From: Vulcanimicrobiota bacterium
GTDB lineage: Bacteria > Vulcanimicrobiota > Vulcanimicrobiia > Vulcanimicrobiales > Vulcanimicrobiaceae
Direction: 5' to 3'
Length of the DNA stretch: 64,000 nucleotides
NCBI GenBank assembly: GCA_963833095.1
Contig: CAWHWQ010000005.1
Coordinates: 160,001 to 224,000, forward strand
The number at the start of each line of letters is the position of its first letter. The stretch's first letter is position 1. Shown here one piece after another: positions 1 to 64,000 of this stretch. A program made the position numbers and the translations under genes. Under the pieces are notes generated by a model, which worked only from the letters and a program-made list of their open reading frames with translations, was not told where the DNA came from and made no database searches.

Positions 1-1131
1 CATGCTGCTGCTCGACGAACCGACCAACCATCTCGACGCCGGAGAGCGTGGAGTGGCTCGAACAGTTCTTGCAGCGCTTTCCGGGCACGGTTGTTGCGGT
101 GACGCACGATCGCTACTTCCTCGACAACGCCGCCGAGTGGATTCTCGAGCTCGATCGCGGGCGCGGGATCCCATGGAAGGGCAACTACAGTTCGTGGCTC
201 GATCAGAAACAGGAGCGGCTCGCCGGAGAAGAAGCCGCCGAATCCGCGCGTCAGAAAGCGCTCAAGCGCGAACTCGAATGGGTGCGCCAAAACGCGAAGG
301 GCCGCCAGTCCAAGAGCAAGAGCCGCATCGCGCGCTTCGAGGAGCTCTCGAGCTACGAGTATCAGAAGCGCAACGAGACGCAAGAGATCTTCATTCCGGT
401 CGCCGAGCGCTTGGGCGAAAAGGTCATCGAGTTCAAGCGGCGTGCGCAAAGGCTACGGCGACCGGCTGTTGATGGACGACGTCAGCTTCGTCATTCCGCC
501 CGGCGCGATCGTCGGCATCATCGGGCCCAACGGCGCCGGCAAGTCGACGCTCTTCCGTATGATCGCCGGGCAAAGAGCAGCCCGACGCGGGCGAGATCAC
601 GATCGGCCCGAGCGTGAAGCTCGCGGTCGTCGATCAGAGCCGCGACGTCGCTCGACAACAGCAAGACCGTGTTCGAAGACGTCAGCGGCGGGCTCGATCT
701 CCTGCAAGTCGGCCGCTTCGAGATGCAGTCGCGGGCGTATCTTGGCCGCTTCAACTTCAAAGGCGGCGATCAGCAGAAGCACGTCGGCACAGCTCTCGGG
801 CGGCGAACGCGGCCGCCTGCATCTTGCCAAGACGCTGCTCACCGGCGCGAACGTGCTGCTGCTCGACGAGCCCTCGAACGACCTCGACGTCGAAACGCTG
901 CGCGCGCTCGAGGATGCCCTGGGCGAGTTTGCCGGAACGGTTCTTGTCACCAGCCACGATCGCTGGTTCCTCGATCGCATCGCGACGCACATCCTCGCCT
1001 TCGAAGGCGACTGCCGCGTCGTCTTCTTCGAAGGCAACTATCACGAATACGAAGCCAACAAGATCAAGCGACTGGGCGAAGAGGCGGCGCGCCCCAACCG
1101 CATTCGCTACCGCCCACTAACGCTGAACTAG
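1..1131 (+). CDS. ettA: Energy-dependent translational throttle ABC-F ATPase EttA (5' truncated by window, frameshifted)
   Basis: Fragments [59 protein letters not shown] across ORFs 2..472, 48..617, 442..1131, 669..1247. Confidence 0.9.
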
Positions 1132-1274
1132 GCGTCGCGCACGGCGACATAGATCGCGCGGAAGGCTTGCGCGGTCTCCTCGTCATCCCAATCGCCGCTG
1201 TGGTTGTCCAGCATCGAAGCCGTCAACTCTGCGGCGACCTTCTTTAACTCGATCTGCTCCTGCGTGGATAACAT
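1128..1274 (-). CDS. Small acidic hypothetical protein (48 aa, [12 protein letters not shown]...)
   Basis: GGAGGAGGAG RBS directly upstream; ATG overlaps (TGATG) the stop of the upstream decayed gene. Confidence 0.55.
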
Positions 1275-1540
1275 CACTCCTCCTCCTTCGACGAGAGTGT
1301 CTACAGCCACCATCGGGATTGGTTTCGCCGGGCGCTTCGATCGAAATACACCACAGCGATGCGCCCGTCACCGGTCTCGAATTTCGAACCAATGCTTCCT
1401 GACGTAGGTGTCGCCGCGGTCGTCTTTGGTCGAGCCGCTCACCCTCGTAGGTGAAAGCCACGGGCAGCGAGGGCTCTCCCTGCGCCAATGTGGAGACATC
1501 GAGCGCCTTCAGGCGCGATCGGTTTTCCGACGAATCCCAT
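1274..1540 (-). pseudogene. DUF6504-like small protein, disrupted
   Basis: Joining frames gives MGFVGKPIAPEG/ALDVSTLAQGEPSLPVAFTYEGERL/TKDDRGDTYVRKHWFE/FETGDGRIAVVYFDRSARRNQSRWWL*TLSS; family recognised from memory of the GEP.LP, RKHWF and RWWL motifs. Confidence 0.55.
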
Positions 1541-4500
1541 GCCGCGATGGTTTTGGCGAGGGCGTCGGTGACGGCAATGCATTGAAACGCGAGCCTAAAG
1601 CATCGAGCTCGTCGTGATACCGCTGCATCAGCGCCTCCTGCGCGCTGGTTGGTCCGTCGTAGGCGGTCGCCATGATGTGGCGCAGGTACGCGATCTGATC
1701 GATCACTTTGGCCGGCTGTTTATAGCCGGCGTTCTCGCTGCCGTTTCCGTTGCGCAGCTCATCAGCCAATGCGGCGTATTTCCCGCCGTGGCCCTTTAAT
1801 TTCGCGAGCCAGACTTCGCCGCGTTCCTGATCTTCGGCCAGCGATTCGAGCGCGTTGTACTGGGCCTGCAGTTGCGCAGTGGTCGCCTTCGTTTGCGGAT
1901 CGAGTCGCACGGTCAGCGGAACACTCAACGTCGCGCCACGCGCCTCCACGCGCACCGTGTAGGTACCGGGCAGCACCTGCGGTCCTTCGATCGTAAGCGG
2001 ATAAAAGACGTAGTACGGCCGCGAATCTTGCTTGGTGTTCGAATAGCCCGGTGCATCGGTCGCCAGATCCCACACGACGCGATTTAGACCGCCATCTGCC
2101 GTGCCGTCGAGATGGCGAATCACCTTCCCCGAGCGGTCGAGAATCTCGATCGCCACTTTTTCTTTTTTGGGCTTCTTCTTCGTCCCTCGCCTTGCTTGTC
2201 CTGAGCGAGCGGAGCGAGTCGAAGGGCTCGGGATGACAAGAGGCTTGAGATAGTACGAGATTACGGCGCCGTACGGCTTGTTGTCCGCGACGAACGCATT
2301 TTGCCCGATGTCGTGATAGGGACGCGCGGTGTAACGCCACGCGTCCGCCGGTGCAAAGAGCGCAACCTCGCCCTGCACCGCGCGCGCGAGGCCTTCGAGC
2401 GGCCCGATATCGTCGAGAATCGCAAAGCCGCGGCCGTGCGTTCCGGCGATCAAGTCGTTGGCGTCAGGTTGAATCTGCAGATCGTAAACAGGCACGTGAT
2501 TCATGCCGAGACGTGCGTCATGCCAGTGCGCGCCGCGATCGAACGACACCCACATGCCGTCTTCGGTTCCCGCAAAAAGGAGCGACGGTGCGCGCGGATC
2601 CTCGCGCACGACATACGCCCACAACGGCAACCCGGCATCGATCCGCGTCCAGGTCGAACCGCCGTCACGTGTGGTAAAAATGTAAGGACGCGTGTCGCCG
2701 AGTCGATGCGCGTCGAAGGTCACGTAGGCGACGTTTGCATCGATCGCCGACGCCTCGATCGACGCGGCGATCGCATGCGCGGGAACACCGGTGATGTTCT
2801 TGCCGACGTCACTCCAGGTCGCGCCGTCGTCGACCGTGCGATCGACGTGCCCATCGTCGGTTCCAACCCAAAGATTGCCGGCGTGCGGTCCTTGCGCGAT
2901 CGCGAAGATCGTGCAGTACGTTTCGGCGTTGGTATTGTCGTGTGTGATGGGCCCGCCGCTCGGCAATAGCCACGATGGATCGCACGGTTGCGTAAGGTCA
3001 GGACTGATGACGCTCCACGACTGCCCGGCATCGCGCGACCGGAAAAGGACGTTGCCGCCGTAGTAGATGGTGCCCGGCTCGCGTTGCGAGACGAGGAGCG
3101 GTGCGCTCCAGTTGAAGCGGTATTTCGAGCTGCCCGCGCCGGCACCGAATGTAATGACCGGCTGAGGCGAAATGTAGCGCGCCTCGCCGTCGCGCAAATC
3201 ACGCCGCGTCACATCGCCGAAGTGCGTGTCCTCATAAATGATGTCCGGGTCGCGCGGGTCGGGCAACACGTACTGCCCGTCGCCCCAATCGGAGATGTTC
3301 TTCCACGACCCGCCATCGACGCCGGTATCGTTCCACAGCGTGTTTGGCCCCCACCAGACTTCATGATCCTGCATCCCGCCCATCACGTGGTAGGGGACCG
3401 CGCGATCGTAGCCCACGCGATAAATCTGGCCGAACGGCATCGTATTGATGAACGACCACGTCTTTCCATCATCGTTGCTCAGATCGAATCCCATATCGCT
3501 GCCGAGCAGCACGCGTTTGGGATTGGTGGGATCGATCCACACGTCGTGATTGTCGCCGCCCGCCTCGACGCCTTTGAAATGTTTGCCACCATCGGTCGAG
3601 CGTTTGAGTTCGCCGGAAATATTCCACACCACGTTGGGCCGATCGGGATCGACCCGAATTTGGCTGAAGTAGAACGGACGAAAGACCAGATCCTGATCGG
3701 CATTGACCAAGCGCCACTGCACACCGCCGTCGTCTGAGCGATAGAGCATGCCTTTGCGCGTCGGGACGATCGCGTACACGACGTTGGGATGATGCGCGCT
3801 AATCGATAGGCCGACGCGATTGATGGTGCCGCCGGGAAGTCCGTCGTGACGGGCCGGATCGGTCAGCTTCGTCCAGTGCAGGCCGCCATCCGTCGAGCGA
3901 TACAAGCCGCTGCCCGGGCCGCCGCCGCGAAACGTCCATGGACGGCGCAGATAATCGAAGGTTCCCGCCAGTGCAACGTTGGGATTCTCGGGATCGAACG
4001 CTACGTCGCTGCCGCCGGTTGTCGGGTTGACGTACAACACGCGTTGCCAGCTCTTGCCGCCATCGCTGGTGCGATAGATGCCGCGCTGGCCGCCCGGCGA
4101 AAACTCGGGGCCCATTGCCGCAACGAGCGCGACGTCGGGATCCGTCGGATCGATCGCGATCTTGGCCACGTGTTGCGTGCCCGCAAGGCCCAGCGAGCGC
4201 CATGTTTTGCCGCCGTCGTTCGATCGGTACACCCCGTCGCCGAGCGCTGCGGTGTTGCGTGGAAATCCTTCGCCCGTGCCGATGTACACGATGCGCGGAT
4301 TTGACGGCGCAACCGCCACCGCGCCGATCGAGGTCGAGCGGCCGGCGTCGAAAATCGGATCGAACGTCATCCCGCCATCGGTCGATTCGTACAGTCCACC
4401 GGATGAATGCGCAAGATACATCGTGTTCGAATCGCCGGGCACACCTGCGACCGCATCGAGCCTGCCGCCCATGACAGCTGGGCCGATGACGCGCCACTTG

Positions 4501-4634
4501 AGCGAACCAAGATCTGCGGGCGAAATCGTCGCAGTCGGCCTCGTCTGTGCCGAGTACGCGGCATGTCGGACCGAGGGCACGGCGCAGCCGGAAACGGCGA
4601 TGCATGCAAACACGGCAAGACGACGCAGATTCAT
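1509..4634 (-). CDS. BNR/Asp-box repeat (VPS10/sortilin-like beta-propeller) glycosyl-hydrolase-like lipoprotein
   Basis: 1041 aa; many S/TxDGGxT/SW Asp-boxes; N-terminal lipobox IAVSGC. Confidence 0.85.
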   Translation of the reverse strand: MNLRRLAVFACIAVSGCAVPSVRHAAYSAQTRPTATISPADLGSLKWRVIGPAVMGGRLDAVAGVPGDSNTMYLAHSSGGLYESTDGGMTFDPIFDAGRSTSIGAVAVAPSNPRIVYIGTGEGFPRNTAALGDGVYRSNDGGKTWRSLGLAGTQHVAKIAIDPTDPDVALVAAMGPEFSPGGQRGIYRTSDGGKSWQRVLYVNPTTGGSDVAFDPENPNVALAGTFDYLRRPWTFRGGGPGSGLYRSTDGGLHWTKLTDPARHDGLPGGTINRVGLSISAHHPNVVYAIVPTRKGMLYRSDDGGVQWRLVNADQDLVFRPFYFSQIRVDPDRPNVVWNISGELKRSTDGGKHFKGVEAGGDNHDVWIDPTNPKRVLLGSDMGFDLSNDDGKTWSFINTMPFGQIYRVGYDRAVPYHVMGGMQDHEVWWGPNTLWNDTGVDGGSWKNISDWGDGQYVLPDPRDPDIIYEDTHFGDVTRRDLRDGEARYISPQPVITFGAGAGSSKYRFNWSAPLLVSQREPGTIYYGGNVLFRSRDAGQSWSVISPDLTQPCDPSWLLPSGGPITHDNTNAETYCTIFAIAQGPHAGNLWVGTDDGHVDRTVDDGATWSDVGKNITGVPAHAIAASIEASAIDANVAYVTFDAHRLGDTRPYIFTTRDGGSTWTRIDAGLPLWAYVVREDPRAPSLLFAGTEDGMWVSFDRGAHWHDARLGMNHVPVYDLQIQPDANDLIAGTHGRGFAILDDIGPLEGLARAVQGEVALFAPADAWRYTARPYHDIGQNAFVADNKPYGAVISYYLKPLVIPSPSTRSARSGQARRGTKKKPKKEKVAIEILDRSGKVIRHLDGTADGGLNRVVWDLATDAPGYSNTKQDSRPYYVFYPLTIEGPQVLPGTYTVRVEARGATLSVPLTVRLDPQTKATTAQLQAQYNALESLAEDQERGEVWLAKLKGHGGKYAALADELRNGNGSENAGYKQPAKVIDQIAYLRHIMATAYDGPTSAQEALMQRYHDELDALGSRFNALPSPTPSPKPSRHGIRRKTDRA
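2183..2240. repeat. Nested REP-like palindromic elements inside the CDS
   Basis: Minus strand GTCATCCCGAG...GCGAGGGA enclosing an oppositely oriented GTCCTGAGCGAGCGGAGCGAGTCGAAGGG; similar to 10123-10163 and 34985-35026. Confidence 0.7.
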
Positions 4635-4658
4635 GTGCGCCGCATTCGCACTCGGGTA

Positions 4659-5996
4659 TTAGCTCTCCTCAATCGTCGGTTCGACCCCGGCGAACGCGAG
4701 TACGACACGCAGGCCGCTGCCGGTATTCACGAGCATCACCGTACCGTCCGAGCGTTCCACACCGCGCCGTACGATCGAAAGCCCAAGACCCGTTCCGTCG
4801 GTACCAACACTTGCATCGCCGCGATAGAAGCGGTCAAAAGCGTGCTCGATATCTTCTTCGCTCATGCCGGGACCGCGGTCTTCAACACTGACCGAGGCGC
4901 GCGTGCCATCGTGTTCGACGGTGACGTTCACCGGGCCCGAGGGCGCGTACTTGAGGGCGTTTTCGATCAGCGCGCTCAGCGCGTCGATGACCTCGCTTGG
5001 GTTAACACGAGCATAGGTTTCGCCGTTCGTACGGAGCTGGACACGATCGTATCCGCCGTCGCGAAACGTCGCGACGACATTTTCTGCGAGTTGCTTGACG
5101 TCCACCGCGTAGACGGCGCGCTCACCATGTTCGAGTCGCGCAAGGATGATCAGATCGTCGATGATCGCCTTCATCCGCCGGCTTTGCGCCAGCATGTTGG
5201 CAAAGATCGTCTGCTCGCGCGGCGTCTTGGCTTGCAGCGCGCTGACATGCCCCATCAGCACCGTAAGCGGTGTGCGCAGTTGATGACCTGCATCGGCGAC
5301 AAACTGCCGCATTTCGTCCATGGCTGCGGACCGCTCCGCAAACGCATCGGTGATTTGTCGCACGGCAGCGTTATAGGCGCGTGCAAGGTCGCCGATCTCC
5401 GTCCGCTGTCGCGTCGTCACGGCATGGGGCGTGAAATCTCCGGAAGCAAAACGCTCGAGGGCGCGCGTCGTGTTGAGCAATGGCTCGAGCGTTCGCCGAG
5501 CCACGATATTGGCGAAAAACCATGCCGGCACGAGCGCGAGGATATCAACGATGATCGCGCCGATTAGCCACTGCGTGCTGGTCGTCGCGACGTAGTCCAG
5601 GTCGGGGACGATGTCGACGCGCATCGTCCCGAACGCCACGCTTTGGGCCTGCGCGTGCGGCCCAATGCCGATTGACGAATCCGGGCCCGTTGCGAGCGGC
5701 GGCAGGGCAAACGGTCCCGAACCAAAGCCCTCGCTGGTCGCGAAGTTGACGCGCACGTGCAACCCACGCACTTGCGCTAGGACCAGCGCCTCCACGTCGA
5801 CCGGCGGCGAACCCGAAAGTGCGTATTGAAAGGCAGCGCGTGTAACCCGGAGCGACGCGAGGTTGACGTCGGCTACCACGATGTTGCGCGTCACGTCAAC
5901 GACGAAGAGCCACACGATCCCCGAGATTGTCAGTGCAAAGATCAGCCATGCGGCCAAGAACGAAGCAATGAGCCGAAGGCGGATCGACCGCAGCAT
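4659..5996 (-). CDS. HAMP-domain sensor histidine kinase
   Basis: Two TM segments, HAMP, H-box DAGHQLRTPL, ENALKY, DRGPG, GTGLGL. Confidence 0.92.
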   Translation of the reverse strand: MLRSIRLRLIASFLAAWLIFALTISGIVWLFVVDVTRNIVVADVNLASLRVTRAAFQYALSGSPPVDVEALVLAQVRGLHVRVNFATSEGFGSGPFALPPLATGPDSSIGIGPHAQAQSVAFGTMRVDIVPDLDYVATTSTQWLIGAIIVDILALVPAWFFANIVARRTLEPLLNTTRALERFASGDFTPHAVTTRQRTEIGDLARAYNAAVRQITDAFAERSAAMDEMRQFVADAGHQLRTPLTVLMGHVSALQAKTPREQTIFANMLAQSRRMKAIIDDLIILARLEHGERAVYAVDVKQLAENVVATFRDGGYDRVQLRTNGETYARVNPSEVIDALSALIENALKYAPSGPVNVTVEHDGTRASVSVEDRGPGMSEEDIEHAFDRFYRGDASVGTDGTGLGLSIVRRGVERSDGTVMLVNTGSGLRVVLAFAGVEPTIEES

Positions 5997-6700
5997 TACT
6001 GTGGCGAGCGCAAAGCGTATCCCACGCCGCGGATCGTGTGGAGAAGCTGCTCCGCAAACCCATAGTCGATTTTATGGCGCAGGTACGAGATGTAGGTTTC
6101 GACCGCATTGCCGGTCACGCTGGAGTGATCGCCCCATACCTGCGCGATCAATTGTTCGCGCGTGAACACGCGGCGCGGTTCGCGCACGAACGTCGCAAGC
6201 AAGTCGAACTCGCGCGTGGTCAAGGTAATGGACCTGCCGTCGCGGACCGCGCGACGAGTATGCAGGTCGAGGGAGAGATCGCGGAAGGTCACGATTTCGG
6301 GTGATTCCAGTCGAGGACGGCGCAGCGCCGATCGCAGACGTGCGACCAGCTCGGGAATCTCGAACGGTTTGGCCACGTAATGATCCGCACCGCGATCGAG
6401 TCCGCGTACCTTATCGTCGGTTCCTCCCTTGGCGCTGACGATAAAGATTGGCGCTTGGGTTGTCCGGCGCAACTCGGGAAGGAGCGCGATGCCGTCGATC
6501 TTGGGCATCATGACGTCGAGCAAGATTGCGTCGGGTTCCCACTCGCGGACGAGGGCCAGGCCGCTGAAACCGTCAGGAGCGCTGCGGACCCGGAATCCGG
6601 CTTCAGCAAGTTCTAATTCGAGTAGCGTACGGATGTCGGGCTCGTCGTCGATGACGGCTACCCGGGGAATGAAGCTGTCCATGGTTCCCATGGTTCCCAA
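5996..6700 (-). CDS. OmpR/PhoB-family response regulator (MprA-like); start may be 6682 or 6691
   Basis: VIDDE, LLDVMMP, KPF, winged helix ending TIRGVGY. Confidence 0.93.
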   Translation of the reverse strand: MGTMGTMDSFIPRVAVIDDEPDIRTLLELELAEAGFRVRSAPDGFSGLALVREWEPDAILLDVMMPKIDGIALLPELRRTTQAPIFIVSAKGGTDDKVRGLDRGADHYVAKPFEIPELVARLRSALRRPRLESPEIVTFRDLSLDLHTRRAVRDGRSITLTTREFDLLATFVREPRRVFTREQLIAQVWGDHSSVTGNAVETYISYLRHKIDYGFAEQLLHTIRGVGYALRSPQ

Positions 6701-6799
6701 GGATAGGTTCCGACGCTTGGGCCAGGCTTGGAACCCGCGCAGGCCGGCCCGCGTGCGGGGCCGTAGACTCTGACTATGGCTGGAGAGGAGACCACCGTT

Positions 6800-7063
6800 A
6801 TGGATTCATCCAAACCCCAAACGCGCAAAGAGGCGCTCCGTACGCTAATCGTGCTGCCCGCAATGGCGGGCGCGATTGCGCTAGGCGCATCCTCGGCCGA
6901 CGCCGCGGCAAATAACCAGGCGCAGTTCAAATATCAAAACAAGCCGGGCACAAACGGCGAGAAATGCTCGGGTTGCAGTTTATTCAAGGCGCCCCACTCC
7001 TGTAGTGTGGTGACCGGAACGATCAGCCCGAACGGCTGGTGCATCGCCTGGGCCAAGAAGTAG
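6800..7063 (+). CDS. High-potential iron-sulfur protein (HiPIP, Iro-like), copy 1
   Basis: GAGGAG RBS at 6785-6790; signal peptide; CSGC-x8-C...ISPNGWC four-Cys HiPIP pattern. Confidence 0.85.
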   Translation: MDSSKPQTRKEALRTLIVLPAMAGAIALGASSADAAANNQAQFKYQNKPGTNGEKCSGCSLFKAPHSCSVVTGTISPNGWCIAWAKK

Positions 7064-7064
7064 C

Positions 7065-7325
7065 ATGGATACATCCAAATCGCAAACGCGCAAAGAGGCG
7101 CTGCGCACGCTAATCGTCCTCCCCGCGCTCGCGGGTGCAATCGCCCTCGGCACCGGCACGGCCGACGCCTCCGATAACAAGAAGCAATTCCACTATCAAG
7201 ACAAGCCCGGACCCAGCGGCAGGAAGTGCGCGGGCTGCCGCTTCTTTCGAGCGCCGCATGGATGCAGCATCGTCAACGGCACGATTAGTCCTAACGGTTG
7301 GTGCATCGCCTGGGCCAAGAGATAG
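7065..7325 (+). CDS. High-potential iron-sulfur protein (HiPIP), copy 2
   Basis: Paralogue of 6800..7063; YQDKP, CAGC-x8-C...ISPNGWC. Confidence 0.85.
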   Translation: MDTSKSQTRKEALRTLIVLPALAGAIALGTGTADASDNKKQFHYQDKPGPSGRKCAGCRFFRAPHGCSIVNGTISPNGWCIAWAKR

Positions 7326-8365
7326 CGCTCGTCTCGATCGCGACGGCGGTTCCACCGTACGCGCTCGAACAAAACGACGTTGCCGCTCGCGTCCACGCGC
7401 AATTCTCACGATCGCAAATCGTGCAACGCCTGATGCCCGTCTTCAACACGACCGGCATCAGGCGTCGTTATTCATGCGTACCGATTGACTGGTACTACGA
7501 CGCGCAGAGCTGGCCGCAACGCAACAGCGTGTATCTCGAAAGTGCGCAAGCACTGCTCGAAGGTGCTGCGCGGGATGCGCTGGAGCGCGCAAATGTACGC
7601 GCGGCCGACGTCGGCGCCGTGGTCGTCGTCTCGACCACCGGCATCGCCACGCCCAGTCTTGACGCGCGGTTGATCGAACCGCTCGGTCTCTCCCGCACGG
7701 TCAAACGCTTACCCATCTTCGGTCTGGGCTGCGTGGGCGGCGCCGTCGGTCTCGCGCGCGCGGCGGTGATGGCGCAAGCCGTGGCCCCCGCGCCCGTGCT
7801 ATTGCTGGTGGTTGAATTGTGCGCGCTTTGGTTTCGCCGCGACGATACCACCAAGAGCAACATCGTCGCGACCGCGCTTTTCGGTGATGGCGCTGCAGCA
7901 GCAGTTTTACGTGCCGGCGCCGATGGTCCACGCGTTCGAGCGTCAGGAGAATACACGTTTCCCGACACGCTCCGGGTGATGGGATGGGACGTGACCGGCG
8001 ATGGGTTGAGCGCCGTCTTTTCGCGCGACATTCCGCAGCTGGTGCAAAATCAACTCCAACCGGTTGTCGACGCCTACTTAGCGGAGTCGCAACTCACGCG
8101 CGCCGATATCGACGTATTCTTGAGCCACCCGGGAGGCACCAAAGTGCTCGACGCGCTGGAGTCGGCATTCGGCATCGAGCCCGGGTCCCTGCTTGACTCG
8201 CGCGCAGTGCTCACCGAGTACGGCAATATGTCGGCGGTGACGTTACTCTTTGTGCTCGAGCGCGCTCTGCGCGAAGGAGCCCTCACCCAATCGGCCTGGC
8301 GCCGGGCACTTCTCTCCGCGATGGGTCCGGGCTTTACTGCCGCGTTCGTTACCCTCGAACGATGA
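7298..8365 (+). CDS. Type III polyketide synthase (SrsA/BpsA-like alkylresorcinol/alkylpyrone synthase)
   Basis: Cys-His-Asn triad motifs GLGCVGG, SHPGG, YGNMS; LFGDGAAA; MGPGF. Confidence 0.92.
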   Translation: MVHRLGQEIALVSIATAVPPYALEQNDVAARVHAQFSRSQIVQRLMPVFNTTGIRRRYSCVPIDWYYDAQSWPQRNSVYLESAQALLEGAARDALERANVRAADVGAVVVVSTTGIATPSLDARLIEPLGLSRTVKRLPIFGLGCVGGAVGLARAAVMAQAVAPAPVLLLVVELCALWFRRDDTTKSNIVATALFGDGAAAAVLRAGADGPRVRASGEYTFPDTLRVMGWDVTGDGLSAVFSRDIPQLVQNQLQPVVDAYLAESQLTRADIDVFLSHPGGTKVLDALESAFGIEPGSLLDSRAVLTEYGNMSAVTLLFVLERALREGALTQSAWRRALLSAMGPGFTAAFVTLER

Positions 8366-8856
8366 CGCCGCTGCGCTGGATCGTCGCGATCGTGGCGCTG
8401 CTCCGCGTCGCGGAGTTATTCTACGCCGGGAGGAACACGCGCCGCTTGCTCGCGCGCGGTGGCATTGAAGTCGCACCCGAACAGTACCCGTGGTTCGTGG
8501 CGTTGCACGCCGCTTGGCTGCTATCGTTGCTCGTCTTCATCCCGGCGGATACGCCTGTCAACTGGTACCTGCTCGGCGTGTTCGCGCTCGCGCAAGTCGC
8601 GCGCGTCTGGATAATCGCGACCCTGGGCAATTTTTGGACGACGCGCATCATCACGCTCCCCGGGGCTCCGCTCGTACGCCGCGGCCCATACCGGCTTCTG
8701 CGTCATCCTAACTACGCGATCGTCTGTATCGAAATCGCGTCGCTGCCGCTCGCATTTGGCGCATGGCCGGTAGCGTTGTTCTTCACCCTTGCGAACGCAG
8801 GGCTCATAGCTTGGCGAATCCGCATCGAGGACGCGGCTCTTGATGCACGCCGCTAG
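8362..8856 (+). CDS. Isoprenylcysteine carboxyl methyltransferase family (SrsB/BpsB-like)
   Basis: Membrane protein with GPYRLLRHPNY and RIRIED; 4-nt overlap with PKS stop. Confidence 0.88.
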   Translation: MTPLRWIVAIVALLRVAELFYAGRNTRRLLARGGIEVAPEQYPWFVALHAAWLLSLLVFIPADTPVNWYLLGVFALAQVARVWIIATLGNFWTTRIITLPGAPLVRRGPYRLLRHPNYAIVCIEIASLPLAFGAWPVALFFTLANAGLIAWRIRIEDAALDARR

Positions 8857-9018
8857 CTGCTTGGCATATGTAGCATAACGACCGCATTGCAGCGAAAAAA
8901 CGGATATTCTTTCGCCAGGTGAAGCAGGCGGTTATTAATAATGGGTTAACGCATAGTTATCCAGCCTATTAGCAGCTCTACGTAGGAGGGGCTTACCACA
9001 CTCTAAAGGAGCAGAACC

Positions 9019-10065
9019 TTGAAACGATTAGCTATCACGCTAGGCGCAGCGCTCGTGCTGTGTACCATGGCGGGTGTCGGGATTGCTTCGGCGCAAACGA
9101 CACCGCCGGCATCAACGAGTACAAGCGGCAGCAACAGCGACACCAGCACAACCGTCGCGCAAGCGCCGGAAAAGAAACCAGCAGCAAAAAAACATCCGCT
9201 CGCGATCATTCACATCCAAGGGATGGCAACCTACATGGTCGGCAGCTCAGATCTGCCGCGTCCTAGTTACAGTTGCGCGGGTGGAACCTGCGGCGCGAAC
9301 GGCAATTATCAATTCGCCGACCCCATCGTGCATCTCAACTATGGCATCGTGATCCCGCTGGCCAACAAACTCACGCTCAGTTATGCTCACTCGTACATCA
9401 ACCAGAACCTGGGCCGGGTCACGACCATCACGAACGCCTATACCTACCAGGTGCTCAATGACGACCGCGTTGACGATGTCGGCCTGAACTACACGTCCGG
9501 CCAAGTCGCGCTCTCAGGCGGATGGCACCAGCGCGTGCGCATGTGCTGCGGCAACTCGGCACCAGGTGACGCTGCCAACCAGACCGCGTATCATTACCTC
9601 TACTTCCAAGGTGGCATCCGCGAAGGCGCGAGCAGCAAGTACTTTGGCAAGATGTTCGGATTGACGCTGCAAGAGGCGTTCGTTCCGCACAACACGACCC
9701 CGTACTTCACTTCGCCAAATTGCGCAAACGGCGCGGCCTCGTGCCCGATCGCGAGCGAGGGCGACAAGTGGAAGTTCACCTACACGCCCAACGTCACGAT
9801 CCCGATCGGTAACCCGAAGACCTCGACGTTCGCCGTCTTCGGCACCTATCTGAACAACTGGGACTACTTCCTCAATGCCCCGATCATGTATCTCTACAAT
9901 GAAGCGGACTATGGCTTCATCGTGAAGTTTCCCCCGGTATTCACGCTTACAGTGAACAACTCGAATCTATACCAATACCATCAGAGCAATCCGTTCTACT
10001 ACCCGAACACAATCAACCGCAACAAGTTGATCGTCGTTCTGGACGCCGCGCTGCCGATTATGTAA
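9019..10065 (+). CDS. Exported hypothetical protein, possibly outer-membrane beta-barrel
   Basis: AAGGAG RBS, signal peptide ending ASA, S/T-rich linker, Tyr/Asn-rich alternating strands, followed by terminator. Confidence 0.7.
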   Translation: MKRLAITLGAALVLCTMAGVGIASAQTTPPASTSTSGSNSDTSTTVAQAPEKKPAAKKHPLAIIHIQGMATYMVGSSDLPRPSYSCAGGTCGANGNYQFADPIVHLNYGIVIPLANKLTLSYAHSYINQNLGRVTTITNAYTYQVLNDDRVDDVGLNYTSGQVALSGGWHQRVRMCCGNSAPGDAANQTAYHYLYFQGGIREGASSKYFGKMFGLTLQEAFVPHNTTPYFTSPNCANGAASCPIASEGDKWKFTYTPNVTIPIGNPKTSTFAVFGTYLNNWDYFLNAPIMYLYNEADYGFIVKFPPVFTLTVNNSNLYQYHQSNPFYYPNTINRNKLIVVLDAALPIM

Positions 10066-10085
10066 TAACTGCGGCGACGTAAACG

Positions 10086-10117
10086 AAAAGGCCCGGTGTT
10101 TTTCACCGGGCCTTTTT
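10086..10117. terminator. Rho-independent (probably bidirectional) terminator
   Basis: AAAAGGCCCGGTG-TTTTT-CACCGGGCCTTTTT. Confidence 0.85.
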
Positions 10118-10122
10118 CCTTT

Positions 10123-10163
10123 TGTCATCCTGAGCGTAGGCGCGAAGCGCCGTAGTCGAAGGA
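10123..10163 (+). repeat. Intergenic REP-like palindromic element
   Basis: TGTCATCCTGAGCGTA-GGCGC-GAA-GCGCC-GTAGTCGAAGGA. Confidence 0.7.
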
Positions 10164-10174
10164 CCGGCGAGAGC

Positions 10175-10741
10175 CTACTCGAGATCGTTCGGATCCAGCA
10201 CGAAGGCCGTTTCGCATCCAGGGAATCGTAACTCGACCGTTTCCCACTCGCGTCGCGCGCCGTTGATCTCGATCGAGCGCCGGTACGGGTCGATGAGCAC
10301 GACGATCGCCGCGCCATTTTTGTGAAACGCGTCGATGCGTTCGCGGACCTCGCGGCGATTGTCGGTGCGGGAGATGATTTCGAAAACAACGTCGGGACAC
10401 AGCGGCGCGAAACGCTCTTGCTGATCCTCGGTGAGCGCATCCCACTTCCACTTCTGCACCCAAGCAGCGTCCGGACCGTACACGCTCGTATCCGGCAAGC
10501 GAAAGCCGGCCGAGGAATCGAACACGACGCCTTTGCCCTCGCGACGATTCCAGACGCCCAGTTCAAGCGTTAACACGCCGTTTCGGCGGCTGCTGTTGCT
10601 CCCAGCCGGCGGCGTCACGATAATATCCCCGTCGGCACTGCGCTCGAACGACAGCGAACGGTTGCGCAGATTAAGCTCGAGCAGGTCGTCGTCGGAAACG
10701 GGACCCACCCAGTGAATGCGAACGGCGTCAGCACCCATCAT
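10175..10741 (-). CDS. Uma2 family (DUF820) PD-(D/E)xK endonuclease-like protein
   Basis: FDSSAGFRLPD..GPDAAWV, PLCPDVVFEIIS, VLIDP. Confidence 0.85.
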   Translation of the reverse strand: MMGADAVRIHWVGPVSDDDLLELNLRNRSLSFERSADGDIIVTPPAGSNSSRRNGVLTLELGVWNRREGKGVVFDSSAGFRLPDTSVYGPDAAWVQKWKWDALTEDQQERFAPLCPDVVFEIISRTDNRREVRERIDAFHKNGAAIVVLIDPYRRSIEINGARREWETVELRFPGCETAFVLDPNDLE

Positions 10742-10814
10742 TTCCTCACCGTTATATCCCACCGAGTCCGCAAAAAACAAGGTTCCCGTTTAGGTGCGCG
10801 ACGACAAACGGGGC

Positions 10815-12002
<1,188 letters not shown>

Positions 12003-12006
12003 TGAG

Positions 12007-14107
12007 TTAATCTCCTTGGCCCTTGGGGCTTGCAGTTGCAACGAGATCTGCGAATTTGCCGTTCGATTCGGCGAGCTTTTTCAAGAGCGGAGCCGGCTCC
12101 CAGCCAAACGCTACGACCTTGTCGTAAACGTTCTTTACGCCGATCTCATCGGCGTACCACATCGGGCCGCCGCGATGCGGCGGGAAGCCGTAGCCATAAA
12201 CGTAGACGATGTCGATGTCGCCTGGGCGAATCGCAACGCCCTCTTCGAGCAGAAACGCGCCGCGATTGACCAGCGCGTAGATCAGGCGATCGCGAATCTC
12301 GTCGTCGGTCACTTCGCGCGGCGCGATGCCGGCCTTCTTGGCTTCTTCTGCGAAGAGCGCTTCGACGTCGGGATCCGGAATCGGCTCGCGGCCTTTGCCG
12401 ACGGCCTTGTCGTACTTGAAGTAACCCGCCCCGGTCTTCTGTCCGAGGCGATTGAGTCTCGACCAAACGATCGACGACGTTGCTGCGGCCCTTGGCCAGA
12501 TCGGCCTTCGATTGCTGGATGTGCCACGCGACGTCGATGCCCGAGAGATCGCTCATCGCGAACGGTCCCATCGGGAAGCCGAACTTCTTGGCGAACTTGT
12601 CGATGCGCGCCGGCGCGACGCCCTCTTCGGCGAGCGCGACCGCTCGCGAGCGTAGTCGAACACCATGCGGTTGCCGATGAAGCCGAACGCGTTGGCCGAG
12701 AGCACGGCGGTCTTGCGCAGCGCTTTGCCGAGTTTGAACGCGGTCGCCAGCGTTTGCGGCGACGTGTCCTTGCCGCGCACGATCTCGAGCAGCGGCATGA
12801 TGTTGGCCGGCACGAAGAAGTGCAGGCCGACGAACTTGTCGGGGCGCTTGGTCACCGCGGCCATTTCGTCGATGTCGAGCGTCGAGGTGTTGGAGGCGAG
12901 GATCGCTTCGGGCTTTACGATCGCGTCGAGTTTGGCGAAGACTTCTTTCTTCACGTCCATGTTCTCAAACACGGCTTCGACGACGACGTCGGCGTCGGCC
13001 AGTTCGTTCCAGTCGTCGGTGAACTGATCGACTGGCCGCGCTTCCAGGCTTCTTCTTGCGTCATGCGGCCCTTCTGCACTTGGTACATGAACATGCCCAT
13101 CACGGTCTGCCGCGCTTTGTCGACGGCTGCGTCGTTGGAGTCGACGACGTGCACCGGGATGCCGGCTTGCGCGAACGTGATCGCGATGCCGGTGCCCATC
13201 GTGCCCGCGCCGATGACGCCGGCCTTCTTGATCTCGAGCGGCTCCGCAGCCGGAAGGCCCGGGATCTTCGCGAGTTCGCGTTCGGCGAAGAACACGTGAC
13301 GCAGCGCTGCCGACGGCGGCCGAGCGCACGAGCTGTTCGAACAGCCGGGCTTCGCGCGCGATGCCGAACGGGAAGGTCAATTCGACCGCGGCTTCGACCG
13401 CGTCGATGAGCTTGTGCGCGGCGAATCCGCCGTTGTCTTCGGGCGGCACCATCTTGTGCGCCTGCGACACGACGAACGGCGCGGCTTTGGCGACGATGCC
13501 TTTGCCGAGGCACGGCTTGCGTCCGAGATGCGGCGCTTGCCGCCTGTCGCGCGAGGTTGATCGCGGCATCGAGCGGATCGCTCTCGACGACTTCGTCGAG
13601 GATGCCCAGTTCCTTGGCCTCGTCCATCTTGACGTTGCGCCCTTGAGCATGAACTCGAGCGCGGCTTGCGCGCCGATCAGGCGCGGCAAGACGTTGCGTT
13701 CCGCCGGCACCCGGCAGCAAGCCGAGCTTGATCTCGGGCAGGCCGACTTTCGCTTCGGCCGGCGCGACGCGATAGTCGCACGCGAGCGCGAGTTCGAGGC
13801 CGCCGCCGAGCGCGTTGCCTTCGATCGCGGCGACGTAGATTTTCTCGCTCTTCTCGATCGCGGCGATCACGTCGCGAATCGTCTTGGTTTCCGGCGTCGG
13901 CTCGGTGGCGAAGTCGTTGACGTCGGCGCCGCCCGAGAAGTGCCCGTTGGCGCCGGTGAACACGACTGCCGTGATACTGGTATCGGCCGCCGCGGCCTCG
14001 ACGATCGGCACGATCTCCGAGAAGGCGAACGAAAGCGCGTTGACCGGCGGATTGTCGAGCGTGAAACGCGCACGCCGTCGTGATCTTGCGTGCGTAATGG
14101 GCGCCAT
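12007..14107 (-). CDS. Bifunctional enoyl-CoA hydratase/3-hydroxyacyl-CoA dehydrogenase, frameshifted
   Basis: [59 protein letters not shown] across several frames. Confidence 0.88.
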
Positions 14108-14109
14108 GA

Positions 14110-15929
14110 TTACGCTAGCACCGCCGACTTACGATCGAGCTCGAATGCATCTTCGGGCAACGGTCATCACGTCGGCCGAGCCTTCCATGATCTGCTTCTT
14201 GTACTACGCGCCTTGCGACAGCACGTGCGACATGTAGAATTTCGCGGTCGCGAGCTTGGCTTGGTAGAACGGATCCTGATCGCCCGCGGCGATCTTCTCG
14301 GCCGCGATCTGCGCGGCGCGCGCCATCTGCCAGCCGCCGGCGACGACGCCCCACAGCTTGAGGTACGGCACCGAACACGCGAAGGCTTTGTGCAGATCGC
14401 CCATCGCGTTCATGCCGATCCACTGCGAGACTTCCGCCAGCGCGCGAGGCCCTTGAGCAGCGATTCGCCGACGGCTTTCACGTCGGCGTTCTCGTGGGCC
14501 GCGGCTTCTTTGGCGAACTTCTCCATCTTCTTGACCACGGTGGTCGCGGTCGCGCCCATGTCGCGGATCAGCTTGCGTCCGACGAGGTCGAGCGCCTGGA
14601 TGCCGGTCGTGCCTTCGTAGATCGTGGTGATGCGCACGTCGCGGTACTGCTGCGCGATGCCGGTCTCTTCGACGTAGCCCATGCCGCCGAAGACCTGCAG
14701 CGCGTTCGAGCACAGGTCGACGCGGTCTCGGTGCACCAGCCCTTGACGATCGGGATCATCAGCTCGACGAAGGCCTTGTGCTCCTTGCGCACCTTCTCGT
14801 CGGGATGCTTGTTGCGCAAAATCGAGCGAGGCGGCGGTGACGTAGGCGAGCGCGCGCATCGCTTCGATGTTGGCCTTCTGCCACATCAGCATGCGGCGCA
14901 CGTCGGGATGCTCGATGATGCGCACCGGCGTCTTATCGCGCGTGCGGCGTCGGGCAACTGGACGCGCTCCTTGGCGTACTCGAGCGAGTGCTGGTACGCG
15001 CGGTCCGCGACCGCATAGCCTTGCACGCCGACCGAGAAACGCGCCGCGTTCATCATGATGAACATGTATTCGAGGCCGCGATTGGCTTCGCCGACCAGAT
15101 AGCCGATCGCGCCTTTGCCTTTTTCGCCGAAGTTCATCGTGCACGTCGGGTTGCCGTTGATGCCGAGCTTGTGCTCGATGCCGGCGCAGACGATGTCGTT
15201 GCGCTCGCCCAGCGAGCCGTCGGCGTTGACCAGGACCTTCGGAACGATGAAGAGCGAGATGCCCTTGGTGCCTTCCGGCGCGTCGGGCAGACGCGCGAGG
15301 ACGAGGTGAATGATGTTCTCGGCCATGTCGTGCTCGCCGAACGTGATGAAGATCTTCTGTCCGGTGAGCAGGTAGTGGTCGCCCTCGGGCACGGCCTTGG
15401 TGCGAACCTGCGCGAGATCCGAACCGGCTTGCGGCTCGGTGAGACACATCGTGCCCGTCCACTTGCCGGAAACGAGATTCGGAATGTACGTCTGCTTCTG
15501 CTCTTGCGAGCCGCAGAGTTCGATCGCTTCGATCGCGCCTTGGTTGAGCAGCGGACCGTTGGCAAAGCCGATGTTCGCCGCGTTCCACATCTCGAGCGTC
15601 GGCCCGAGCAGGAGCGAGGGCAATCCTTGGCCGCCGTATTCGGCGGGAACCGGAAGACCGATCCAGCCGGCGTCGGCGAATTTTTTATAGGCTTCTTTGA
15701 AGCCTTTGGGCGTCGTGACCTCGCCGTCTTTCCACGTGCAGCCTTCTTTGTCGGCGACGCGATTGAGCGGATCGAGCACGCCGGTGGCAAACGCCGCGGC
15801 CTCTTCGAGAATCGAATCGAGCACGTCCGTCGTGTCCTCGAATCCGGGAAGTTTGGCGACTTCTTCGACGCCTGCGAGTTCGCGCAGGACGAACTGCATG
15901 TCGCGGAGGGGGGCGCGGTACGTGCTCAT
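14110..15929 (-). CDS. Acyl-CoA dehydrogenase (DmdC/FadE5-like), frameshifted
   Basis: YRAPLRDMQF, GTMCLTEPQAGSD, GQKIFIT, MNAAR, QVFGGMGY, IYEGTTGIQALDL. Confidence 0.88.
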
Positions 15930-15952
15930 CGTGTCGTTTTCTCCCGCGTCGA

Positions 15953-16341
15953 TTAAGCGGCGCTGACGTTGTAGAGTTCGCTGCGCAGTCGAGCGACCGA
16001 GCCTGCGAGCATGTCAAGATACGGAAGCATGGCGGATTTGATGCGTTCGAGTCGCGCGCGGCCTTCTCGGTGATGCGGTAGAAGCGGCGCGAGCGTTTGG
16101 TGGGATGCTCCCACTCGCCGACGACGAAACCGCGCTCCTCTAAACGACGCAACAGCGGATAGATGGTGTTCGTATTCACCGCCAGAAGGCCGGCGCAGAG
16201 ATTCTCGATGCGGGCCATGAGGCCGGAGCCGTGGTCGGGCTCGTCGGCAAGCAAATGCAGGACCAAGACCGGGAAAACGGTCTTCGACTTGATCGGGCCC
16301 CGAAGGACCTCTTCGGCGGGGGCGACCTGCTTGGGACTCAT
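15953..16341 (-). CDS. PadR-family transcriptional regulator (one frameshift near the 3' end)
   Basis: TIYPLLRRLEERG, RRFYRITEK; continues in another frame to a stop at 15953. Confidence 0.85.
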
Positions 16342-16465
16342 ATTATATAGAATATTATTAAATCTAATAAGAGTTCCACCCTGCCAGACATTGGTCGACT
16401 CCCAATGGCGCGAGCGGAGCCGCGCGACTTTTAGCCGGGCAAAGCTTTAGCTTTGCACGATAAAG

Positions 16466-18462
16466 TCATTGGCCGGGGCAGGACTGCCCGACGAGCAAGA
16501 TGCCCTTGAACGCGGCCCTGTCGCTGGTCGGGAAGGGTGCAGCGCCAAAAGGCTTCACGCAGTTCGAGGCAAGCAAGTACGCCATGATGGAGGCGTAAGT
16601 CGTCGGTGACAGCGAGCCGGGCGCGGTCAGCGGCATCTGCTTCGTAACGAACGTTCGCAACGCCGAGATGGTCAGATGCGATTGTCCGAATGCCGATCCG
16701 GCGAGCGCCGGTGCCGACACGCCTTGCAACTGCGCTCCGTGACAGGCCGCGCACGACTGCGTGTACGCGATCTTTCCCGCGGTCACTTGCGCTTGCGTAT
16801 AAGGCGCAGTTCCAGTTTGCATGACGCCGGAGGCAACGACGCTCGCGGCCGCGCTCTGTCCGGTTGTTCCATTGTGCACCGGGTTGGTTGCGCCGACACT
16901 GAACGCTATCACATAGTCGCCGTTCGTAGCCGGAAGATTCGGCGTCTTTTGATTTCCGGGCTCGCCGACCGTCACGACCAAATATTCTTGTCCGTCGATG
17001 CTGTATGACGAAAAAGGTGCGACGATTGCGCTGTGCGTCGCATACGTCCAGAGTTGTTTTCCGGTCTTGGTATCCAGCGCATAGAGATTGCCGGCGAGAT
17101 CGCTCGAGAACGTAAGGCCGGTCGAGGTCACCAGCGCGCCGCCCTGCGCTGGATAGGGCACCGGCGTTCGCCACGCAAGTTTTCCGGTTGAAACGTCCAC
17201 CGCGTTGACGATGCCCGTGCCGTCTTGACGTTTCGTCGGCGGGCCGCCGCGATAATTCTGTCCTTGTTGCCACGGCGGTTGTACCGCGTAACTCCGAAAA
17301 ACGCCGCATTCTTGTGTAACCGGGATGATGAAGTAATTCGTCGCGGCATCGTATGCGCCGCCGTTCCACTCCGCGCCGCCGCCATGATTCGGACAGGCTT
17401 TGAGTCCCGCCGGCGTCGGCGTCATGTCGAGCCCGTATTGATTGGCGACCGGCAAACGGTGCACGACCGCGCCGCTCGCGCGATCGAGAACGACGAAGTC
17501 ACCCGCTTTATCGGCGATCGCCAGGAGATGCCGGCTTTGCCCGTTCACCGTCCCGTCAAAGAGCACCGGCGGCATGGCGGGATCCGCATCGTGCGTATCG
17601 GGGTTGAGGATCTGGTAGTACCACTTCATCTTTGGCTGCGCGCCGGAGATATCGAGCGCGACCACCGAGTCACTGTAGAGATTCTTGCCCTTGCGCGTCG
17701 CGTCGGAGAAGTCCGGTGAGGCATTGCCCGGCGCGATGTAGAGTGTCTTGGTCGTTGGGTCAACCGACAATCCGCCCCAGAGGGCGGCGCCACCGTGTTT
17801 CCAGGAATCGCCGGGCCACGTCTCGTGGCCGGGTTCACCCTGCGCGGGAATCGTGTTCCATTGCCACAGCTTCGAACCGTCGGCAGCGTTGAAGGCTTGG
17901 ATGCTGCCGTTCCCGCCGAAATCGCCACCCGCGACACCAACCAACAACATCGTCTTATACGGATACACGGCCATCGAATACCAGTTGTTGGCCTGATTCG
18001 AACAGCCGGAAACGTTCCACACTTCTTTGCCCGTTGCTGCGTCGAGCGCGCGCACGCGGCAATCTTGCGTCGCGATAAAGACTTTATCAGCGGCGAGGCC
18101 GGCACCACGGTTCGTGGCAAAATCGAGAATCGCCGCTGGCGAGTAGGGCGAATCCCACTTCAGCGCCCCGGTTTTTGCGTCGAGCGCAAGCACGTGGTTG
18201 TGCGGAGTCGTGAGGTACATCACGCCGCTGGCAATGATTGGCGCGGCCTCTTGTTCGCCGACGTCGGCGAGCTGCGTGCTCCAGGCCGGCGCAAGCTGCG
18301 CGACATTTTGCGCCGTGATGGTCGACGTCACAGAACGATTGAAGCCAAGGTTGTATCCGGCGAGCGGCCAATCTCCCGCGGCCGCGGCGTTTGTCCCCGG
18401 TTGAACGATTGTGAGCATCCCGCCAGCATGGTGATCGCAAGAGCGACGGTGACGACCTTCAT
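16466..18462 (-). CDS. PQQ-dependent dehydrogenase with C-terminal cytochrome c (quinohaemoprotein), lipoprotein
   Basis: PQQ W-motifs (ALDAKTGALKW), TWPGDSWKHGGAALW, CAACH; upstream ATG 18462 with GAGG RBS gives MKVVTVALAITMLAGC lipobox via one frameshift. Confidence 0.85.
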
Positions 18463-18477
18463 ATCAGTCCTCGCAAT

Positions 18478-19072
18478 TCATGTGGTGGGATCCGGCAACT
18501 CCTTGAATGATTGTTTGACTCGATATTCACTATACGGATAGCGTGAGCGCAATTCCGCCCACTGCGTGAGCATCTCGTCGCTGTCGGGATCACGCCGGTA
18601 GCGAGTGACGCCGAGATAGTATTGCGCCTCGGGAGCCGCGTAACTCGTCGAGAAGCGGCGCAACACGTCGAGATAACAGCGCTCCGCTTCGTCCCACCGC
18701 TTCAAGCGCAAAAAGGCCAATCCAACGCGCACTGCAAACGCGCGACGAACTCGAACGGCGGCAAGAAGCCGTCCCAGCGATACATCTCGTAGCCGTCGGT
18801 ATTCATAATTCTGATATCCGGCGTCCAGATATGATGAATGGTGTGGAGAAACTGATTGTTCTTCGGGTCTGAGTTGTCGATCTGCACGGGGATCGCGTGC
18901 GCGGTGATCGCTTCTCTGACCAGGTCTTGTGGATACGTCACGGCATCCAGCGCTTGGCATCCCCCTCAACCGGGGTTAAAGATTCCAGGAGAACGAATTT
19001 TCGCTCGTCCTTTGCGCGTTCGAGCATGGCGGTATAATCATGCTGCCAAAAGTCCGCTTCTTGCGTTTCCAT
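18478..19072 (-). CDS. Thioredoxin-like/TPR protein with UxxC motif (candidate selenoprotein), two frameshifts
   Basis: METQEADFWQHDY...KFVLL/IFNPG-TGA-GGCQALDAVTYP...WTP...GFLPP/TPR-like APEAQYYLG. Confidence 0.7.
18930..18949 (-). promoter_or_regulatory. Candidate bacterial SECIS hairpin
   Basis: UGGAUGC-CGUGAC-GUAUCCA, stem starts 16 nt after the in-frame UGA (18966-18968). Confidence 0.6.
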
Positions 19073-19134
19073 ATCGTAAGCCTATCACATACCGGCTATG
19101 CTCAGGCAACAGCGGTCGGGCAGACTCTGCCCTC

Positions 19135-19713
19135 ATGGGAGACTGCTACAGCCTTGCCCGGGCACTCGTTGTGCCCAATCGTCCGAACGGCGCCGGCGCG
19201 ATTTCTGCAACCCTGGAACGCTTCGGCAACGGCGCTCTTCGTTTTGCCCTCGATCGTCAGACACGTGTCGCGCCACTCCATCGCGGCGAGAAATATCGCG
19301 AGGCCTCGCCGGCGCTCGCACGCTTGGGCATCGACGTCGATGCGTGGCCCGCGCCGCCGGCCGGCCTCTTCGTGGTGGAGGAGCGCACCGTGTATCTGCG
19401 TTCGCGCAGCGCCATGACCGTCGCGCACGAATTCGGACATGCCCTCGACTGCGCACTCGGCAACGGCGTCTATCGTTCCGGCATCGATCCGCACATTCGC
19501 CGGCTCTTCATCGACGCGCGCAGTTTCGTAACGCCATACGCGGCCACCGGCATCGATGAATATTTTGCTGAGGCGCTCCGCGCGTTCGTGGAAGCGAACG
19601 ATCCCGCATCGCACTGGCCGCGCGCTACGAAGGCGCGCCTACGAAACATCGATCTGGGACTGTACGAATATGTTGAGCGCCTCTTCCGCGTTGATTTTAG
19701 CGCGGCGGCGTAG
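19135..19713 (+). CDS. HExxH zinc metallopeptidase, anthrax-lethal-factor (ATLF)-like; start uncertain
   Basis: AHEFGHALD ... FVTPYAAT..DEYFAE. Confidence 0.75.
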   Translation: MGDCYSLARALVVPNRPNGAGAISATLERFGNGALRFALDRQTRVAPLHRGEKYREASPALARLGIDVDAWPAPPAGLFVVEERTVYLRSRSAMTVAHEFGHALDCALGNGVYRSGIDPHIRRLFIDARSFVTPYAATGIDEYFAEALRAFVEANDPASHWPRATKARLRNIDLGLYEYVERLFRVDFSAAA

Positions 19714-19717
19714 CGAA

Positions 19718-20086
19718 CTACCTTATCGGGTAGGCTTCGAAAGTGTTGCTTCCCACTTGCCTGGTGGAGCAGCGCGCCGCGTGCGATGCACTCACCGGTG
19801 CCCCGTGGACAACCCACCTGTCGCCCGCCAACGGGTAGCCGGCGTTTATCACGTAGACCTCGCACGGCGCATTTTTTCTCTGTGGATCGCGGAACAATAC
19901 GTACGCCTTTCCCCCGAGGCCCAAATCACACTTAAAGCTGGTAGGGCTGGAAAGACGGCACTGGTTGTAGGGGCTCTGCCACGCTGTTAGACCGAATTTT
20001 CCGTAAATATGGCAGGCGGCACTGGCGACGCCGGTGACCGCGAAGAGCGCAACAGCCAGCGCCACCAAAAAGCGACGTTCCTTCAT
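19718..20086 (-). CDS. Small secreted Cys-containing hypothetical protein
   Basis: AGGAG RBS, signal peptide ending ASA, five Cys in mature part. Confidence 0.65.
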   Translation of the reverse strand: MKERRFLVALAVALFAVTGVASAACHIYGKFGLTAWQSPYNQCRLSSPTSFKCDLGLGGKAYVLFRDPQRKNAPCEVYVINAGYPLAGDRWVVHGAPVSASHAARCSTRQVGSNTFEAYPIR

Positions 20087-20224
20087 TGTGCGAAACTCCT
20101 AGAAGCAGCCATTGACTCAGCTGCTTTTCTCCATCCTACACCGTCCTACGCCAACACTACAAGCTCGGTAGTTTTACGGCATCCCTAGACATCGGAATCA
20201 CGACTCCCATCCAATTCCACATAA

Positions 20225-20325
20225 TTGCCGAAGCGCTCCGCGCGTTTGTCGAGGCCAATGATCCCGCCTCGCACTGGCCGCGCGCGATGAAGCGGCGTCT
20301 ACAAACGATCGATCCCGAGATGTAA
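20225..20325 (+). pseudogene. Diverged duplicate of the peptidase 3' region (part 1)
   Basis: AEALRAFVEANDPASHWPRAMKRRLQTIDPEM* versus AEALRAFVEANDPASHWPRATKARLRNIDLGL at about 19565-19660. Confidence 0.85.
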
Positions 20326-20329
20326 TCGA

Positions 20330-20830
20330 ACCTATGTCGGCAACGTTGGCGGAGCTGGAGGCATCGGCAGCGTGGTCGGTCCAACATCGGGATTTTGCCG
20401 ACGCTTCCGTCAACGAAGTGCGCGCTAACGGTGGTAAAGTTACGCGGATTATCGTCAAGGTCGTAGTAATCGAACGTAGTCGTCGCTGAGAGGTCGCTTA
20501 TTAGCTGCCCGACCATCGTGGCCGAGAGTAATTCCTCGATTGCAGGAACCGAGATCAATCCGTTCGGCAAGAAACGCCCAGCGTCGACGAAATCAACATC
20601 GCCATCAAGGTACGACGCCTGAAACACGACGCGATCGATTGTCACCGACGAAAGATTCAGGAACCGAACGCCGAGAATAGCCGCCCCGTTCTTACGACCG
20701 ATCCCGTGCGTACGACCCCTTTCAAAGAATGCAATGCATGAAACTATTCCGATCGGATCCTTTGTCGCATTGTCGATCGAAGCAGGAATCGGTGTGGCAT
20801 CGTTGTCGCGGTGACTCGATAAAGTGATCC
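20330..20830 (-). pseudogene. 5'-truncated remnant of an exported hypothetical protein (limits approximate)
   Basis: Protein-like stretch PIGIVSC...VRFLNLSSVTIDRVVF...VDAGRFLP...AHFVDGS without start or signal peptide. Confidence 0.45.
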
Positions 20831-21696
20831 GGTGCGTCGATCGACCCACTCGACAGCGCACACGAAAGGAGCGCAACACCTTCGGCGATTTCCGCCTGGT
20901 CCCAAAGGGTTCTGTCCTGGCTCGAAAGCGGGATCAACTCGCCACCACTTCCGGCCCGAGCCAAGCGTCTTGCATCGTTAAGCAGCATCAGGGCTAGCAG
21001 CCCCATCACGTTGCCATTATCCGGAAGTAGGCGTTGAAGCATGCGAGTCAAGCGGATCGCCTCGCGTGAAAGCTGCAAGACCTGCAACTGTGGGCCGGTG
21101 CTGGTAACGTAGCCTTCGTTGAAAATCAGATACAACACGTGCAAGACGGAGTGAAGGCGCGAGTTCCACTCCTCGCCGTTCGGCAAACGAAAGGGAATGC
21201 CCGAAGCCTTGATGCTCTGCTTCGCGCGACTGATACGTTGGGCCATCGTGGTCTCGGGAACGAGAAAGGCATTGGCGATTTGCGCTGTCGTCAAGCCCCC
21301 GACGGCGCGCAACGTCAAGGCGATGGCGGAAGACGCGCTTAGCGCCGGGTGAGCACACATGAAAAGCGACGCCAGCGAATCGTCCCGTTCCGGATCCGCG
21401 TCACACTCGCTCGCCGATAAGTAACCGAAATGAAGGGCCCGGCTCTCGCGTTGCCGGCGCGCCGACTCGCTGCGCTGGTGATCGACCATACGCCGCGACG
21501 CAACGCGGATCAACCACGCCCGAGGGTTCTCGGGAAGGCCCTCGCCCGGCCACTGAGTAGCGGCTGCAAGCAGCGCCTCTTGGACAGCGTCTTCGGCAGC
21601 GCTGAAATCGCCAAAACGCCGAGCCACCCAGCCGAGCACCTTCGGCGCCAGTTCGCGCAGAAGATGCTCGATTTGCGGCGTCAAGCCGGTCGTCAA
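20722..21696 (-). pseudogene. ECF sigma factor with C-terminal extension (ECF42/DUF6596-type), 3' truncated
   Basis: AEDAVQEALLAA, CAHPAL, TMAQRISRAK, VLYLIFNEGY, QDRTLWD; similarity ends near 20850. Confidence 0.75.
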
Positions 21697-22088
21697 ACGA
21701 ACTCTTCCGGTGGCCCGCTCATCACCTGCCGCACTTCAATAGGCATATTCAACGGCTTGCCACCGGCACCGGGCGCCGCCGACGCGCGTGCGGCGATAGC
21801 ATAGGCTGCTTCGGGCGTCTCGACCTCGACGATCCAAAAGCCGGCGAGAAATTCTTTGGACTCCGGGAAGACGCCGTCGGTGATCGGCTCCCCGTTCTTC
21901 CCGGCACGCACTACCGTGGCCTCATCGGGAAACGCCAGCCCTTCGGCACCAACGAGCACTCCCGACGCGGTCAGATCCTTGTTCAGGCCAAGCATGAAAG
22001 CGATATGCGCCTTGATCTCATCGCGCGACCAAGAATCAAACCCCTGGGATCCCGACTTCATCGTGTTCATCATCAAAATGTACTTCAC
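21693..22088 (-). CDS. YciI/DGPF-family protein
   Basis: ITDGVFPESKEFLAGFWIV, IEVRQV; overlaps sigma factor start. Confidence 0.88.
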   Translation of the reverse strand: MKYILMMNTMKSGSQGFDSWSRDEIKAHIAFMLGLNKDLTASGVLVGAEGLAFPDEATVVRAGKNGEPITDGVFPESKEFLAGFWIVEVETPEAAYAIAARASAAPGAGGKPLNMPIEVRQVMSGPPEEFV

Positions 22089-22206
22089 TGTTCTCCCTTT
22101 CGTTGTCCGCCCAAAATGGGCTTTACACGACCTAGTCGGAGCTCCGGGGCATTTCTCGACATCGGGGCCCTAGCCAATTCCACGTAATCGCCGCGGCACT
22201 GAGTCC

Positions 22207-22257
22207 TTCGCATATATCGAGCGCGTTTTCAAAGCTGAATTCGCGGAAGCGGCTTGA
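22207..22257 (+). pseudogene. Diverged duplicate of the peptidase 3' end (part 2)
   Basis: FAYIERVFKAEFAEAA* versus YEYVERLFRVDFSAAA* at the end of 19135..19713. Confidence 0.7.
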
Positions 22258-22287
22258 CTCCGAATTGGTATAAATGTACCATGGTAC
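22254..22287 (+). promoter_or_regulatory. sigma70-like promoter with palindromic operator
   Basis: TTGACT-17 nt-TACCAT; perfect palindrome GTACCATGGTAC (22276-22287) over the -10. Confidence 0.55.
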
Positions 22288-22293
22288 CAAATT

Positions 22294-22563
22294 ATGCCGA
22301 CCAGTAAATCGCAAGTCAAGGAAGTCGAACGCGTGCAGACCGGCGTTCGAATAGAGAAGAATCTGCTCAAGGTCCTCAAGGGCGTTGCCGAGCTCCGAGA
22401 CATGTCTCTCGGAGAATTGATCGAGGGCATCGTCCTTCACGCACTCGAAGGGAAAGATCCCTTTTCGAAAGGGACGCTTCGGCAAATTGAAGAGTTACGC
22501 AAGCTCTACGGTCTCTCGCTTCGCGCCGGCGATAGTCACACGTTACGTGAAAACGTCCGATGA
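22294..22563 (+). CDS. Small ribbon-helix-helix-like DNA-binding protein
   Basis: RVQTGVRIE strand followed by two helices (LLKVLKGVAELRDMSLGELIEGIV). Confidence 0.65.
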   Translation: MPTSKSQVKEVERVQTGVRIEKNLLKVLKGVAELRDMSLGELIEGIVLHALEGKDPFSKGTLRQIEELRKLYGLSLRAGDSHTLRENVR

Positions 22564-23144
22564 GACCCTGGCTTTTGCTGGCGATCGGCGCATGTGTCGG
22601 AGGCGCTGTCGCCTTGATACCGGCGTTTGCCGCACACGTGCACTCCTTGCGTCATAATGCACAACGCGGCGCAAACGTCGTTCATACGAGTGTTACGTTC
22701 TCGTTCGTTGCGAAGGGATCGATGGCCGCGGTTGCACCGCTCTTCGGCGCGGATAAGGAACGCGCTTGGGCCCCCGGTTGGCAGCCCGACGTCCTGTGGC
22801 CCGCCGACGGCAGCGACCGATCGGGTATGATTTTCACCGTTGCCCATGGTCACACCCAAGCCGTTTGGGTCAATACGCGCTTCGATCTGCGTAGCGGCGA
22901 CGTCCAGTATGTCTACGTCGTGCCGGAGACGCTGGCTACGGTCATCACGATCGGGATGCGTCCCGACCATGGTGCGGCGCGCGTCACGGTTACCTACGAT
23001 CGCACGGCCTTGACCGCGGATGCGAACGCGCACGTGCTTGAACTTGCTGAGCACGACAAGCAAGCCGGGAGCGAATGGCAGCAGCAAATCAACAGCTTCC
23101 TTACTTCCGTCAACACTCACCAAGCGGGCGGATCAGGCGCATAG
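22560..23144 (+). CDS. Exported SRPBCC/START-like hypothetical protein
   Basis: N-terminal hydrophobic segment; PLFGADKERAWAPGW; VTVTYDRTAL. Confidence 0.6.
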   Translation: MRPWLLLAIGACVGGAVALIPAFAAHVHSLRHNAQRGANVVHTSVTFSFVAKGSMAAVAPLFGADKERAWAPGWQPDVLWPADGSDRSGMIFTVAHGHTQAVWVNTRFDLRSGDVQYVYVVPETLATVITIGMRPDHGAARVTVTYDRTALTADANAHVLELAEHDKQAGSEWQQQINSFLTSVNTHQAGGSGA

Positions 23145-23185
23145 CTGAGTTGCTAAGCTTCACCTTAGTAGTGTAGACTTAGCAT

Positions 23186-23617
23186 GTGCCCCGCCCTATC
23201 GCCGACGCCGCCAGCGAGAGCCTGTACGTCGCTCTTGCCCTCCTGGTCCGCCGGCTCAAACAGACGCGCGACGACACCCTCTCGGTTCCGGAAATCTCGG
23301 CGCTGGTTCGGCTCGAATCATCGGGCCCGGCCACGCTCACGGCGTTAGCCAAAATCGAGCGTATTAGCGCGCAGTCGCTTGGCACGACGCTTAGCGGCCT
23401 CAAATCGCGCGGGCTCGTACGGCGCGACGCCGATCCCGACGACGGCCGCCAGAGTGTCGTCTCCATCACGACCGCGGGGCGTACGATGCTTCGCAACCGG
23501 CGCAGCAACCGAGCGGCGCAGATGTCGCGCGCGCTGGCTGCGCAGTTTACCGCGCAAGAGCGCGCGACGCTGCGGGCTGCAGCGCCGCTGCTGGAACGGT
23601 TGGCGCACGCCCTGTAA
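23186..23617 (+). CDS. MarR-family regulator
   Basis: wHTH with GLVRR..DPDDGR..ITTAGR. Confidence 0.9.
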   Translation: MPRPIADAASESLYVALALLVRRLKQTRDDTLSVPEISALVRLESSGPATLTALAKIERISAQSLGTTLSGLKSRGLVRRDADPDDGRQSVVSITTAGRTMLRNRRSNRAAQMSRALAAQFTAQERATLRAAAPLLERLAHAL

Positions 23618-25296
23618 TGCCGGCCGACCGCTATCGCTGGATCGCGTTGTCCAACACGACGCTTGCCATCTTCATGTCCGCGCTCGATGGATCGATCGTC
23701 ATCATCTCGCTGCCCGCGATCTTTCGCGGCATTCGCTTGGATCCGCTTGGCGCCGAGAACATCGGCTATTTGCTCTGGATGATCATGGGCTACATGCTCG
23801 TGCAAGCGGTGCTGGTCGTCACGCTCGGACGGCTCGGCGACATGTATGGACGAGTCAAGATCTACAACCTCGGCTTCGTCGTGTTTACGATCGCGTCGCT
23901 CCTGCTGTCATTCGATCCGTTCACCGGCGGTCACGGCGCGTTGTGGCTGATCGGCTGGCGGTTGCTTCAAGCGCTCGGCGGATCGATGCTCACCGCAAAC
24001 TCGGCGGCCATTCTCACCGATGCCTTTCCCAAAGATCAGCGCGGCTTTGCTCTGGGCATCAACCAAATCGCCGGTCTGAGCGGGCAATTTCTCGGACTTG
24101 TGGCCGGCGGCGTGCTGGCGATCATCGATTGGCGCGCGATCTTTTGGGTGAACGTTCCGGTCGGCATCTTCGGCACGGTGTGGGCGTATCGAAATCTGCG
24201 CGAGCAGGGGCATCATCGGTCCGCGAACATCGATTGGTGGGGAAATCTCACCTTTGCGTTGGGTCTGGGGGCCGTCTTGGTGGCGATAACCTCGGGCATC
24301 CATCCGTACGGAACCCACGCGATGGGCTGGACGAATCCGGCGACCTACGGTCCGCTCGTCGGCGGTATTGCGTTGCTCGTTGCATTCGTGTTCATCGAAC
24401 GGCGGGCTGCAGAACCAATGTTTGATTTGCGATTGCTGCGGATCCGCGCATTTTCGGCAGGCATTGCCGCTGTGCTCGCGGCGGCAATTGCTCGAGGCGG
24501 CTTGCAGTTGATGCTGGTCATCTGGCTGCAAGGCATCTGGCTTCCGCTGCACGGCTATTCGTATACGCAAACGCCGCTGTGGGCGGGAATTTTCTTGCTC
24601 CCGCTTTCGGCGGGCTTTCTGGTCGCGGGTCCGCTGTCGGGATATCTTTCGGATCGATTCGGGGCGCGCCGTTTCTCCACGACCGGATTGTTGGTCTTTG
24701 GCGCAGGTATGCTGGGACTGTTGTTCTTGCCGATCGACTTTTCGTACTGGACCTTCGCAGCGCTTATCGCCTGCGCGGGAATCGGCACCGGCATGTTTGC
24801 CGCGCCCAACACGTCTGCGGTCATGAGCAGCGTTCCGGCAGCTCAGCGCGGCGTTGCTTCAGGGATGCGCTCGACCTTTCAAAACTCGGGAAATCTGCTC
24901 TCGATCGGCATCTTCTTCTCGCTGATGATCGGCGTTCTCGCGAAAAGCCTTCCCCCAGCGATGATAGCTGGGCTCGCGCAGCAAGGCGTCCCGGTACACA
25001 TCGCAACGCAGATTGCCGCGCTTCCGCCGGTGTCGTCGCTCTTCGCGGCATTTCTTGGCATCAACCCGCTAGAGCATCTGCTTGCGCCCTCGGGCGTACT
25101 TTCGCATCTTTCCGCAACGCAGCGTGAGACGCTCACCGGAACGACCTTCTTCCCACATTTGATCGCGACGCCGTTTCATTATGGGTTGACGGCCGTCTTT
25201 ACGCTCGCAATCGCGCTGTCGCTCTTCGGCGCCGTCGCATCATTCATGCGCGGAAGCCGCGCGCGCAGCTTACCCGTTTCACCGCAGGAACCATAA
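23617..25296 (+). CDS. MFS transporter (DHA2, 14-TM)
   Basis: ALDGSIV, GRLGDMYGR, WRAIFWVNVPVG. Confidence 0.9.
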   Translation: MPADRYRWIALSNTTLAIFMSALDGSIVIISLPAIFRGIRLDPLGAENIGYLLWMIMGYMLVQAVLVVTLGRLGDMYGRVKIYNLGFVVFTIASLLLSFDPFTGGHGALWLIGWRLLQALGGSMLTANSAAILTDAFPKDQRGFALGINQIAGLSGQFLGLVAGGVLAIIDWRAIFWVNVPVGIFGTVWAYRNLREQGHHRSANIDWWGNLTFALGLGAVLVAITSGIHPYGTHAMGWTNPATYGPLVGGIALLVAFVFIERRAAEPMFDLRLLRIRAFSAGIAAVLAAAIARGGLQLMLVIWLQGIWLPLHGYSYTQTPLWAGIFLLPLSAGFLVAGPLSGYLSDRFGARRFSTTGLLVFGAGMLGLLFLPIDFSYWTFAALIACAGIGTGMFAAPNTSAVMSSVPAAQRGVASGMRSTFQNSGNLLSIGIFFSLMIGVLAKSLPPAMIAGLAQQGVPVHIATQIAALPPVSSLFAAFLGINPLEHLLAPSGVLSHLSATQRETLTGTTFFPHLIATPFHYGLTAVFTLAIALSLFGAVASFMRGSRARSLPVSPQEP

Positions 25297-25305
25297 GGAG
25301 CCACC

Positions 25306-25899
25306 ATGCCCGATACCGCACCGAAGATCGATCCCGCGCATGCGGCGCTGCTCATCATGGACTATCAGACGGGCATTCTCGCGATGGTCGAGAATGCCGA
25401 CGCGCTCGTGGCCAACGCTCAGCATGCCATTCGCTCCGTCCGCAGCCACGGTGGACACATCGGCTACGTTCGCGTTGCCTTCGCGCAAGCGGACTACGAC
25501 GCGATCCCCGAACGCAACAAGGGCTTCTGGGCGGCCAAATCATCGGGCCGAGATTTCGCAACCGATTCTCCGGTCACCGCGATCGACACGCGCATCGCGC
25601 CGCAAGACGGCGATATCGTTGTGCGCAAGACGCGCGTCGGCGCGTTTTCGACGACCGATTTAGCGCGGCAATTGAGCTCGCGTGGAATAGATACTTTGAT
25701 CCTTGCGGGCATTAGCACGAGCGGCGTCGTGCTCTCGACCATCCGCGATGCCGCCGACCACGACTATCGGCTCGTCGTCCTTGCCGACGCCTGCGCCGAC
25801 CCGCAGGCCGACGTACACACCCTGCTCATGGAGAAAGTCTTTCCGCGCCAATCCGACGTTGTGACGACCGGCGACCTCGACGCACTCTTTTCGCAGTAG
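25306..25899 (+). CDS. Isochorismatase-family cysteine hydrolase
   Basis: MDYQ, KTRVGAF, AGISTSGVVLST, DACAD. Confidence 0.88.
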   Translation: MPDTAPKIDPAHAALLIMDYQTGILAMVENADALVANAQHAIRSVRSHGGHIGYVRVAFAQADYDAIPERNKGFWAAKSSGRDFATDSPVTAIDTRIAPQDGDIVVRKTRVGAFSTTDLARQLSSRGIDTLILAGISTSGVVLSTIRDAADHDYRLVVLADACADPQADVHTLLMEKVFPRQSDVVTTGDLDALFSQ

Positions 25900-25936
25900 C
25901 GAGTGGTTTCCAAGCGAGGCGTAGAAGCCTGGAGCG

Positions 25937-26716
25937 ATGGTCACGCGCTTACCCGTCGTCTTTTTCGGACACGGCAACCCGATGAATGCACTCGACAACA
26001 ATCCCTACGCGAAAGCATGGCAAGGGCTTGGTGAGCAGTTGCCGCGGCCACGCGCGATTCTCGCCATCTCGGCGCATTGGTACGTGCCCGCAACGCTCGT
26101 TACCGCGAATGAATATCCCCGCACGATCCACGACTTCGGCGGTTTTCCGCCCGAGCTGTACGCGATGCAGTATCCCGCTCCGGGCGATCTCGGCGTCGCT
26201 GCGCGCGTCACCGAGTTGCTCGCCCCGTACGACGCGATGGGTGACAAGGATTGGGGACTCGATCACGGCACGTGGTCCGTCCTCGCCCACGTCTATCCCA
26301 AGGCCGATATTCCCGTCGTGCAACTGAGTATCGATGAAACGCTTGGGCCGGCGCTGCACTTCGAGATCGGCACCGCGCTACGGCCGTTGCGCGAGGACGG
26401 CGTCATGATCGTCGCGAGCGGTAACATCGTGCACAATCTGCACGCGTTCGCCTGGGGGCGGCATCCGGTCAAGCCGTTCGACTGGGCGCAACGCTTCGAA
26501 ACCAAAGCGCGAGAACTTCTGGTCGCCCGCAATTTCGATCCGCTGATCGACTACGAATCGCTCGGCGAAGACGCGCGACTGTCCGCCCCGACGCCGGATC
26601 ACTACTTGCCGCTGCTCTATGCGATGGGCGCATCGGACGAGAACGATCGCGTAAGCTTCCCCGTCGAAGGAATCGACGGCGGTTCGGTCTCGATGCTCTC
26701 GGTACTCTTTTCTTAG
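25937..26716 (+). CDS. ygiD: 4,5-DOPA extradiol dioxygenase
   Basis: FFGHGNPMNAL, ISAHW, TIHDFGGFP, GLDHGTW, SGNIVHNL, PTPDHYLPL. Confidence 0.9.
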   Translation: MVTRLPVVFFGHGNPMNALDNNPYAKAWQGLGEQLPRPRAILAISAHWYVPATLVTANEYPRTIHDFGGFPPELYAMQYPAPGDLGVAARVTELLAPYDAMGDKDWGLDHGTWSVLAHVYPKADIPVVQLSIDETLGPALHFEIGTALRPLREDGVMIVASGNIVHNLHAFAWGRHPVKPFDWAQRFETKARELLVARNFDPLIDYESLGEDARLSAPTPDHYLPLLYAMGASDENDRVSFPVEGIDGGSVSMLSVLFS

Positions 26717-27910
26717 ATGCGCACCGGCAAGGAGGCCCACATTGCTACGATCGTTCTCGTCAACATCTACTGGCTTCCACTCTCGCTGCAAGAAGCGGCC
26801 CTGCTCGCAATCGCGATTCCGGCGGCGCTCGTACGCCTAACACCAGAGAACCACGTCGCCACGTATGCGATTCTCGCGAGCCTTATCTCGGTGGTCGGTG
26901 TCTTTTTGCCTTGGCCGGTCGGTGCGCTCTCCGACCGCCTGCGCGGAACGGGAACGCCGCGTCAAGCGTTGGCTCTTGCGGGCGCCGCGATCAACGTTAT
27001 CGGGCTGGTGCTGGCTGCGAGCACGACGTCGCTTACAGCCTTTTGCGGCGCGATTATCTTAGCGACGTTTGGAGCCACGGTTAGCACTACCGCGTACCAG
27101 GCCATGCTGCCCGAAGCGATTGCGCGCGCGGCGTGGGGTGTGGCCTCGGGCGTGCGCGGTGCCGCAACGCTGATCGGCACCGTCTTCGGTCTTGGGCTCG
27201 GCGGCGCGCTCGCCCCCAACATTGTCTTTCTCACCTGCGCCGCCGTCGTCGCCATCGGCGCGGTGACGCTGCGCGGCCTTGTGCCGCGCGAACAAACCGC
27301 CGATGACCGAGCGCACATTCGCGACTGGCACGATTTTATCGTCGTCTTTATCGCTCGCGCCTGCATCGTCTTCGGACTCTCCCTGCTCACCACGTTCGTG
27401 CTTTACTTCTTCCGCGACGTGCTGCGCGTAGCCAATCCGTCGATGGGAACGGGAATTACCGGCATTGCGGCGCTGATCGGCGCGGCCGCGGCGAGCATCG
27501 CGCTCGGCGTCTTGTCGGATCGCGTGCGGCCGTATCGCAAAGTGATCACCGCATTGTGCGGCATTCCCATGACGGTTGCCGCTATGGGCTACGCGATCGC
27601 TCCGCACGAATCGTTGATTTGGATCTTCGCGCTGCTCTTCGGGATCGGCTACGGCGGCGTGCTCTCAACCGGATGGGCGCTCGCGCTCGATGCGATGCCG
27701 GCTATGCGCGACGTCGCGCGCGATCTTGGGATCTGGGGCATGGCGACGCACATTCCCTCGATTATCGCTCCGCTCATCGGCGGCGCGATGATTCGCTATT
27801 TCAACGGATCGTTCAACGGCTATCGCGCGCTCTTTGCTCTGGCCGCCCTCGCGTTTGCCATCGGCTCGTCATCGGTCCTTGCTGTTCGAGGAGAGGCGCG
27901 TGAAGGGTAA
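26717..27910 (+). CDS. MFS transporter
   Basis: About 12 hydrophobic segments; GALSDR and GVLSDR motifs. Confidence 0.82.
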   Translation: MRTGKEAHIATIVLVNIYWLPLSLQEAALLAIAIPAALVRLTPENHVATYAILASLISVVGVFLPWPVGALSDRLRGTGTPRQALALAGAAINVIGLVLAASTTSLTAFCGAIILATFGATVSTTAYQAMLPEAIARAAWGVASGVRGAATLIGTVFGLGLGGALAPNIVFLTCAAVVAIGAVTLRGLVPREQTADDRAHIRDWHDFIVVFIARACIVFGLSLLTTFVLYFFRDVLRVANPSMGTGITGIAALIGAAAASIALGVLSDRVRPYRKVITALCGIPMTVAAMGYAIAPHESLIWIFALLFGIGYGGVLSTGWALALDAMPAMRDVARDLGIWGMATHIPSIIAPLIGGAMIRYFNGSFNGYRALFALAALAFAIGSSSVLAVRGEAREG

Positions 27911-29108
27911 CGAAATCCGGGCGGTCTCGCCGTGGTATCTCCAGCCGCTGCGCTGGATGGCCTACATTTGCGTCGCGTCCTATTACCGCGTCACGTGTCG
28001 GATTCGCTCATGGGGCGCCTTGCCGTACCACCGCGGGCCGACTCTGATCGTTGCAAACCATCAGCACGAACTCGAATCGCCGGTGATCGTTGCCGACCTT
28101 GGGCTACGATCGCTTTCTTGGCGCGACCCGATTTTCACCGTCTCGTCGCGGAGAATGTGGGAGCCGGGGTTCTTTGCCGAGCGTATCCCCTGGCTCGCGA
28201 TCGCGCGCGAGACGAATTTCGGTTGGCTCTTCGGCTCGATCGGCATGCAGCCGATCGAAAACGAGTTGCAATCACGCCCGTACGCGAGCATCGCCTACAC
28301 ATTGATCGGCTTGCATGGCGATCTACCGATTGAGAGCGTCTTGCGCGACAAGGCTCTCGCGCAACTTCCGCCCGGCATCGGCAAGCTCAGCGATTTGCTT
28401 ACCGCGCGCCACTTCGCGTTTGCGCGCTCCTACGTGCGCATCTCCGACCTTCTTGAACCGTATCGCGAAGGGGTAATGCGCGCAACGCGTGCGAGCATCG
28501 ACGCCGACATCGCGCATTTCGAGAATTTGCAGCGGGACGGCGCAACGATCTTTCTCACGCCCGAGGGCTTCTATAGCGGCGACGGCAAGATGCGCCCGCT
28601 GCGTGGCATTCTCGCGCGCCTCGTGCCGCTTGCGACAGTCTGGCTTGCGGCCATCAGCTACGATCCGTACGTCCGGCAACGGTTGACGATGCTCTATCGC
28701 GTAACACCGGCGACCGGCGATCTTCCGCTGGATACTCAGCTCAAGGCCGCGCGTCCGGTGACGACCAGCGCCCTACTGTGCACGTGGATTGCACAACACG
28801 ACGGAAGTTTCACCGCGCGCGATGCCGCTGCCGGTGTCACGCAGGAAGTGCAGCTTTTGCCGGCTGCCGCGTTCACGGTGCCGGAGTTACGCTCAAATCC
28901 CGATGCCGCCGTCGGAGACGCGCTGCGCGGGATGGTTCGTCTGCGCACGCTCGAGCTTCGCGACAGCGCTTACACGCTCACCTCGGAGCGCACGCACCCG
29001 CAATTTGCGCGCACACAAGATATGATCGCGTATCAGGTAAACTTTCACGCCGAAACGTTGGACGGGTTAGCGACGGCGCAAGGCGGCGGCAACCAGACGG
29101 CCGGCTAG
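27900..29108 (+). CDS. PlsC-like (LPLAT) acyltransferase
   Basis: IVANHQHELE (HxxxxD/E) and FLTPEG motifs. Confidence 0.6.
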   Translation: MKGNEIRAVSPWYLQPLRWMAYICVASYYRVTCRIRSWGALPYHRGPTLIVANHQHELESPVIVADLGLRSLSWRDPIFTVSSRRMWEPGFFAERIPWLAIARETNFGWLFGSIGMQPIENELQSRPYASIAYTLIGLHGDLPIESVLRDKALAQLPPGIGKLSDLLTARHFAFARSYVRISDLLEPYREGVMRATRASIDADIAHFENLQRDGATIFLTPEGFYSGDGKMRPLRGILARLVPLATVWLAAISYDPYVRQRLTMLYRVTPATGDLPLDTQLKAARPVTTSALLCTWIAQHDGSFTARDAAAGVTQEVQLLPAAAFTVPELRSNPDAAVGDALRGMVRLRTLELRDSAYTLTSERTHPQFARTQDMIAYQVNFHAETLDGLATAQGGGNQTAG

Positions 29109-29672
29109 GTCTGCGCATTTCGGCGCTTCGCGCGAAAGCCACATGGCCTCGCCCCAGTTGCGCGGATTGAGAATCGCGCGGGCCGGATGCAGCCACGCAC
29201 TGGAAAGTTCGTTCTGCGGTGAGTCGAGGATCACGCGAACGACCGCAAGTGACTCGACGAGAATCCGTGCGCTCTCCATGTCGACCCCCGCGAAGCCGCG
29301 TTGCGCCCACACGGCGCGCTGCGCGCCGTTGATCAGGGTCGCGCTGGTGAGCAATGGTGCGTCCACCGGCACGCACCCGAGTTCTCGTGCCGCCCGGCGC
29401 AAACGCAGCGTCCAGTCCGGATCGCACTCGACCGTTACTCCGTCAGTCGTGCTGAGAGACGACGGGATCAGCACCGTTCCCGTCGGGAGATCCGTGCGTA
29501 AGCCGCCGGCAAGTCCGCAACTGATCGCAAGATGCCCAAGTGCCGACGCCCGGAGTCGCGCAAGGCCGATACCGGACTCGACAACCCGCGCTTGCGGCGC
29601 GTGGCGTCGCACCGCGCGCGCCTCGAGACTGGTCGCGGCGACAATCGCCGGCTCTTCAGGCGGCGTAGCCAT
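29067..29672 (-). CDS. hpnG: Hopanoid-associated nucleoside phosphorylase (HpnG-like)
   Basis: SCGLAGGL, GVDMES, VVRVILD; last gene of the hpn operon. Confidence 0.75.
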   Translation of the reverse strand: MATPPEEPAIVAATSLEARAVRRHAPQARVVESGIGLARLRASALGHLAISCGLAGGLRTDLPTGTVLIPSSLSTTDGVTVECDPDWTLRLRRAARELGCVPVDAPLLTSATLINGAQRAVWAQRGFAGVDMESARILVESLAVVRVILDSPQNELSSAWLHPARAILNPRNWGEAMWLSREAPKCADLAGRLVAAALRRR

Positions 29673-30612
29673 GATCTCGATACCACACGATGGCGTTCAC
29701 CAGCGCATCGATGACGGGTCGCATGCGAACGCCGAGCGCCTCCTCCGTCTTCACTGAGTCAGCCGAGTCGACGAACATTTGCTTTTGCGACATCCGCACG
29801 CCTTCCAACGGAACGAAGGGCGTCGCACCGCTCACGCGGCAACGCGCTTCGTCAAACCAGGCCGCGGCATACATCAGCGGGACCGGCGCTCGCATGCGAG
29901 GCGCCGCGCGGCCGGTCAGCTCGGCAAGCAAATCCCACAGCGCATCGAAGCTGAAGTTCTCCCCGCCGATCACGAATCGTTCACCGATGGCACCGCGCTC
30001 GAGCGCGGCGACGTGCGCTTGGGCCACTTGCTCGACGTCGACGAGATTCATGCCGCCGCTCGCCGGCGGACGCGCAATCATCTTGCCGCGCATGAAGTCG
30101 ACGATCATCGCGCCGGTCGGCGTCGGTTTCCAGTCGCCCGTGCCCACCGGCGCAGTAGGCAGCACGGCGACGGTTGGGAGCCGGCTCGCAAAGGCACCGC
30201 GTTCTTGCACGATCTTCGATGCGTGGTAATCGAGTTCGTGGGAAGTAAACGCGTGCGTTTCTCCGTCGAGCGTCGCCGAGCTCGAGGTCAGCACCGCGCG
30301 TTCGACCCCGGCGAGATGCGCCGCTGCGAAGAGTCCCTCGGTGCCGAGCACGTTGGTCCGGCGCATCGCCGTACGGTCCCGCGGTCCGAACGAGTACTGC
30401 GCGGCGCAATGCACCAGATAGCGACAGCCGTCAAGCGCATGCGCCAGTGCGCCGGGCCGGTTCAGATCGCCGCTGACGATTTCAGCGCCTTCCACCGGCG
30501 CCATCGGCCCGCGGGCCAAAGCCCGGACGCGGTAGCCGGCATCAAGAAGCGCACGTAGAACGTGCGCTCCAACGAAACCTGACCCGCCTGTTAGGAAGAC
30601 TAAATCCCGCAC
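29656..30612 (-). CDS. hpnA: Hopanoid-associated NAD-dependent epimerase/dehydratase
   Basis: TGGSGFVG, YHASK, GDWKPTPTG; cluster context. Confidence 0.82.
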   Translation of the reverse strand: MRDLVFLTGGSGFVGAHVLRALLDAGYRVRALARGPMAPVEGAEIVSGDLNRPGALAHALDGCRYLVHCAAQYSFGPRDRTAMRRTNVLGTEGLFAAAHLAGVERAVLTSSSATLDGETHAFTSHELDYHASKIVQERGAFASRLPTVAVLPTAPVGTGDWKPTPTGAMIVDFMRGKMIARPPASGGMNLVDVEQVAQAHVAALERGAIGERFVIGGENFSFDALWDLLAELTGRAAPRMRAPVPLMYAAAWFDEARCRVSGATPFVPLEGVRMSQKQMFVDSADSVKTEEALGVRMRPVIDALVNAIVWYRDHGYAA

Positions 30613-30627
30613 GATGGCGGAACCATC

Positions 30628-31635
30628 TTAACGGGTTCCAATTGCCGCGCGAATCGATTCCTTGATCGAACCGGTGGTCCGAATCACTGCCGTAGGCTCG
30701 TATCCGCAGTGCGCCATGCAGTTGTTGCAGCTGGGGTGCTTACCGCGACCGTACTTTTCCCAATCGGTCTCTTCGATCAATTCCTTGTACGTCTTGGCGT
30801 AAGGCGCGTCGCTCATCAGATAGCATGGACGCTGCCAGCCGAACACCGTGTAGCAGGGGATCCCCCACGGCGTGCACTCGAAATCGACCTTGCCCTCCAG
30901 GAAATCCAGATAGAGCGGACTATGATTGAGGCGCCACTCTTTGCGCTTGTCGCCGGCGAATGCCTCACGAAAAATATCGCGCGTGCGCTCGACGCCAAGG
31001 AAGTGTTCCTGATCGGGCGCCTTCTCGTACGCGTAACCGGGCGAGATTTGCATCATGTCGACTTTCAAATCGTTATTGAGATAGTCGAGCACGGCGCGGA
31101 TCGACTTAGCGTCGTCGCGATCGAAGAACGTGGTGTTGGTAATAACCTTGAAGCCCTTCGCTTTTGCAACTTTGATCGCGGAAATCGCTTTTTCGAAAAC
31201 GCCCTCGCGACAGACCGACTCATCGTGCTCCGCCTTGAGCCCGTCGAGGTGGATCATCCACGAAAAGTAGGGCGATGGTTTGAACTGATCGATCTTCTTT
31301 TCGAGCAGCAACGCATTGGTGCAGAGAAAGACGAATTTCTTGCGCTTGAGCAGTTCTTCGACGATCTGCGGCATTTGATCGTGGATCAATGGCTCGCCGC
31401 CGGCGATCGAGACGCACGGGGCGCCGCATTCATCGACCGCCGCCATACATTCCTCGACGCTTAGACGCTTGCGTAGCACGTCGGTCGGGTGCGAAATCTT
31501 CCCGCAGCCGGCGCAAGCTAGGTTGCACTGCAGCAGGGGCTCGAGCTCCAGGACGAGAGGATACTTCTTCTCGCCACGCAGCTTTTTACCGAAGATGTAC
31601 TTTCCGACTGTTAGTTTCTCTTGTAACGAACTCAA
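30628..31635 (-). CDS. hpnH: Adenosyl-hopene transferase, radical SAM
   Basis: YPLVLELEPL, CNLACAGC, CMAHCGYE. Confidence 0.93.
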   Translation of the reverse strand: MSSLQEKLTVGKYIFGKKLRGEKKYPLVLELEPLLQCNLACAGCGKISHPTDVLRKRLSVEECMAAVDECGAPCVSIAGGEPLIHDQMPQIVEELLKRKKFVFLCTNALLLEKKIDQFKPSPYFSWMIHLDGLKAEHDESVCREGVFEKAISAIKVAKAKGFKVITNTTFFDRDDAKSIRAVLDYLNNDLKVDMMQISPGYAYEKAPDQEHFLGVERTRDIFREAFAGDKRKEWRLNHSPLYLDFLEGKVDFECTPWGIPCYTVFGWQRPCYLMSDAPYAKTYKELIEETDWEKYGRGKHPSCNNCMAHCGYEPTAVIRTTGSIKESIRAAIGTR

Positions 31636-33472
31636 TCGCGTCTCGCTTCTCGGTCGCCAGCGCCATCAAAGGGAAGACGTGGCGATACAGATGATAGTTC
31701 AGGTAGAAATCGCGGGGAAACCCGGTCCCCGTGAAATGCGGTTCTTCCCAGGTTCCATCGTGGGTTTGAGTCTCCTTGATATAGGCAAGACCCCGCTGCG
31801 CCGGCGCATGGTCGCCTAGCCCTGCGATCTGCAGCGCGTTGACCGCCCAGGCAGTTTGCGAGGCCGTGCTCGCACCCACGCCGGCAAACGATTCGTCGAC
31901 GTACGAATGACAGCTTTCGCCCCAGCCGCCGTCCGCGTTTTGCTTCGAGATCAGCCAGGCAGCGGCACGTTCGATCATATCGCTTCCGGTGCGCAACGCC
32001 CCGAGCGCCGAGATCGCGCACCACGTCCCATAGATGAAGTTCACGCCCCAGCGGCCCCACCAGGATCCGTCGGCGCGCTGCGTCGTGCGCAGATATTTTA
32101 CGGCGCTTGCGACATCACCGTCGCGCGTGTCGCGTCCGAGGAACGCCAGCATCTCGCCGACGTGCGCCGTCACATCTTCAGTCGGCGGATCGATCAGCGC
32201 GCCGAAATCGGCAAACGGCATGCGATAGAGCAACTCACGTGTATTGTCGCGATCGAACGCGGCCCAGGCTCCGTTGCGCGAGCGCATCGCAAGCGTCCAC
32301 GCCGCGCCGCTCTCCACCGCTTCGCTCACCATATCGGGTTCGCCCGCATCGATGAGGGCGAGCACGACGATCGCAGTGTCGTCGATGTCGGGATACGCAT
32401 CGTTATCAAACTCGAAAGCCCAACCGTTGCCGCCGCGAAAATCGCTGCGCATGCGCCAATCGCCCGGAGCGTCCGCGGCGATCTGCTCGCGCAACAGCCA
32501 GCGCACCGCCCGTTGCATCGCCGGATGATCGTGTTTGAGCCCAGCGAGCGAAAGCGCGCGCAGCGCCCACGCGGTGTCCCAGACCGGCGACATGCATGCC
32601 TGCACGCGCCAGCCTTCGCGGTCGTTGATGATGAAGCGGTGAAAACCGCCAAGACCCTTGCGTACGATCGGATGATCGAGCCCGTACCCCATGAGGTCGA
32701 GTGCGATCAACGAATAGACCCACGGGGGTTGAATCCCACCCCAACTGCCATCGGCTTCTTGGCGCTGCACGATCCACTCGGTCACCTTGCGCATCGCCGC
32801 CGCGCGCAACCGATTTTTCGAAAAACGATCGTAGAACTTTAGTGCAGCGTCGAGCCACCACATCCAACCTGATCCCGGCACGTGGTGCATCGCCCGCTGC
32901 GTGCCGGGGTTGATCACTTCGTCAACCTCGACACCGAGTGGCCGGACAGGACGCTTGGAGACGACGATCGTCAGCGGCGCTACCGTTCCACGCGCCCAGC
33001 AGGCGAAATCGTACACGTTGAACGGCATCCACAGCGGAAAATAGATCATCTCCGGCGGCAGTGACGGGATGCCATCCCACGGATACACACCAAAGAGCGC
33101 GAGCCAAATCTTGGTGAACACGCGCGCTTGCGCGAGACCGCCCATGCGCCGGATCACGCGCAACGCGCGTTGCATCGGTTCGCGTCCGGCGTCGACTCCG
33201 AGGACTTTGAGCGCAACGTAGGCTTCGATCGTGGTGCTTACGTCGGCTGGGCCATCGTAGTAGAGTGCCCATGAGCCATCCTCGCGTTGGCAGCCCAACA
33301 TGTGCGCGATCGCCCCGTCGCGGATCGGCTCTACGTCAATGCCAAGGAAACGGTAGAGCAAGATTTGTTCCGCCGTCATCGTGACGTTGGTCTCGAGTTC
33401 GCCGCTCCACCAGCCCTCCGGCGCCTGTTGCGCAAGCAGCCAGTCGATGCCGCGTTCGAGCGCGTCAGCCAC
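31586..33472 (-). CDS. shc: Squalene-hopene cyclase
   Basis: YPDIDDTA (DxDD), QW repeats, SPVWDT, GTGFP. Confidence 0.96.
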   Translation of the reverse strand: MADALERGIDWLLAQQAPEGWWSGELETNVTMTAEQILLYRFLGIDVEPIRDGAIAHMLGCQREDGSWALYYDGPADVSTTIEAYVALKVLGVDAGREPMQRALRVIRRMGGLAQARVFTKIWLALFGVYPWDGIPSLPPEMIYFPLWMPFNVYDFACWARGTVAPLTIVVSKRPVRPLGVEVDEVINPGTQRAMHHVPGSGWMWWLDAALKFYDRFSKNRLRAAAMRKVTEWIVQRQEADGSWGGIQPPWVYSLIALDLMGYGLDHPIVRKGLGGFHRFIINDREGWRVQACMSPVWDTAWALRALSLAGLKHDHPAMQRAVRWLLREQIAADAPGDWRMRSDFRGGNGWAFEFDNDAYPDIDDTAIVVLALIDAGEPDMVSEAVESGAAWTLAMRSRNGAWAAFDRDNTRELLYRMPFADFGALIDPPTEDVTAHVGEMLAFLGRDTRDGDVASAVKYLRTTQRADGSWWGRWGVNFIYGTWCAISALGALRTGSDMIERAAAWLISKQNADGGWGESCHSYVDESFAGVGASTASQTAWAVNALQIAGLGDHAPAQRGLAYIKETQTHDGTWEEPHFTGTGFPRDFYLNYHLYRHVFPLMALATEKRDAIEFVTRETNSRKVHLR

Positions 33473-34754
33473 GGGGAACCTCCATAATTACCTCTGCGGC
33501 CGCGATTCCGCTACGCACCGCCGACTCCATCGTGTCGGGCCATCCGGTTTGCGTCCATGACCCTGCAATAGCCACGCGCGGATGCGCCGTGCGCTGCAGC
33601 GTTCGTTGCGCGCCGGGACGGGGCAAGTACGTTGCTTCGGGATTGCGCGTCGCCGCTGCGTGCTCGACGCGCCCGCCGCGTAATGCCGGAACGAATGCGC
33701 ACAATTCTTGCCAGGCAAGCCGTTCTAATTCGGTAGTCGGCACGGTGAGCACGGCGCCGGCGGCGCTGATGCTACAGCACACGTATCCTTCGTCTTTTTC
33801 GAAAATCCACTGAAGCGGCGAATCGAGCACCGCGGCAAAATCGAAGCCCAGCGCACCGCGATCGTGCCAAAGGTGAACGTCAACAATCGGATACGGATCG
33901 TAGGTGTCCAAGGCGCGAACACCAAAGCGCTCGGGCGAACCGAGCAGCCTTGCGGTCGTGCGTGGCGAGACCGCCAGTATCACTGCGTCAAAGTGCACGC
34001 GCAGCTCTTGTGGCAGCAGCAACTCGATCCCGTCGTCGCCGGCTTCCATCGCCAGGACCCCGGTCGAGAGATGCACCGCCGAAATGCGCGCGGCAGCCGC
34101 GGCAGCGACGTGCGCCAGCGGCACGGTTGAAAAGCCAAATCGCGCCGCAGACGCATTGCTAAGGAACGCCGTAGCGATCACGAAGAGCGCATCGGTCGCG
34201 CTCACGCGATCGAACGACGCGTTGAGAGCCGGAATAAAGAATGGATCCCAAAAGGCGCGCCGCGTCGCATCGTTCTGACCGTTACGCGCGAGCCACTGGT
34301 CGAAGGTGAGGTCGGCAGCGGGATGGCGCGCGACCGCCGCGCTTGCAAGAGCGCGCGCCACGCGAACGCGCCCTCCGGCGTCGAGGTGCGCGTAGCCCGC
34401 GAACGAGGCCAGCAGATGAAAGGGCGCGGGCAGTGACGCGGCCCGAAGCCGGCTACTGGTGCCGTCGCGCGCGAGCACCAGCGCATCGAAGCGTGGTTGT
34501 TCGCGCAGCGCATAGCCCATGCCGACGCGTTCGACGAACGCAATGAAGCGATCGCAACAGTGCAGGTACACGTGCTGGCCGTTGTCGATTTCCCGCCCAC
34601 CGACTTCAAATGACGTCGCGCGTCCTCCGAGCAGTCGCGTGCGCTCGAAGACTTCCACCTCATAGCCGCGCTCTTCGAGCTCGAGCGCAGCCGAAAGTCC
34701 GGCAAGGCCCGCACCGACGATCGCTACACGCTTTGGGCTCACAGCCCCAGCCAC
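33465..34754 (-). CDS. hpnE: Hydroxysqualene dehydroxylase
   Basis: GAGLAG, IDNGQH, WPDTMESAVRSG. Confidence 0.88.
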   Translation of the reverse strand: MAGAVSPKRVAIVGAGLAGLSAALELEERGYEVEVFERTRLLGGRATSFEVGGREIDNGQHVYLHCCDRFIAFVERVGMGYALREQPRFDALVLARDGTSSRLRAASLPAPFHLLASFAGYAHLDAGGRVRVARALASAAVARHPAADLTFDQWLARNGQNDATRRAFWDPFFIPALNASFDRVSATDALFVIATAFLSNASAARFGFSTVPLAHVAAAAAARISAVHLSTGVLAMEAGDDGIELLLPQELRVHFDAVILAVSPRTTARLLGSPERFGVRALDTYDPYPIVDVHLWHDRGALGFDFAAVLDSPLQWIFEKDEGYVCCSISAAGAVLTVPTTELERLAWQELCAFVPALRGGRVEHAAATRNPEATYLPRPGAQRTLQRTAHPRVAIAGSWTQTGWPDTMESAVRSGIAAAEVIMEVPRG

Positions 34755-35626
34755 GCCCGAACCATCGCCCCGATCTTCTCGGTGCCCGAGAGGCCGGCGC
34801 GGTCATGCAAGGGAAGCGCGGGATCGCGCTCGATCTTCTCGAGAATCCGCTCGTAGATTCCGGCCATCGTTCGCACGCATGCCGCCGGCCGCCGGTCAAT
34901 GTAGCGCAAGACCTCATAGCCACGCGCGAAATACTCCCGCGCGCGCTGCGCCTCGAAAGCGATCAGCGCATCCCATCCTTCTCGCCCTTCGAGGCTCGCG
35001 CTACGCGCGAGCTCCTCAGGATGACAGAGTGCGCCTTCCGCGATTCCGAACCGGCGCAAATCTTCTTGCGGCAAATAAATGCGCCCAAGCCCCATATCCT
35101 CGCGCACGTCGCGCAAGATGTTGGTCAGTTGCAGAGCGATGCCAAGGTCGTCGGCGCGTTTGAGCGCTTCTTCGTCCACAAAGCCAAAAATCCGAACGCA
35201 CATGCGCCCGACAACGGATGCAACCAGGTTGCAGTAGACCTGCAGCTCATCCCAAGTTTGGTAGCGAACTTTGCTTGCGTCCATCTCGACGCCGTCGATG
35301 AGCATCTGCAGCTCACGCTGCGGAATGGCGAAACGATTGACGGCCACGGCAAGCACCTGCATAACGGCGTCGTCGTCTGCGTACTCTCCGCGCGCGCACT
35401 TTGCGATACGCTCGCGGTGACGCAGCAGTCGACCCGGCAAGTCCGGCGCGTGCGCGACGGCATCCGCTTCGTCGTCGACTTGGCGCGCGAAATCGTAGAG
35501 CGCGTAGATCGCGTTACGCTGCTCCCGTGGTAGTGAGATGAACCCCCAGTAGAAGTTTTTTGCCTCGCGCCGCGCCATATCATGGCAGTATCGCTCGGCA
35601 TCGGCGAGGCTAAGTGCTACCGACAT
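34739..35626 (-). CDS. hpnD: Presqualene diphosphate synthase
   Basis: NFYWGF, ARQVDDEAD, QLTNILRDVRED, GRIYLP. Confidence 0.85.
   Translation of the reverse strand: MSVALSLADAERYCHDMARREAKNFYWGFISLPREQRNAIYALYDFARQVDDEADAVAHAPDLPGRLLRHRERIAKCARGEYADDDAVMQVLAVAVNRFAIPQRELQMLIDGVEMDASKVRYQTWDELQVYCNLVASVVGRMCVRIFGFVDEEALKRADDLGIALQLTNILRDVREDMGLGRIYLPQEDLRRFGIAEGALCHPEELARSASLEGREGWDALIAFEAQRAREYFARGYEVLRYIDRRPAACVRTMAGIYERILEKIERDPALPLHDRAGLSGTEKIGAMVRAWLGL
34985..35026 (-). repeat. REP-like palindromic element inside hpnD
   Basis: TGTCATCCTGAGGAG-CTCGCGC-GTA-GCGCGAG-CCTCGAAGGG, read as CHPEELARSASLEG. Confidence 0.72.
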
Positions 35627-36461
35627 ATCTCCCGCTTCTGCCGGCGCGTAGCGAACTGCCCAACGCGCGCATCAGGATCGCGATCCGGTCGCGCCCGCTC
35701 ACCGTTGGTCGTCGCACCTCGGTGTGGTAGTCAATCTCTTCGATGGCCTTGCAAATAGCAAGGCCGCCCATGCGATAGAGCCGGAGCTGCAAGGCGAGCG
35801 CGAACGGCACCATCGTTTCGAGCGCTCGACCTGAATCGAGCAAACGTCGCGCCCGCTCCACCAGTGCGCGAACCGCGCCGGACGTTCCCGATGCGGCAAC
35901 GTCCTCGCCGAGCAGATAACGCCGGCCGATGAGGGCGTCGCGTTTGACGTCTTGGGCGTGATTGGCCAGTTGCAGCCCGATGCACACGTCATCCGAGAGG
36001 GCCTGAGCGGCGGGACCGTTGACGCCGAAGATCGCCAGGACCATACGCCCGACCGGAGCGGCCGAAAGCCGGCAATAGGCCTCGAGTTGCGGCCAGGTTT
36101 GATACGCCGTGGCCTGCTGGTCGAGCCGGTTGGCCTCGATCAAATCGAAGAACGGTTCGGACGAAATCGCGGCGCGCGCGACCGTTTCACGTAACGCGAA
36201 GAGCACCGGATGCACCGGCGTCACGCCGGCAAACATCGCGCGCGCCTCAGTCTGCCAGCGGTCGAGTCGCTCTAGCGCCTCATCGGGCGAAGCGCTTTCG
36301 TCGCCTAAATCATCGGTCGTTCGGCAGAAAGCGTAGATGCGCGCCAGGTCTCGCCGCACGGCGGCACGCACCAGGCCCGAAGCGACGATAAAGTTCTCGT
36401 AATGGCGCCGCGTGAGCTCCCGGCAATATGCATCGGCTGCCGCGAGCGCTACGTCATTCAT
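35610..36461 (-). CDS. hpnC: Hydroxysqualene synthase
   Basis: HYENF, DDLGDE, SAAPVGR, LQLANHAQD. Confidence 0.87.
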   Translation of the reverse strand: MNDVALAAADAYCRELTRRHYENFIVASGLVRAAVRRDLARIYAFCRTTDDLGDESASPDEALERLDRWQTEARAMFAGVTPVHPVLFALRETVARAAISSEPFFDLIEANRLDQQATAYQTWPQLEAYCRLSAAPVGRMVLAIFGVNGPAAQALSDDVCIGLQLANHAQDVKRDALIGRRYLLGEDVAASGTSGAVRALVERARRLLDSGRALETMVPFALALQLRLYRMGGLAICKAIEEIDYHTEVRRPTVSGRDRIAILMRALGSSLRAGRSGRYVGST

Positions 36462-37513
36462 TGTTCGACCAGCATGTCGGTCAACTTCAACTCGTCGATC
36501 GAGCGCAGGCCTAGCGCGAACATCGCGACGCGCATAACTTCGATAATCTCGCGCGCGAGGTCATGCACTTCATCGAAGCCTTGCGCGGCCGCCCGCAAAA
36601 ATGGACCCGCGATACCGATCAAGTCCGCTCCGAGCGCGATCGCCTTGGTCGCATCGAGTCCCTCGCGAATGCCGCCGCTGGCAATAATGAGGCCTTCCGG
36701 CACCGCGGCGCGCGCCTCCCGAACGCATTCCGCCGTCGGAATTCCCCAAGCCGCGAACTGCGCGGCTACGCGAACGCGCCACGATTCATGCGTGCGATGA
36801 CGTTCGACTTCACTCCACGAGGTGCCGCCGGCCCCGGCGACATCGACGCCGGCGACGCCGCACTCGAAGAGCGCGCGAACGACGTCGGCGCTTAGGCCCC
36901 ACCCGACCTCCTTGACCAGTACCGGAACATCTAACCCGTCGCACAAGTCTGCGATACGTTCCATCAGCCCGCGAAAGTCGGTATCACCCTCGGCCTGCAG
37001 TGCTTCCTGAAGGGGATTCAAATGGAGCATCAGCCCGTCGGCGTTCACGAGCTTGATCAAGTGGCGTAATTGCGGGGCGCCGTATCCCTTGTTCAACTGG
37101 ACCGCGCCGAGGTTCGCAAAAAGCAACACGTCGGGCGCGACCGAGCGGACATCGAAGCTTTCGATGGTGCTTGGATCCTCGAGCAAGACGCGCCCCGAAC
37201 CTAGACCCATCGCGAAGCCGAATTCTTGGGCAATACGCGCCAACGTCCGATTGACGCCGGTCGCTTCGGGCGTTCCGCCGGTCATACAGGAGATCAAGAG
37301 CGGTGCGCGCAGCGTACGACCGAAATGCGTGACACTCAGATCAACGTCGGCAAGGGCGATTTCCGGCAGTGCGCAGTGCTGGAATCGGTAACGCTCGAAA
37401 CCCGGGCTAACGCCTTTTCCGCGAACGTCCTGCTCGAGATTGATCCGTAAGTGCTCAGCCTTTCTCGACGTGCTGCCGTCCCCCGATCGGCCGCGCTCAG
37501 TTCCCTGCTGCAA
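36458..37513 (-). CDS. fni: Type 2 isopentenyl-diphosphate isomerase
   Basis: RKAEHL, MTGG, HLNPLQE, KEVGWG, GAGGTSW. Confidence 0.93.
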   Translation of the reverse strand: MQQGTERGRSGDGSTSRKAEHLRINLEQDVRGKGVSPGFERYRFQHCALPEIALADVDLSVTHFGRTLRAPLLISCMTGGTPEATGVNRTLARIAQEFGFAMGLGSGRVLLEDPSTIESFDVRSVAPDVLLFANLGAVQLNKGYGAPQLRHLIKLVNADGLMLHLNPLQEALQAEGDTDFRGLMERIADLCDGLDVPVLVKEVGWGLSADVVRALFECGVAGVDVAGAGGTSWSEVERHRTHESWRVRVAAQFAAWGIPTAECVREARAAVPEGLIIASGGIREGLDATKAIALGADLIGIAGPFLRAAAQGFDEVHDLAREIIEVMRVAMFALGLRSIDELKLTDMLVEQ

Positions 37514-38264
37514 GCTCGTACGTGATCTCCTTGAATTCCGCTACATAGGCACGATCCAGCGATGAGGATTCAACGATGGACACGGCTTTCGCTGCATATC
37601 GCTTCGCCAAAGGGCTCGAAGCGCCCCGAGCCTGGCTTGCGAGTTGCATGATCGCGCCCAGAAGCCGCCCGGCCCGAGCCAGGACGTCCTCCAGTTGCGC
37701 AGAGGTGCCGGCCATAATCGCGCCGGCCCGCAAACTCAGCGCCAGCATTAGCGGCTGCGTCCCTGCATATGCGACGCGCATTCTCCGGCTCGTCCGCGCG
37801 AGCACGCTTGCGCTAATCAGCCGATTGCGCTGCTCGATTCCGTGGAGAACCGCTTGCGCAAGCACGAACCCCACATCGAGCACGCGATCGCCGTGCACCG
37901 CATCTTTTACGAGCAAGCCTAGCCCGAGCGCATGGAAAGCATCGCCCGCGTTTAAGGTCTGCGCAAGGCCCCATATCGACGAGGTCGTTTCGCGTTCGAA
38001 CGAAAGCGTCGGCGCCATCTGCAATTCGTCGTGAAGCACCGAAAACCGATGCAAACACTCGACTGATGCCGCGACGGGGACCGCCGTGCGCGAATCGCCG
38101 CCACAGGCATCGCATGCCCAAAGCACGAGACTCGCGCAGAGCGGGTCGGCGTACTCGAACGAGTGCCGCATGATGCGTTCGAAAACGGTGCTGAATTGCA
38201 CGTCCGCGTCCCGTAAATATTCTAGCGTACGCGCCTGCCGTTCGCGCAGAAGAGCTAATTCCAA
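37497..38264 (-). CDS. Degenerate polyprenyl synthetase-like protein
   Basis: AASVECLHRFSVLHD, LNAGDAF; DDxxD motifs absent. Confidence 0.6.
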   Translation of the reverse strand: MELALLRERQARTLEYLRDADVQFSTVFERIMRHSFEYADPLCASLVLWACDACGGDSRTAVPVAASVECLHRFSVLHDELQMAPTLSFERETTSSIWGLAQTLNAGDAFHALGLGLLVKDAVHGDRVLDVGFVLAQAVLHGIEQRNRLISASVLARTSRRMRVAYAGTQPLMLALSLRAGAIMAGTSAQLEDVLARAGRLLGAIMQLASQARGASSPLAKRYAAKAVSIVESSSLDRAYVAEFKEITYELAAGN

Positions 38265-38331
38265 AAGGGTGCCGTCTCCTATGTCCTCGCGAAGGAACGA
38301 TGCGTTCGCTAGTGTTATCTATAGCCCTCCA

Positions 38332-39144
38332 ATGACCAAGCAGCTGATCGTTTCTGCCGACGACTTCGGGTTATCGTTAGAAGTAAATGAGGCGGTTGAG
38401 CGCGCGCATCGCGACGGCGTCCTGCGGGCCGCAAGCCTGATGGTTGCGGCACCAGCCGCGCAGGATGCAATTCGGCGCGCTCGCGCGCTCCCATCGTTGC
38501 GCGTTGGGCTGCATGTGGTGCTCGTCAACGGGCGTCCGGCGCTTCCGCCGCAGCGGGTACGCGCGCTGGTCGACCGCGATGGAAATTTTCAGAGCGATCT
38601 CGTGGCGGCCGGGATGCGGTTCTTCTTTCATCCGGGAGCGCGGCGCGCACTCGAAGGCGAGATCCGCGCGCAATTCGACGCCTTCGCGGGCACCGGTCTA
38701 CGGCTCGATCACGTCAATGCGCAGAATCACATGCACGTGCATCCCACCGTTCTCGGCATCATCATCGACGTCGGACGCGACTACGGCATGCACGCCGTAC
38801 GCGTGCCGCGCGAACGGGGCGGCGCGCCCTATCTTAGCCCCTGGCTCGCGCTGATGCGCTATCGCTTGCGACGCGCGGGGATCACGACCAACGACGCCGT
38901 TTTGGGCATACGCGATTCCGGCCACATGACGCGCGAACGGGTCCTCGAGCTGCTCGACTCGCTCGCTCCGGGAGTTTCCGAAATGTACTTCCATCCGGCG
39001 ACCCGAGCGTGGGCGGGCATCGATCCGCAGATCGCGGACTATGATTTCGCCGGCGAACTCGCCGCACTTGTCAGTCCCGACGTGCGCGCGAAAATCGATG
39101 CGGTTGGCGCGGAGGCGGTGGCATATTCCGATCTGCGCGCGTGA
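38332..39144 (+). CDS. hpnK: Hopanoid biosynthesis-associated deacetylase (ChbG/YdjC family)
   Basis: LIVSADDFG, VGLH, HMHVHP, EMYFHP. Confidence 0.87.
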   Translation: MTKQLIVSADDFGLSLEVNEAVERAHRDGVLRAASLMVAAPAAQDAIRRARALPSLRVGLHVVLVNGRPALPPQRVRALVDRDGNFQSDLVAAGMRFFFHPGARRALEGEIRAQFDAFAGTGLRLDHVNAQNHMHVHPTVLGIIIDVGRDYGMHAVRVPRERGGAPYLSPWLALMRYRLRRAGITTNDAVLGIRDSGHMTRERVLELLDSLAPGVSEMYFHPATRAWAGIDPQIADYDFAGELAALVSPDVRAKIDAVGAEAVAYSDLRA

Positions 39145-40271
39145 TCGCGCTCACAGTCATCCGTTTAGTATTCGGGTTCATCACGTGCTTGGGGATCTGC
39201 TACAGCGCGGTTGCCGTCCTCGGCATGCTACGCTTTTTTTTGTCCCGTGCCGTGCATCTACCGCTTTCGTATCCTCCGGTCACGATCCTCAAGCCGATTC
39301 GCGGTCTCGAAACGGAGCTCTACGAGAATCTCTGCACGTTCTGCAATCAGGAGTATCCGCACTTTGAGGTGATCTTCGGCGTGCGCGATCGCAGCGACCC
39401 CGCCATTGCGGAGATCGAGCGCGTTATCGCGGCATTTCCAGACCGCGACTTGCGGCTCGTCGTCGAAGCGAAGCCGTATACCGGCAATCCGAAGGTCGCG
39501 AATCTCGCGAACATGCTGCCGCACGCAAACGGTGAGATCATCGTCATCGCCGACGCGGATATGCGCGTGGACCCGCGCTATCTTGCATCGATCGCCGCGG
39601 ACTTCGATGACCAGCGCACGGGCGCCGCAACCTGTCTTTATGCCGGCGAGCCGCGCGGCGGGCTTTCCTCGCTGCTCGCGGTGATGCAGATCAACGATCA
39701 ATTTGCGCCGTCCGTGCTCGTTGCGACGTTGTTGAGCGACCCGAAATTCTGCTTCGGCTCCACGATGGCCGTGCGGCGAACGGTGCTCGAAGAAATCGGC
39801 GGACTCGAAGCGCTCGCTGGAACGATCGCCGACGATTACATGCTCGGCGCCCTCGTCACCCAGGCGGGCCATCGCGTACGGCTTAGCCGCTACATCGTGC
39901 GCGACATCGTCACCGAGCCGAGCGTCGGCGCGATGCTGCGGCACGAATTACGTTGGGCACGAACGATCCGCGCAATGCGCCCGCTCGGTTACGCCGGCAC
40001 GATTCTGACCTTCCCATTGCCCTTCGCGCTCCTCACCACGCTCCTCGAACCGACGCAATCGTCCGCATGGATTGCCCTTGCCATAGCATTCGTACTACGT
40101 CTGAACGTGCACACGATGATGGCCGCACTCTTCGGTCTTCGCGGCCAAGCGAAACACTTTTGGCTGATCCCATTGCGCGATTGCTTCGGCCTTGCGGTAT
40201 GGGCAGCGGGTCTTTTCGGCACCAAGGTTCGCTGGAAAGAGCAAACCCTCGATACCCGCGAACTATTGTGA
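39141..40271 (+). CDS. hpnI: Bacteriohopanetetrol glucosamine glycosyltransferase (GT21-like)
   Basis: ILKPIRG, NPKVANL, DAD, ADDY, RWARTIR. Confidence 0.88.
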   Translation: MIALTVIRLVFGFITCLGICYSAVAVLGMLRFFLSRAVHLPLSYPPVTILKPIRGLETELYENLCTFCNQEYPHFEVIFGVRDRSDPAIAEIERVIAAFPDRDLRLVVEAKPYTGNPKVANLANMLPHANGEIIVIADADMRVDPRYLASIAADFDDQRTGAATCLYAGEPRGGLSSLLAVMQINDQFAPSVLVATLLSDPKFCFGSTMAVRRTVLEEIGGLEALAGTIADDYMLGALVTQAGHRVRLSRYIVRDIVTEPSVGAMLRHELRWARTIRAMRPLGYAGTILTFPLPFALLTTLLEPTQSSAWIALAIAFVLRLNVHTMMAALFGLRGQAKHFWLIPLRDCFGLAVWAAGLFGTKVRWKEQTLDTRELL

Positions 40272-40739
40272 GACGGCGGTGACTTCGGCTTGCGTCACGG
40301 CGCTTGCTTTATTGCCCCAGGCCGAGCGAACGTACGTGATGATCGACGCGATGTCGGCGTTGGAAAGTGATTGGCCCCAGGCCGGCATCATGCCGTTATA
40401 ATCGGTTCCCTTCACGCTGACTTTGCCGTTGAGTCCGTATTTGACGATGCGAATCACGACCGAAGGATCGGCGGTTACGGTGGCGTTGCCGGCCAACGGC
40501 GGGAACGTGCCCGCCACGCCTTGGCCGTTGGGCTGATGGCAGCTCGAGCAGTTTTGCGTGTACAACTTTCCGCCGTCGTTGGCGGCTGCGCCATTTTGGG
40601 CTACGGCGGCGGATGCCGTCGCCCCGGCGGCCTCGGAAGGGCTGCTCGTTGCCGCAGCGCTGCCTCCGCCCTTGGCACAGCCGGCCAATCCGCCGATCAG
40701 GAGCGCAAGCGCCGCACATGTCGTTCCAGTGCGTCTCAT
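40263..40739 (-). CDS. Lipoprotein monohaem cytochrome c
   Basis: LAGC lipobox, CSSCH, FPPLA, YNGMMP. Confidence 0.9.
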   Translation of the reverse strand: MRRTGTTCAALALLIGGLAGCAKGGGSAAATSSPSEAAGATASAAVAQNGAAANDGGKLYTQNCSSCHQPNGQGVAGTFPPLAGNATVTADPSVVIRIVKYGLNGKVSVKGTDYNGMMPAWGQSLSNADIASIITYVRSAWGNKASAVTQAEVTAVSQ

Positions 40740-41539
40740 GGGTGTTGCGTTAGCGCGACGAATTGCACACTCCTCGTTGCAATCAGCGCCTCCAAGGCGT
40801 CGAGCGAAGGGTGCTGCGGCCGCATCAAAACAACCGAGCGTCCTTCGCGCTGCGAGCGCCGGACTGCGCGAGCCAGCATGAAGCGAATATAGCCGCGCGC
40901 GCTTCGGTCGTCGACCGTTTCGTCCCGTTGCGCGATGGGAATGCCTGCCGCGCTGAACTCGACGGCATCCGCGTTACCCCGTTCGTCGAAGAACAGCAGC
41001 CCGGTTCCATCGAGCGATTGCACGAAACGCTCGCTCGAGCGCGACGCCACACCGTCGAAGTTGCCGAAACGCTTGCGCAACTGCGCGAGCTGCCATTGCG
41101 TCGGCGCGTTCTCGAGGTGAAGCAGTACCAGATCACCGGCCTCGTGAGCCAACTGCGCCACCATGGGGGCCTGCGCGGCCGAAGGATCGATGTCGAACGC
41201 GATCGGCACGTTCATCTGCACGAACGCCGCATCGACCGATGGCGTCGTGCCGCACAGGCCGACCACGACCGCCAGTTGCGGCGTGAGCCAATGTTCCGAA
41301 GCCAGCGCAGGACGATCGATGACCACGTCGTCCGTCGAAAAGAGATCGTCAACGCGCGAATCCGAGGGATCGTGCAGCACCGCGTGCGCGCTCGGCGCGA
41401 CGCGCGGCTGTACCTTGGCGCGCGGCGGCGGCGCGGTCGCGCGACCGCTCATGTACCCTCCGACGATCGCGGCGAGCGCTAGCGCGATAATCGCTAGCCA
41501 GAAGGCTTGGGAACGCACACGCGCGAGCTCATCGCCCAA
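40736..41539 (-). CDS. Divergent polysaccharide deacetylase (YibQ-like), degenerate
   Basis: N-terminal TM, VLLHL, LLFFD, RD..VDD in the family order. Confidence 0.6.
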   Translation of the reverse strand: MGDELARVRSQAFWLAIIALALAAIVGGYMSGRATAPPPRAKVQPRVAPSAHAVLHDPSDSRVDDLFSTDDVVIDRPALASEHWLTPQLAVVVGLCGTTPSVDAAFVQMNVPIAFDIDPSAAQAPMVAQLAHEAGDLVLLHLENAPTQWQLAQLRKRFGNFDGVASRSSERFVQSLDGTGLLFFDERGNADAVEFSAAGIPIAQRDETVDDRSARGYIRFMLARAVRRSQREGRSVVLMRPQHPSLDALEALIATRSVQFVALTQHP

Positions 41540-42747
41540 ATGAGCGCGACGAGCAAGAAGTTGGCGACTAGTGAACTGCCGCCGTAGGATATAAATGGCA
41601 AGGTGATGCCGGTAAGCGGAAAGAGCCCGATCACACCGCCGATGATGATAAAGACCTGAAACCCGAGCGTTGCAGCCATTCCAGCGCCGAGCAATTTGGC
41701 GTAGAGATCCGGTTGCGCGGTAGCGGTCGCGAACATACGGCGCACCATCACGACGAACACGGCAATCACCCCAAGCGCACCGAGCAGTCCAAACTCTTCG
41801 CAGAACGCTGCAAACACGTAGTCGGTCGCCACGTCGGGAATGAATCCTGGATGTCCCAGGCGCAGGCCCGTTCCGAAAAGGCCGCCCGCTGCCAGGCCAT
41901 AGTACGCCTGCGACGACTGATAGCCGGCACCGAGCGGATCGCTAAACGGATTGCGCCACACCGCTATACGGGTCTGCACGTACGGGTAATGATGGATCGC
42001 CCAAAACGCCACCACCGCGAAGATGACGATTCCGCCAAGTACGATATCGACGCGTCGCGTCGCGACGTAGAGCAATGCCGCAAAGGTCGCGAGCAGGAGC
42101 GTCGCCATACCAAGGTCGCGTTGCAGCACGAGAATCGCCATCGATGCACCCCAGCCGATAAAGAGCGGCCCGAGATAGCGTAGATTTGCGCGGACCGACC
42201 ACGGACGGGCCTGAGCGATTACGTCGGCTGTTTCGCCCAGGTACGCGGCGAGAAAGAACACGATGAAGAGCTTGATAAGCTCGATCGGTTCGTACTGCAC
42301 GGGCCCGATTTTAATCCACAAGCGCGCGCCGTTTACTTCCTGACCGAACAAGAGCAACAGCGTGAAAAGTACCAGCGACCCGACAACCCAGAGATACTTG
42401 TAACTGGCGAAGCGCCGGAAGCTGGTGAACGCTGGGCCGGCGGCGACGGCCAAGATCAACGATACCAAAAGCCACCACTGCTGCCGCTGCGCAAGGTCGG
42501 GCGCAAGCCGCGCAACGAGCAGCAGGCCAAGGCCCGCGAGCACCACTGCAAGTGCCGGCAACAAATCATCTCGCTGCGTGCGCGCCGGTTGCAATACAAC
42601 CCACGCGAGCGCGAGCACCGCCAGCGCTCCGAGCAGCCACGGCGGCCCGATCGAGCCTGCGGGCGCGTAGGCGAGCATCAACCCCGTCGCTGCGAGCGCG
42701 ACGAGCATTGGGAGGGCCCGGCGAATGAGGAGCGCTATTGCGCCCAC
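41494..42747 (-). CDS. rodA: FtsW/RodA/SpoVE SEDS protein
   Basis: NGARLWI, QRDLG, TDYVFA, GITLPFISYGGSS. Confidence 0.9.
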   Translation of the reverse strand: MGAIALLIRRALPMLVALAATGLMLAYAPAGSIGPPWLLGALAVLALAWVVLQPARTQRDDLLPALAVVLAGLGLLLVARLAPDLAQRQQWWLLVSLILAVAAGPAFTSFRRFASYKYLWVVGSLVLFTLLLLFGQEVNGARLWIKIGPVQYEPIELIKLFIVFFLAAYLGETADVIAQARPWSVRANLRYLGPLFIGWGASMAILVLQRDLGMATLLLATFAALLYVATRRVDIVLGGIVIFAVVAFWAIHHYPYVQTRIAVWRNPFSDPLGAGYQSSQAYYGLAAGGLFGTGLRLGHPGFIPDVATDYVFAAFCEEFGLLGALGVIAVFVVMVRRMFATATAQPDLYAKLLGAGMAATLGFQVFIIIGGVIGLFPLTGITLPFISYGGSSLVANFLLVALIWAMSSRVCVPKPSG

Positions 42748-43493
42748 GCAGTTAAGAGCGCAAGAGTTACGGTCGTCACGGCGGCGGCGAAGGCCGCCCG
42801 CGCGAGAAAATTGGCGCGATAGACCACCACGGGTATTTCACGCGTTCCAAGCTCCTCGATCGCGCGATCGCTCTCGTCGAAGCGCACGACCAGAAGGTGT
42901 TCGTTCTCACCGGAGCGCTCGACATGTGAGACGAGCGTGCGGCGATCGACATCACCGCGTACGCGATGTCCCATCAAAATCATCACGTCACCCGCATCGA
43001 AGGTGACGCTTGAGACCGAAACGTCCAATGACGAGCTCGTACCAAGCGCGCGGCCGAGGAGCTCGTGCGTTGCTTCACCGAGCGCGTCATCGCCGGTAAG
43101 CACGCTAATATCGCCACGATGCGCGAGGTACGCCGCGGTGCCGCCCGTGTGAATCACGCAGGCATATCCGCCAATGATCACCGCAATCGTGATCGAACAA
43201 CCCGCGGTCACGTAGTCGGCATGCGACGCACTGCGCGAAAAGAGATCGCCGTTAACGCGTGCCAGGGCGCCGAGCACGGCAGTCGGTGCCGCCGGCACAC
43301 GATCGACCGCACGCCGAAAACGTTCGCTTCGCAGGCGTCGCTCGCATTCGGCACGTAGCCGCTCGAGCGTCGCGGGCGCGGCCGCCATACCGTCAACCGT
43401 TCCGAAGCCGCGCGCAACCGCAAAGAGCCACGAGCGCGGCCCAAGCTGCAGCGAGAGACAGGAAGCGCGGTCGCCCCGTATCGCTACGTCCAT
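42735..43493 (-). CDS. PP2C/PstP-like protein lacking catalytic Asp residues
   Basis: Position between fhaB and rodA; LGRALG and HTGGTAAYL echo PP2C motifs; C-terminal TM. Confidence 0.6.
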   Translation of the reverse strand: MDVAIRGDRASCLSLQLGPRSWLFAVARGFGTVDGMAAAPATLERLRAECERRLRSERFRRAVDRVPAAPTAVLGALARVNGDLFSRSASHADYVTAGCSITIAVIIGGYACVIHTGGTAAYLAHRGDISVLTGDDALGEATHELLGRALGTSSSLDVSVSSVTFDAGDVMILMGHRVRGDVDRRTLVSHVERSGENEHLLVVRFDESDRAIEELGTREIPVVVYRANFLARAAFAAAVTTVTLALLTAWAQ

Positions 43494-43906
43494 GGCTCTA
43501 ACTTCTCCACGATCAGTCTAGTCGTCCCCACGTCGATTTCGTCGCCCACTCGTGCTTCGATCGCAGTCTCCAGGCGCCGGCCGTTGAGGAACGTCCCATT
43601 TCTACTTTCGAGGTCGCGCACGAAAACGACTCCACCCGCAGCCTCGAGCCGCGCGTGTTTGCGGCTGACCTCGACATCCGCGAGCACGAGTTCACAGCTA
43701 GAATCTCGGCCGATACTGAGGGGGCACAGGCCTTCGAAGAGTCGCTCGCGACCGAGTTCAATGACGCGCAACACCGCATTGACCGGGACGAGGCTCGCAA
43801 TCTCGGCTGGGTTGCCGCCGCGCGGGCGCGCCGCAATCACCGCAACTGCCGCTAACATGGCCGTGATCTCGAGCGTACCGATGCGCATTTGCGCGGCGAA
43901 GGTCAC
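43484..43906 (-). CDS. FHA domain protein (FhaB-like)
   Basis: IGR, VSRKHA, DLESRNGTFLNG. Confidence 0.88.
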   Translation of the reverse strand: MTFAAQMRIGTLEITAMLAAVAVIAARPRGGNPAEIASLVPVNAVLRVIELGRERLFEGLCPLSIGRDSSCELVLADVEVSRKHARLEAAGGVVFVRDLESRNGTFLNGRRLETAIEARVGDEIDVGTTRLIVEKLEPWT

Positions 43907-44604
43907 TCGCGTGCCTCGAGCCGCATCTGGGTGTTTCCGAAGGTGAGCACGTCGCCCGACACGACCCGGCGCATGCCCGAGATACGCTCGCCGTTGACGA
44001 ACGTGCCGTTGGTCGAATTGAGATCTTCGACTTCGACGGCGTCCTTTGCGATTTCGAGCGTCGCATGGTTGCGCGAGACGCTGGGATCGACGAGAAAAAT
44101 GTCACTCTCTTCACTGCGGCCGATCGTTGCGGATTTATCGATGAAGTACACGCCGTAGGCAGGCACGCCTTTCATCATGCGCAGATGATAGCGCTTAGGT
44201 GGCGTCAGCGCCGGCGCATTAGGGATAGAGATCGTCACATCGCTCGCAACCGCGACGTCGGCGAGTCCGGGCGGAATACTTTCGCGTGACACCATCTCTA
44301 CGTTGGGACCACCGTCGAAGAAATAGACGCCGACGCGCGCAGCCATATCGCGCAAGAGTTCGGCCCACTCGCGTTCGAGATAGGCGCGGTGTTCAGCCAA
44401 GCGTGTGAAGTCATCGGGACTGACAAAGACCATATAGAGACCGGGAGCTAACATGTGTCCGTCGTCGCCGCGCGTGCGTGCCTCCATGGTCGTGACGAGC
44501 TTGCGCGCGATCTGAGCAGGCTCGAGATCACTCGGAAATGTCTTGGCAAACGTACGCTCGATAAACGCGGCGCACGCTTGCTCGATCCGTTCAAACCAAC
44601 TCAT
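43903..44604 (-). CDS. DUF3662 + FHA domain protein (FhaA-like)
   Basis: FPSDLEPAQIARKL N-terminus; IGR, VSRNHA, STNGTFVNG. Confidence 0.88.
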   Translation of the reverse strand: MSWFERIEQACAAFIERTFAKTFPSDLEPAQIARKLVTTMEARTRGDDGHMLAPGLYMVFVSPDDFTRLAEHRAYLEREWAELLRDMAARVGVYFFDGGPNVEMVSRESIPPGLADVAVASDVTISIPNAPALTPPKRYHLRMMKGVPAYGVYFIDKSATIGRSEESDIFLVDPSVSRNHATLEIAKDAVEVEDLNSTNGTFVNGERISGMRRVVSGDVLTFGNTQMRLEARE

Positions 44605-44616
44605 GCGTTGTGGAGT

Positions 44617-45948
44617 TTACCGGTGCTCCAGTCTTGCGATAAAGAACCCGTCACGGCCGTCCAACCCGGGGGGAACGAGAATGTCGCCCTCCTCAGTAAT
44701 GAACGGTTCAAACGCTGCGGGAATCAATCCGCGTTCAAAATTTGCCTTGCTCCGGAACCACTCGACCACTTCGACCGTCTCGCGCGGATCGGACGAACAT
44801 ACCGCGTAAACAAGGGCGCCGCCCTCGTGGACCGACGGAGCTAGCGCCTCGAGCAAAGCCCGCTGCGTCAGGGCTAGCCGTTCGCCGTCGCCTGGCTGCT
44901 TCTTCCATCGGGCCTCGGGATGACGGCCCACCACGCCGACCCCCGAGCACGGAGCGTCGACGAGAACCCGGTCGAAGCGCCGGCCCGCTTCGAGGAGGGG
45001 GGCCGTAGCGTCGCCGACGACGATGTCTGCGGCCACCCCAGCGCCTTCCAGGCGCGCCTCGAGGACGGCGGCTTTACGCGTATCCCGCTCGATGCAAAGC
45101 AACGTGCCCTGTGGGCCTATGCGCGCCCCTATTTGCAGCGCCTTATTGCCCCGGCCGCTGCAGACGTCGACAATCGACTCCTCGGGTTGCGGGTTGAGCA
45201 CCGCGACCGGCATCGCGGAGCTCTCCGACTGAATCCACCAGGCGCCGCTCGCCCGGGCCTCGCGCGAACGCACCGCGGCCGCCTCATCGATCAGAAGCGA
45301 CTCGGGAACGAAGGCCGAGGGAGTGGCACCGATGCGCTCGGCGGTGAATTGCTCGACGACCTGATCGGGAGTGGTGCGCAGCCCGTTGACCGTCACCGCC
45401 GCGCGAGCCGGGTCGTTCACCGCCGCGCAAATCGCTTCGGCCCGATCGCCGAATACTGCCCGCCATTGGCGTACGAGCCAGGTCGGCAACGAATAGCGCA
45501 CACCCAAATATTCGTCGTCATTTTCGAAGAGGTCGCGGGTCGGATCGGGCGGCCGATCGCGCAAGAACGAGCGCAACACGGCGTTAACCAGATTGGCAAC
45601 GCCGCGGTGACCGTAACGCTTGGCCAGATTCACAAACTCGAAAACCGTCGCGTGCGTGTCGGCCCGCGTGTAGACCAGCTCGTATACGGCAAGGCGCAGA
45701 ATTTCGAGGATCACCGGCGGCAGGTCCGCCCGGCGTTCGCCGATGAACGGCTCGAGATACCAGTCGAGGGCGCGCCGCATCTTGATCGCGCCATATGCGA
45801 GCTCGGTTGCGAACGCGCGATCGCGCGCTTCGAGATTGGCTTTGCGCGCACGATAGTCGAGCGCTTCCTGCGCCCCGCGCTCCGTGCCGCCGCCGGGAGC
45901 AACGAACACGTCACGCACCGTGTGCAGCGCGACCTCGCGCGCGTTCAC
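44617..45948 (-). CDS. rsmB: 16S rRNA m5C967 methyltransferase
   Basis: NusB-like N-terminus (LVNAVLR), VDAPCSG, YAVCS, DGFFIA. Confidence 0.9.
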   Translation of the reverse strand: MNAREVALHTVRDVFVAPGGGTERGAQEALDYRARKANLEARDRAFATELAYGAIKMRRALDWYLEPFIGERRADLPPVILEILRLAVYELVYTRADTHATVFEFVNLAKRYGHRGVANLVNAVLRSFLRDRPPDPTRDLFENDDEYLGVRYSLPTWLVRQWRAVFGDRAEAICAAVNDPARAAVTVNGLRTTPDQVVEQFTAERIGATPSAFVPESLLIDEAAAVRSREARASGAWWIQSESSAMPVAVLNPQPEESIVDVCSGRGNKALQIGARIGPQGTLLCIERDTRKAAVLEARLEGAGVAADIVVGDATAPLLEAGRRFDRVLVDAPCSGVGVVGRHPEARWKKQPGDGERLALTQRALLEALAPSVHEGGALVYAVCSSDPRETVEVVEWFRSKANFERGLIPAAFEPFITEEGDILVPPGLDGRDGFFIARLEHR

Positions 45949-46790
45949 CTAGGGAACCTTGGCTCTCGGTCGTGACGCGAGCGTTCGTAGCTCTCGCCGC
46001 TCATCCGCCCCCGGTTGGGTGCGATGAGCTCGTCGATAACGACGCGATCGCCGTCGACGTGCGCGCGCAACAGCTTCACGCTCTCGCCGTCGATGCTTGC
46101 GCGCGCGCCGGGCGTGGGCGCAAACGCGCGCACCGTGTTGACGATGCGCTCCGGCGCCCACGCCCAATCGACCATTAGGTCTTCTTTGCGAAGCGGGCGC
46201 GTGACGCTTGGCTCGCCGTGTTGCGCGGTTCGCGGAAGCGGGCCGCGTAGGGCCAGGTCGATCGCATCACCGAGCAGATCGGCGCCGAACAGCGCCAGTC
46301 GGTCGTGCAACGCGCCGTAGTCGTCGTCGGCGTTGATCTCGATCGGCTCTTGCAACACGAGGTCGCCGGTATCCATTCCCGCATCCATGAGCATGATCGA
46401 CACGCCGGTTCGCGTTTCGCCGGCAAGCAGGGCGCTCTGAATCGGCGTCGCGCCACGGTACTTCGGCAACAGCGACGGATGCACGTTGAGCGCTCCGAGA
46501 GCGGGGAGATCGATCAACGATTGCGGCAGAATCTTGCCGTACGACGCAAGCGCGAAGAGATCGTACGGTGTTTGCGCGAGCTGCGCGACGAGGTCTTTGA
46601 GTGAAGCGGGCTCGTAGACGTGAAACCCAAGGTCGAGCGCCGCCGTCTTCACCGGCGTCCGCTGCAACTTGTGGCCGCGCCCGGAAGGGCGGTCCGGCTG
46701 GGTTACAACCCCCCCAAGCTGCGTTTTCTCAGCGATGACGTGCAGGCTTGGAACCGCGAAGGCGCTCGTTCCGAAGAACAGCGTACGCAA
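45945..46790 (-). CDS. fmt: Methionyl-tRNA formyltransferase
   Basis: FFGTSAFA, TQPDRPSGRG, NVHPSLLPKYRGATPI, MDTGD. Confidence 0.92.
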   Translation of the reverse strand: MRTLFFGTSAFAVPSLHVIAEKTQLGGVVTQPDRPSGRGHKLQRTPVKTAALDLGFHVYEPASLKDLVAQLAQTPYDLFALASYGKILPQSLIDLPALGALNVHPSLLPKYRGATPIQSALLAGETRTGVSIMLMDAGMDTGDLVLQEPIEINADDDYGALHDRLALFGADLLGDAIDLALRGPLPRTAQHGEPSVTRPLRKEDLMVDWAWAPERIVNTVRAFAPTPGARASIDGESVKLLRAHVDGDRVVIDELIAPNRGRMSGESYERSRHDREPRFPR

Positions 46791-47310
46791 CGTAACGCTT
46801 CGGCCGGTTTCGACGATTTCGCGTTCCTCGTCGGTCTGCGGCAGGCGCACGTTCTTGGCTTTGTCGATGTAGAGCACGCCGTTGAGATGATCGATCTCGT
46901 GCTGCAGACACTGCGCGAACAGACCTTCGCCCTCGAGCCGAATCTTCTCGCCGTTGCGATCGAGACCGCTGACCGCGAGCCGATTGAAATCGCGTGATTT
47001 CGCCCACGTATCCCGGAACCGAGAGGCAGCCCTCGGTCAATTCGACTTCCTCTTCGGCAAGCTCGATCTTCGGGTTGATGACGACCGCCGGTTCGTGTTC
47101 GTCGTCATTCACGTCGATCACGAAGATGCGCTTGGAAACGTTGACCTGCGGCGCGGCAAGGCCGACGCCCGGCGCATGGTACATCGTTTCGAACATATCG
47201 TCGATGAGCTGCTGAATGAGCGGGTCTTCAAGTTCCTTGGGATCGACCTTCTTGGCGATCTTTCGGAGCGTGGGATGACCGTCCGTGATGATCTCGCGGA
47301 TATAGGGCAT
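46791..47310 (-). CDS. def: Peptide deformylase (frameshift near 46985; 3' end runs into fmt as assembled)
   Basis: GVGLAAPQ, EGCLS, QHEIDHLNG. Confidence 0.9.
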
Positions 47311-47398
47311 GGCCCGGTTTATACGACTCTCCAAGACGCCGACCATGCCACGGATCGGCCCGGAGGGCCGAACGTAACAGATTCAGCGAAGCTGAATC

Positions 47399-47866
47399 CT
47401 ACTGGATAGTAAAGCTTCCGAGCGGTCCGAGCGGCGTGCAGTTGCTCGTCGTGTCATTCACCCACACGTACCAGGTCGAACCTGAGGGCGATAGGCCGCG
47501 GGGCAGGGTAATGCTTTGATAGACGGGATTCGCGATCGCCGGCGTCGCGGCTGGGGATGGCACCTGCCCCGGGGTGATGGTGGCCATTGTCGCATACGTC
47601 GCAAAGCCGCCACTCAACGAATTGACGCTGTTGAAGATCGCGTTGTAGGTTGGCAGCGGCGCGGCAACGACGAACACGAATTGCTGCGGGTTGTCGGGCA
47701 CGCCGGTCGCGCCGGGAATCGGATAGACCATCTGCACGGTCTCGCTCGGCGAACAAGTCGGGCCGGGCGTGGGTTCGAGCACCGTCGCGCCGCCGCCGCA
47801 GGCGGCAAACACTACGGCGCACAGGGAAAGTCCCAAACCAACGAAGAGCCTGCGCAAGGTCAACAT
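47399..47866 (-). CDS. Hypothetical lipoprotein
   Basis: FAAC lipobox followed by GGG; Pro/Thr-rich. Confidence 0.7.
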   Translation of the reverse strand: MLTLRRLFVGLGLSLCAVVFAACGGGATVLEPTPGPTCSPSETVQMVYPIPGATGVPDNPQQFVFVVAAPLPTYNAIFNSVNSLSGGFATYATMATITPGQVPSPAATPAIANPVYQSITLPRGLSPSGSTWYVWVNDTTSNCTPLGPLGSFTIQ

Positions 47867-47910
47867 GAGATTATCCTACCGTGGCCTTCCTGGGTTGAGG
47901 ATGAGAATCG

Positions 47911-49355
47911 CTAGAGAATGTATCCCGAAAGATCAGCGTTCTCAACGACGTCTTTGAGCCGTTCGCGCACGTAGGCCGCGTCAATGGTGACATCGCCGCG
48001 TTCCTCCGGCGCGCCGAAGCTGACGTCTTCGAGCAGCCGCTCGAGCACGGTGTGCAGGCGGCGGGCGCCGATGTTCTCGCTCTGCTCGTTGACCTGCATC
48101 GCGAAACGAGCGAGCTGGTCGATCGCGTCCTCGGTGAAGTCGAGCGTGCACGCCCTCGGTCGCGAGCAGCGCGCTTGTACTGTTCGATCAGCGCGTTCTT
48201 CGGCTGGGTGAGGATCGTCTCGAAATCTTCGGCGGTGAGCGAGTCGAGCTCGACGCGAATCGGAAAGCGGCCCTGCAGTTCCGGGATCAGGTCCGACGGC
48301 TTGCTCATGTGGAATGCGCCGGCCGCGATGAAGAGCACGTGATCGGTCTTGAGCGTGCCGTGCTTGGTCTTGACCGTGCTGCCTTCGACGATCGGCAGAA
48401 TGTCGCGCTGCACGCCTTCGCGCGAAACGTCGGGGCCGCCGCGACGCCTTCGCGCCCGGCGACCTTGTCGATCTCGTCGATGAAGATGATGCCGTCTTCG
48501 CCGGCGCGGCGCAGCGCTTCGCGCTTGACCGCGTCCATGTCGATGAGCTTGCTCGCTTCTTCTTGCGCGAAGATGCGCCGCGCTTCGGCGACGGTCACGC
48601 GCTTCTGCGCGTTCTTGCGCTTGGGCAGCAGACCGCCGAGCATCTCGCCCATGTCGGCGCCGCCAGCCCTCGATCGCACGCCCATCATGCCGATCGGCAC
48701 GCTAGGCGTTTCCTCGACTTCGATCTCGATCAGCCGCACGTCGTAGAAGCCGCGCTCGATGTCGGCGCGCGCCTGCTCGCGAACGCGCGCGACGTCGCCG
48801 GGCGGCTCCGGCGCGGCGTGGTTGCGGCTGGCGGCTGCGGCGCCGGCAAGTGTGCCGAAGATCGAGCCGAGCGTCGCGCGAGCGGATTTCCCTGCGGATT
48901 GCGTCCGTGCGCGCGCGTCTCGGGATGCAGCACGTCGATGATGCGCTCGACCGCGGCTTGCTCGGCGAGCTCGTCGACTTCGGCGCGGCGCTCTTCGCTC
49001 ACCATGCGGATCGCCGACTTCGACCAGATCGCGCACCATCGACTCGACGTCGCGTCCGACGTAGCCGACCTCGGTATATTTCGTCGCTTCGACTTTGACG
49101 AACGGCGCGCCGGCGAGCGCGGCCAGGCGGCGCGCGATCTCGGTTTTGCCGACGCCGGTCGGTCCGATCATCAGGATGTTCTTCGGGATGATTTCGTCGC
49201 GCAGATCTTCGCGCAGCTGCTCGCGGCGGTAGCGGTTGCGCAGCGCGATCGCGACCGCGCGTTTGGCCTTGGCCTGGCCGACGATGTACTTGTCGAGTTC
49301 GGCGACGATCTGGCGCGGCGTGAGCGCTCGCGGTATCCGGAAGCGCTGCTGTCAT
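47911..49355 (-). CDS. hslU: ATP-dependent protease ATPase subunit, frameshifted
   Basis: [52 protein letters not shown]. Confidence 0.93.
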
Positions 49356-49892
49356 GGCAGCGTCTCGACGGTGATGTCGTCGTTGGTGTAGATGCAGATT
49401 TCGCCGGCGATCTCGAGCGCCTTGCGCGCGATCTCTTCGGCGGACGAGCGTCGGTGTTGCGCAGCAGCGCCACGGCCGCGGCTTGCGCGTAGGGTCCGCC
49501 GCTGCCGATCGCGGCGATGCCCTCGTCGGGCTCGATCACGTCGCCGGTGCCGCGAGAGCACGAACAGATGCTCGGGCGTGCCGACGATCAGCAGCGCCTC
49601 GAGGCGGCGCAGCGCGCGGTCTTGGCGCCAATCCTTGGCCAGCTCGACGGCGGCGCGCGTCAGGTTGCTCTTGTACTCGTCGAGCTTGTCCTCGAACTTC
49701 TCGAGCAGCGTGATGCCGTCGGCGGCGCGAGCCGGCGAAGCCGGCGATCACTGTGCCGCCGGCGATCTGGCGCACTTTGCGCGCGCCGTGCTTCATGACG
49801 GTCTTGTCGAGGGTCACTTGGCCGTCGCCGGCGATCGCCAGCTTGCCGTCGCGGCGAACCGCGAGAATCGTGGTCGAGCGAATGCTCATCAT
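49352..49892 (-). CDS. hslV: ATP-dependent protease peptidase subunit, frameshifted
   Basis: STTILAV, AGDGQVT, AIGSGG, ICIYTN. Confidence 0.93.
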
Positions 49893-49901
49893 CGCATCGC
49901 T

Positions 49902-51320
49902 CTACCCGCGCGGGCACTGGGCGGTTTCAGCGGCGCGCTTGCTCTCGCTGGCCGTGACGGCGAGTCCCTGGCCAGCGCATCGATCGCGTGCCAGCGCCCG
50001 CTGCCGCCAGCGCGCGCGCGGCGCGCGCCGCTTATCGCGGCGTCGCTTGCCGGCGCGATCGAGCGGCGAGAACCAGGCCCAGGTGACGTTGGCCGGTTGG
50101 AAGTCGTGCGGTCTGCGGCGTTCTGCAGGTGCGCGACGACCGCGCCGAGCGCGGTGTCGCGCGGGAACTCGACGGGCGGCAAGCCCAGCAGCGCTGCGTG
50201 CCGCGTGCGATACCGGCCATCGCGCCGCAGGCGGCCGCCTCGACGTAGCCTTCGGCGCCGGTGATCTGCCCCGCGAAGTAGAGCGCGTCGTGCGCCGCGC
50301 AAGCGCAAGCTGCGCGTCGAGCAGGCGCGGCGAGTCGATGAACGTGTTGCGGTGCATCACGCCCAGGCGCAGCCACTCCGCGTTCGCGAGGCCGGGCAGT
50401 TTGCCGAACGCTTCTTTTTGCGCCGGCCACGTCAGGCGCGTTTGGAAGCCGACGAGGTTGAGCGCGGTGCCGTCCGCGTTTTCTTTGCGCAGTTGCACGA
50501 CCGCGTAGCGGCGTCTTGCCGGTCCGCGGATCGCGCAGGCCGACCGGCTTGAGCGGGCCGAAGCGCAGCGCGTCGTCGCCGCGCTCGGCCATCTCTTCGA
50601 TCGGCAGACAGCCTTCGAAGTACGGTACTTGCCGGCGCGACGTCGACTCGAAATCTTTGGGCTCGTGCCGCGGCAGCGTGCGCAGATCGTGCGATGAAGC
50701 TGCGCGTACTGCTCGCGGTCGAGCGGGATGTTGAGATAGTCGTCGCCGTCGCCCTTATCGTAGCGCGACTTGCGATACATCGGCGACTCGTCGATCGAAT
50801 CGGCCGCCACGATCGGCGAGGCCGCATCGTAATAGTGCAGCCGGCCGCTTCGCCGACGAGACGCGTCGAGTCGATGCGCGGCAAGCGCGTCGATCGGGCA
50901 GCGGCCCGCAGGCGACGATCGCCGGACGGTCGCAGCGGAATCGCGGTCACTTCTTCGCGCATGAGCGTGATGCGCGGGTGCGCCGAGCAGCCGCGACTCG
51001 ACCGATCGCGCGAAACGCTCGCGGTCGACCGCCAACGCGCCGCCGGCCGGCACGGCCGCTTCGCGCGCCGAGGTAACGATCAGCGAATCGAGCCGCGCCA
51101 GTTCTTCTTTCAGCAAGCCGACGGCGTTCTCGAGCGCCGCGCCGCGCAGCGAGTTGCTGCAGACCAGTTCCGCCAGCGCGTCGGTCTGGTGCGCGGGCCC
51201 GCTGGAATGCGGGCGCATCTCGTACAGATCGCACGTCGACGCCCGCGCTGCGCGAGCCTGCCACGCGGCTTCGCAGCCGGCGAGGCCGCCGCCGATGACG
51301 GAGTCGTCAGCAGCGCGCAT
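49902..51320 (-). CDS. trmFO: tRNA m5U54 FADH2-dependent methyltransferase, frameshifted
   Basis: [47 protein letters not shown]. Confidence 0.9.
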
Positions 51321-53542
51321 CGAGATCCGCAGCGGCGGATTCCAAGCGCATCGCGCCGCCGGCTCGTCTCTTCGCGAGTTCGCGGCTTCGCTCGGTCTCG
51401 CGCGGCGCTTGCCAGCGACGACACGTCGTGCTTCTTGTCGGCGCGCGCACTCGAAGCGCACGACGCCGCCGCGCTTGGTTTTCGCGACGACGTAGAGCCG
51501 CAGACCGGGCACGGCTGCGGGAACGACGCGATCCCACGAGACGAAGTCGCACTTCGGGATAGTTGGCGCAGCCGTAGAACGTGCGGCCCTTGCGCGACTT
51601 GCGCTCGACGATCATGCCGCCGTCCTTGGGACAGATCGCGCCGGTGTCTTTGAGGATCGGCTTCGTCGTCTTGCACTCGGGATAGCCCGTGCACGAGATG
51701 AACTTGCCGAAGCGGCCGGTCTTGATGACCATCGGCCGCTCGCAGTTCGGGCAGATCTCGTCGGTCGGCTCGTCGCGTTGATCTCGAGACTTCGGCAGCT
51801 TCTTCTCGGCGTCCTCGAGCTCGAGGGCGAACGGTCCGTAGAACGTCGCGCAGCACGCCGACCCAATCGGCCGTCGCCCTCGGCGACTTTGTCGAGATCG
51901 CCCTCCATCGCGGCCGTGAAGTCGAGATCGACGATGTCTTTGAAGTGCTCGGCCAGCAGGTCGTTGACTGCGATGCCGATCTCGGTCGGTGAAAGCGGCG
52001 CTCTTCTTGCGTCGACGTAGCCGCGAGCCTGAATCGTATCGACGATCGTGCAGTAGGTCGACGGGCCGGCCGATGCCGTTCTCTTCGAGCGCCTTCACCA
52101 GCGAGGCTTCGGTGTAGCGCGGCGGCGGCTCGGTGAAATGCTGCTTCGGGTCGATGCGCGCGGCGGTCGAGCGCATCGTCGCTCGAGCAATTCGGGCAAA
52201 CGCACGCGGGTCTTGCCTTTGCGGCGCGCCGTTGGTCTTGGCCGCAGCGTCGCCATTTTGCGCGTCTTCGTCTTTGCCTTCTTCATATACGCGGGTGAAG
52301 CCGGCGAACTTGCACGAGCTGCCGGTCGCGCGGAACGTGTAATCGCGCGGCGCTGATATCGACGGTCGTTTGGTCGAAGACCGCCGGCGCCATCTGCGAA
52401 GCGACGAAGCGCTCCCAGATCAGCGTGTACAGCCGCAGCTCGTCGCGTTTGAGCACGTGCGCGACGCTATCGGGCGTGCGAGAGACACGGTCGGGCGGAT
52501 CGCTTCGTGCGCGTCTTGCGCGCCTTCGCGCACTCTTGTACGGTCGCTCCACCGTGAAATTCTGCGCCGTAGGTCGCGGTCGATGAACTCGCGGGCCGCA
52601 TCGCGCGCCGAGTCGGCGATGCGCGTCGAGTCGGTACGCATGTAGGTGATCAGACCTTGGGTGCCGTCGGCCCCGCCCAGATCGACGCCTTCGTAAAGAG
52701 CCTGCGCGATCTGCATGGTGCGCCGGACGCGCAAGCGTCAACTTGCGCGAGGCCTCTTGCTGCAGGGTCGAGGTGGTGAACGGCGCCGGAGCGTTGCGGC
52801 GCACCTCGCGGCGCTTGACCGACGCGACCGAAAACGCCGCGCCTTCCAGAGCGCGCATCACCCCATCGGCCTGTTCTTGGTTGGTGATCTCCAGCTTCTC
52901 GCCACGATGCGAGACCAGATCTGCCGGGAAGACGATTGCCGGATCGCGCTCGGTCGCGAGCTGCGCGGTCACGGTCCAGTACTCGCGCGGAATGAAGGCC
53001 CTGATTTCGCGCTCGCGGTCGACGATCAGCCGGACGGCCACCGACTGCACGCGCCCGGCCGAGAGGCCGCCGCGGACCTTGGCCCAGAGCAGCGGCGAAA
53101 TTTTATAGCCGACCAGCCGGTCGAGAATGCGTCGCGCCTGCTGCGCGTTCACGCGATCCATATCGATCTGATGCGGGATTTGATTGCGGCGAGCGCCGCG
53201 TCTTTGGTGATCTCGTGAAGTTCGATCCGCTTGGGGTCTTGGAGCTTGAGCAGCTCGGCGAGATGCCATGCGATCGCTTCGCCTTCGCGGTCGGGGTCGG
53301 TCGCGAGGTAGACCTCGCTCGCGGCTTTCACCGCGCTCTTGAGCTCTTTGATGACGTCGCCCTTGCCCTTGATCGTCAGATATTTGGGCGTGAAATCGTG
53401 TTCCACGTCGACGCCGAGCGTGATCTTGGGCAGATCGCGCACGTGCCCGACCGACGCCTTGACCACGATACCGCGGCGGGAGAAACTTCTTGATCGTCCG
53501 CGCCTTCGTCGGCGACTCCACGATGATCAGGGGCTTTTTCAC
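51307..53542 (-). CDS. topA: Type IA DNA topoisomerase I, frameshifted (3' end approximate)
   Basis: [40 protein letters not shown]-terminal Zn ribbons. Confidence 0.93.
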
Positions 53543-53549
53543 GGGCCTA

Positions 53550-53579
53550 AGTATACTCCCGGGGTCAAGACCTGGGCAA
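53550..53579 (-). promoter_or_regulatory. Putative sigma70 promoter of topA (leaderless)
   Basis: TTGCCC-18 nt-TATACT, then 7 nt to the GTG start. Confidence 0.6.
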
Positions 53580-53592
53580 ACCCGCTGGGCCC

Positions 53593-53640
53593 TACGCGCA
53601 CGCGTATGTGCGCGCGTACGCGTGCGCGTACGTGCGCGCG
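53593..53640. repeat. 48-bp perfect alternating pyrimidine-purine tract (four imperfect 12-mers)
   Basis: TACGCGCACGCG TATGTGCGCGCG TACGCGTGCGCG TACGTGCGCGCG. Confidence 0.9.
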
Positions 53641-53642
53641 AT

Positions 53643-53671
53643 TTGCATGATGCGTCAAAATCCTTTATAGT
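53643..53671 (+). promoter_or_regulatory. Putative sigma70 promoter of the histone-like gene
   Basis: TTGCAT-17 nt-TATAGT. Confidence 0.7.
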
Positions 53672-53741
53672 GCGCTTAAAGCGCAATTCGTGCGCTGTCC
53701 AAATAACGCTGTTCGTCCCCCCGGGGGACGAGGAGGAATGA

Positions 53742-54134
53742 ATGGACTCCGATACCATGATGAACGGCGAGACAATGGCCGAGGCTAAGAAGCCGCGCCG
53801 TAAAGCTCGCCGCAAAAAGGCCGGGACGGCCAAAAAGGCAGCCGGCGGACGCAAGAAAGCGACGCGAAAGAAAGCTGCCGGCGGACGCAAGAAGTCCACG
53901 CGAAAGAAGGCCGCAGGCGGACGCAAGAAGGCGACGCGCAAGAAGGCTGGACGCAAAAAGGCCGGCGGACGTAAGAAGAAAGCCGGCGGACGCAAGAAAA
54001 AAGCCGGCACGCGCAAGAAAGCCGCTGGACGTAAGAAAGCCGGCGGACGCAAGAAAAAGGCCGTCGGACGCAAGAAGACCGCTGGACGCAAAAAGGCCGG
54101 CGGGCGCAAGAAGACCCGGAAGAAAAAAGCCTAG
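53742..54134 (+). CDS. Histone H1-like (Hc2/AlgP-type) Lys/Arg/Ala/Gly-rich protein
   Basis: AGGAGG RBS; tandem KKA(A)GGRKK units with synonymous codon variation; own promoter and terminator. Confidence 0.82.
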   Translation: MDSDTMMNGETMAEAKKPRRKARRKKAGTAKKAAGGRKKATRKKAAGGRKKSTRKKAAGGRKKATRKKAGRKKAGGRKKKAGGRKKKAGTRKKAAGRKKAGGRKKKAVGRKKTAGRKKAGGRKKTRKKKA

Positions 54135-54169
54135 CGTTTTGACGCGCTCATCACCCTAGCTTTTAATGA

Positions 54170-54198
54170 AGGCGGACGAAAGTCCGCCTGATTTTTTT
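54170..54198 (+). terminator. Rho-independent terminator
   Basis: AGGCGGAC-GAAA-GTCCGCCT-GA-TTTTTTT. Confidence 0.75.
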
Positions 54199-54200
54199 CT

Positions 54201-54410
54201 TGCCGCACGATGCGGCTGAAGGTTCGGAGCACAGGATGTGCGACCGCCGAAGGCGGCCGAATCGTCTTATGCCGCACGATGCGGCTGAAGGTTCGGAGCA
54301 CAGGATGTGCGACCGCCGAAGGCGGCCGAATCGTCTTATGCCGCACGATGCGGCTGAAGGTTCGGAGCACAGGATGTGCGACCGCCGAAGGCGGCCGAAT
54401 CGTCTTATGC
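54201..54410. repeat. Three identical tandem 69-bp multi-hairpin repeats
   Basis: Units start at 54201, 54270 and 54339. Confidence 0.92.
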
Positions 54411-55190
54411 TATCTGTTGTTCGACGCCGCCGTCGAGCCGGACGATGAAGGTGTGCACGTCGGCATTGAAGCTCCACTCGTGTATCAGAAGCCCGGCGGA
54501 TTCGAGCCCAATTCCCAGGCGTGAACGTCCGAGTACGAACTGCGGTGACGTGCTCGGCGCGGTGCACGCAACGGTCCCGTTCCATGGGTGCATCAGGACC
54601 GTGTGCAGATGCCCGGCAATGATGCGAGCGATCTGTGGATGGGCCCGCACGACGCCAGCCAGGCCGTTGACGTTCTCAAACCCATACGCATCGAGGCCCG
54701 GCAGGCCGGTGCGAAAGGGCGGGTGATGCATCGCTAAGATCGTCGGCCGTCGCGGGTGGGCACGCAGCTCAGCGTCGAGCCAAGCAAGACGTTCATCGTC
54801 GACGAATCCGCCAGCGCGACCCGGGGTCGTGGAATCTAGGCCGATGATGCGCAGCGGCCACGCCTCGATCGCGAAGCTCGCGTGCGATGCGAACGTCCCC
54901 AAATAACGATGATCGCGAAAGGCCCGGCGGAGCGATTCGCGATCATCATGGTTTCCTGGAATCAAAAAGTGCGGAATCTCGAGCCGCCCGAGGATCGACC
55001 GCAATCGTCGATACTCGTGCGGCGAACCTCTTTCGGTGAGGTCGCCCGTTGCGAGGACGATGTCGGGCCGAGGCTGCATTGCGTGCAAGCGGGCAATCGT
55101 GCGGCGAAGGTAGTCGGCCGTATTGGGCATGTGGTGCAGCACGTGCCCGCGGCGGCGAATATGCAGATCCGAAATTTGCGCGACGATCAC
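54405..55190 (-). CDS. Metallophosphoesterase (CpdA/GpdQ-like phosphodiesterase)
   Basis: SDLH, TGDL, PGNHD, MHHPP, AGHLH. Confidence 0.9.
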   Translation of the reverse strand: MIVAQISDLHIRRRGHVLHHMPNTADYLRRTIARLHAMQPRPDIVLATGDLTERGSPHEYRRLRSILGRLEIPHFLIPGNHDDRESLRRAFRDHRYLGTFASHASFAIEAWPLRIIGLDSTTPGRAGGFVDDERLAWLDAELRAHPRRPTILAMHHPPFRTGLPGLDAYGFENVNGLAGVVRAHPQIARIIAGHLHTVLMHPWNGTVACTAPSTSPQFVLGRSRLGIGLESAGLLIHEWSFNADVHTFIVRLDGGVEQQIA

Positions 55191-55224
55191 AAGACGAGCA
55201 TATCGTCCGCGCCTTATCCCGGAA

Positions 55225-56250
<1,026 letters not shown>

Positions 56251-56254
<4 letters not shown>

Positions 56255-57275
56255 GGCGACCTCCGGTGACGCGGGGCGTCCTCGAGCTGCGCTGACCCTC
56301 GGCGCGTTCGTCGTAGAGGCAACAGCGCGCCACGTGGCCCTCCGAAATCATAGAGCGCAACCGGCTCGGCGCAGATCGGCATACGCGCATCGCAGCGCGG
56401 CGCGAAAGCGCAGCCCGGCGGCAAGTTGAGCAGATTCGGCGGTTGACCTTTGATCGGCTCCAGACGGCGCTGCGTGGAATCGTCTAGTCGCGGAAGCGAC
56501 GCGAGCAATCCTTGCGTGTACGGCATCTTGGGTTGGTGGAAGATTTGGTCGGCGGTGCCGTATTCCACCATGTTGCCGCCGTACATCACCAGCACGTTCT
56601 TGCAGACTTCGGCGACCACGCCGAGATCGTGGGTGATCAGGATGATCGCCGCACCGGTTTCCGCTTGCATCTCGTTCATCAGCTCGAGAATTTGCGCTTG
56701 GATCGTGACGTCGAGCGCGGTCGTCGGTTCGTCGGCGATCAGCACTTGCGGATTGCAGGACAGGGCCATGGCGATCATCACTCGCTGGCGCATGCCGCCG
56801 GAAAACTGGTGCGGATAGTCGTCGATGCGTCGCTCGGGCGCCGGAATGCGCACTTTGCCGCAGCATCTCGACGGCCTTGTCGCGCGATTCCTTGCGCGAA
56901 TAAGCCAAGATGCAGCCGCACAGCTTCGGCGATCTGCTCGCCGACGGTCAGCACCGGATTGAGCGAGGTCATCGGGTCTTGGAAGATCATCGCGATCTCG
57001 TGGCCGCGAATCTTGCGCATCTGCGGCTTCGCTCTTTGTCAGCAAGTCTTCGCCCTCGAAGAGCATCCCGTCGCTCGATCCCGGTCGCGTTGCGTGAACA
57101 GGAGTCGCATGATCGATAGCGAGGTCACCGATTTTCCTGATCCCGATTCGCCGACGATGCCGAGCGTCTTGCCGGCTTCGAGCGAAAACGACAGCCCGTT
57201 GACGGCCGTCACCGGCCCATCTTCCGTACGAAAGGTCGTACGGAGATTCCGGACATCGAGCAGCGGCTGACAGCG
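56251..57275 (-). CDS. Oligo/dipeptide ABC transporter ATPase (OppD/DppD-like), frameshifted, start approximate
   Basis: [35 protein letters not shown]. Confidence 0.88.
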
Positions 57276-57278
57276 AGT

Positions 57279-57643
57279 TCAGATCCCCGTTAATGAGAGA
57301 AAGAGCGGGTCAGAACAAACACGACCGCGGCGAACCCGGTGACGCGCTTGATCTGTCCTCGCACCCGAGCCGGCCGCGTAGGCCGAATCGACGCGGCCGC
57401 CGATCGTGCCCGAAAGTCCCTCTTGTTTCGTCGTTTGCACCGCGAGCAGCACGACGAGTCGCGACGGCCGCGATGACAAATAGGCCGGCGAGCCCGTGGG
57501 TCAGCCACGCAGCGTGCGCTTGCAGTGCCGACTGCGGCTGCCACCGCCGGCGGCGGAAGTTGGATGGTTTGGGCGGGTGGAGCGGCTGCTTTCGCGGCGG
57601 CTTGGGGACCGCCGTTCGCTACAGCGGCGAACAAAAAGGTCAA
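57279..57643 (-). CDS. secG: Preprotein translocase subunit SecG, frameshifted
   Basis: [18 protein letters not shown] loop between two hydrophobic segments; AGGAG RBS before TTG 57643. Confidence 0.7.
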
Positions 57644-57659
57644 CGACGTATCTCCTGAT

Positions 57660-59566
57660 GCTCGGTCGAGCGCGCGCGCGAGCCGCTCCGCGATTGCTTG
57701 CGCGGTCAGCCCGAACAGCGCGCGTTGACTGGGCTGCGTGTCGTGATGCACCAGCACGTCGGCGACGCCGATCGCGCTCGACCCGGACTTGAAGGCCCGA
57801 ATCCGACACCTTCTCTACCACCGCCGAACCGAAGCCGCCTGCGAGCGAATGTTCCTCCAACGTGAGAAAAGCGCATGGTCTCGGCCAGCTCGAGGATCAG
57901 CGTCTCGTCGAGCGGCTTGGCGAAGCGCGTGTTGACGACGGTCGGGAGCCGGTCCGAACGGCCGAATCGTCGCTAGCAGCAATCGTAGGCGTCGAGCGCG
58001 GCGTCGACGGTATTGCCCAGCGCGAGGATCGCCACCCGCTGCCGCGTGCGCAGCACTTCGGCTCGCCCGTCCACGATCGGCGCGAGCGGATCGTCCCATG
58101 GCGGCCGCTTGTGCGAACCGCGCGGATAGCGCATCGCGGCCGGGCCGTCGCGAGTCAGCGCGTGCGTCGAGCATCGGCGAGCACTTCGTCTTCGTTGCGC
58201 GGCGCCATCACCGTCATGTTCGGCAGCGTGCGCAAATACGCGATGTCGTAGAGACCCATGTGCGTCGGACCGTCGTCACCGACGAATCCGGCCCGATCCA
58301 TGCCGAACACGACCGGCAGATTTTGCACGCCACGTCGTGCACGATCTGATCGTAGGCGCGCTGCAAGAACGTCGAGTAGATCGCGCAGACCGGCTTGAAG
58401 TCCGCTGGTCGCCGCGCCCGCGGCGAAGCACACCGCGTGCGCTTCGGCGATGCCGACGTCGAAGATACGCGCTCGGGGAACGCCTTGGCGAATTTCGCGA
58501 GCTCCGTGCCGTCGGGCATGGCCGCCGTGATGCGCGATCACTTTCGGATCGGTCTGCGCGACGAGTCGATCAGCGCATCGGCGAAGGCATCCGAGAACGT
58601 CGGTCGCGCGCCGGGCTTGATCTCGAGCTTGCCGTTCTCGACGTCGAATAGACCGAGACGCCGTGGAACGTGCGCGCAGTCGTTCTCGGCCGGCTCGAAG
58701 CCTTTGCCTTTGACCGTGCGCACGTGCAGCAGCACCGGACCGGTCGATGCTCTTGCGCGCGTTTCGAGCGACGTCGCACAGCGCGTCGATAGTCGTGGCC
58801 GTCGATCGGGCCGATGTAGCGGAAGCCCATTTCCTCGAAGATCACCGCCGTCTTGTCGTCGGGCGAAACGAAACTCATGGCGCCCAGTTTCGGCCTTGCA
58901 GAACGCTTTGCGCGCCGTGCCGCCGAACGGCACGTGGCCGAAGACGTCTTTGGCCTTTTCGCGCGCGAAGTTGGCCAACGGCTTCGTGCGCAGCACCGAG
59001 AGATACGAGGCGATCGAGCCGACGTTGGGCGCGATCGACATCTCGTTATCGTTGAGGATCACGATGAAGTTGGTCTTCATCTGCCCGGCGTTGTTGATCG
59101 CTTCATAGGCCAGGCCGCCGGTGAGCGCGCCGTCGCCGATCACCGCAACGACCGTTTCCTCGCCGCCGCGCAGATCGCGCGCCGTCGCCATGCCGAGCGC
59201 CGCCGAGATCGACGTCGAAGCATGTCCCGCGCCGAACGGATCGAACTCCGATTCGCTGCGCATCGCGAAGCCGGAGACGCCGCCGCCTTGGCGCAGCGTG
59301 TCGAACTCGCTCGCGCCCGGCCGGTGAGCATCTTGTGCACGTACGACTGGTGGCTGAACGTCCCACACCAACTTGTCGCTGGCGCATGTCGAGCACGCGG
59401 TGCAGGGCCATCGTCAGTTCGACGACGCCCAGGTTCGGCGCGAGATGGCCGCCGTTGACGGCACAGACCTGGATCAGGACATTGCGGATTTCTTTGGCGA
59501 GGTGGTCGATCTCCGTGCGGCTCAGGCCGCTCAGATCGGCGGGCGATCCCGAGACGTTCGAGACAT
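57660..59566 (-). CDS. dxs: 1-deoxy-D-xylulose-5-phosphate synthase, frameshifted (limits approximate)
   Basis: [55 protein letters not shown]. Confidence 0.92.
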
Positions 59567-59625
59567 GGACCGCTTTTCGACGCCGCGAACGCGAAGCCCG
59601 TGCAAGCTCCAGGAAGCCTCGGATG

Positions 59626-60269
59626 CATGACCGCCGCCGATCCCGCTCCGCGTCCGGACCCGAAGTCTGGACCGACCTCGCGCGCATCTTCTCGACGGTC
59701 TGCAACCCGTTCCTGACGGCGCTTGCTGCTCTTCGTCATCCTGGCGGGCGCCCGCTCGCGGACCAACACCGATTTCTGGTGTGCTGCTCTGCAACAGCGA
59801 CGTTCTTCACCTCGATCGGGCCGATGCTCTACGTCTTCTGGCTCTACGCGAGCGACCGCATCTCCGACCTCGACATGTCGAGTCGCGAGGAACGCGAGCA
59901 CGTCTTCGTGCGCGTTCGTGATCTTCTATCGTCTTCGGCACGATCGATCTGTGGCTGATCGGCGCGCCGCGCATGATCATCGCCGCGATGGCCGGCTATA
60001 CCGCTCTCGACGCTCGTCGTGCAGTGGATCACGCGCTATTGGAAGATCTCCACGCACGCGCTCGGCATCACCGCGCCGCTGGTCGCGCTGTGCGTGATCT
60101 AGGGAACGCGCCGCTGCCCGTTTCTGGTCCTGATCCCGATCGTGTGCTGGGCGCGCGTCTACCTGCGAGCTCACACGCTGCGCAGGTGATCGCCGGTGCC
60201 GCGCTCGCAACGGTCTCAACGATCCTCTTTTTTCACATCTTTCACGTCGGTGCAACGGTCGCCATCTAG
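59626..60269 (+). CDS. PAP2-like membrane protein, frameshifted
   Basis: ISDLD...RE, WKISTHA, WARVYL..HT..QVIAG across frames. Confidence 0.6.
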
Positions 60270-61438
60270 TCGCCGGCGCCTGCGGGCGCAAGCAATTCGA
60301 ATGCCCCTTGGGCCGCGATGCGCTCGCCCGGCTTGAGGCCTGCGCCGACCAGGGCAGTCGTTCCGTTCTCGTGCCGGACGCTCACGATCGCCTGGGTGAA
60401 TTTGAACGAGCCGTCCTTTTGACGCTGTTGCGAAAACACGACGTCGTCGCCGGTCTGCGGATCGGCGACGATCGCAATCTGCGGAACCAGCAGCCCGGCG
60501 ACGCGCGCAACCGTGACGCGCGCGCGAACCGCCGCTCCAGCCGAAGCATTCGGCGGGAGACCGCCGACGATGACGGTCGCCGTCTGCGTCGTAGGATCGA
60601 GGGCGCGCACGACGGCGGTGACGCGCCCGCGAGCGCGGACCGTCAATCCGGTGATTGCGAGATCGACGGCATCGCCGATTTGAATTTGGTCTGCGTCACT
60701 CGAGGGAACGCGCAGCGTCGCCTCGTTTTGGATGTTCGGGCCAACAATCACGACGGCCGTTCCCGGATCGACCGGTTCGCCCGGGCGATGTAGTATTGCT
60801 GTGACGATGCCGTCTGAGGGGCTGCGCAGCGTTGCGCGATTGAGATCGCTTTGCGCGAGTGCCGCTTTGGCAGCAGCGCTGGCCGCCTGCGCTTGCGCAG
60901 CCGTTCGTAGTGCGCCCGCGCTTTGCGCGTCCGCCGAATCGGTTGCGAGCGTCGCGCGCGCATCCTGCACATCTTTGAGCGCCACGACACCGGCGCGATA
61001 GAGCCGTTCTTCGCGCGCGGCGGCGCTTCGATCTGCCTCAACGCGTTGCTGGTACCGATTGACCGCAGCGGCCGCCGCCGAAGCGGTCGCGGCACGCGCA
61101 TCATCCTCCGCGCCTTGTGCCTCCAGCGCCAGCGGCTCGAGATCGAGCGCTGCCAAGGCTTCGCCAGCGCTCACGCGATCGCCGACGCGCACATAGACGC
61201 GACGCAACACCCCCGAATTCGCAAAGGCGAGTTGCGATGTCCCGGCGGTGGGCGACCCGACGAATCCACCCTCATCGAGGACGACCGTAAACTCACCCTC
61301 ACGCACCGTGGCGAGCGCTACCGCGGGCGTCATCTCGCGTTGCGCTGCGTCCGAACCGCCGCGGTGCATGACGAGCCAGGCGGCGATGCCGAGCGCGAGA
61401 ACGGTGCCACCTGTGACGTACCAGTATTGCCTACGCAT
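60266..61438 (-). CDS. RND efflux periplasmic adaptor (MFP)
   Basis: N-terminal TM, VRVGDRVSAG, LRSPSDG, GLKPGE. Confidence 0.88.
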   Translation of the reverse strand: MRRQYWYVTGGTVLALGIAAWLVMHRGGSDAAQREMTPAVALATVREGEFTVVLDEGGFVGSPTAGTSQLAFANSGVLRRVYVRVGDRVSAGEALAALDLEPLALEAQGAEDDARAATASAAAAAVNRYQQRVEADRSAAAREERLYRAGVVALKDVQDARATLATDSADAQSAGALRTAAQAQAASAAAKAALAQSDLNRATLRSPSDGIVTAILHRPGEPVDPGTAVVIVGPNIQNEATLRVPSSDADQIQIGDAVDLAITGLTVRARGRVTAVVRALDPTTQTATVIVGGLPPNASAGAAVRARVTVARVAGLLVPQIAIVADPQTGDDVVFSQQRQKDGSFKFTQAIVSVRHENGTTALVGAGLKPGERIAAQGAFELLAPAGAGD

Positions 61439-62651
61439 GTTCGTCTCCCATCAACATCTGCAGCGTCGCTTGCGCGCGCACGACGTCGTAATATGCCGAA
61501 AGCTCCGCGACGAGTGCCGCGACGTATGTCGTTCGCGCCGATTCGACGTCGAGACTGGAGCTCGCGCCGCTTCGATAGCCGATCTGCGTCGCATCGTATT
61601 CGGCTTTGGCTTCGCGCAGGGCGCGCTCTGCGGCGGCGAGAGCTACGCCCTGAGCAGTCTGCGTCCGCACCGCGGCACCAACCGAAACGGTGATGCTACG
61701 GCGAACTTTTTCCAGCTGCGCCTTGGCCTGCGCAAGGCGAGCTTCTTCCGCGACGACGCGGTCATGGGCGGCGCCTCCCAGCGGAACCGTCATCGTCACA
61801 TTGGCGCTCGGACCGGAAACCTTGATCCCGGTATCGACGCCGGTCGTGTATCCACCGGCCAGCGTCAGCGCCGGAATACCGGCGCGCTTCGCAACGTCGA
61901 CTGCGTGCGTCTCGGCTTCGACGTCGGCCTGAGCCGACGCGACTTCCGGGCGCGACGCGAGCGCCTGGCGAACGGCGGCATTCACGTCGTACGGAACCAG
62001 CGGCGGTATCGGCTCGTCGCGTGACGTCGCGACCAGCGTGACGGTATCGACTGCCGTTTCGAGCGCCAGAGCATCGGTCGCGTTCTGCGCATCGGCCGCA
62101 GCGCGAGCAAGGTCCGCCTGCGCGTTAGCGAGTGCAACCGCGGCGCGCACCTCGTCGAGCCGCGGTGCATCACCGGCGCTAAAGCGCAGATGGGCCGCGC
62201 GAAGCTGCGCTTGCGCATCGCGCACCGCCGCCGTACGAGCGTCCGCCGCCGCGAGCGCGTCAAGGGCGCCATAGTAATACCCGATGACGGCCACGCGCTC
62301 GTTGCGACGCGCGTCGTCGAAGTCGAACTGCGCGACGCGCAGCGATGCGTCGGCCTGCGCGATTGCCGGCGATGCCGCGAAGAGATCGCCGAGCGCGATC
62401 GTTGCTCCAAACGTCGTGAGCCGCTGCGCGACGACTTGGCCCAGATCGCCGCCTTGCGGCGCTTCGGCGTAGGCGGCAGTAAGCGAGGGCGCGTACTGCG
62501 CGCGAGCGGCATCGAACAGCGCCTGCGCTTCGTCGACCTTGGCACGCGCCATCGCAACGTCCGGCGAATGGGCGATTGCGGCGCGCTGCGCATCGTCGAG
62601 CGTGAGCCGGCCAAACGACGCGACGACCACCGCCAAGAGCAGATGGATCAT
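61431..62651 (-). CDS. TolC-family outer membrane factor
   Basis: LTLDDA..AIAHSPD, two helical repeats (RFSAG, GYRSG); ATG 62651 overlaps permease stop. Confidence 0.85.
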   Translation of the reverse strand: MIHLLLAVVVASFGRLTLDDAQRAAIAHSPDVAMARAKVDEAQALFDAARAQYAPSLTAAYAEAPQGGDLGQVVAQRLTTFGATIALGDLFAASPAIAQADASLRVAQFDFDDARRNERVAVIGYYYGALDALAAADARTAAVRDAQAQLRAAHLRFSAGDAPRLDEVRAAVALANAQADLARAAADAQNATDALALETAVDTVTLVATSRDEPIPPLVPYDVNAAVRQALASRPEVASAQADVEAETHAVDVAKRAGIPALTLAGGYTTGVDTGIKVSGPSANVTMTVPLGGAAHDRVVAEEARLAQAKAQLEKVRRSITVSVGAAVRTQTAQGVALAAAERALREAKAEYDATQIGYRSGASSSLDVESARTTYVAALVAELSAYYDVVRAQATLQMLMGDEHA

Positions 62652-64000
62652 TCGACCGCAGCCTTTCCCGCGAACCCGGCGTAGAGCACGGGAATTACCA
62701 ACAAGGTAAACGCGGTTGCCGTCGAGAGACCGCCGATCACGGCGATCGCGAGCGGCTTCTCCATCGCCGCGCCCGACCCGATTCCGAGCGCGAGCGGCAA
62801 GAGTCCGCCGATCGCCGCAAAGGTCGTCATCACGATCGGACGCAAACGCGTGCGTCCAGCGGCGACGAGCGCCTCCTCGACGCTGTCGCCGGCGGCGCGG
62901 CGCCGGTTTGCCACGTCGATCAACAAAATGCCGTTCTTGACAACGATACCCACGAGCAGCAACAGCCCCATGAAGGAGGAGACGTTGAAGGGCGTTGACG
63001 TTATGAAGAGCCCGAGCGCGACGCCGATCAGGGCGAGCGGAATCGCGGTGAGAATCACGAGCGGCAGCCGGTACGAACGGAAGGCCGCGAGCATTACCGC
63101 GTACACAAGCGCGATGGCGATGGCGACGACGCCGGCGAACTGGCGGAACGAGTCTTGCTGCTCGCGATATTGGCCGCCGATCGTCGCGCGATATCCAGCC
63201 GGCAGCTGCTGCGCGGAGATCGCGCCGCGCATGCCGGAAACGACAGAGGAAAGATTCGCGCCGGCAATGCTCGCGGTGAGAACGATGACGCGCGCGCCAT
63301 TTTCTTCGTACATCGTGGTTGCAAGTGCAGCTGGAGCAATGCGCGCGATGGCGTCGAGACCAATCGGTCCGCTGGGGGACGCCACCCGTGGATCGGGAGC
63401 GCTTGGCGCGTCGACGAGCACGCGCACCGGTACGAGATTGTAGGGCCCGGGTAATTCGGCCGCAACGTCGCCTTGAGCTTGCGCCGCAAGCGAATCGGCG
63501 AGCGAGGATTGCGTCCATCCAAGTTGCGCGAGAAGCCGGCGATCCGGTGAAACGCGTATTGCCGGATCGGTGTAGACGACGCCGGAGAACACGTCAGCCA
63601 GACCTTTCACGTCGGAGAGCCGAACAGCGAGCGCGCTGGCTTGCGCGACGAGCGTGGCTTGATCCGGACCTTCGAGCGTGACTTCGAGCGGCGCCGGCGC
63701 GCCCGAAACGTCGTCGATCATATCCTCGAGAATCTGGTGAAAATCGAAGTGAGCGGCGGGAACTGCCTGCGCCAACTCGTCACGGAGCCGGTCGCTTACG
63801 ACCGGGTACGGTGCGCGCTCGGTCTCGGGTCGCAGGCGCACACGCAAAATGCCGGCATTTCGGGGCGTCGGCGAGTAACCGTTAGTGTCGAGGCCGGTCC
63901 AGCGTCCGACGCCCGCGACGGCCGGATCCGCAGCGACGACCTGCTCCATCGTGATGCGCCGCTGCGTCCGACGCCTCCAAACTCGTTCCGACCGGAAGAA
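62648..64000 (-). CDS. RND efflux permease (CusA/CzcA/AcrB family), 5' part outside window
   Basis: GIVVKNGILL, RLRPIVMT, PLAIAVIGGL. Confidence 0.9.
   Translation of the reverse strand, partial: FFRSERVWRRRTQRRITMEQVVAADPAVAGVGRWTGLDTNGYSPTPRNAGILRVRLRPETERAPYPVVSDRLRDELAQAVPAAHFDFHQILEDMIDDVSGAPAPLEVTLEGPDQATLVAQASALAVRLSDVKGLADVFSGVVYTDPAIRVSPDRRLLAQLGWTQSSLADSLAAQAQGDVAAELPGPYNLVPVRVLVDAPSAPDPRVASPSGPIGLDAIARIAPAALATTMYEENGARVIVLTASIAGANLSSVVSGMRGAISAQQLPAGYRATIGGQYREQQDSFRQFAGVVAIAIALVYAVMLAAFRSYRLPLVILTAIPLALIGVALGLFITSTPFNVSSFMGLLLLVGIVVKNGILLIDVANRRRAAGDSVEEALVAAGRTRLRPIVMTTFAAIGGLLPLALGIGSGAAMEKPLAIAVIGGLSTATAFTLLVIPVLYAGFAGKAAVE

Follow-up and report, generated by a model that had tools for sequence, protein, structure and literature searches.

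The minus strand of the window, by which we mean the whole 64,000-nucleotide stretch of DNA analysed here, carries between positions 19072 and 18478 a gene whose coding sequence is spread over three frames. The best overall explanation, to which we give a probability of about 85%, is that it encodes a single cytoplasmic protein of ~198 amino acids, with a thioredoxin domain and a TPR tail, that contains selenocysteine (Sec) and would act as a client-selective thiol-disulfide oxidoreductase. Sequence conservation makes it very probable that the UGA codon at 18968-18966 is recoded as Sec, and the original prediction of a hidden selenoprotein gains support from the conservation of this TGA, from homologues with Cys and from frozen synonymous sites in the hairpin that follows. 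The new part is modest and consists of the spread of the family in soil Eremiobacterota/Vulcanimicrobiota and of the frozen SECIS.

Organization of the gene and its two frameshifts

Read on the minus strand, the gene starts at ATG 19072, has its true stop at TGA 18480-18478 and specifies a thioredoxin fold with a UGGC motif followed by a TPR tail. This agrees with the original prediction in the frame IFNPG-TGA-GGC-QALDAVTYP, which places TGA 18968-18966 at the first position of a CxxC motif, in the protein-like frame that continues upstream to ATG 19072, and in the TPR tail, to which the Pfam TPR_6 and TPR_16 matches of the last piece correspond. The gene had further been described as continuous through one indel; the loss at ~18983 was found, but the TPR tail comes into frame only through a second loss, at ~18723. 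The individual parts, with P0004 denoting a Cys homologue that was modelled, are as follows:

18984..19072, minus strand: 5' part, residues ~1-30, with the thioredoxin domain's first helix and its central beta-strand (identical to L001 at 25 of 29 residues; strand E25-31 in the P0004 model)
18983, minus strand: first frameshift, a one-base loss compared with relatives (the codon is Asp in 80 of 80 relatives)
18957..18968, minus strand: UGGC active-site motif, with predicted Sec codon TGA 18968-18966 (residue 36) and putative resolving Cys 18959-18957 (TGA in 80 of 80 loci; Cys in distant homologues)
18930..18949, minus strand: candidate bacterial SECIS with a 7-bp stem, 6-bp core 18948-18931 and 6-nt loop 18942-18937 (published rules applied by script; frozen synonymous sites)
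18724..18983, minus strand: rest of the thioredoxin domain (DsbD-gamma/SoxW-like), with WTP loop 18827-18819 (Pfam Thioredoxin_2, E 1.3e-5; 83 of 86 positions identical to L001)
18723, minus strand: second frameshift, a one-base loss (seen against seven of seven relatives)
18478..18723, minus strand: C-terminal TPR-like helical domain (YbgF/CpoB/BamD-like) and stop (Pfam TPR_6, TPR_16; 74 of 78 residues identical to L001)

Full-length L001 passes the Pfam cut-offs for PF13899 and PF13098, scoring 28.7 bits for the latter against a cut-off of 27, where the window piece alone reaches 25.9. In a first search against longer proteins the middle piece found no homologue as a query, and no plasmid copy of the gene was found.

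Sequence comparison indicates that both frameshifts in the window copy are most likely assembly (consensus) errors. The losses at ~18983 and ~18723 were both seen against seven of seven close relatives. A total of 54 indel events were seen against at least two relatives, 22 of which, lying within 5.6 kb of adjacent fad sequence, were seen against at least four; because these fad genes carry ~4 window-only indels per kb, two indels are what one would expect in 0.6 kb. In the window, the topA, hslU, dxs and def/fmt matches are likewise split over frames, while some long genes nearby are without any frameshift, and the indel errors are therefore patchy. The copy would instead be a recent pseudogene if both frameshifts were real, a reading favoured by the occurrence of two frameshifts within 0.6 kb, the first of them outside a homopolymer, and by the intact state of the adjoining 650-aa gene. 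We consider this highly unlikely in view of the indel rate in the adjacent fad genes, the equally fragmented topA, hslU, dxs and def/fmt matches, and the mostly synonymous substitutions that separate the window from L001 (55 synonymous and 11 non-synonymous codon differences). More generally, fad genes, topA, hslU, def/fmt and dxs are interrupted by many one-base indels within 10800-16400 and 46700-59400 of the window, and the assembly is indel-rich in patches.

An in-frame TGA is conserved among relatives

GTDB was scanned with a pattern lying ~60 codons downstream of the TGA column, which yielded 121 confirmed stretches, and the best 80 of these were analysed. TGA occupied the Sec column in all 80 loci, at identities of 50-94%, and 71 of them carried an Eremiobacterota/Vulcanimicrobiota label. 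The upstream frame was open in 79 of the 80 and the locus was colinear and open to its end in 75, the five non-colinear cases being contig ends or shifts. The G-G-C after UGA was kept in 80 of 80 loci, and purifying selection, estimated from pairwise counts, was similar before and after UGA (N/S 0.40 vs 0.47).

A search of a representative library gave 108 hits, of which 55 begin downstream of the motif, 46 extend to the N-terminus and 7 are long or unmatched. Among the 46 N-terminally complete hits, a CxxC was parsed in 32, W was found in 2 and the remaining 12 were other or unparsed; the nearest Cys homologue was P0004. Truncated forms beside Cys forms among homologues are what a selenoprotein family usually shows. 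The TGA column of homologues thus holds what had been expected of it, TGA in 80 of 80 loci and CxxC in 32 of 46 N-terminally complete hits, and because the in-frame TGA recurs in 80 of 80 relatives and Cys occurs in distant homologues, the TGA is genuine rather than a read error. Two distant database proteins, P0040 and P0070, have Trp at the Sec column, where the gene caller probably read TGA under another code. A tree built from 63 rows (44 protein hits and 19 of the 80 loci) placed all 19 TGA loci in one clade (support 100/93) beside P0004, with truncated and Cys forms mixed elsewhere.

Were the UGA a real stop, the locus would encode two products, a 35-aa peptide and, beginning at a GTG nine codons on, a TPR protein of ~150 aa, and the frozen block described below would be a translation-start signal. 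Database proteins have just this appearance: among 364 hits to full-length L001, the best 120 all measure 126-158 aa and lack a CxxC in their first 60 residues, and their starts lie most often at the GTG nine codons after UGA, an invariant codon. These short proteins are, however, predictions that assume table 11; G-G-C is retained between UGA and GTG in 80 of 80 loci, the Cys homologues are one chain, and the fold's central strand lies within the 35-aa piece. A Shine-Dalgarno-like 4-mer precedes the GTG in 0 of 80 loci, a weak argument given that the true start seems to be without one too. Termination at this UGA is accordingly an extremely unlikely reading, and we continue with recoding as Sec.

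A hairpin under constraint follows the UGA

The 7-bp hairpin originally predicted downstream, with loop CGUGAC starting 24 nt after UGA, was recovered with one G-U pair, and its loop carries GU at positions 2-3. The bSECIS rules given in the accessible text of PMC13188914 are a loop of 3-9 nt with a G among its first two nucleotides, 16-37 nt from UGA, a stem of 4-16 bp and an energy <= -7.5. Scored with our own script (not bSECISearch), the window hairpin agrees with each of these, having a 6-nt loop with G second, a distance of 24 nt, 7 bp and -7.6 kcal/mol. Its bSECIS-like geometry therefore held up, but as evidence geometry weighs little by itself, since the same script passes 135 of the 1406 TGA triplets in the window (9.6%; 57 of 1406 under stricter rules); the weight comes from conservation. 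Fold z-scores of +1.33 to -0.73 were not significant, with shuffles folding equally well, and -7.5 kcal/mol was reached in only 12 of 80 relatives when the contiguous-stem energy of bare stems was used.

Codons +7 to +11 are each represented by a single codon in all carriers (zero codon entropy), compared to 0 of 43 invariant columns among conserved controls (p=2e-5, in a statistic that ignores the relatedness of the loci). The frozen block uses GAT and TAT, though the rest of the gene favours GAC and TAC, and in eight distant loci it is 90-100% identical to the window, with later third positions at 43-57%. The six core pairs are intact in 80 of 80 loci, where the only changes are to G-U wobble; at each of the three variable stem positions a one-sided change leaves a G-U pair, and no two-sided compensatory change was found among 24 sequences. 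Upstream of the UGA, the Gly codon is nearly fixed (GGT in 70 of 71). No second copy of the hairpin block was found behind a UGA in the window or the loci. These comparisons demonstrate constraint on the hairpin at the level of sequence, and we infer the structure itself. Since TGA is kept in 80 of 80 relatives and synonymous sites within the hairpin are frozen, the observation stands above chance.

The gene belongs to a listed, predicted selenoprotein family

The window gene is a member of an already listed predicted selenoprotein family and not a new kind of system. This 'Thiol:disulfide interchange protein' family, with PF13098, a UxxC motif and WP_011366075.1 as representative, appears in Table 1 of PMC13188914 and in supplement 3 of PMC12013277, and in the accessible parts of these sources it is predicted, not experimentally verified. 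A 2006 survey, in its accessible text, gives three members, from the anaerobes Syntrophus aciditrophicus, Geobacter metallireducens and G. uraniumreducens (PMC1794560). Judging from supplement 3 of PMC12013277, the WP_011366075.1 family shares with the window gene a length of ~190 aa, a thioredoxin domain, a WTP loop, a TPR tail and a Sec placed after F-N-P-G. Full-length homology including the TPR tail was found indirectly, via P0022, which matches L001 at 36% (E 1e-31) and is colinear with WP_011366075.1 (107 of 152 residues identical by hand count). The window gene differs in having UGGC where the family has UIGC, in the separate, well-supported subclade formed by window-type TGA loci, and in its hosts, which are mostly Eremiobacterota/Vulcanimicrobiota soil genomes, whereas the members listed in the accessible text of the 2006 survey come from anaerobes.

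The NCBIfam models NF041383/NF041382 (VPGUxxT), NF045694 (TsoB) and NF041199 (Trx7/PDZ) describe proteins with a related thioredoxin domain and Sec near the active site, but differ in length, motif and partner domains, and against them the window pieces and 13 homologues gave weak hits of at most 57 bits, compared to cut-offs of 275-805. Leptospirillum TFP2, weighed as a possible tested member of the family, was rejected (12 kDa, WCGPC, no TPR). Literature searches turned up no report that links Eremiobacterota to selenocysteine, selenium or sel genes, and 0 matches for sel terms in the accessible supplements of the V. alpinum paper are not evidence of absence. The BSepDB input list includes at least a few genomes with related names, and some of these genes may already be recorded in its online data.

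Predicted fold and proposed mechanism

The model of P0004 (pLDDT 96) comprises a thioredoxin domain and a TPR domain at residues ~104-194, the span that the TPR matches cover (104-194), and its motif stands, as in thioredoxins, at the start of the helix that follows the central strand. The thioredoxin domain is closest to DsbD-gamma/DsbH/SoxW-like thioredoxins (2lst, 3f9u, 1vrs, 2ju5, 2kuc; Z 13-14, rmsd 1.8-3.5, 109-127 aligned), which are the best structural matches of the N-terminal domain but are without the TPR tail and Sec, and several of which are periplasmic. Because its sequence starts directly with the fold, the window protein is probably cytoplasmic.

Family knowledge and thioredoxin chemistry suggest how Sec would be inserted, how Sec36 and Cys39 may share the work and how the TPR domain may select. 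SelB and Sec-tRNA would bind the hairpin 24 nt downstream, so that the UGA is read as Sec at the first position of UxxC. The Sec36 selenolate could then attack a disulfide, or another oxidised thiol, in a client; Cys39 would resolve the adduct, giving a selenenylsulfide, which the thioredoxin-reductase system would re-reduce, while the TPR domain would pick the client or partner. By analogy, oxidoreductase chemistry is likely, and we lean towards the TPR domain being a client adaptor.

The Sec protein could also work mainly as a CnoX-like chaperedoxin, in which unfolding proteins are held by the TPR domain and their cysteines protected by mixed bonds to Sec. With CnoX/YbbN it has in common the order of thioredoxin then TPR, no signal peptide seen and a weak profile match (121 columns of E. 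coli CnoX, probability 84%, E 7e-6), and YbbN ranked 18 in the fold search. Yet homology across the thioredoxin and two TPR subdomains of CnoX (~284 aa) was not found, BLASTP being non-significant (E 1.9) and the profile match spanning 121 columns. The window protein is shorter (~195 vs 284 aa), with about half the TPR, it has a DsbD-gamma-like thioredoxin subtype and Sec, the whole-chain superposition is poor (TM 0.40, rmsd 11), DsbD-gamma/DsbH/SoxW-like folds are closer, and no groEL or chaperone gene was found among the recurring neighbours scanned. A mainly chaperone-like role is thus unlikely, and client-selective thiol-disulfide exchange is our preferred function.

Spread in soil Eremiobacterota/Vulcanimicrobiota

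These results take a predicted and little-studied family beyond a few anaerobes, into at least 71 Eremiobacterota/Vulcanimicrobiota loci. They also correct a systematic annotation miss, as the best 120 of 364 relatives lack the active site, and the named entries among them are TPR, TolA-binding or hypothetical proteins. In addition, the nearly invariant 20-nt block makes a clean natural bSECIS on which SelB recognition could be tested, and from the gene one would expect Sec machinery, and a requirement for selenium, in a soil lineage of which a representative has been cultured. A broader proposal is that soil Eremiobacterota (Vulcanimicrobiia; one cultured member, aerobic) broadly decode Sec and keep a Sec thioredoxin-TPR protein with an almost invariant SECIS, which could be a selenium-powered CnoX-like chaperedoxin against oxidative stress; we offer this tentatively and hold it to be doubtful overall. 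According to the accessible text of a review, selenoproteins are rarely retained in aerobic bacteria (PMC13188914), a statement against which Sec decoding across soil Eremiobacterota, if true, would run.

Selenium machinery and gene neighbourhood

No selA, selB or selD motif and no tRNA-Sec was found in the window or in the 1.37 Mb that comprise the window and its flanks. A Pfam scan of the 81 ORFs of the window found no sel gene, Rfam and tRNA searches of the window gave no hit, and neither did Rfam on 7 of the 80 loci. ARAGORN found no tRNA-Sec in any of the 80 loci, where an anticodon-arm pattern likewise found none, and SelA/SelB/SelD/Fdh motifs gave only chance matches and one EF-Tu. Because the gene is without a conserved operon, the commonest real neighbour family occurring in 18 of 81 sequences, sel genes missing from its vicinity say little. 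No conserved neighbourhood among the 81 sequences pointed to a client.

A special tRNA or a genome-wide reassignment could in principle recode the UGA as Cys (or Trp) with no involvement of selenium, which would accord with sel machinery not being seen in the window and flanks and with the W in P0040 and P0070. This is scarcely credible, however, as TAA, TAG and TGA interchange at the gene's own end (in 29, 27 and 22 of the 80 relatives) and TGA must therefore be a normal stop in the carrier genomes; moreover, the hairpin fits the bSECIS rules and the family is listed with Sec. Insertion of Sec at this codon is the reading we retain.

Several further features were observed in and around these loci. 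At 12844-12935 on the minus strand of L002, ARAGORN called a tRNA of 92 nt whose four-base anticodon is unassigned; Rfam gave no hit there. Six bases before the ATG of the window gene, at 19087-19079 on the minus strand, lies TG-n-TAGGCT, of which TAGGCT is kept in five of six relatives shown; this could be an extended -10 box that would give a leaderless mRNA. The divergent neighbour at ~19130-19713 on the plus strand, in the frame of ORF 18856..19713, has a HEXXH motif, no Pfam hit and syntenic matches in six of seven close relatives, and we take it to resemble a zinc peptidase. Directly downstream on the same strand, a gene at 16466-18418 (minus) encodes a PQQ-type beta-propeller dehydrogenase fused to cytochrome c, and a similar gene occurs in 9 of 81 sequences. 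Elsewhere in the window, 6767-8853 on the plus strand holds a HiPIP-like gene, a type III polyketide synthase and an ICMT-type methyltransferase, and a hopanoid cluster at ~29000-40300 contains a squalene-hopene cyclase, a radical SAM protein with DUF3463, two squalene/phytoene synthases and a glycosyltransferase.

Follow-up and report, generated by a model that had tools for sequence, protein, structure and literature searches.

Between the topA gene and a lysine/arginine-rich (K/R-rich) gene of a Vulcanimicrobiota bacterium lies a long tract of alternating pyrimidines and purines, and its comparison across three genera indicates purifying selection on the purine-pyrimidine alternation itself. 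It is likely that selection has kept the tract as a left-handed-DNA element sensitive to twisting of the DNA. The more specific proposition, that selection maintains it as a Z-DNA-prone element in the shared control region of topA and the histone-like K/R-rich gene, has in our judgement a marginally better than even chance of being correct. Whether Z-DNA plays any regulatory part in bacteria is a question of long standing; this candidate sits at the gene whose product sets supercoiling and, if it acts as a natural B-Z switch, would constitute the first bacterial regulatory Z-DNA element with comparative support.

The tract and the promoters beside it

The tract occupies positions 53593..53640 of the window, the whole 64,000-nucleotide stretch of DNA analysed here, and reads TACGCGCACGCGTATGTGCGCGCGTACGCGTGCGCGTACGTGCGCGCG. 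It is a perfect run of 48 bp comprising 24 pyrimidine-purine (YR) steps (15 CG, 4 TG, 1 CA and 4 TA, the TA steps falling at tract positions 1, 13, 25 and 37), can be written loosely as (YRCGCG)8, and was evaluated as a candidate B-Z switch in related genomes and through a genome-wide Z scan. The step counts and all the positions described in an earlier note on this DNA were reproduced from the sequence with a script. The genome of the window (2,806,132 bases in 8 contigs, 62% G+C, 80.7% complete) contains 1254 alternating runs of at least 12 nt, whose number declines steadily with length, down to 6 runs of 20 and 1 run of 22, before the single run of 48. The tract is unique within its genome; the possibility that equally long YR tracts are common there, raised in the earlier note as grounds for dismissal, did not materialize, the next longest run measuring 22 bp. 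A look-alike junction at C5:79121 falls within a permease ORF and was taken as chance.

A promoter consensus scan returned exactly two sigma-70-like sites, against 0.3 expected in shuffles, and recovered both of the divergent promoters that had been proposed to flank the tract, at gaps of 13 bp (topA) and 2 bp (K/R-rich gene). The topA promoter-like site (TTGCCC-18-TATACT, minus strand, 53579..53550) combines a -35-like hexamer at 53574..53579, where a GGCAAAC block is conserved, with a -10-like hexamer at 53550..53555. With just 7 nt between the latter and the GTG start, the topA mRNA may be leaderless. The promoter-like site of the K/R-rich gene (TTTGCA-18-TATAGT, equivalently TTGCAT-17-TATAGT, plus strand, 53642..53671) comprises the -35-like hexamer TTGCAT at 53643..53648 and, after a 17-nt spacer, the -10-like hexamer TATAGT at 53666..53671, both supported by the scan and by conservation. 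Each -10 hexamer is followed by G/C-rich sequence that is a candidate discriminator (TAGGCCC for topA, GCGCTT for the K/R-rich gene). A conserved leader of 70 nt (53672..53741, plus strand) follows the K/R promoter, carrying two hairpins (AGCGCA-loop-TGCGCT and CGTCCCC..GGGGACG) that directly precede the GAGGAGG ribosome-binding site. An Rfam search of five loci returned no family for the leader or the region, and three weak matches to miRNA and sRNA models were judged to be chance.

The topA gene (51307..53542, minus strand, its low end approximate) encodes topoisomerase I with a Toprim domain, begins at the GTG in 53542-53540 and is distributed over several frames. The K/R-rich gene (53742..54134, plus strand) encodes a repetitive basic protein of 130 aa, rich in lysine, arginine, alanine and glycine, that is histone H1-like by composition only. 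A Pfam search of this protein returned no match, and a homologue search, for which the protein is a low-complexity query, yielded 1 weak match among 8000 scored candidates. Its Atlas clusters are annotated as 'hypothetical protein' from Vulcanimicrobiota, with a weak lead (0.88) to a cluster carrying HC2 on 28% of its members. In RNA run X19, only four contig pieces match, each 90-95% alike and confined to conserved coding parts.

The assembly is error-prone, with topA, hslU and trmFO each split over several frames, and for this reason contigs of public sequencing runs were compared with the region. A contig of run X2 spanning 53553-53716 shows 0 differences, and for a contig of run X1 spanning 53222-53871 all the differences listed lie in the topA coding region and none in the tract (one row being missing from the list). 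One base at 53467 or 53468, where the topA frame breaks, is missing from contigs of runs X1, X2 and X4, so the source of the frameshift is an indel of the assembly or strain and not a dead gene. Runs X1 and X2 may share a study or sample with the window, and independent support comes from the genomes of other species that carry the tract. The tract is not an assembly artefact: it is present in relatives and identical in the X2 contig, and the absence from relatives that would have told against it was not observed.

Predicted propensity for the Z-form

The tract combines an uninterrupted run far longer than 8-12 bp, a CG-rich composition and a predicted transition at physiological negative superhelicity. 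With parameters that agree with the Table 1 energies and the junction energy of 5 kcal/mol given in PMC3024258, converting the whole tract from B- to Z-form is computed to cost about 36 kcal/mol and to absorb 9.4 superhelical turns. The computed onset lies at a sigma of -0.030 in a very large domain, -0.035 in a domain of 10 kb and -0.046 in one of 3 kb, and the partition function for the tract predicts a sharp switch; these parameters derive from plasmid work in other systems and may not fit the host.

The genome-wide ranking of Z propensity suggested by the earlier note was run with the published PMC3024258 energies at every start position (2.8 million), allowing imperfect alternation. The tract ranks first (sigma_c -0.0291), followed by a (CG)9 at -0.0315, and the 99.99% quantile lies at -0.0374. 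Its threshold lead over the second site is modest, and its lead in capacity is more than twofold. By this calculation, no other site in the genome converts to the Z-form as readily. Applied upstream of topA, the calculation gives best predicted onsets of -0.0273 to -0.0308 for 26 tract-bearing loci, -0.035 to -0.050 for seven other loci of the family, -0.034 to -0.043 for six sister-family loci and a median of -0.053 for 76 distant bacteria. Upstream of gyrB in the window's genome there is only a 10-nt alternating run (sigma_c -0.042), nothing comparable to the topA tract. Searches of this genome (80.7% complete, many frameshifts) returned no match to the GyrA family PF00521 or to the C5 methyltransferase family PF00145. 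A search for Z-alpha (PF02295) also returned no match, and carries little weight since its control likewise matched in no genome.

The tract could also respond to negative supercoiling by extruding a cruciform, as the inverted repeat pointed out in the earlier note might suggest. Its arms (53593-53606 and 53617-53630) are indeed exact reverse complements of 14 bp separated by a 10-nt loop, and only 1.7% of dinucleotide-unit shuffles reach a repeat of this quality (5/300; P = 0.017). The repeat is, however, not conserved: in 22/25 related tracts the best one does not surpass what shuffled alternating sequence yields (P > 0.05; arms of 5-14 bp), and 3/25 tracts beat their own shuffles at P <= 0.05. 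Any alternating CG-rich sequence is rich in palindromes, so the repeat of the window is a by-product. Cruciform energies are about 13-18 kcal/mol, and a hand estimate, with 3.6 turns relieved, places the onset of extrusion beyond that of the Z-form. The cruciform reading was rejected for want of conservation, and we consider it highly improbable.

Conservation of the locus and selection on alternation

When 41 related genomes were searched with the topA N-terminus, 40 proved to have an intact topA, with open frames of up to 933 aa, most of them exceeding 690 aa; G007, a genome of the same genus that is 74% complete, matched neither the tract nor topA. A tract of 39-61 bp occupies the same place in 25/26 species loci, which represent three sister genera of Eremiobacterota (Vulcanimicrobiota/WPS-2). 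The one exception, L018 in the window's own genus g1, carries runs of 25 and 27 bp with one base between them; a perfect run of 39-48 bp is found upstream of topA in 16/17 g1 loci, the window's own counted. Pattern searches, whose tallies include the unpublished genome G036, gave a congruent picture. A 26-nt alternating pattern matched in 19 of the 41 related genomes, the match count within the genus being that of the topA tract alone, with one extra site in G015 and perhaps one in G006. A 36-nt pattern matched 28 of 401 genomes of the phylum, comprising 16/18 in g1 (including the window's genome), 3/3 in g35, 6/6 in g36 and 3 genomes with unrelated TG/TA/CA microsatellites and no topA nearby. 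The family contributed 296 genomes to this search, and 33 of its loci were inspected. Tracts in g35 and g36 measure 43-61 bp and lie about 130-190 nt from the topA start, a distance that identifies them as the same locus; across all 17 g1, 6 g36 and 3 g35 loci, the tract lies within at most about 130-190 nt of that start. Lengths are confined to narrow ranges, mostly 43-48 bp in g1 and 47-60 bp in g36.

The anatomy of the locus was parsed in 25 loci, L055 being left out. The order is the topA start, a block of about 38 nt containing TATACT and GGCAAAC, a spacer of 10-79 nt, the tract, [A/G]TTTGCAT, 17 nt, TATAGT, the leader and the ATG of the K/R-rich gene. The tract lies 0-2 bp from the K/R -35, with [A/G]TTTGCAT adjoining it in 25/25 loci, and the K/R leader is highly conserved. 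The spacer towards topA (53580..53592 in the window, 13 bp from the -35) is variable and unalignable, and in about half of g1 it includes an optional insertion of some 25 nt; its range of 10-79 nt in relatives is measured from the end of the conserved topA promoter block. The position of the tract is fixed to the -35 of the K/R-rich gene, not to the topA promoter. The placement between the two promoters asserted by the earlier note holds in these loci, but a fixed geometry with the topA promoter is ruled out by the variable spacer, and the link to topA consequently rests on neighbourhood only.

Metagenome contigs scanned with the conserved K/R promoter block provided 19 further loci, one of them cut at the contig end. 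In 19/19 the longest alternating run adjoins ATTTGC, ending 1-2 bases before TTTGC. A perfect run of 43-48 bp is present in 13/18 complete loci and the remaining 5/18 contain runs of 27-33 bp; three of these five were read (L144, L148 and L158) and extend over 41-54 bp with 1-2 single in-phase interruptions. The metagenome tracts amount to 17 distinct sequences, and 5 contigs carry a tract identical to that of a genome.

Class-mates of family f3 match the 26-nt pattern in 0/11 genomes and the 36-nt pattern in 0/30, and other genera of the family that have the same gene pair contain only runs of 8-20 bp or broken CG blocks, which implies that a long tract is not needed for topA control in general. 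At L025, the one sister-family locus examined, a K/R-rich ORF of 168 aa diverges from topA, with CG-rich blocks of broken alternation in between. As judged from the sequences compared, the topA/K/R gene pair is older than the tract. Among 80 topA upstream regions, almost all from distant bacteria, the longest run is at most 11 nt in 77 and 14, 16 and 20 nt in the others, the 20-nt run belonging to a sister-family relative. The topA tree places g1 and g35 as sisters (support 91/93) and does not resolve the branching of g36 from four loci that have no long tract; the tract may have had a single origin.

A gapless alignment was built from the 38 columns next to the K/R promoter in 24 sequences, L008 being dropped on account of a 2-nt phase shift. 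In it 35/38 columns vary, mean pairwise identity is 0.70, and pairwise differences amount to 3145 of transition type vs 23 of transversion type, all 23 stemming from one base in L018 (3289 vs 406 if L008 is kept); these pairwise counts are inflated by relatedness, of which the column counts and the close-pair comparison below are independent. At fourfold-degenerate sites in the topA N-terminus of the same 25 loci, by comparison, identity is 0.63 and transitions make up 32% of the differences (1620 vs 3485). The closest pairs of equal tract length, L004/L005 and L013/L015, differ at 3/46 and 3/44 positions, all through transitions. Their transition rates in the tract are close to those at fourfold sites (6.7% and 11.4%, respectively), and the fourfold transversion rates of 10-11% lead to an expectation of about 4.7 and 4.8 transversions in the tract, where 0 were observed. 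Breaks in alternation are confined to one in-phase transversion each in L002, L014 and L018, the phase shift in L008, and one or two breaks in each of three metagenome variants, and are rare relative to the total branch length of the tract-bearing clades, which adds up to about 2.6 substitutions per site in the topA tree.

Transitions accumulating at a near-neutral rate while transversions are nearly absent indicate that alternation itself is under purifying selection. Aligning topA upstream regions to see if alternation is kept while primary sequence varies had been suggested as a check, and its outcome is strongly positive. Evolution has here acted as ready-made mutagenesis, in which changes that keep alternation accumulate almost neutrally and those that break it are removed, and such a pattern is the signature expected if the potential to form Z-DNA is the selected trait.

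Two alternatives must be weighed against this substitution pattern. The first invokes another physical property of a G+C-rich block, which could serve as a stiff, hard-to-melt insulator between the promoters or exclude AT-preferring nucleoid proteins. The site between divergent promoters would suit such a role, and related families have CG-rich, non-alternating blocks at the same place. A block of this kind nevertheless needs G+C and not alternation, leaving unexplained the near-absence of transversions from the tract against their 68% share at neutral sites, and we regard it as improbable. The second holds that the tract is a functionless hexamer or dinucleotide microsatellite, kept alternating by slippage because all of its units are compatible with alternation. 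Tandem Repeats Finder reports periods of 6, 12 and 24 in the window's tract, interspecies length differences are even numbers of bases (12 for L002 vs L003), and a 6-bp periodicity, detailed below, is present. Against slippage stand the recurrence of the tract at the same spot in 25/25 parsed loci of three genera within narrow lengths, the close pairs, which match in length and are separated by point transitions at close to the neutral transition rate instead of by gain or loss of units, the fact that pure (CG)n runs never exceed 5 units, and the contigs of two runs that are identical over the tract. The microsatellite explanation appears quite improbable. Lying outside the -35/-10 spacers and outside any ORF, the tract is not a classical phase-variation site. 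A phase-variable simple sequence repeat was rejected on the grounds that the tract is upstream of both -35 elements, is not built of identical units and is of equal length in close pairs.

The internal texture of the tract is less readily accommodated by selection for Z-forming potential. CG accounts for 386/581 steps over the 25 related tracts, and non-CG steps recur at 6 bp more often than in shuffles (0.479 vs 0.311, about 6 standard deviations), and also at 12 bp. TA, the costliest alternating step for the Z-form, is over-represented 2.4 times (76 observed vs 31 expected from T and A frequencies). The columns at -10, -16, -22, -28 and -34 from the promoter end are T-rich, and the last six bases of the tract, CGCGCG, are nearly invariant. 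The four 12-bp units starting with TA that the earlier note delineated are true of the window, but the positions of TA differ between species, which rules them out as a conserved feature, and the dominant period is 6 bp. This hexamer texture, approximately (YRCGCG)n, could stem from repeat ancestry, from selection against slippage-prone pure repeats or from a protein-binding register.

The last of these options corresponds to a third alternative, in which the tract is an array of binding sites for a protein that reads B-form YRCGCG or alternating CG, be it an unknown regulator or, through autoregulation, the K/R protein, and, from its upstream position, activates or represses the K/R promoter. 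The 6- and 12-bp periodicity of non-CG steps, the T-rich columns at 6-bp intervals and the near-invariant terminal CGCGCG would all be at home in such an array, as would its location within 0-2 bp of the K/R -35, a site at which activators and the alpha subunit make contact, and the K/R-rich gene contains 36-nt (12-aa) repeats of its own. Variation in 35/38 columns, however, with all columns outside the last six tolerating the transition partner, leaves little room for a position-specific motif, and we know of no operator type that consists of contiguous hexamer arrays with only Y/R degeneracy. Nor do the words GTAC, CGTACG, GCGTACGC and CGCGTACGCG show any genome-wide excess (ratios to Markov expectation of 0.87-1.18) or regulon-like clustering, and the genome-wide count of CGCG is likewise at Markov expectation. 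We rate the protein array as unlikely, the hexamer texture being the main reason for retaining it at that level.

Proposed mechanism and relation to known systems

In its most far-reaching form, the reading is that of a natural bacterial Z-DNA switch at topA and the histone-like gene, by which the cell would read or limit its own negative supercoiling through a B-Z transition whose potential has been kept through three genera; we place this slightly below an even chance. In the mechanism we put forward, which we hold at about even odds, the tract would be in the B-form at resting superhelicity, with the transition poised just beyond. A rise in local negative supercoiling, caused by limiting topoisomerase I or by firing of the divergent promoters, would flip the tract into the left-handed form. 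The flip would absorb about nine turns and so clamp the torsional stress available to open both promoters, and a B-Z junction 0-2 bp from the K/R -35 could alter the contacts of RNA polymerase at that site. Expression of the K/R nucleoid protein and, less directly, of topA would be coupled in this manner to superhelical stress, with the sign of the effect at each promoter left unspecified. According to PMC8422995, more negative supercoiling favours G/C-rich discriminators, and the response also depends on competing transitions in the vicinity, Z-DNA among them; a torsional buffer is presented in PMC13463272 as the leading hypothesis for bacterial Z-DNA. The points that speak against a Z-DNA switch include the small threshold margin, the excess of TA, the 6-bp register, the unfixed distance to topA and the short or broken runs in other genera with the same gene pair. 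The element spans about 200 bp including both promoters, and is hence directly clonable and testable on plasmids.

Several known systems resemble the proposed switch in part. Rahmouni and Wells (1989, 1992) and Lukomski and Wells (1994) reportedly placed engineered (CG)n inserts upstream of promoters, on E. coli plasmids and in the chromosome, as in vivo probes of Z-DNA. Like these probes, the topA tract is an alternating CG-rich sequence, tens of bp long, upstream of a promoter in a region that transcription leaves negatively supercoiled, and its transition is expected near physiological superhelicity. Unlike the probes, which are artificial, it is natural, interrupted by TA, TG or CA every few steps, conserved in three genera and located at the gene of the relaxing enzyme. 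Phase-variable repeats, such as the dinucleotide repeats between the -35 and -10 of divergent fimbrial promoters in Haemophilus, also place a repetitive tract in a divergent promoter region, but the topA tract lies outside both -35/-10 spacers, its units are non-identical and its length is kept between close relatives. Upstream elements that respond to superhelical stress include the ilvPG SIDD site of E. coli, which operates with IHF, the FUSE of c-myc and the TG-repeat Z-DNA at CSF1. They share with the proposed switch an upstream structural transition that, under negative supercoiling, either competes with the opening of the promoter or reports on it, and differ from it in using strand separation or in being eukaryotic; the SIDD concept is set out in PMC2211533.

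Homeostatic control of topA and gyrA/gyrB, and supercoiling-sensitive topoisomerase promoters based on the discriminator, are treated in PMC8422995 and PMC6170449. The present locus is similar in that topA is a neighbour of the tract and each candidate promoter shows G/C-rich sequence following its -10, and dissimilar in that no upstream non-B DNA element takes part in the known mechanisms, which operate via promoter opening and spacer twist. No natural regulatory Z-DNA element is known to be established in bacteria, and a 2026 review (PMC13463272) states that 'direct in vivo evidence ... remains limited'. According to a tree-of-life preprint (bioRxiv 10.64898/2025.12.30.697008), no phylum exceeds Vulcanimicrobiota in predicted Z-DNA density and prokaryotic Z-DNA studies are few; the word 'topoisomerase' does not appear in its text, supplements aside. 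Among the papers listed by literature searches on Z-DNA, bacterial promoters and supercoiling, none, judging by title and abstract, reports a Z-prone tract occurring naturally at the topA of a bacterium. That upstream Z-DNA could sense or buffer torsion is a known concept; what is new here is a conserved, natural bacterial instance that bears a signature of selection.

Start of topA and the spacer up to the alternating tract

The -10-like TATACT element of topA, on the minus strand, sits only 7 nt upstream of the GTG start codon in the genus of the window (53540-53555), a distance so short that the sequence suggests a leaderless topA mRNA in this genus. In the sister-family loci L021, L025, L027 and L060, by comparison, the start codon and the same conserved GTATACTAAGGG block are still separated by a topA leader, which is about 30 nt long and contains GGAGG.

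Beyond the conserved topA promoter block, the variable spacer that leads to the alternating pyrimidine-purine tract (53593-53640) is enlarged in roughly half of the same-genus loci (L002, L004, L005, L006, L008, L010, L012, L016 and L145) by an insert that is conserved among them and about 25 nt long. Its consensus is close to GTCCYGAGCKTGTCGAAGGATGGGGG, and it is absent from the window. The insert could be a binding site, or else a small element gained or lost as an indel. Within the tract itself, the same type of interruption, CGCGAGCGCG, in which a single A occupies a position where a pyrimidine is expected, was found repeatedly, in L014, L018, L144 and L156; these tracts either inherited it from a common ancestor or acquired it more than once as a change that is tolerated.

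Leader and repeats of the K/R-rich gene

The leader of the lysine/arginine-rich gene is highly conserved (53672-53741, and at the same place in loci L002-L059), and a search of Rfam returned no match for it. Close to its start lies a hairpin, AGCGCA-loop-TGCGCT, with a loop that varies among loci and a stem that is longer in L049 and L050; the TGCGC half-site also forms a palindrome spanning the likely start site (TGCGCTTAAAGCGCA). A second hairpin, CGTCCCC..GGGGACG, is located immediately 5′ of GAGGAGG.

The gene itself is made up of tandem DNA repeats (53835-54114) with periods of 18, 21, 36, 39 and 57 nt, encoding peptide repeats of roughly 6 and 12 residues of the type AAGGRKKATRKK. Just downstream of the gene and its terminator-like hairpin (54170-54189), we also observed a perfect 69-bp tandem repeat (54201-54410; 3.0 copies, 100% identity).

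Assembly indels and genome-wide word usage

The topA reading frame of the window breaks at 53467/53468, where one base is missing from the aligned contigs of the public sequencing runs X1, X2 and X4, and there are other small indels near 54161 and 54179-54181. Both hslU (about 48.3-49.5 kb) and a trmFO-like gene (about 49.9-51.5 kb) are likewise broken across frames, and the assembly of the window therefore contains indel errors.

Across the whole genome of the window, CGCG and GCGC are 2.2 times commoner than base composition predicts and TATA occurs at half its predicted frequency, an excess and a deficit that fit the standing of Vulcanimicrobiota, reported as the phylum with the highest predicted Z-DNA density (bioRxiv 10.64898/2025.12.30.697008).
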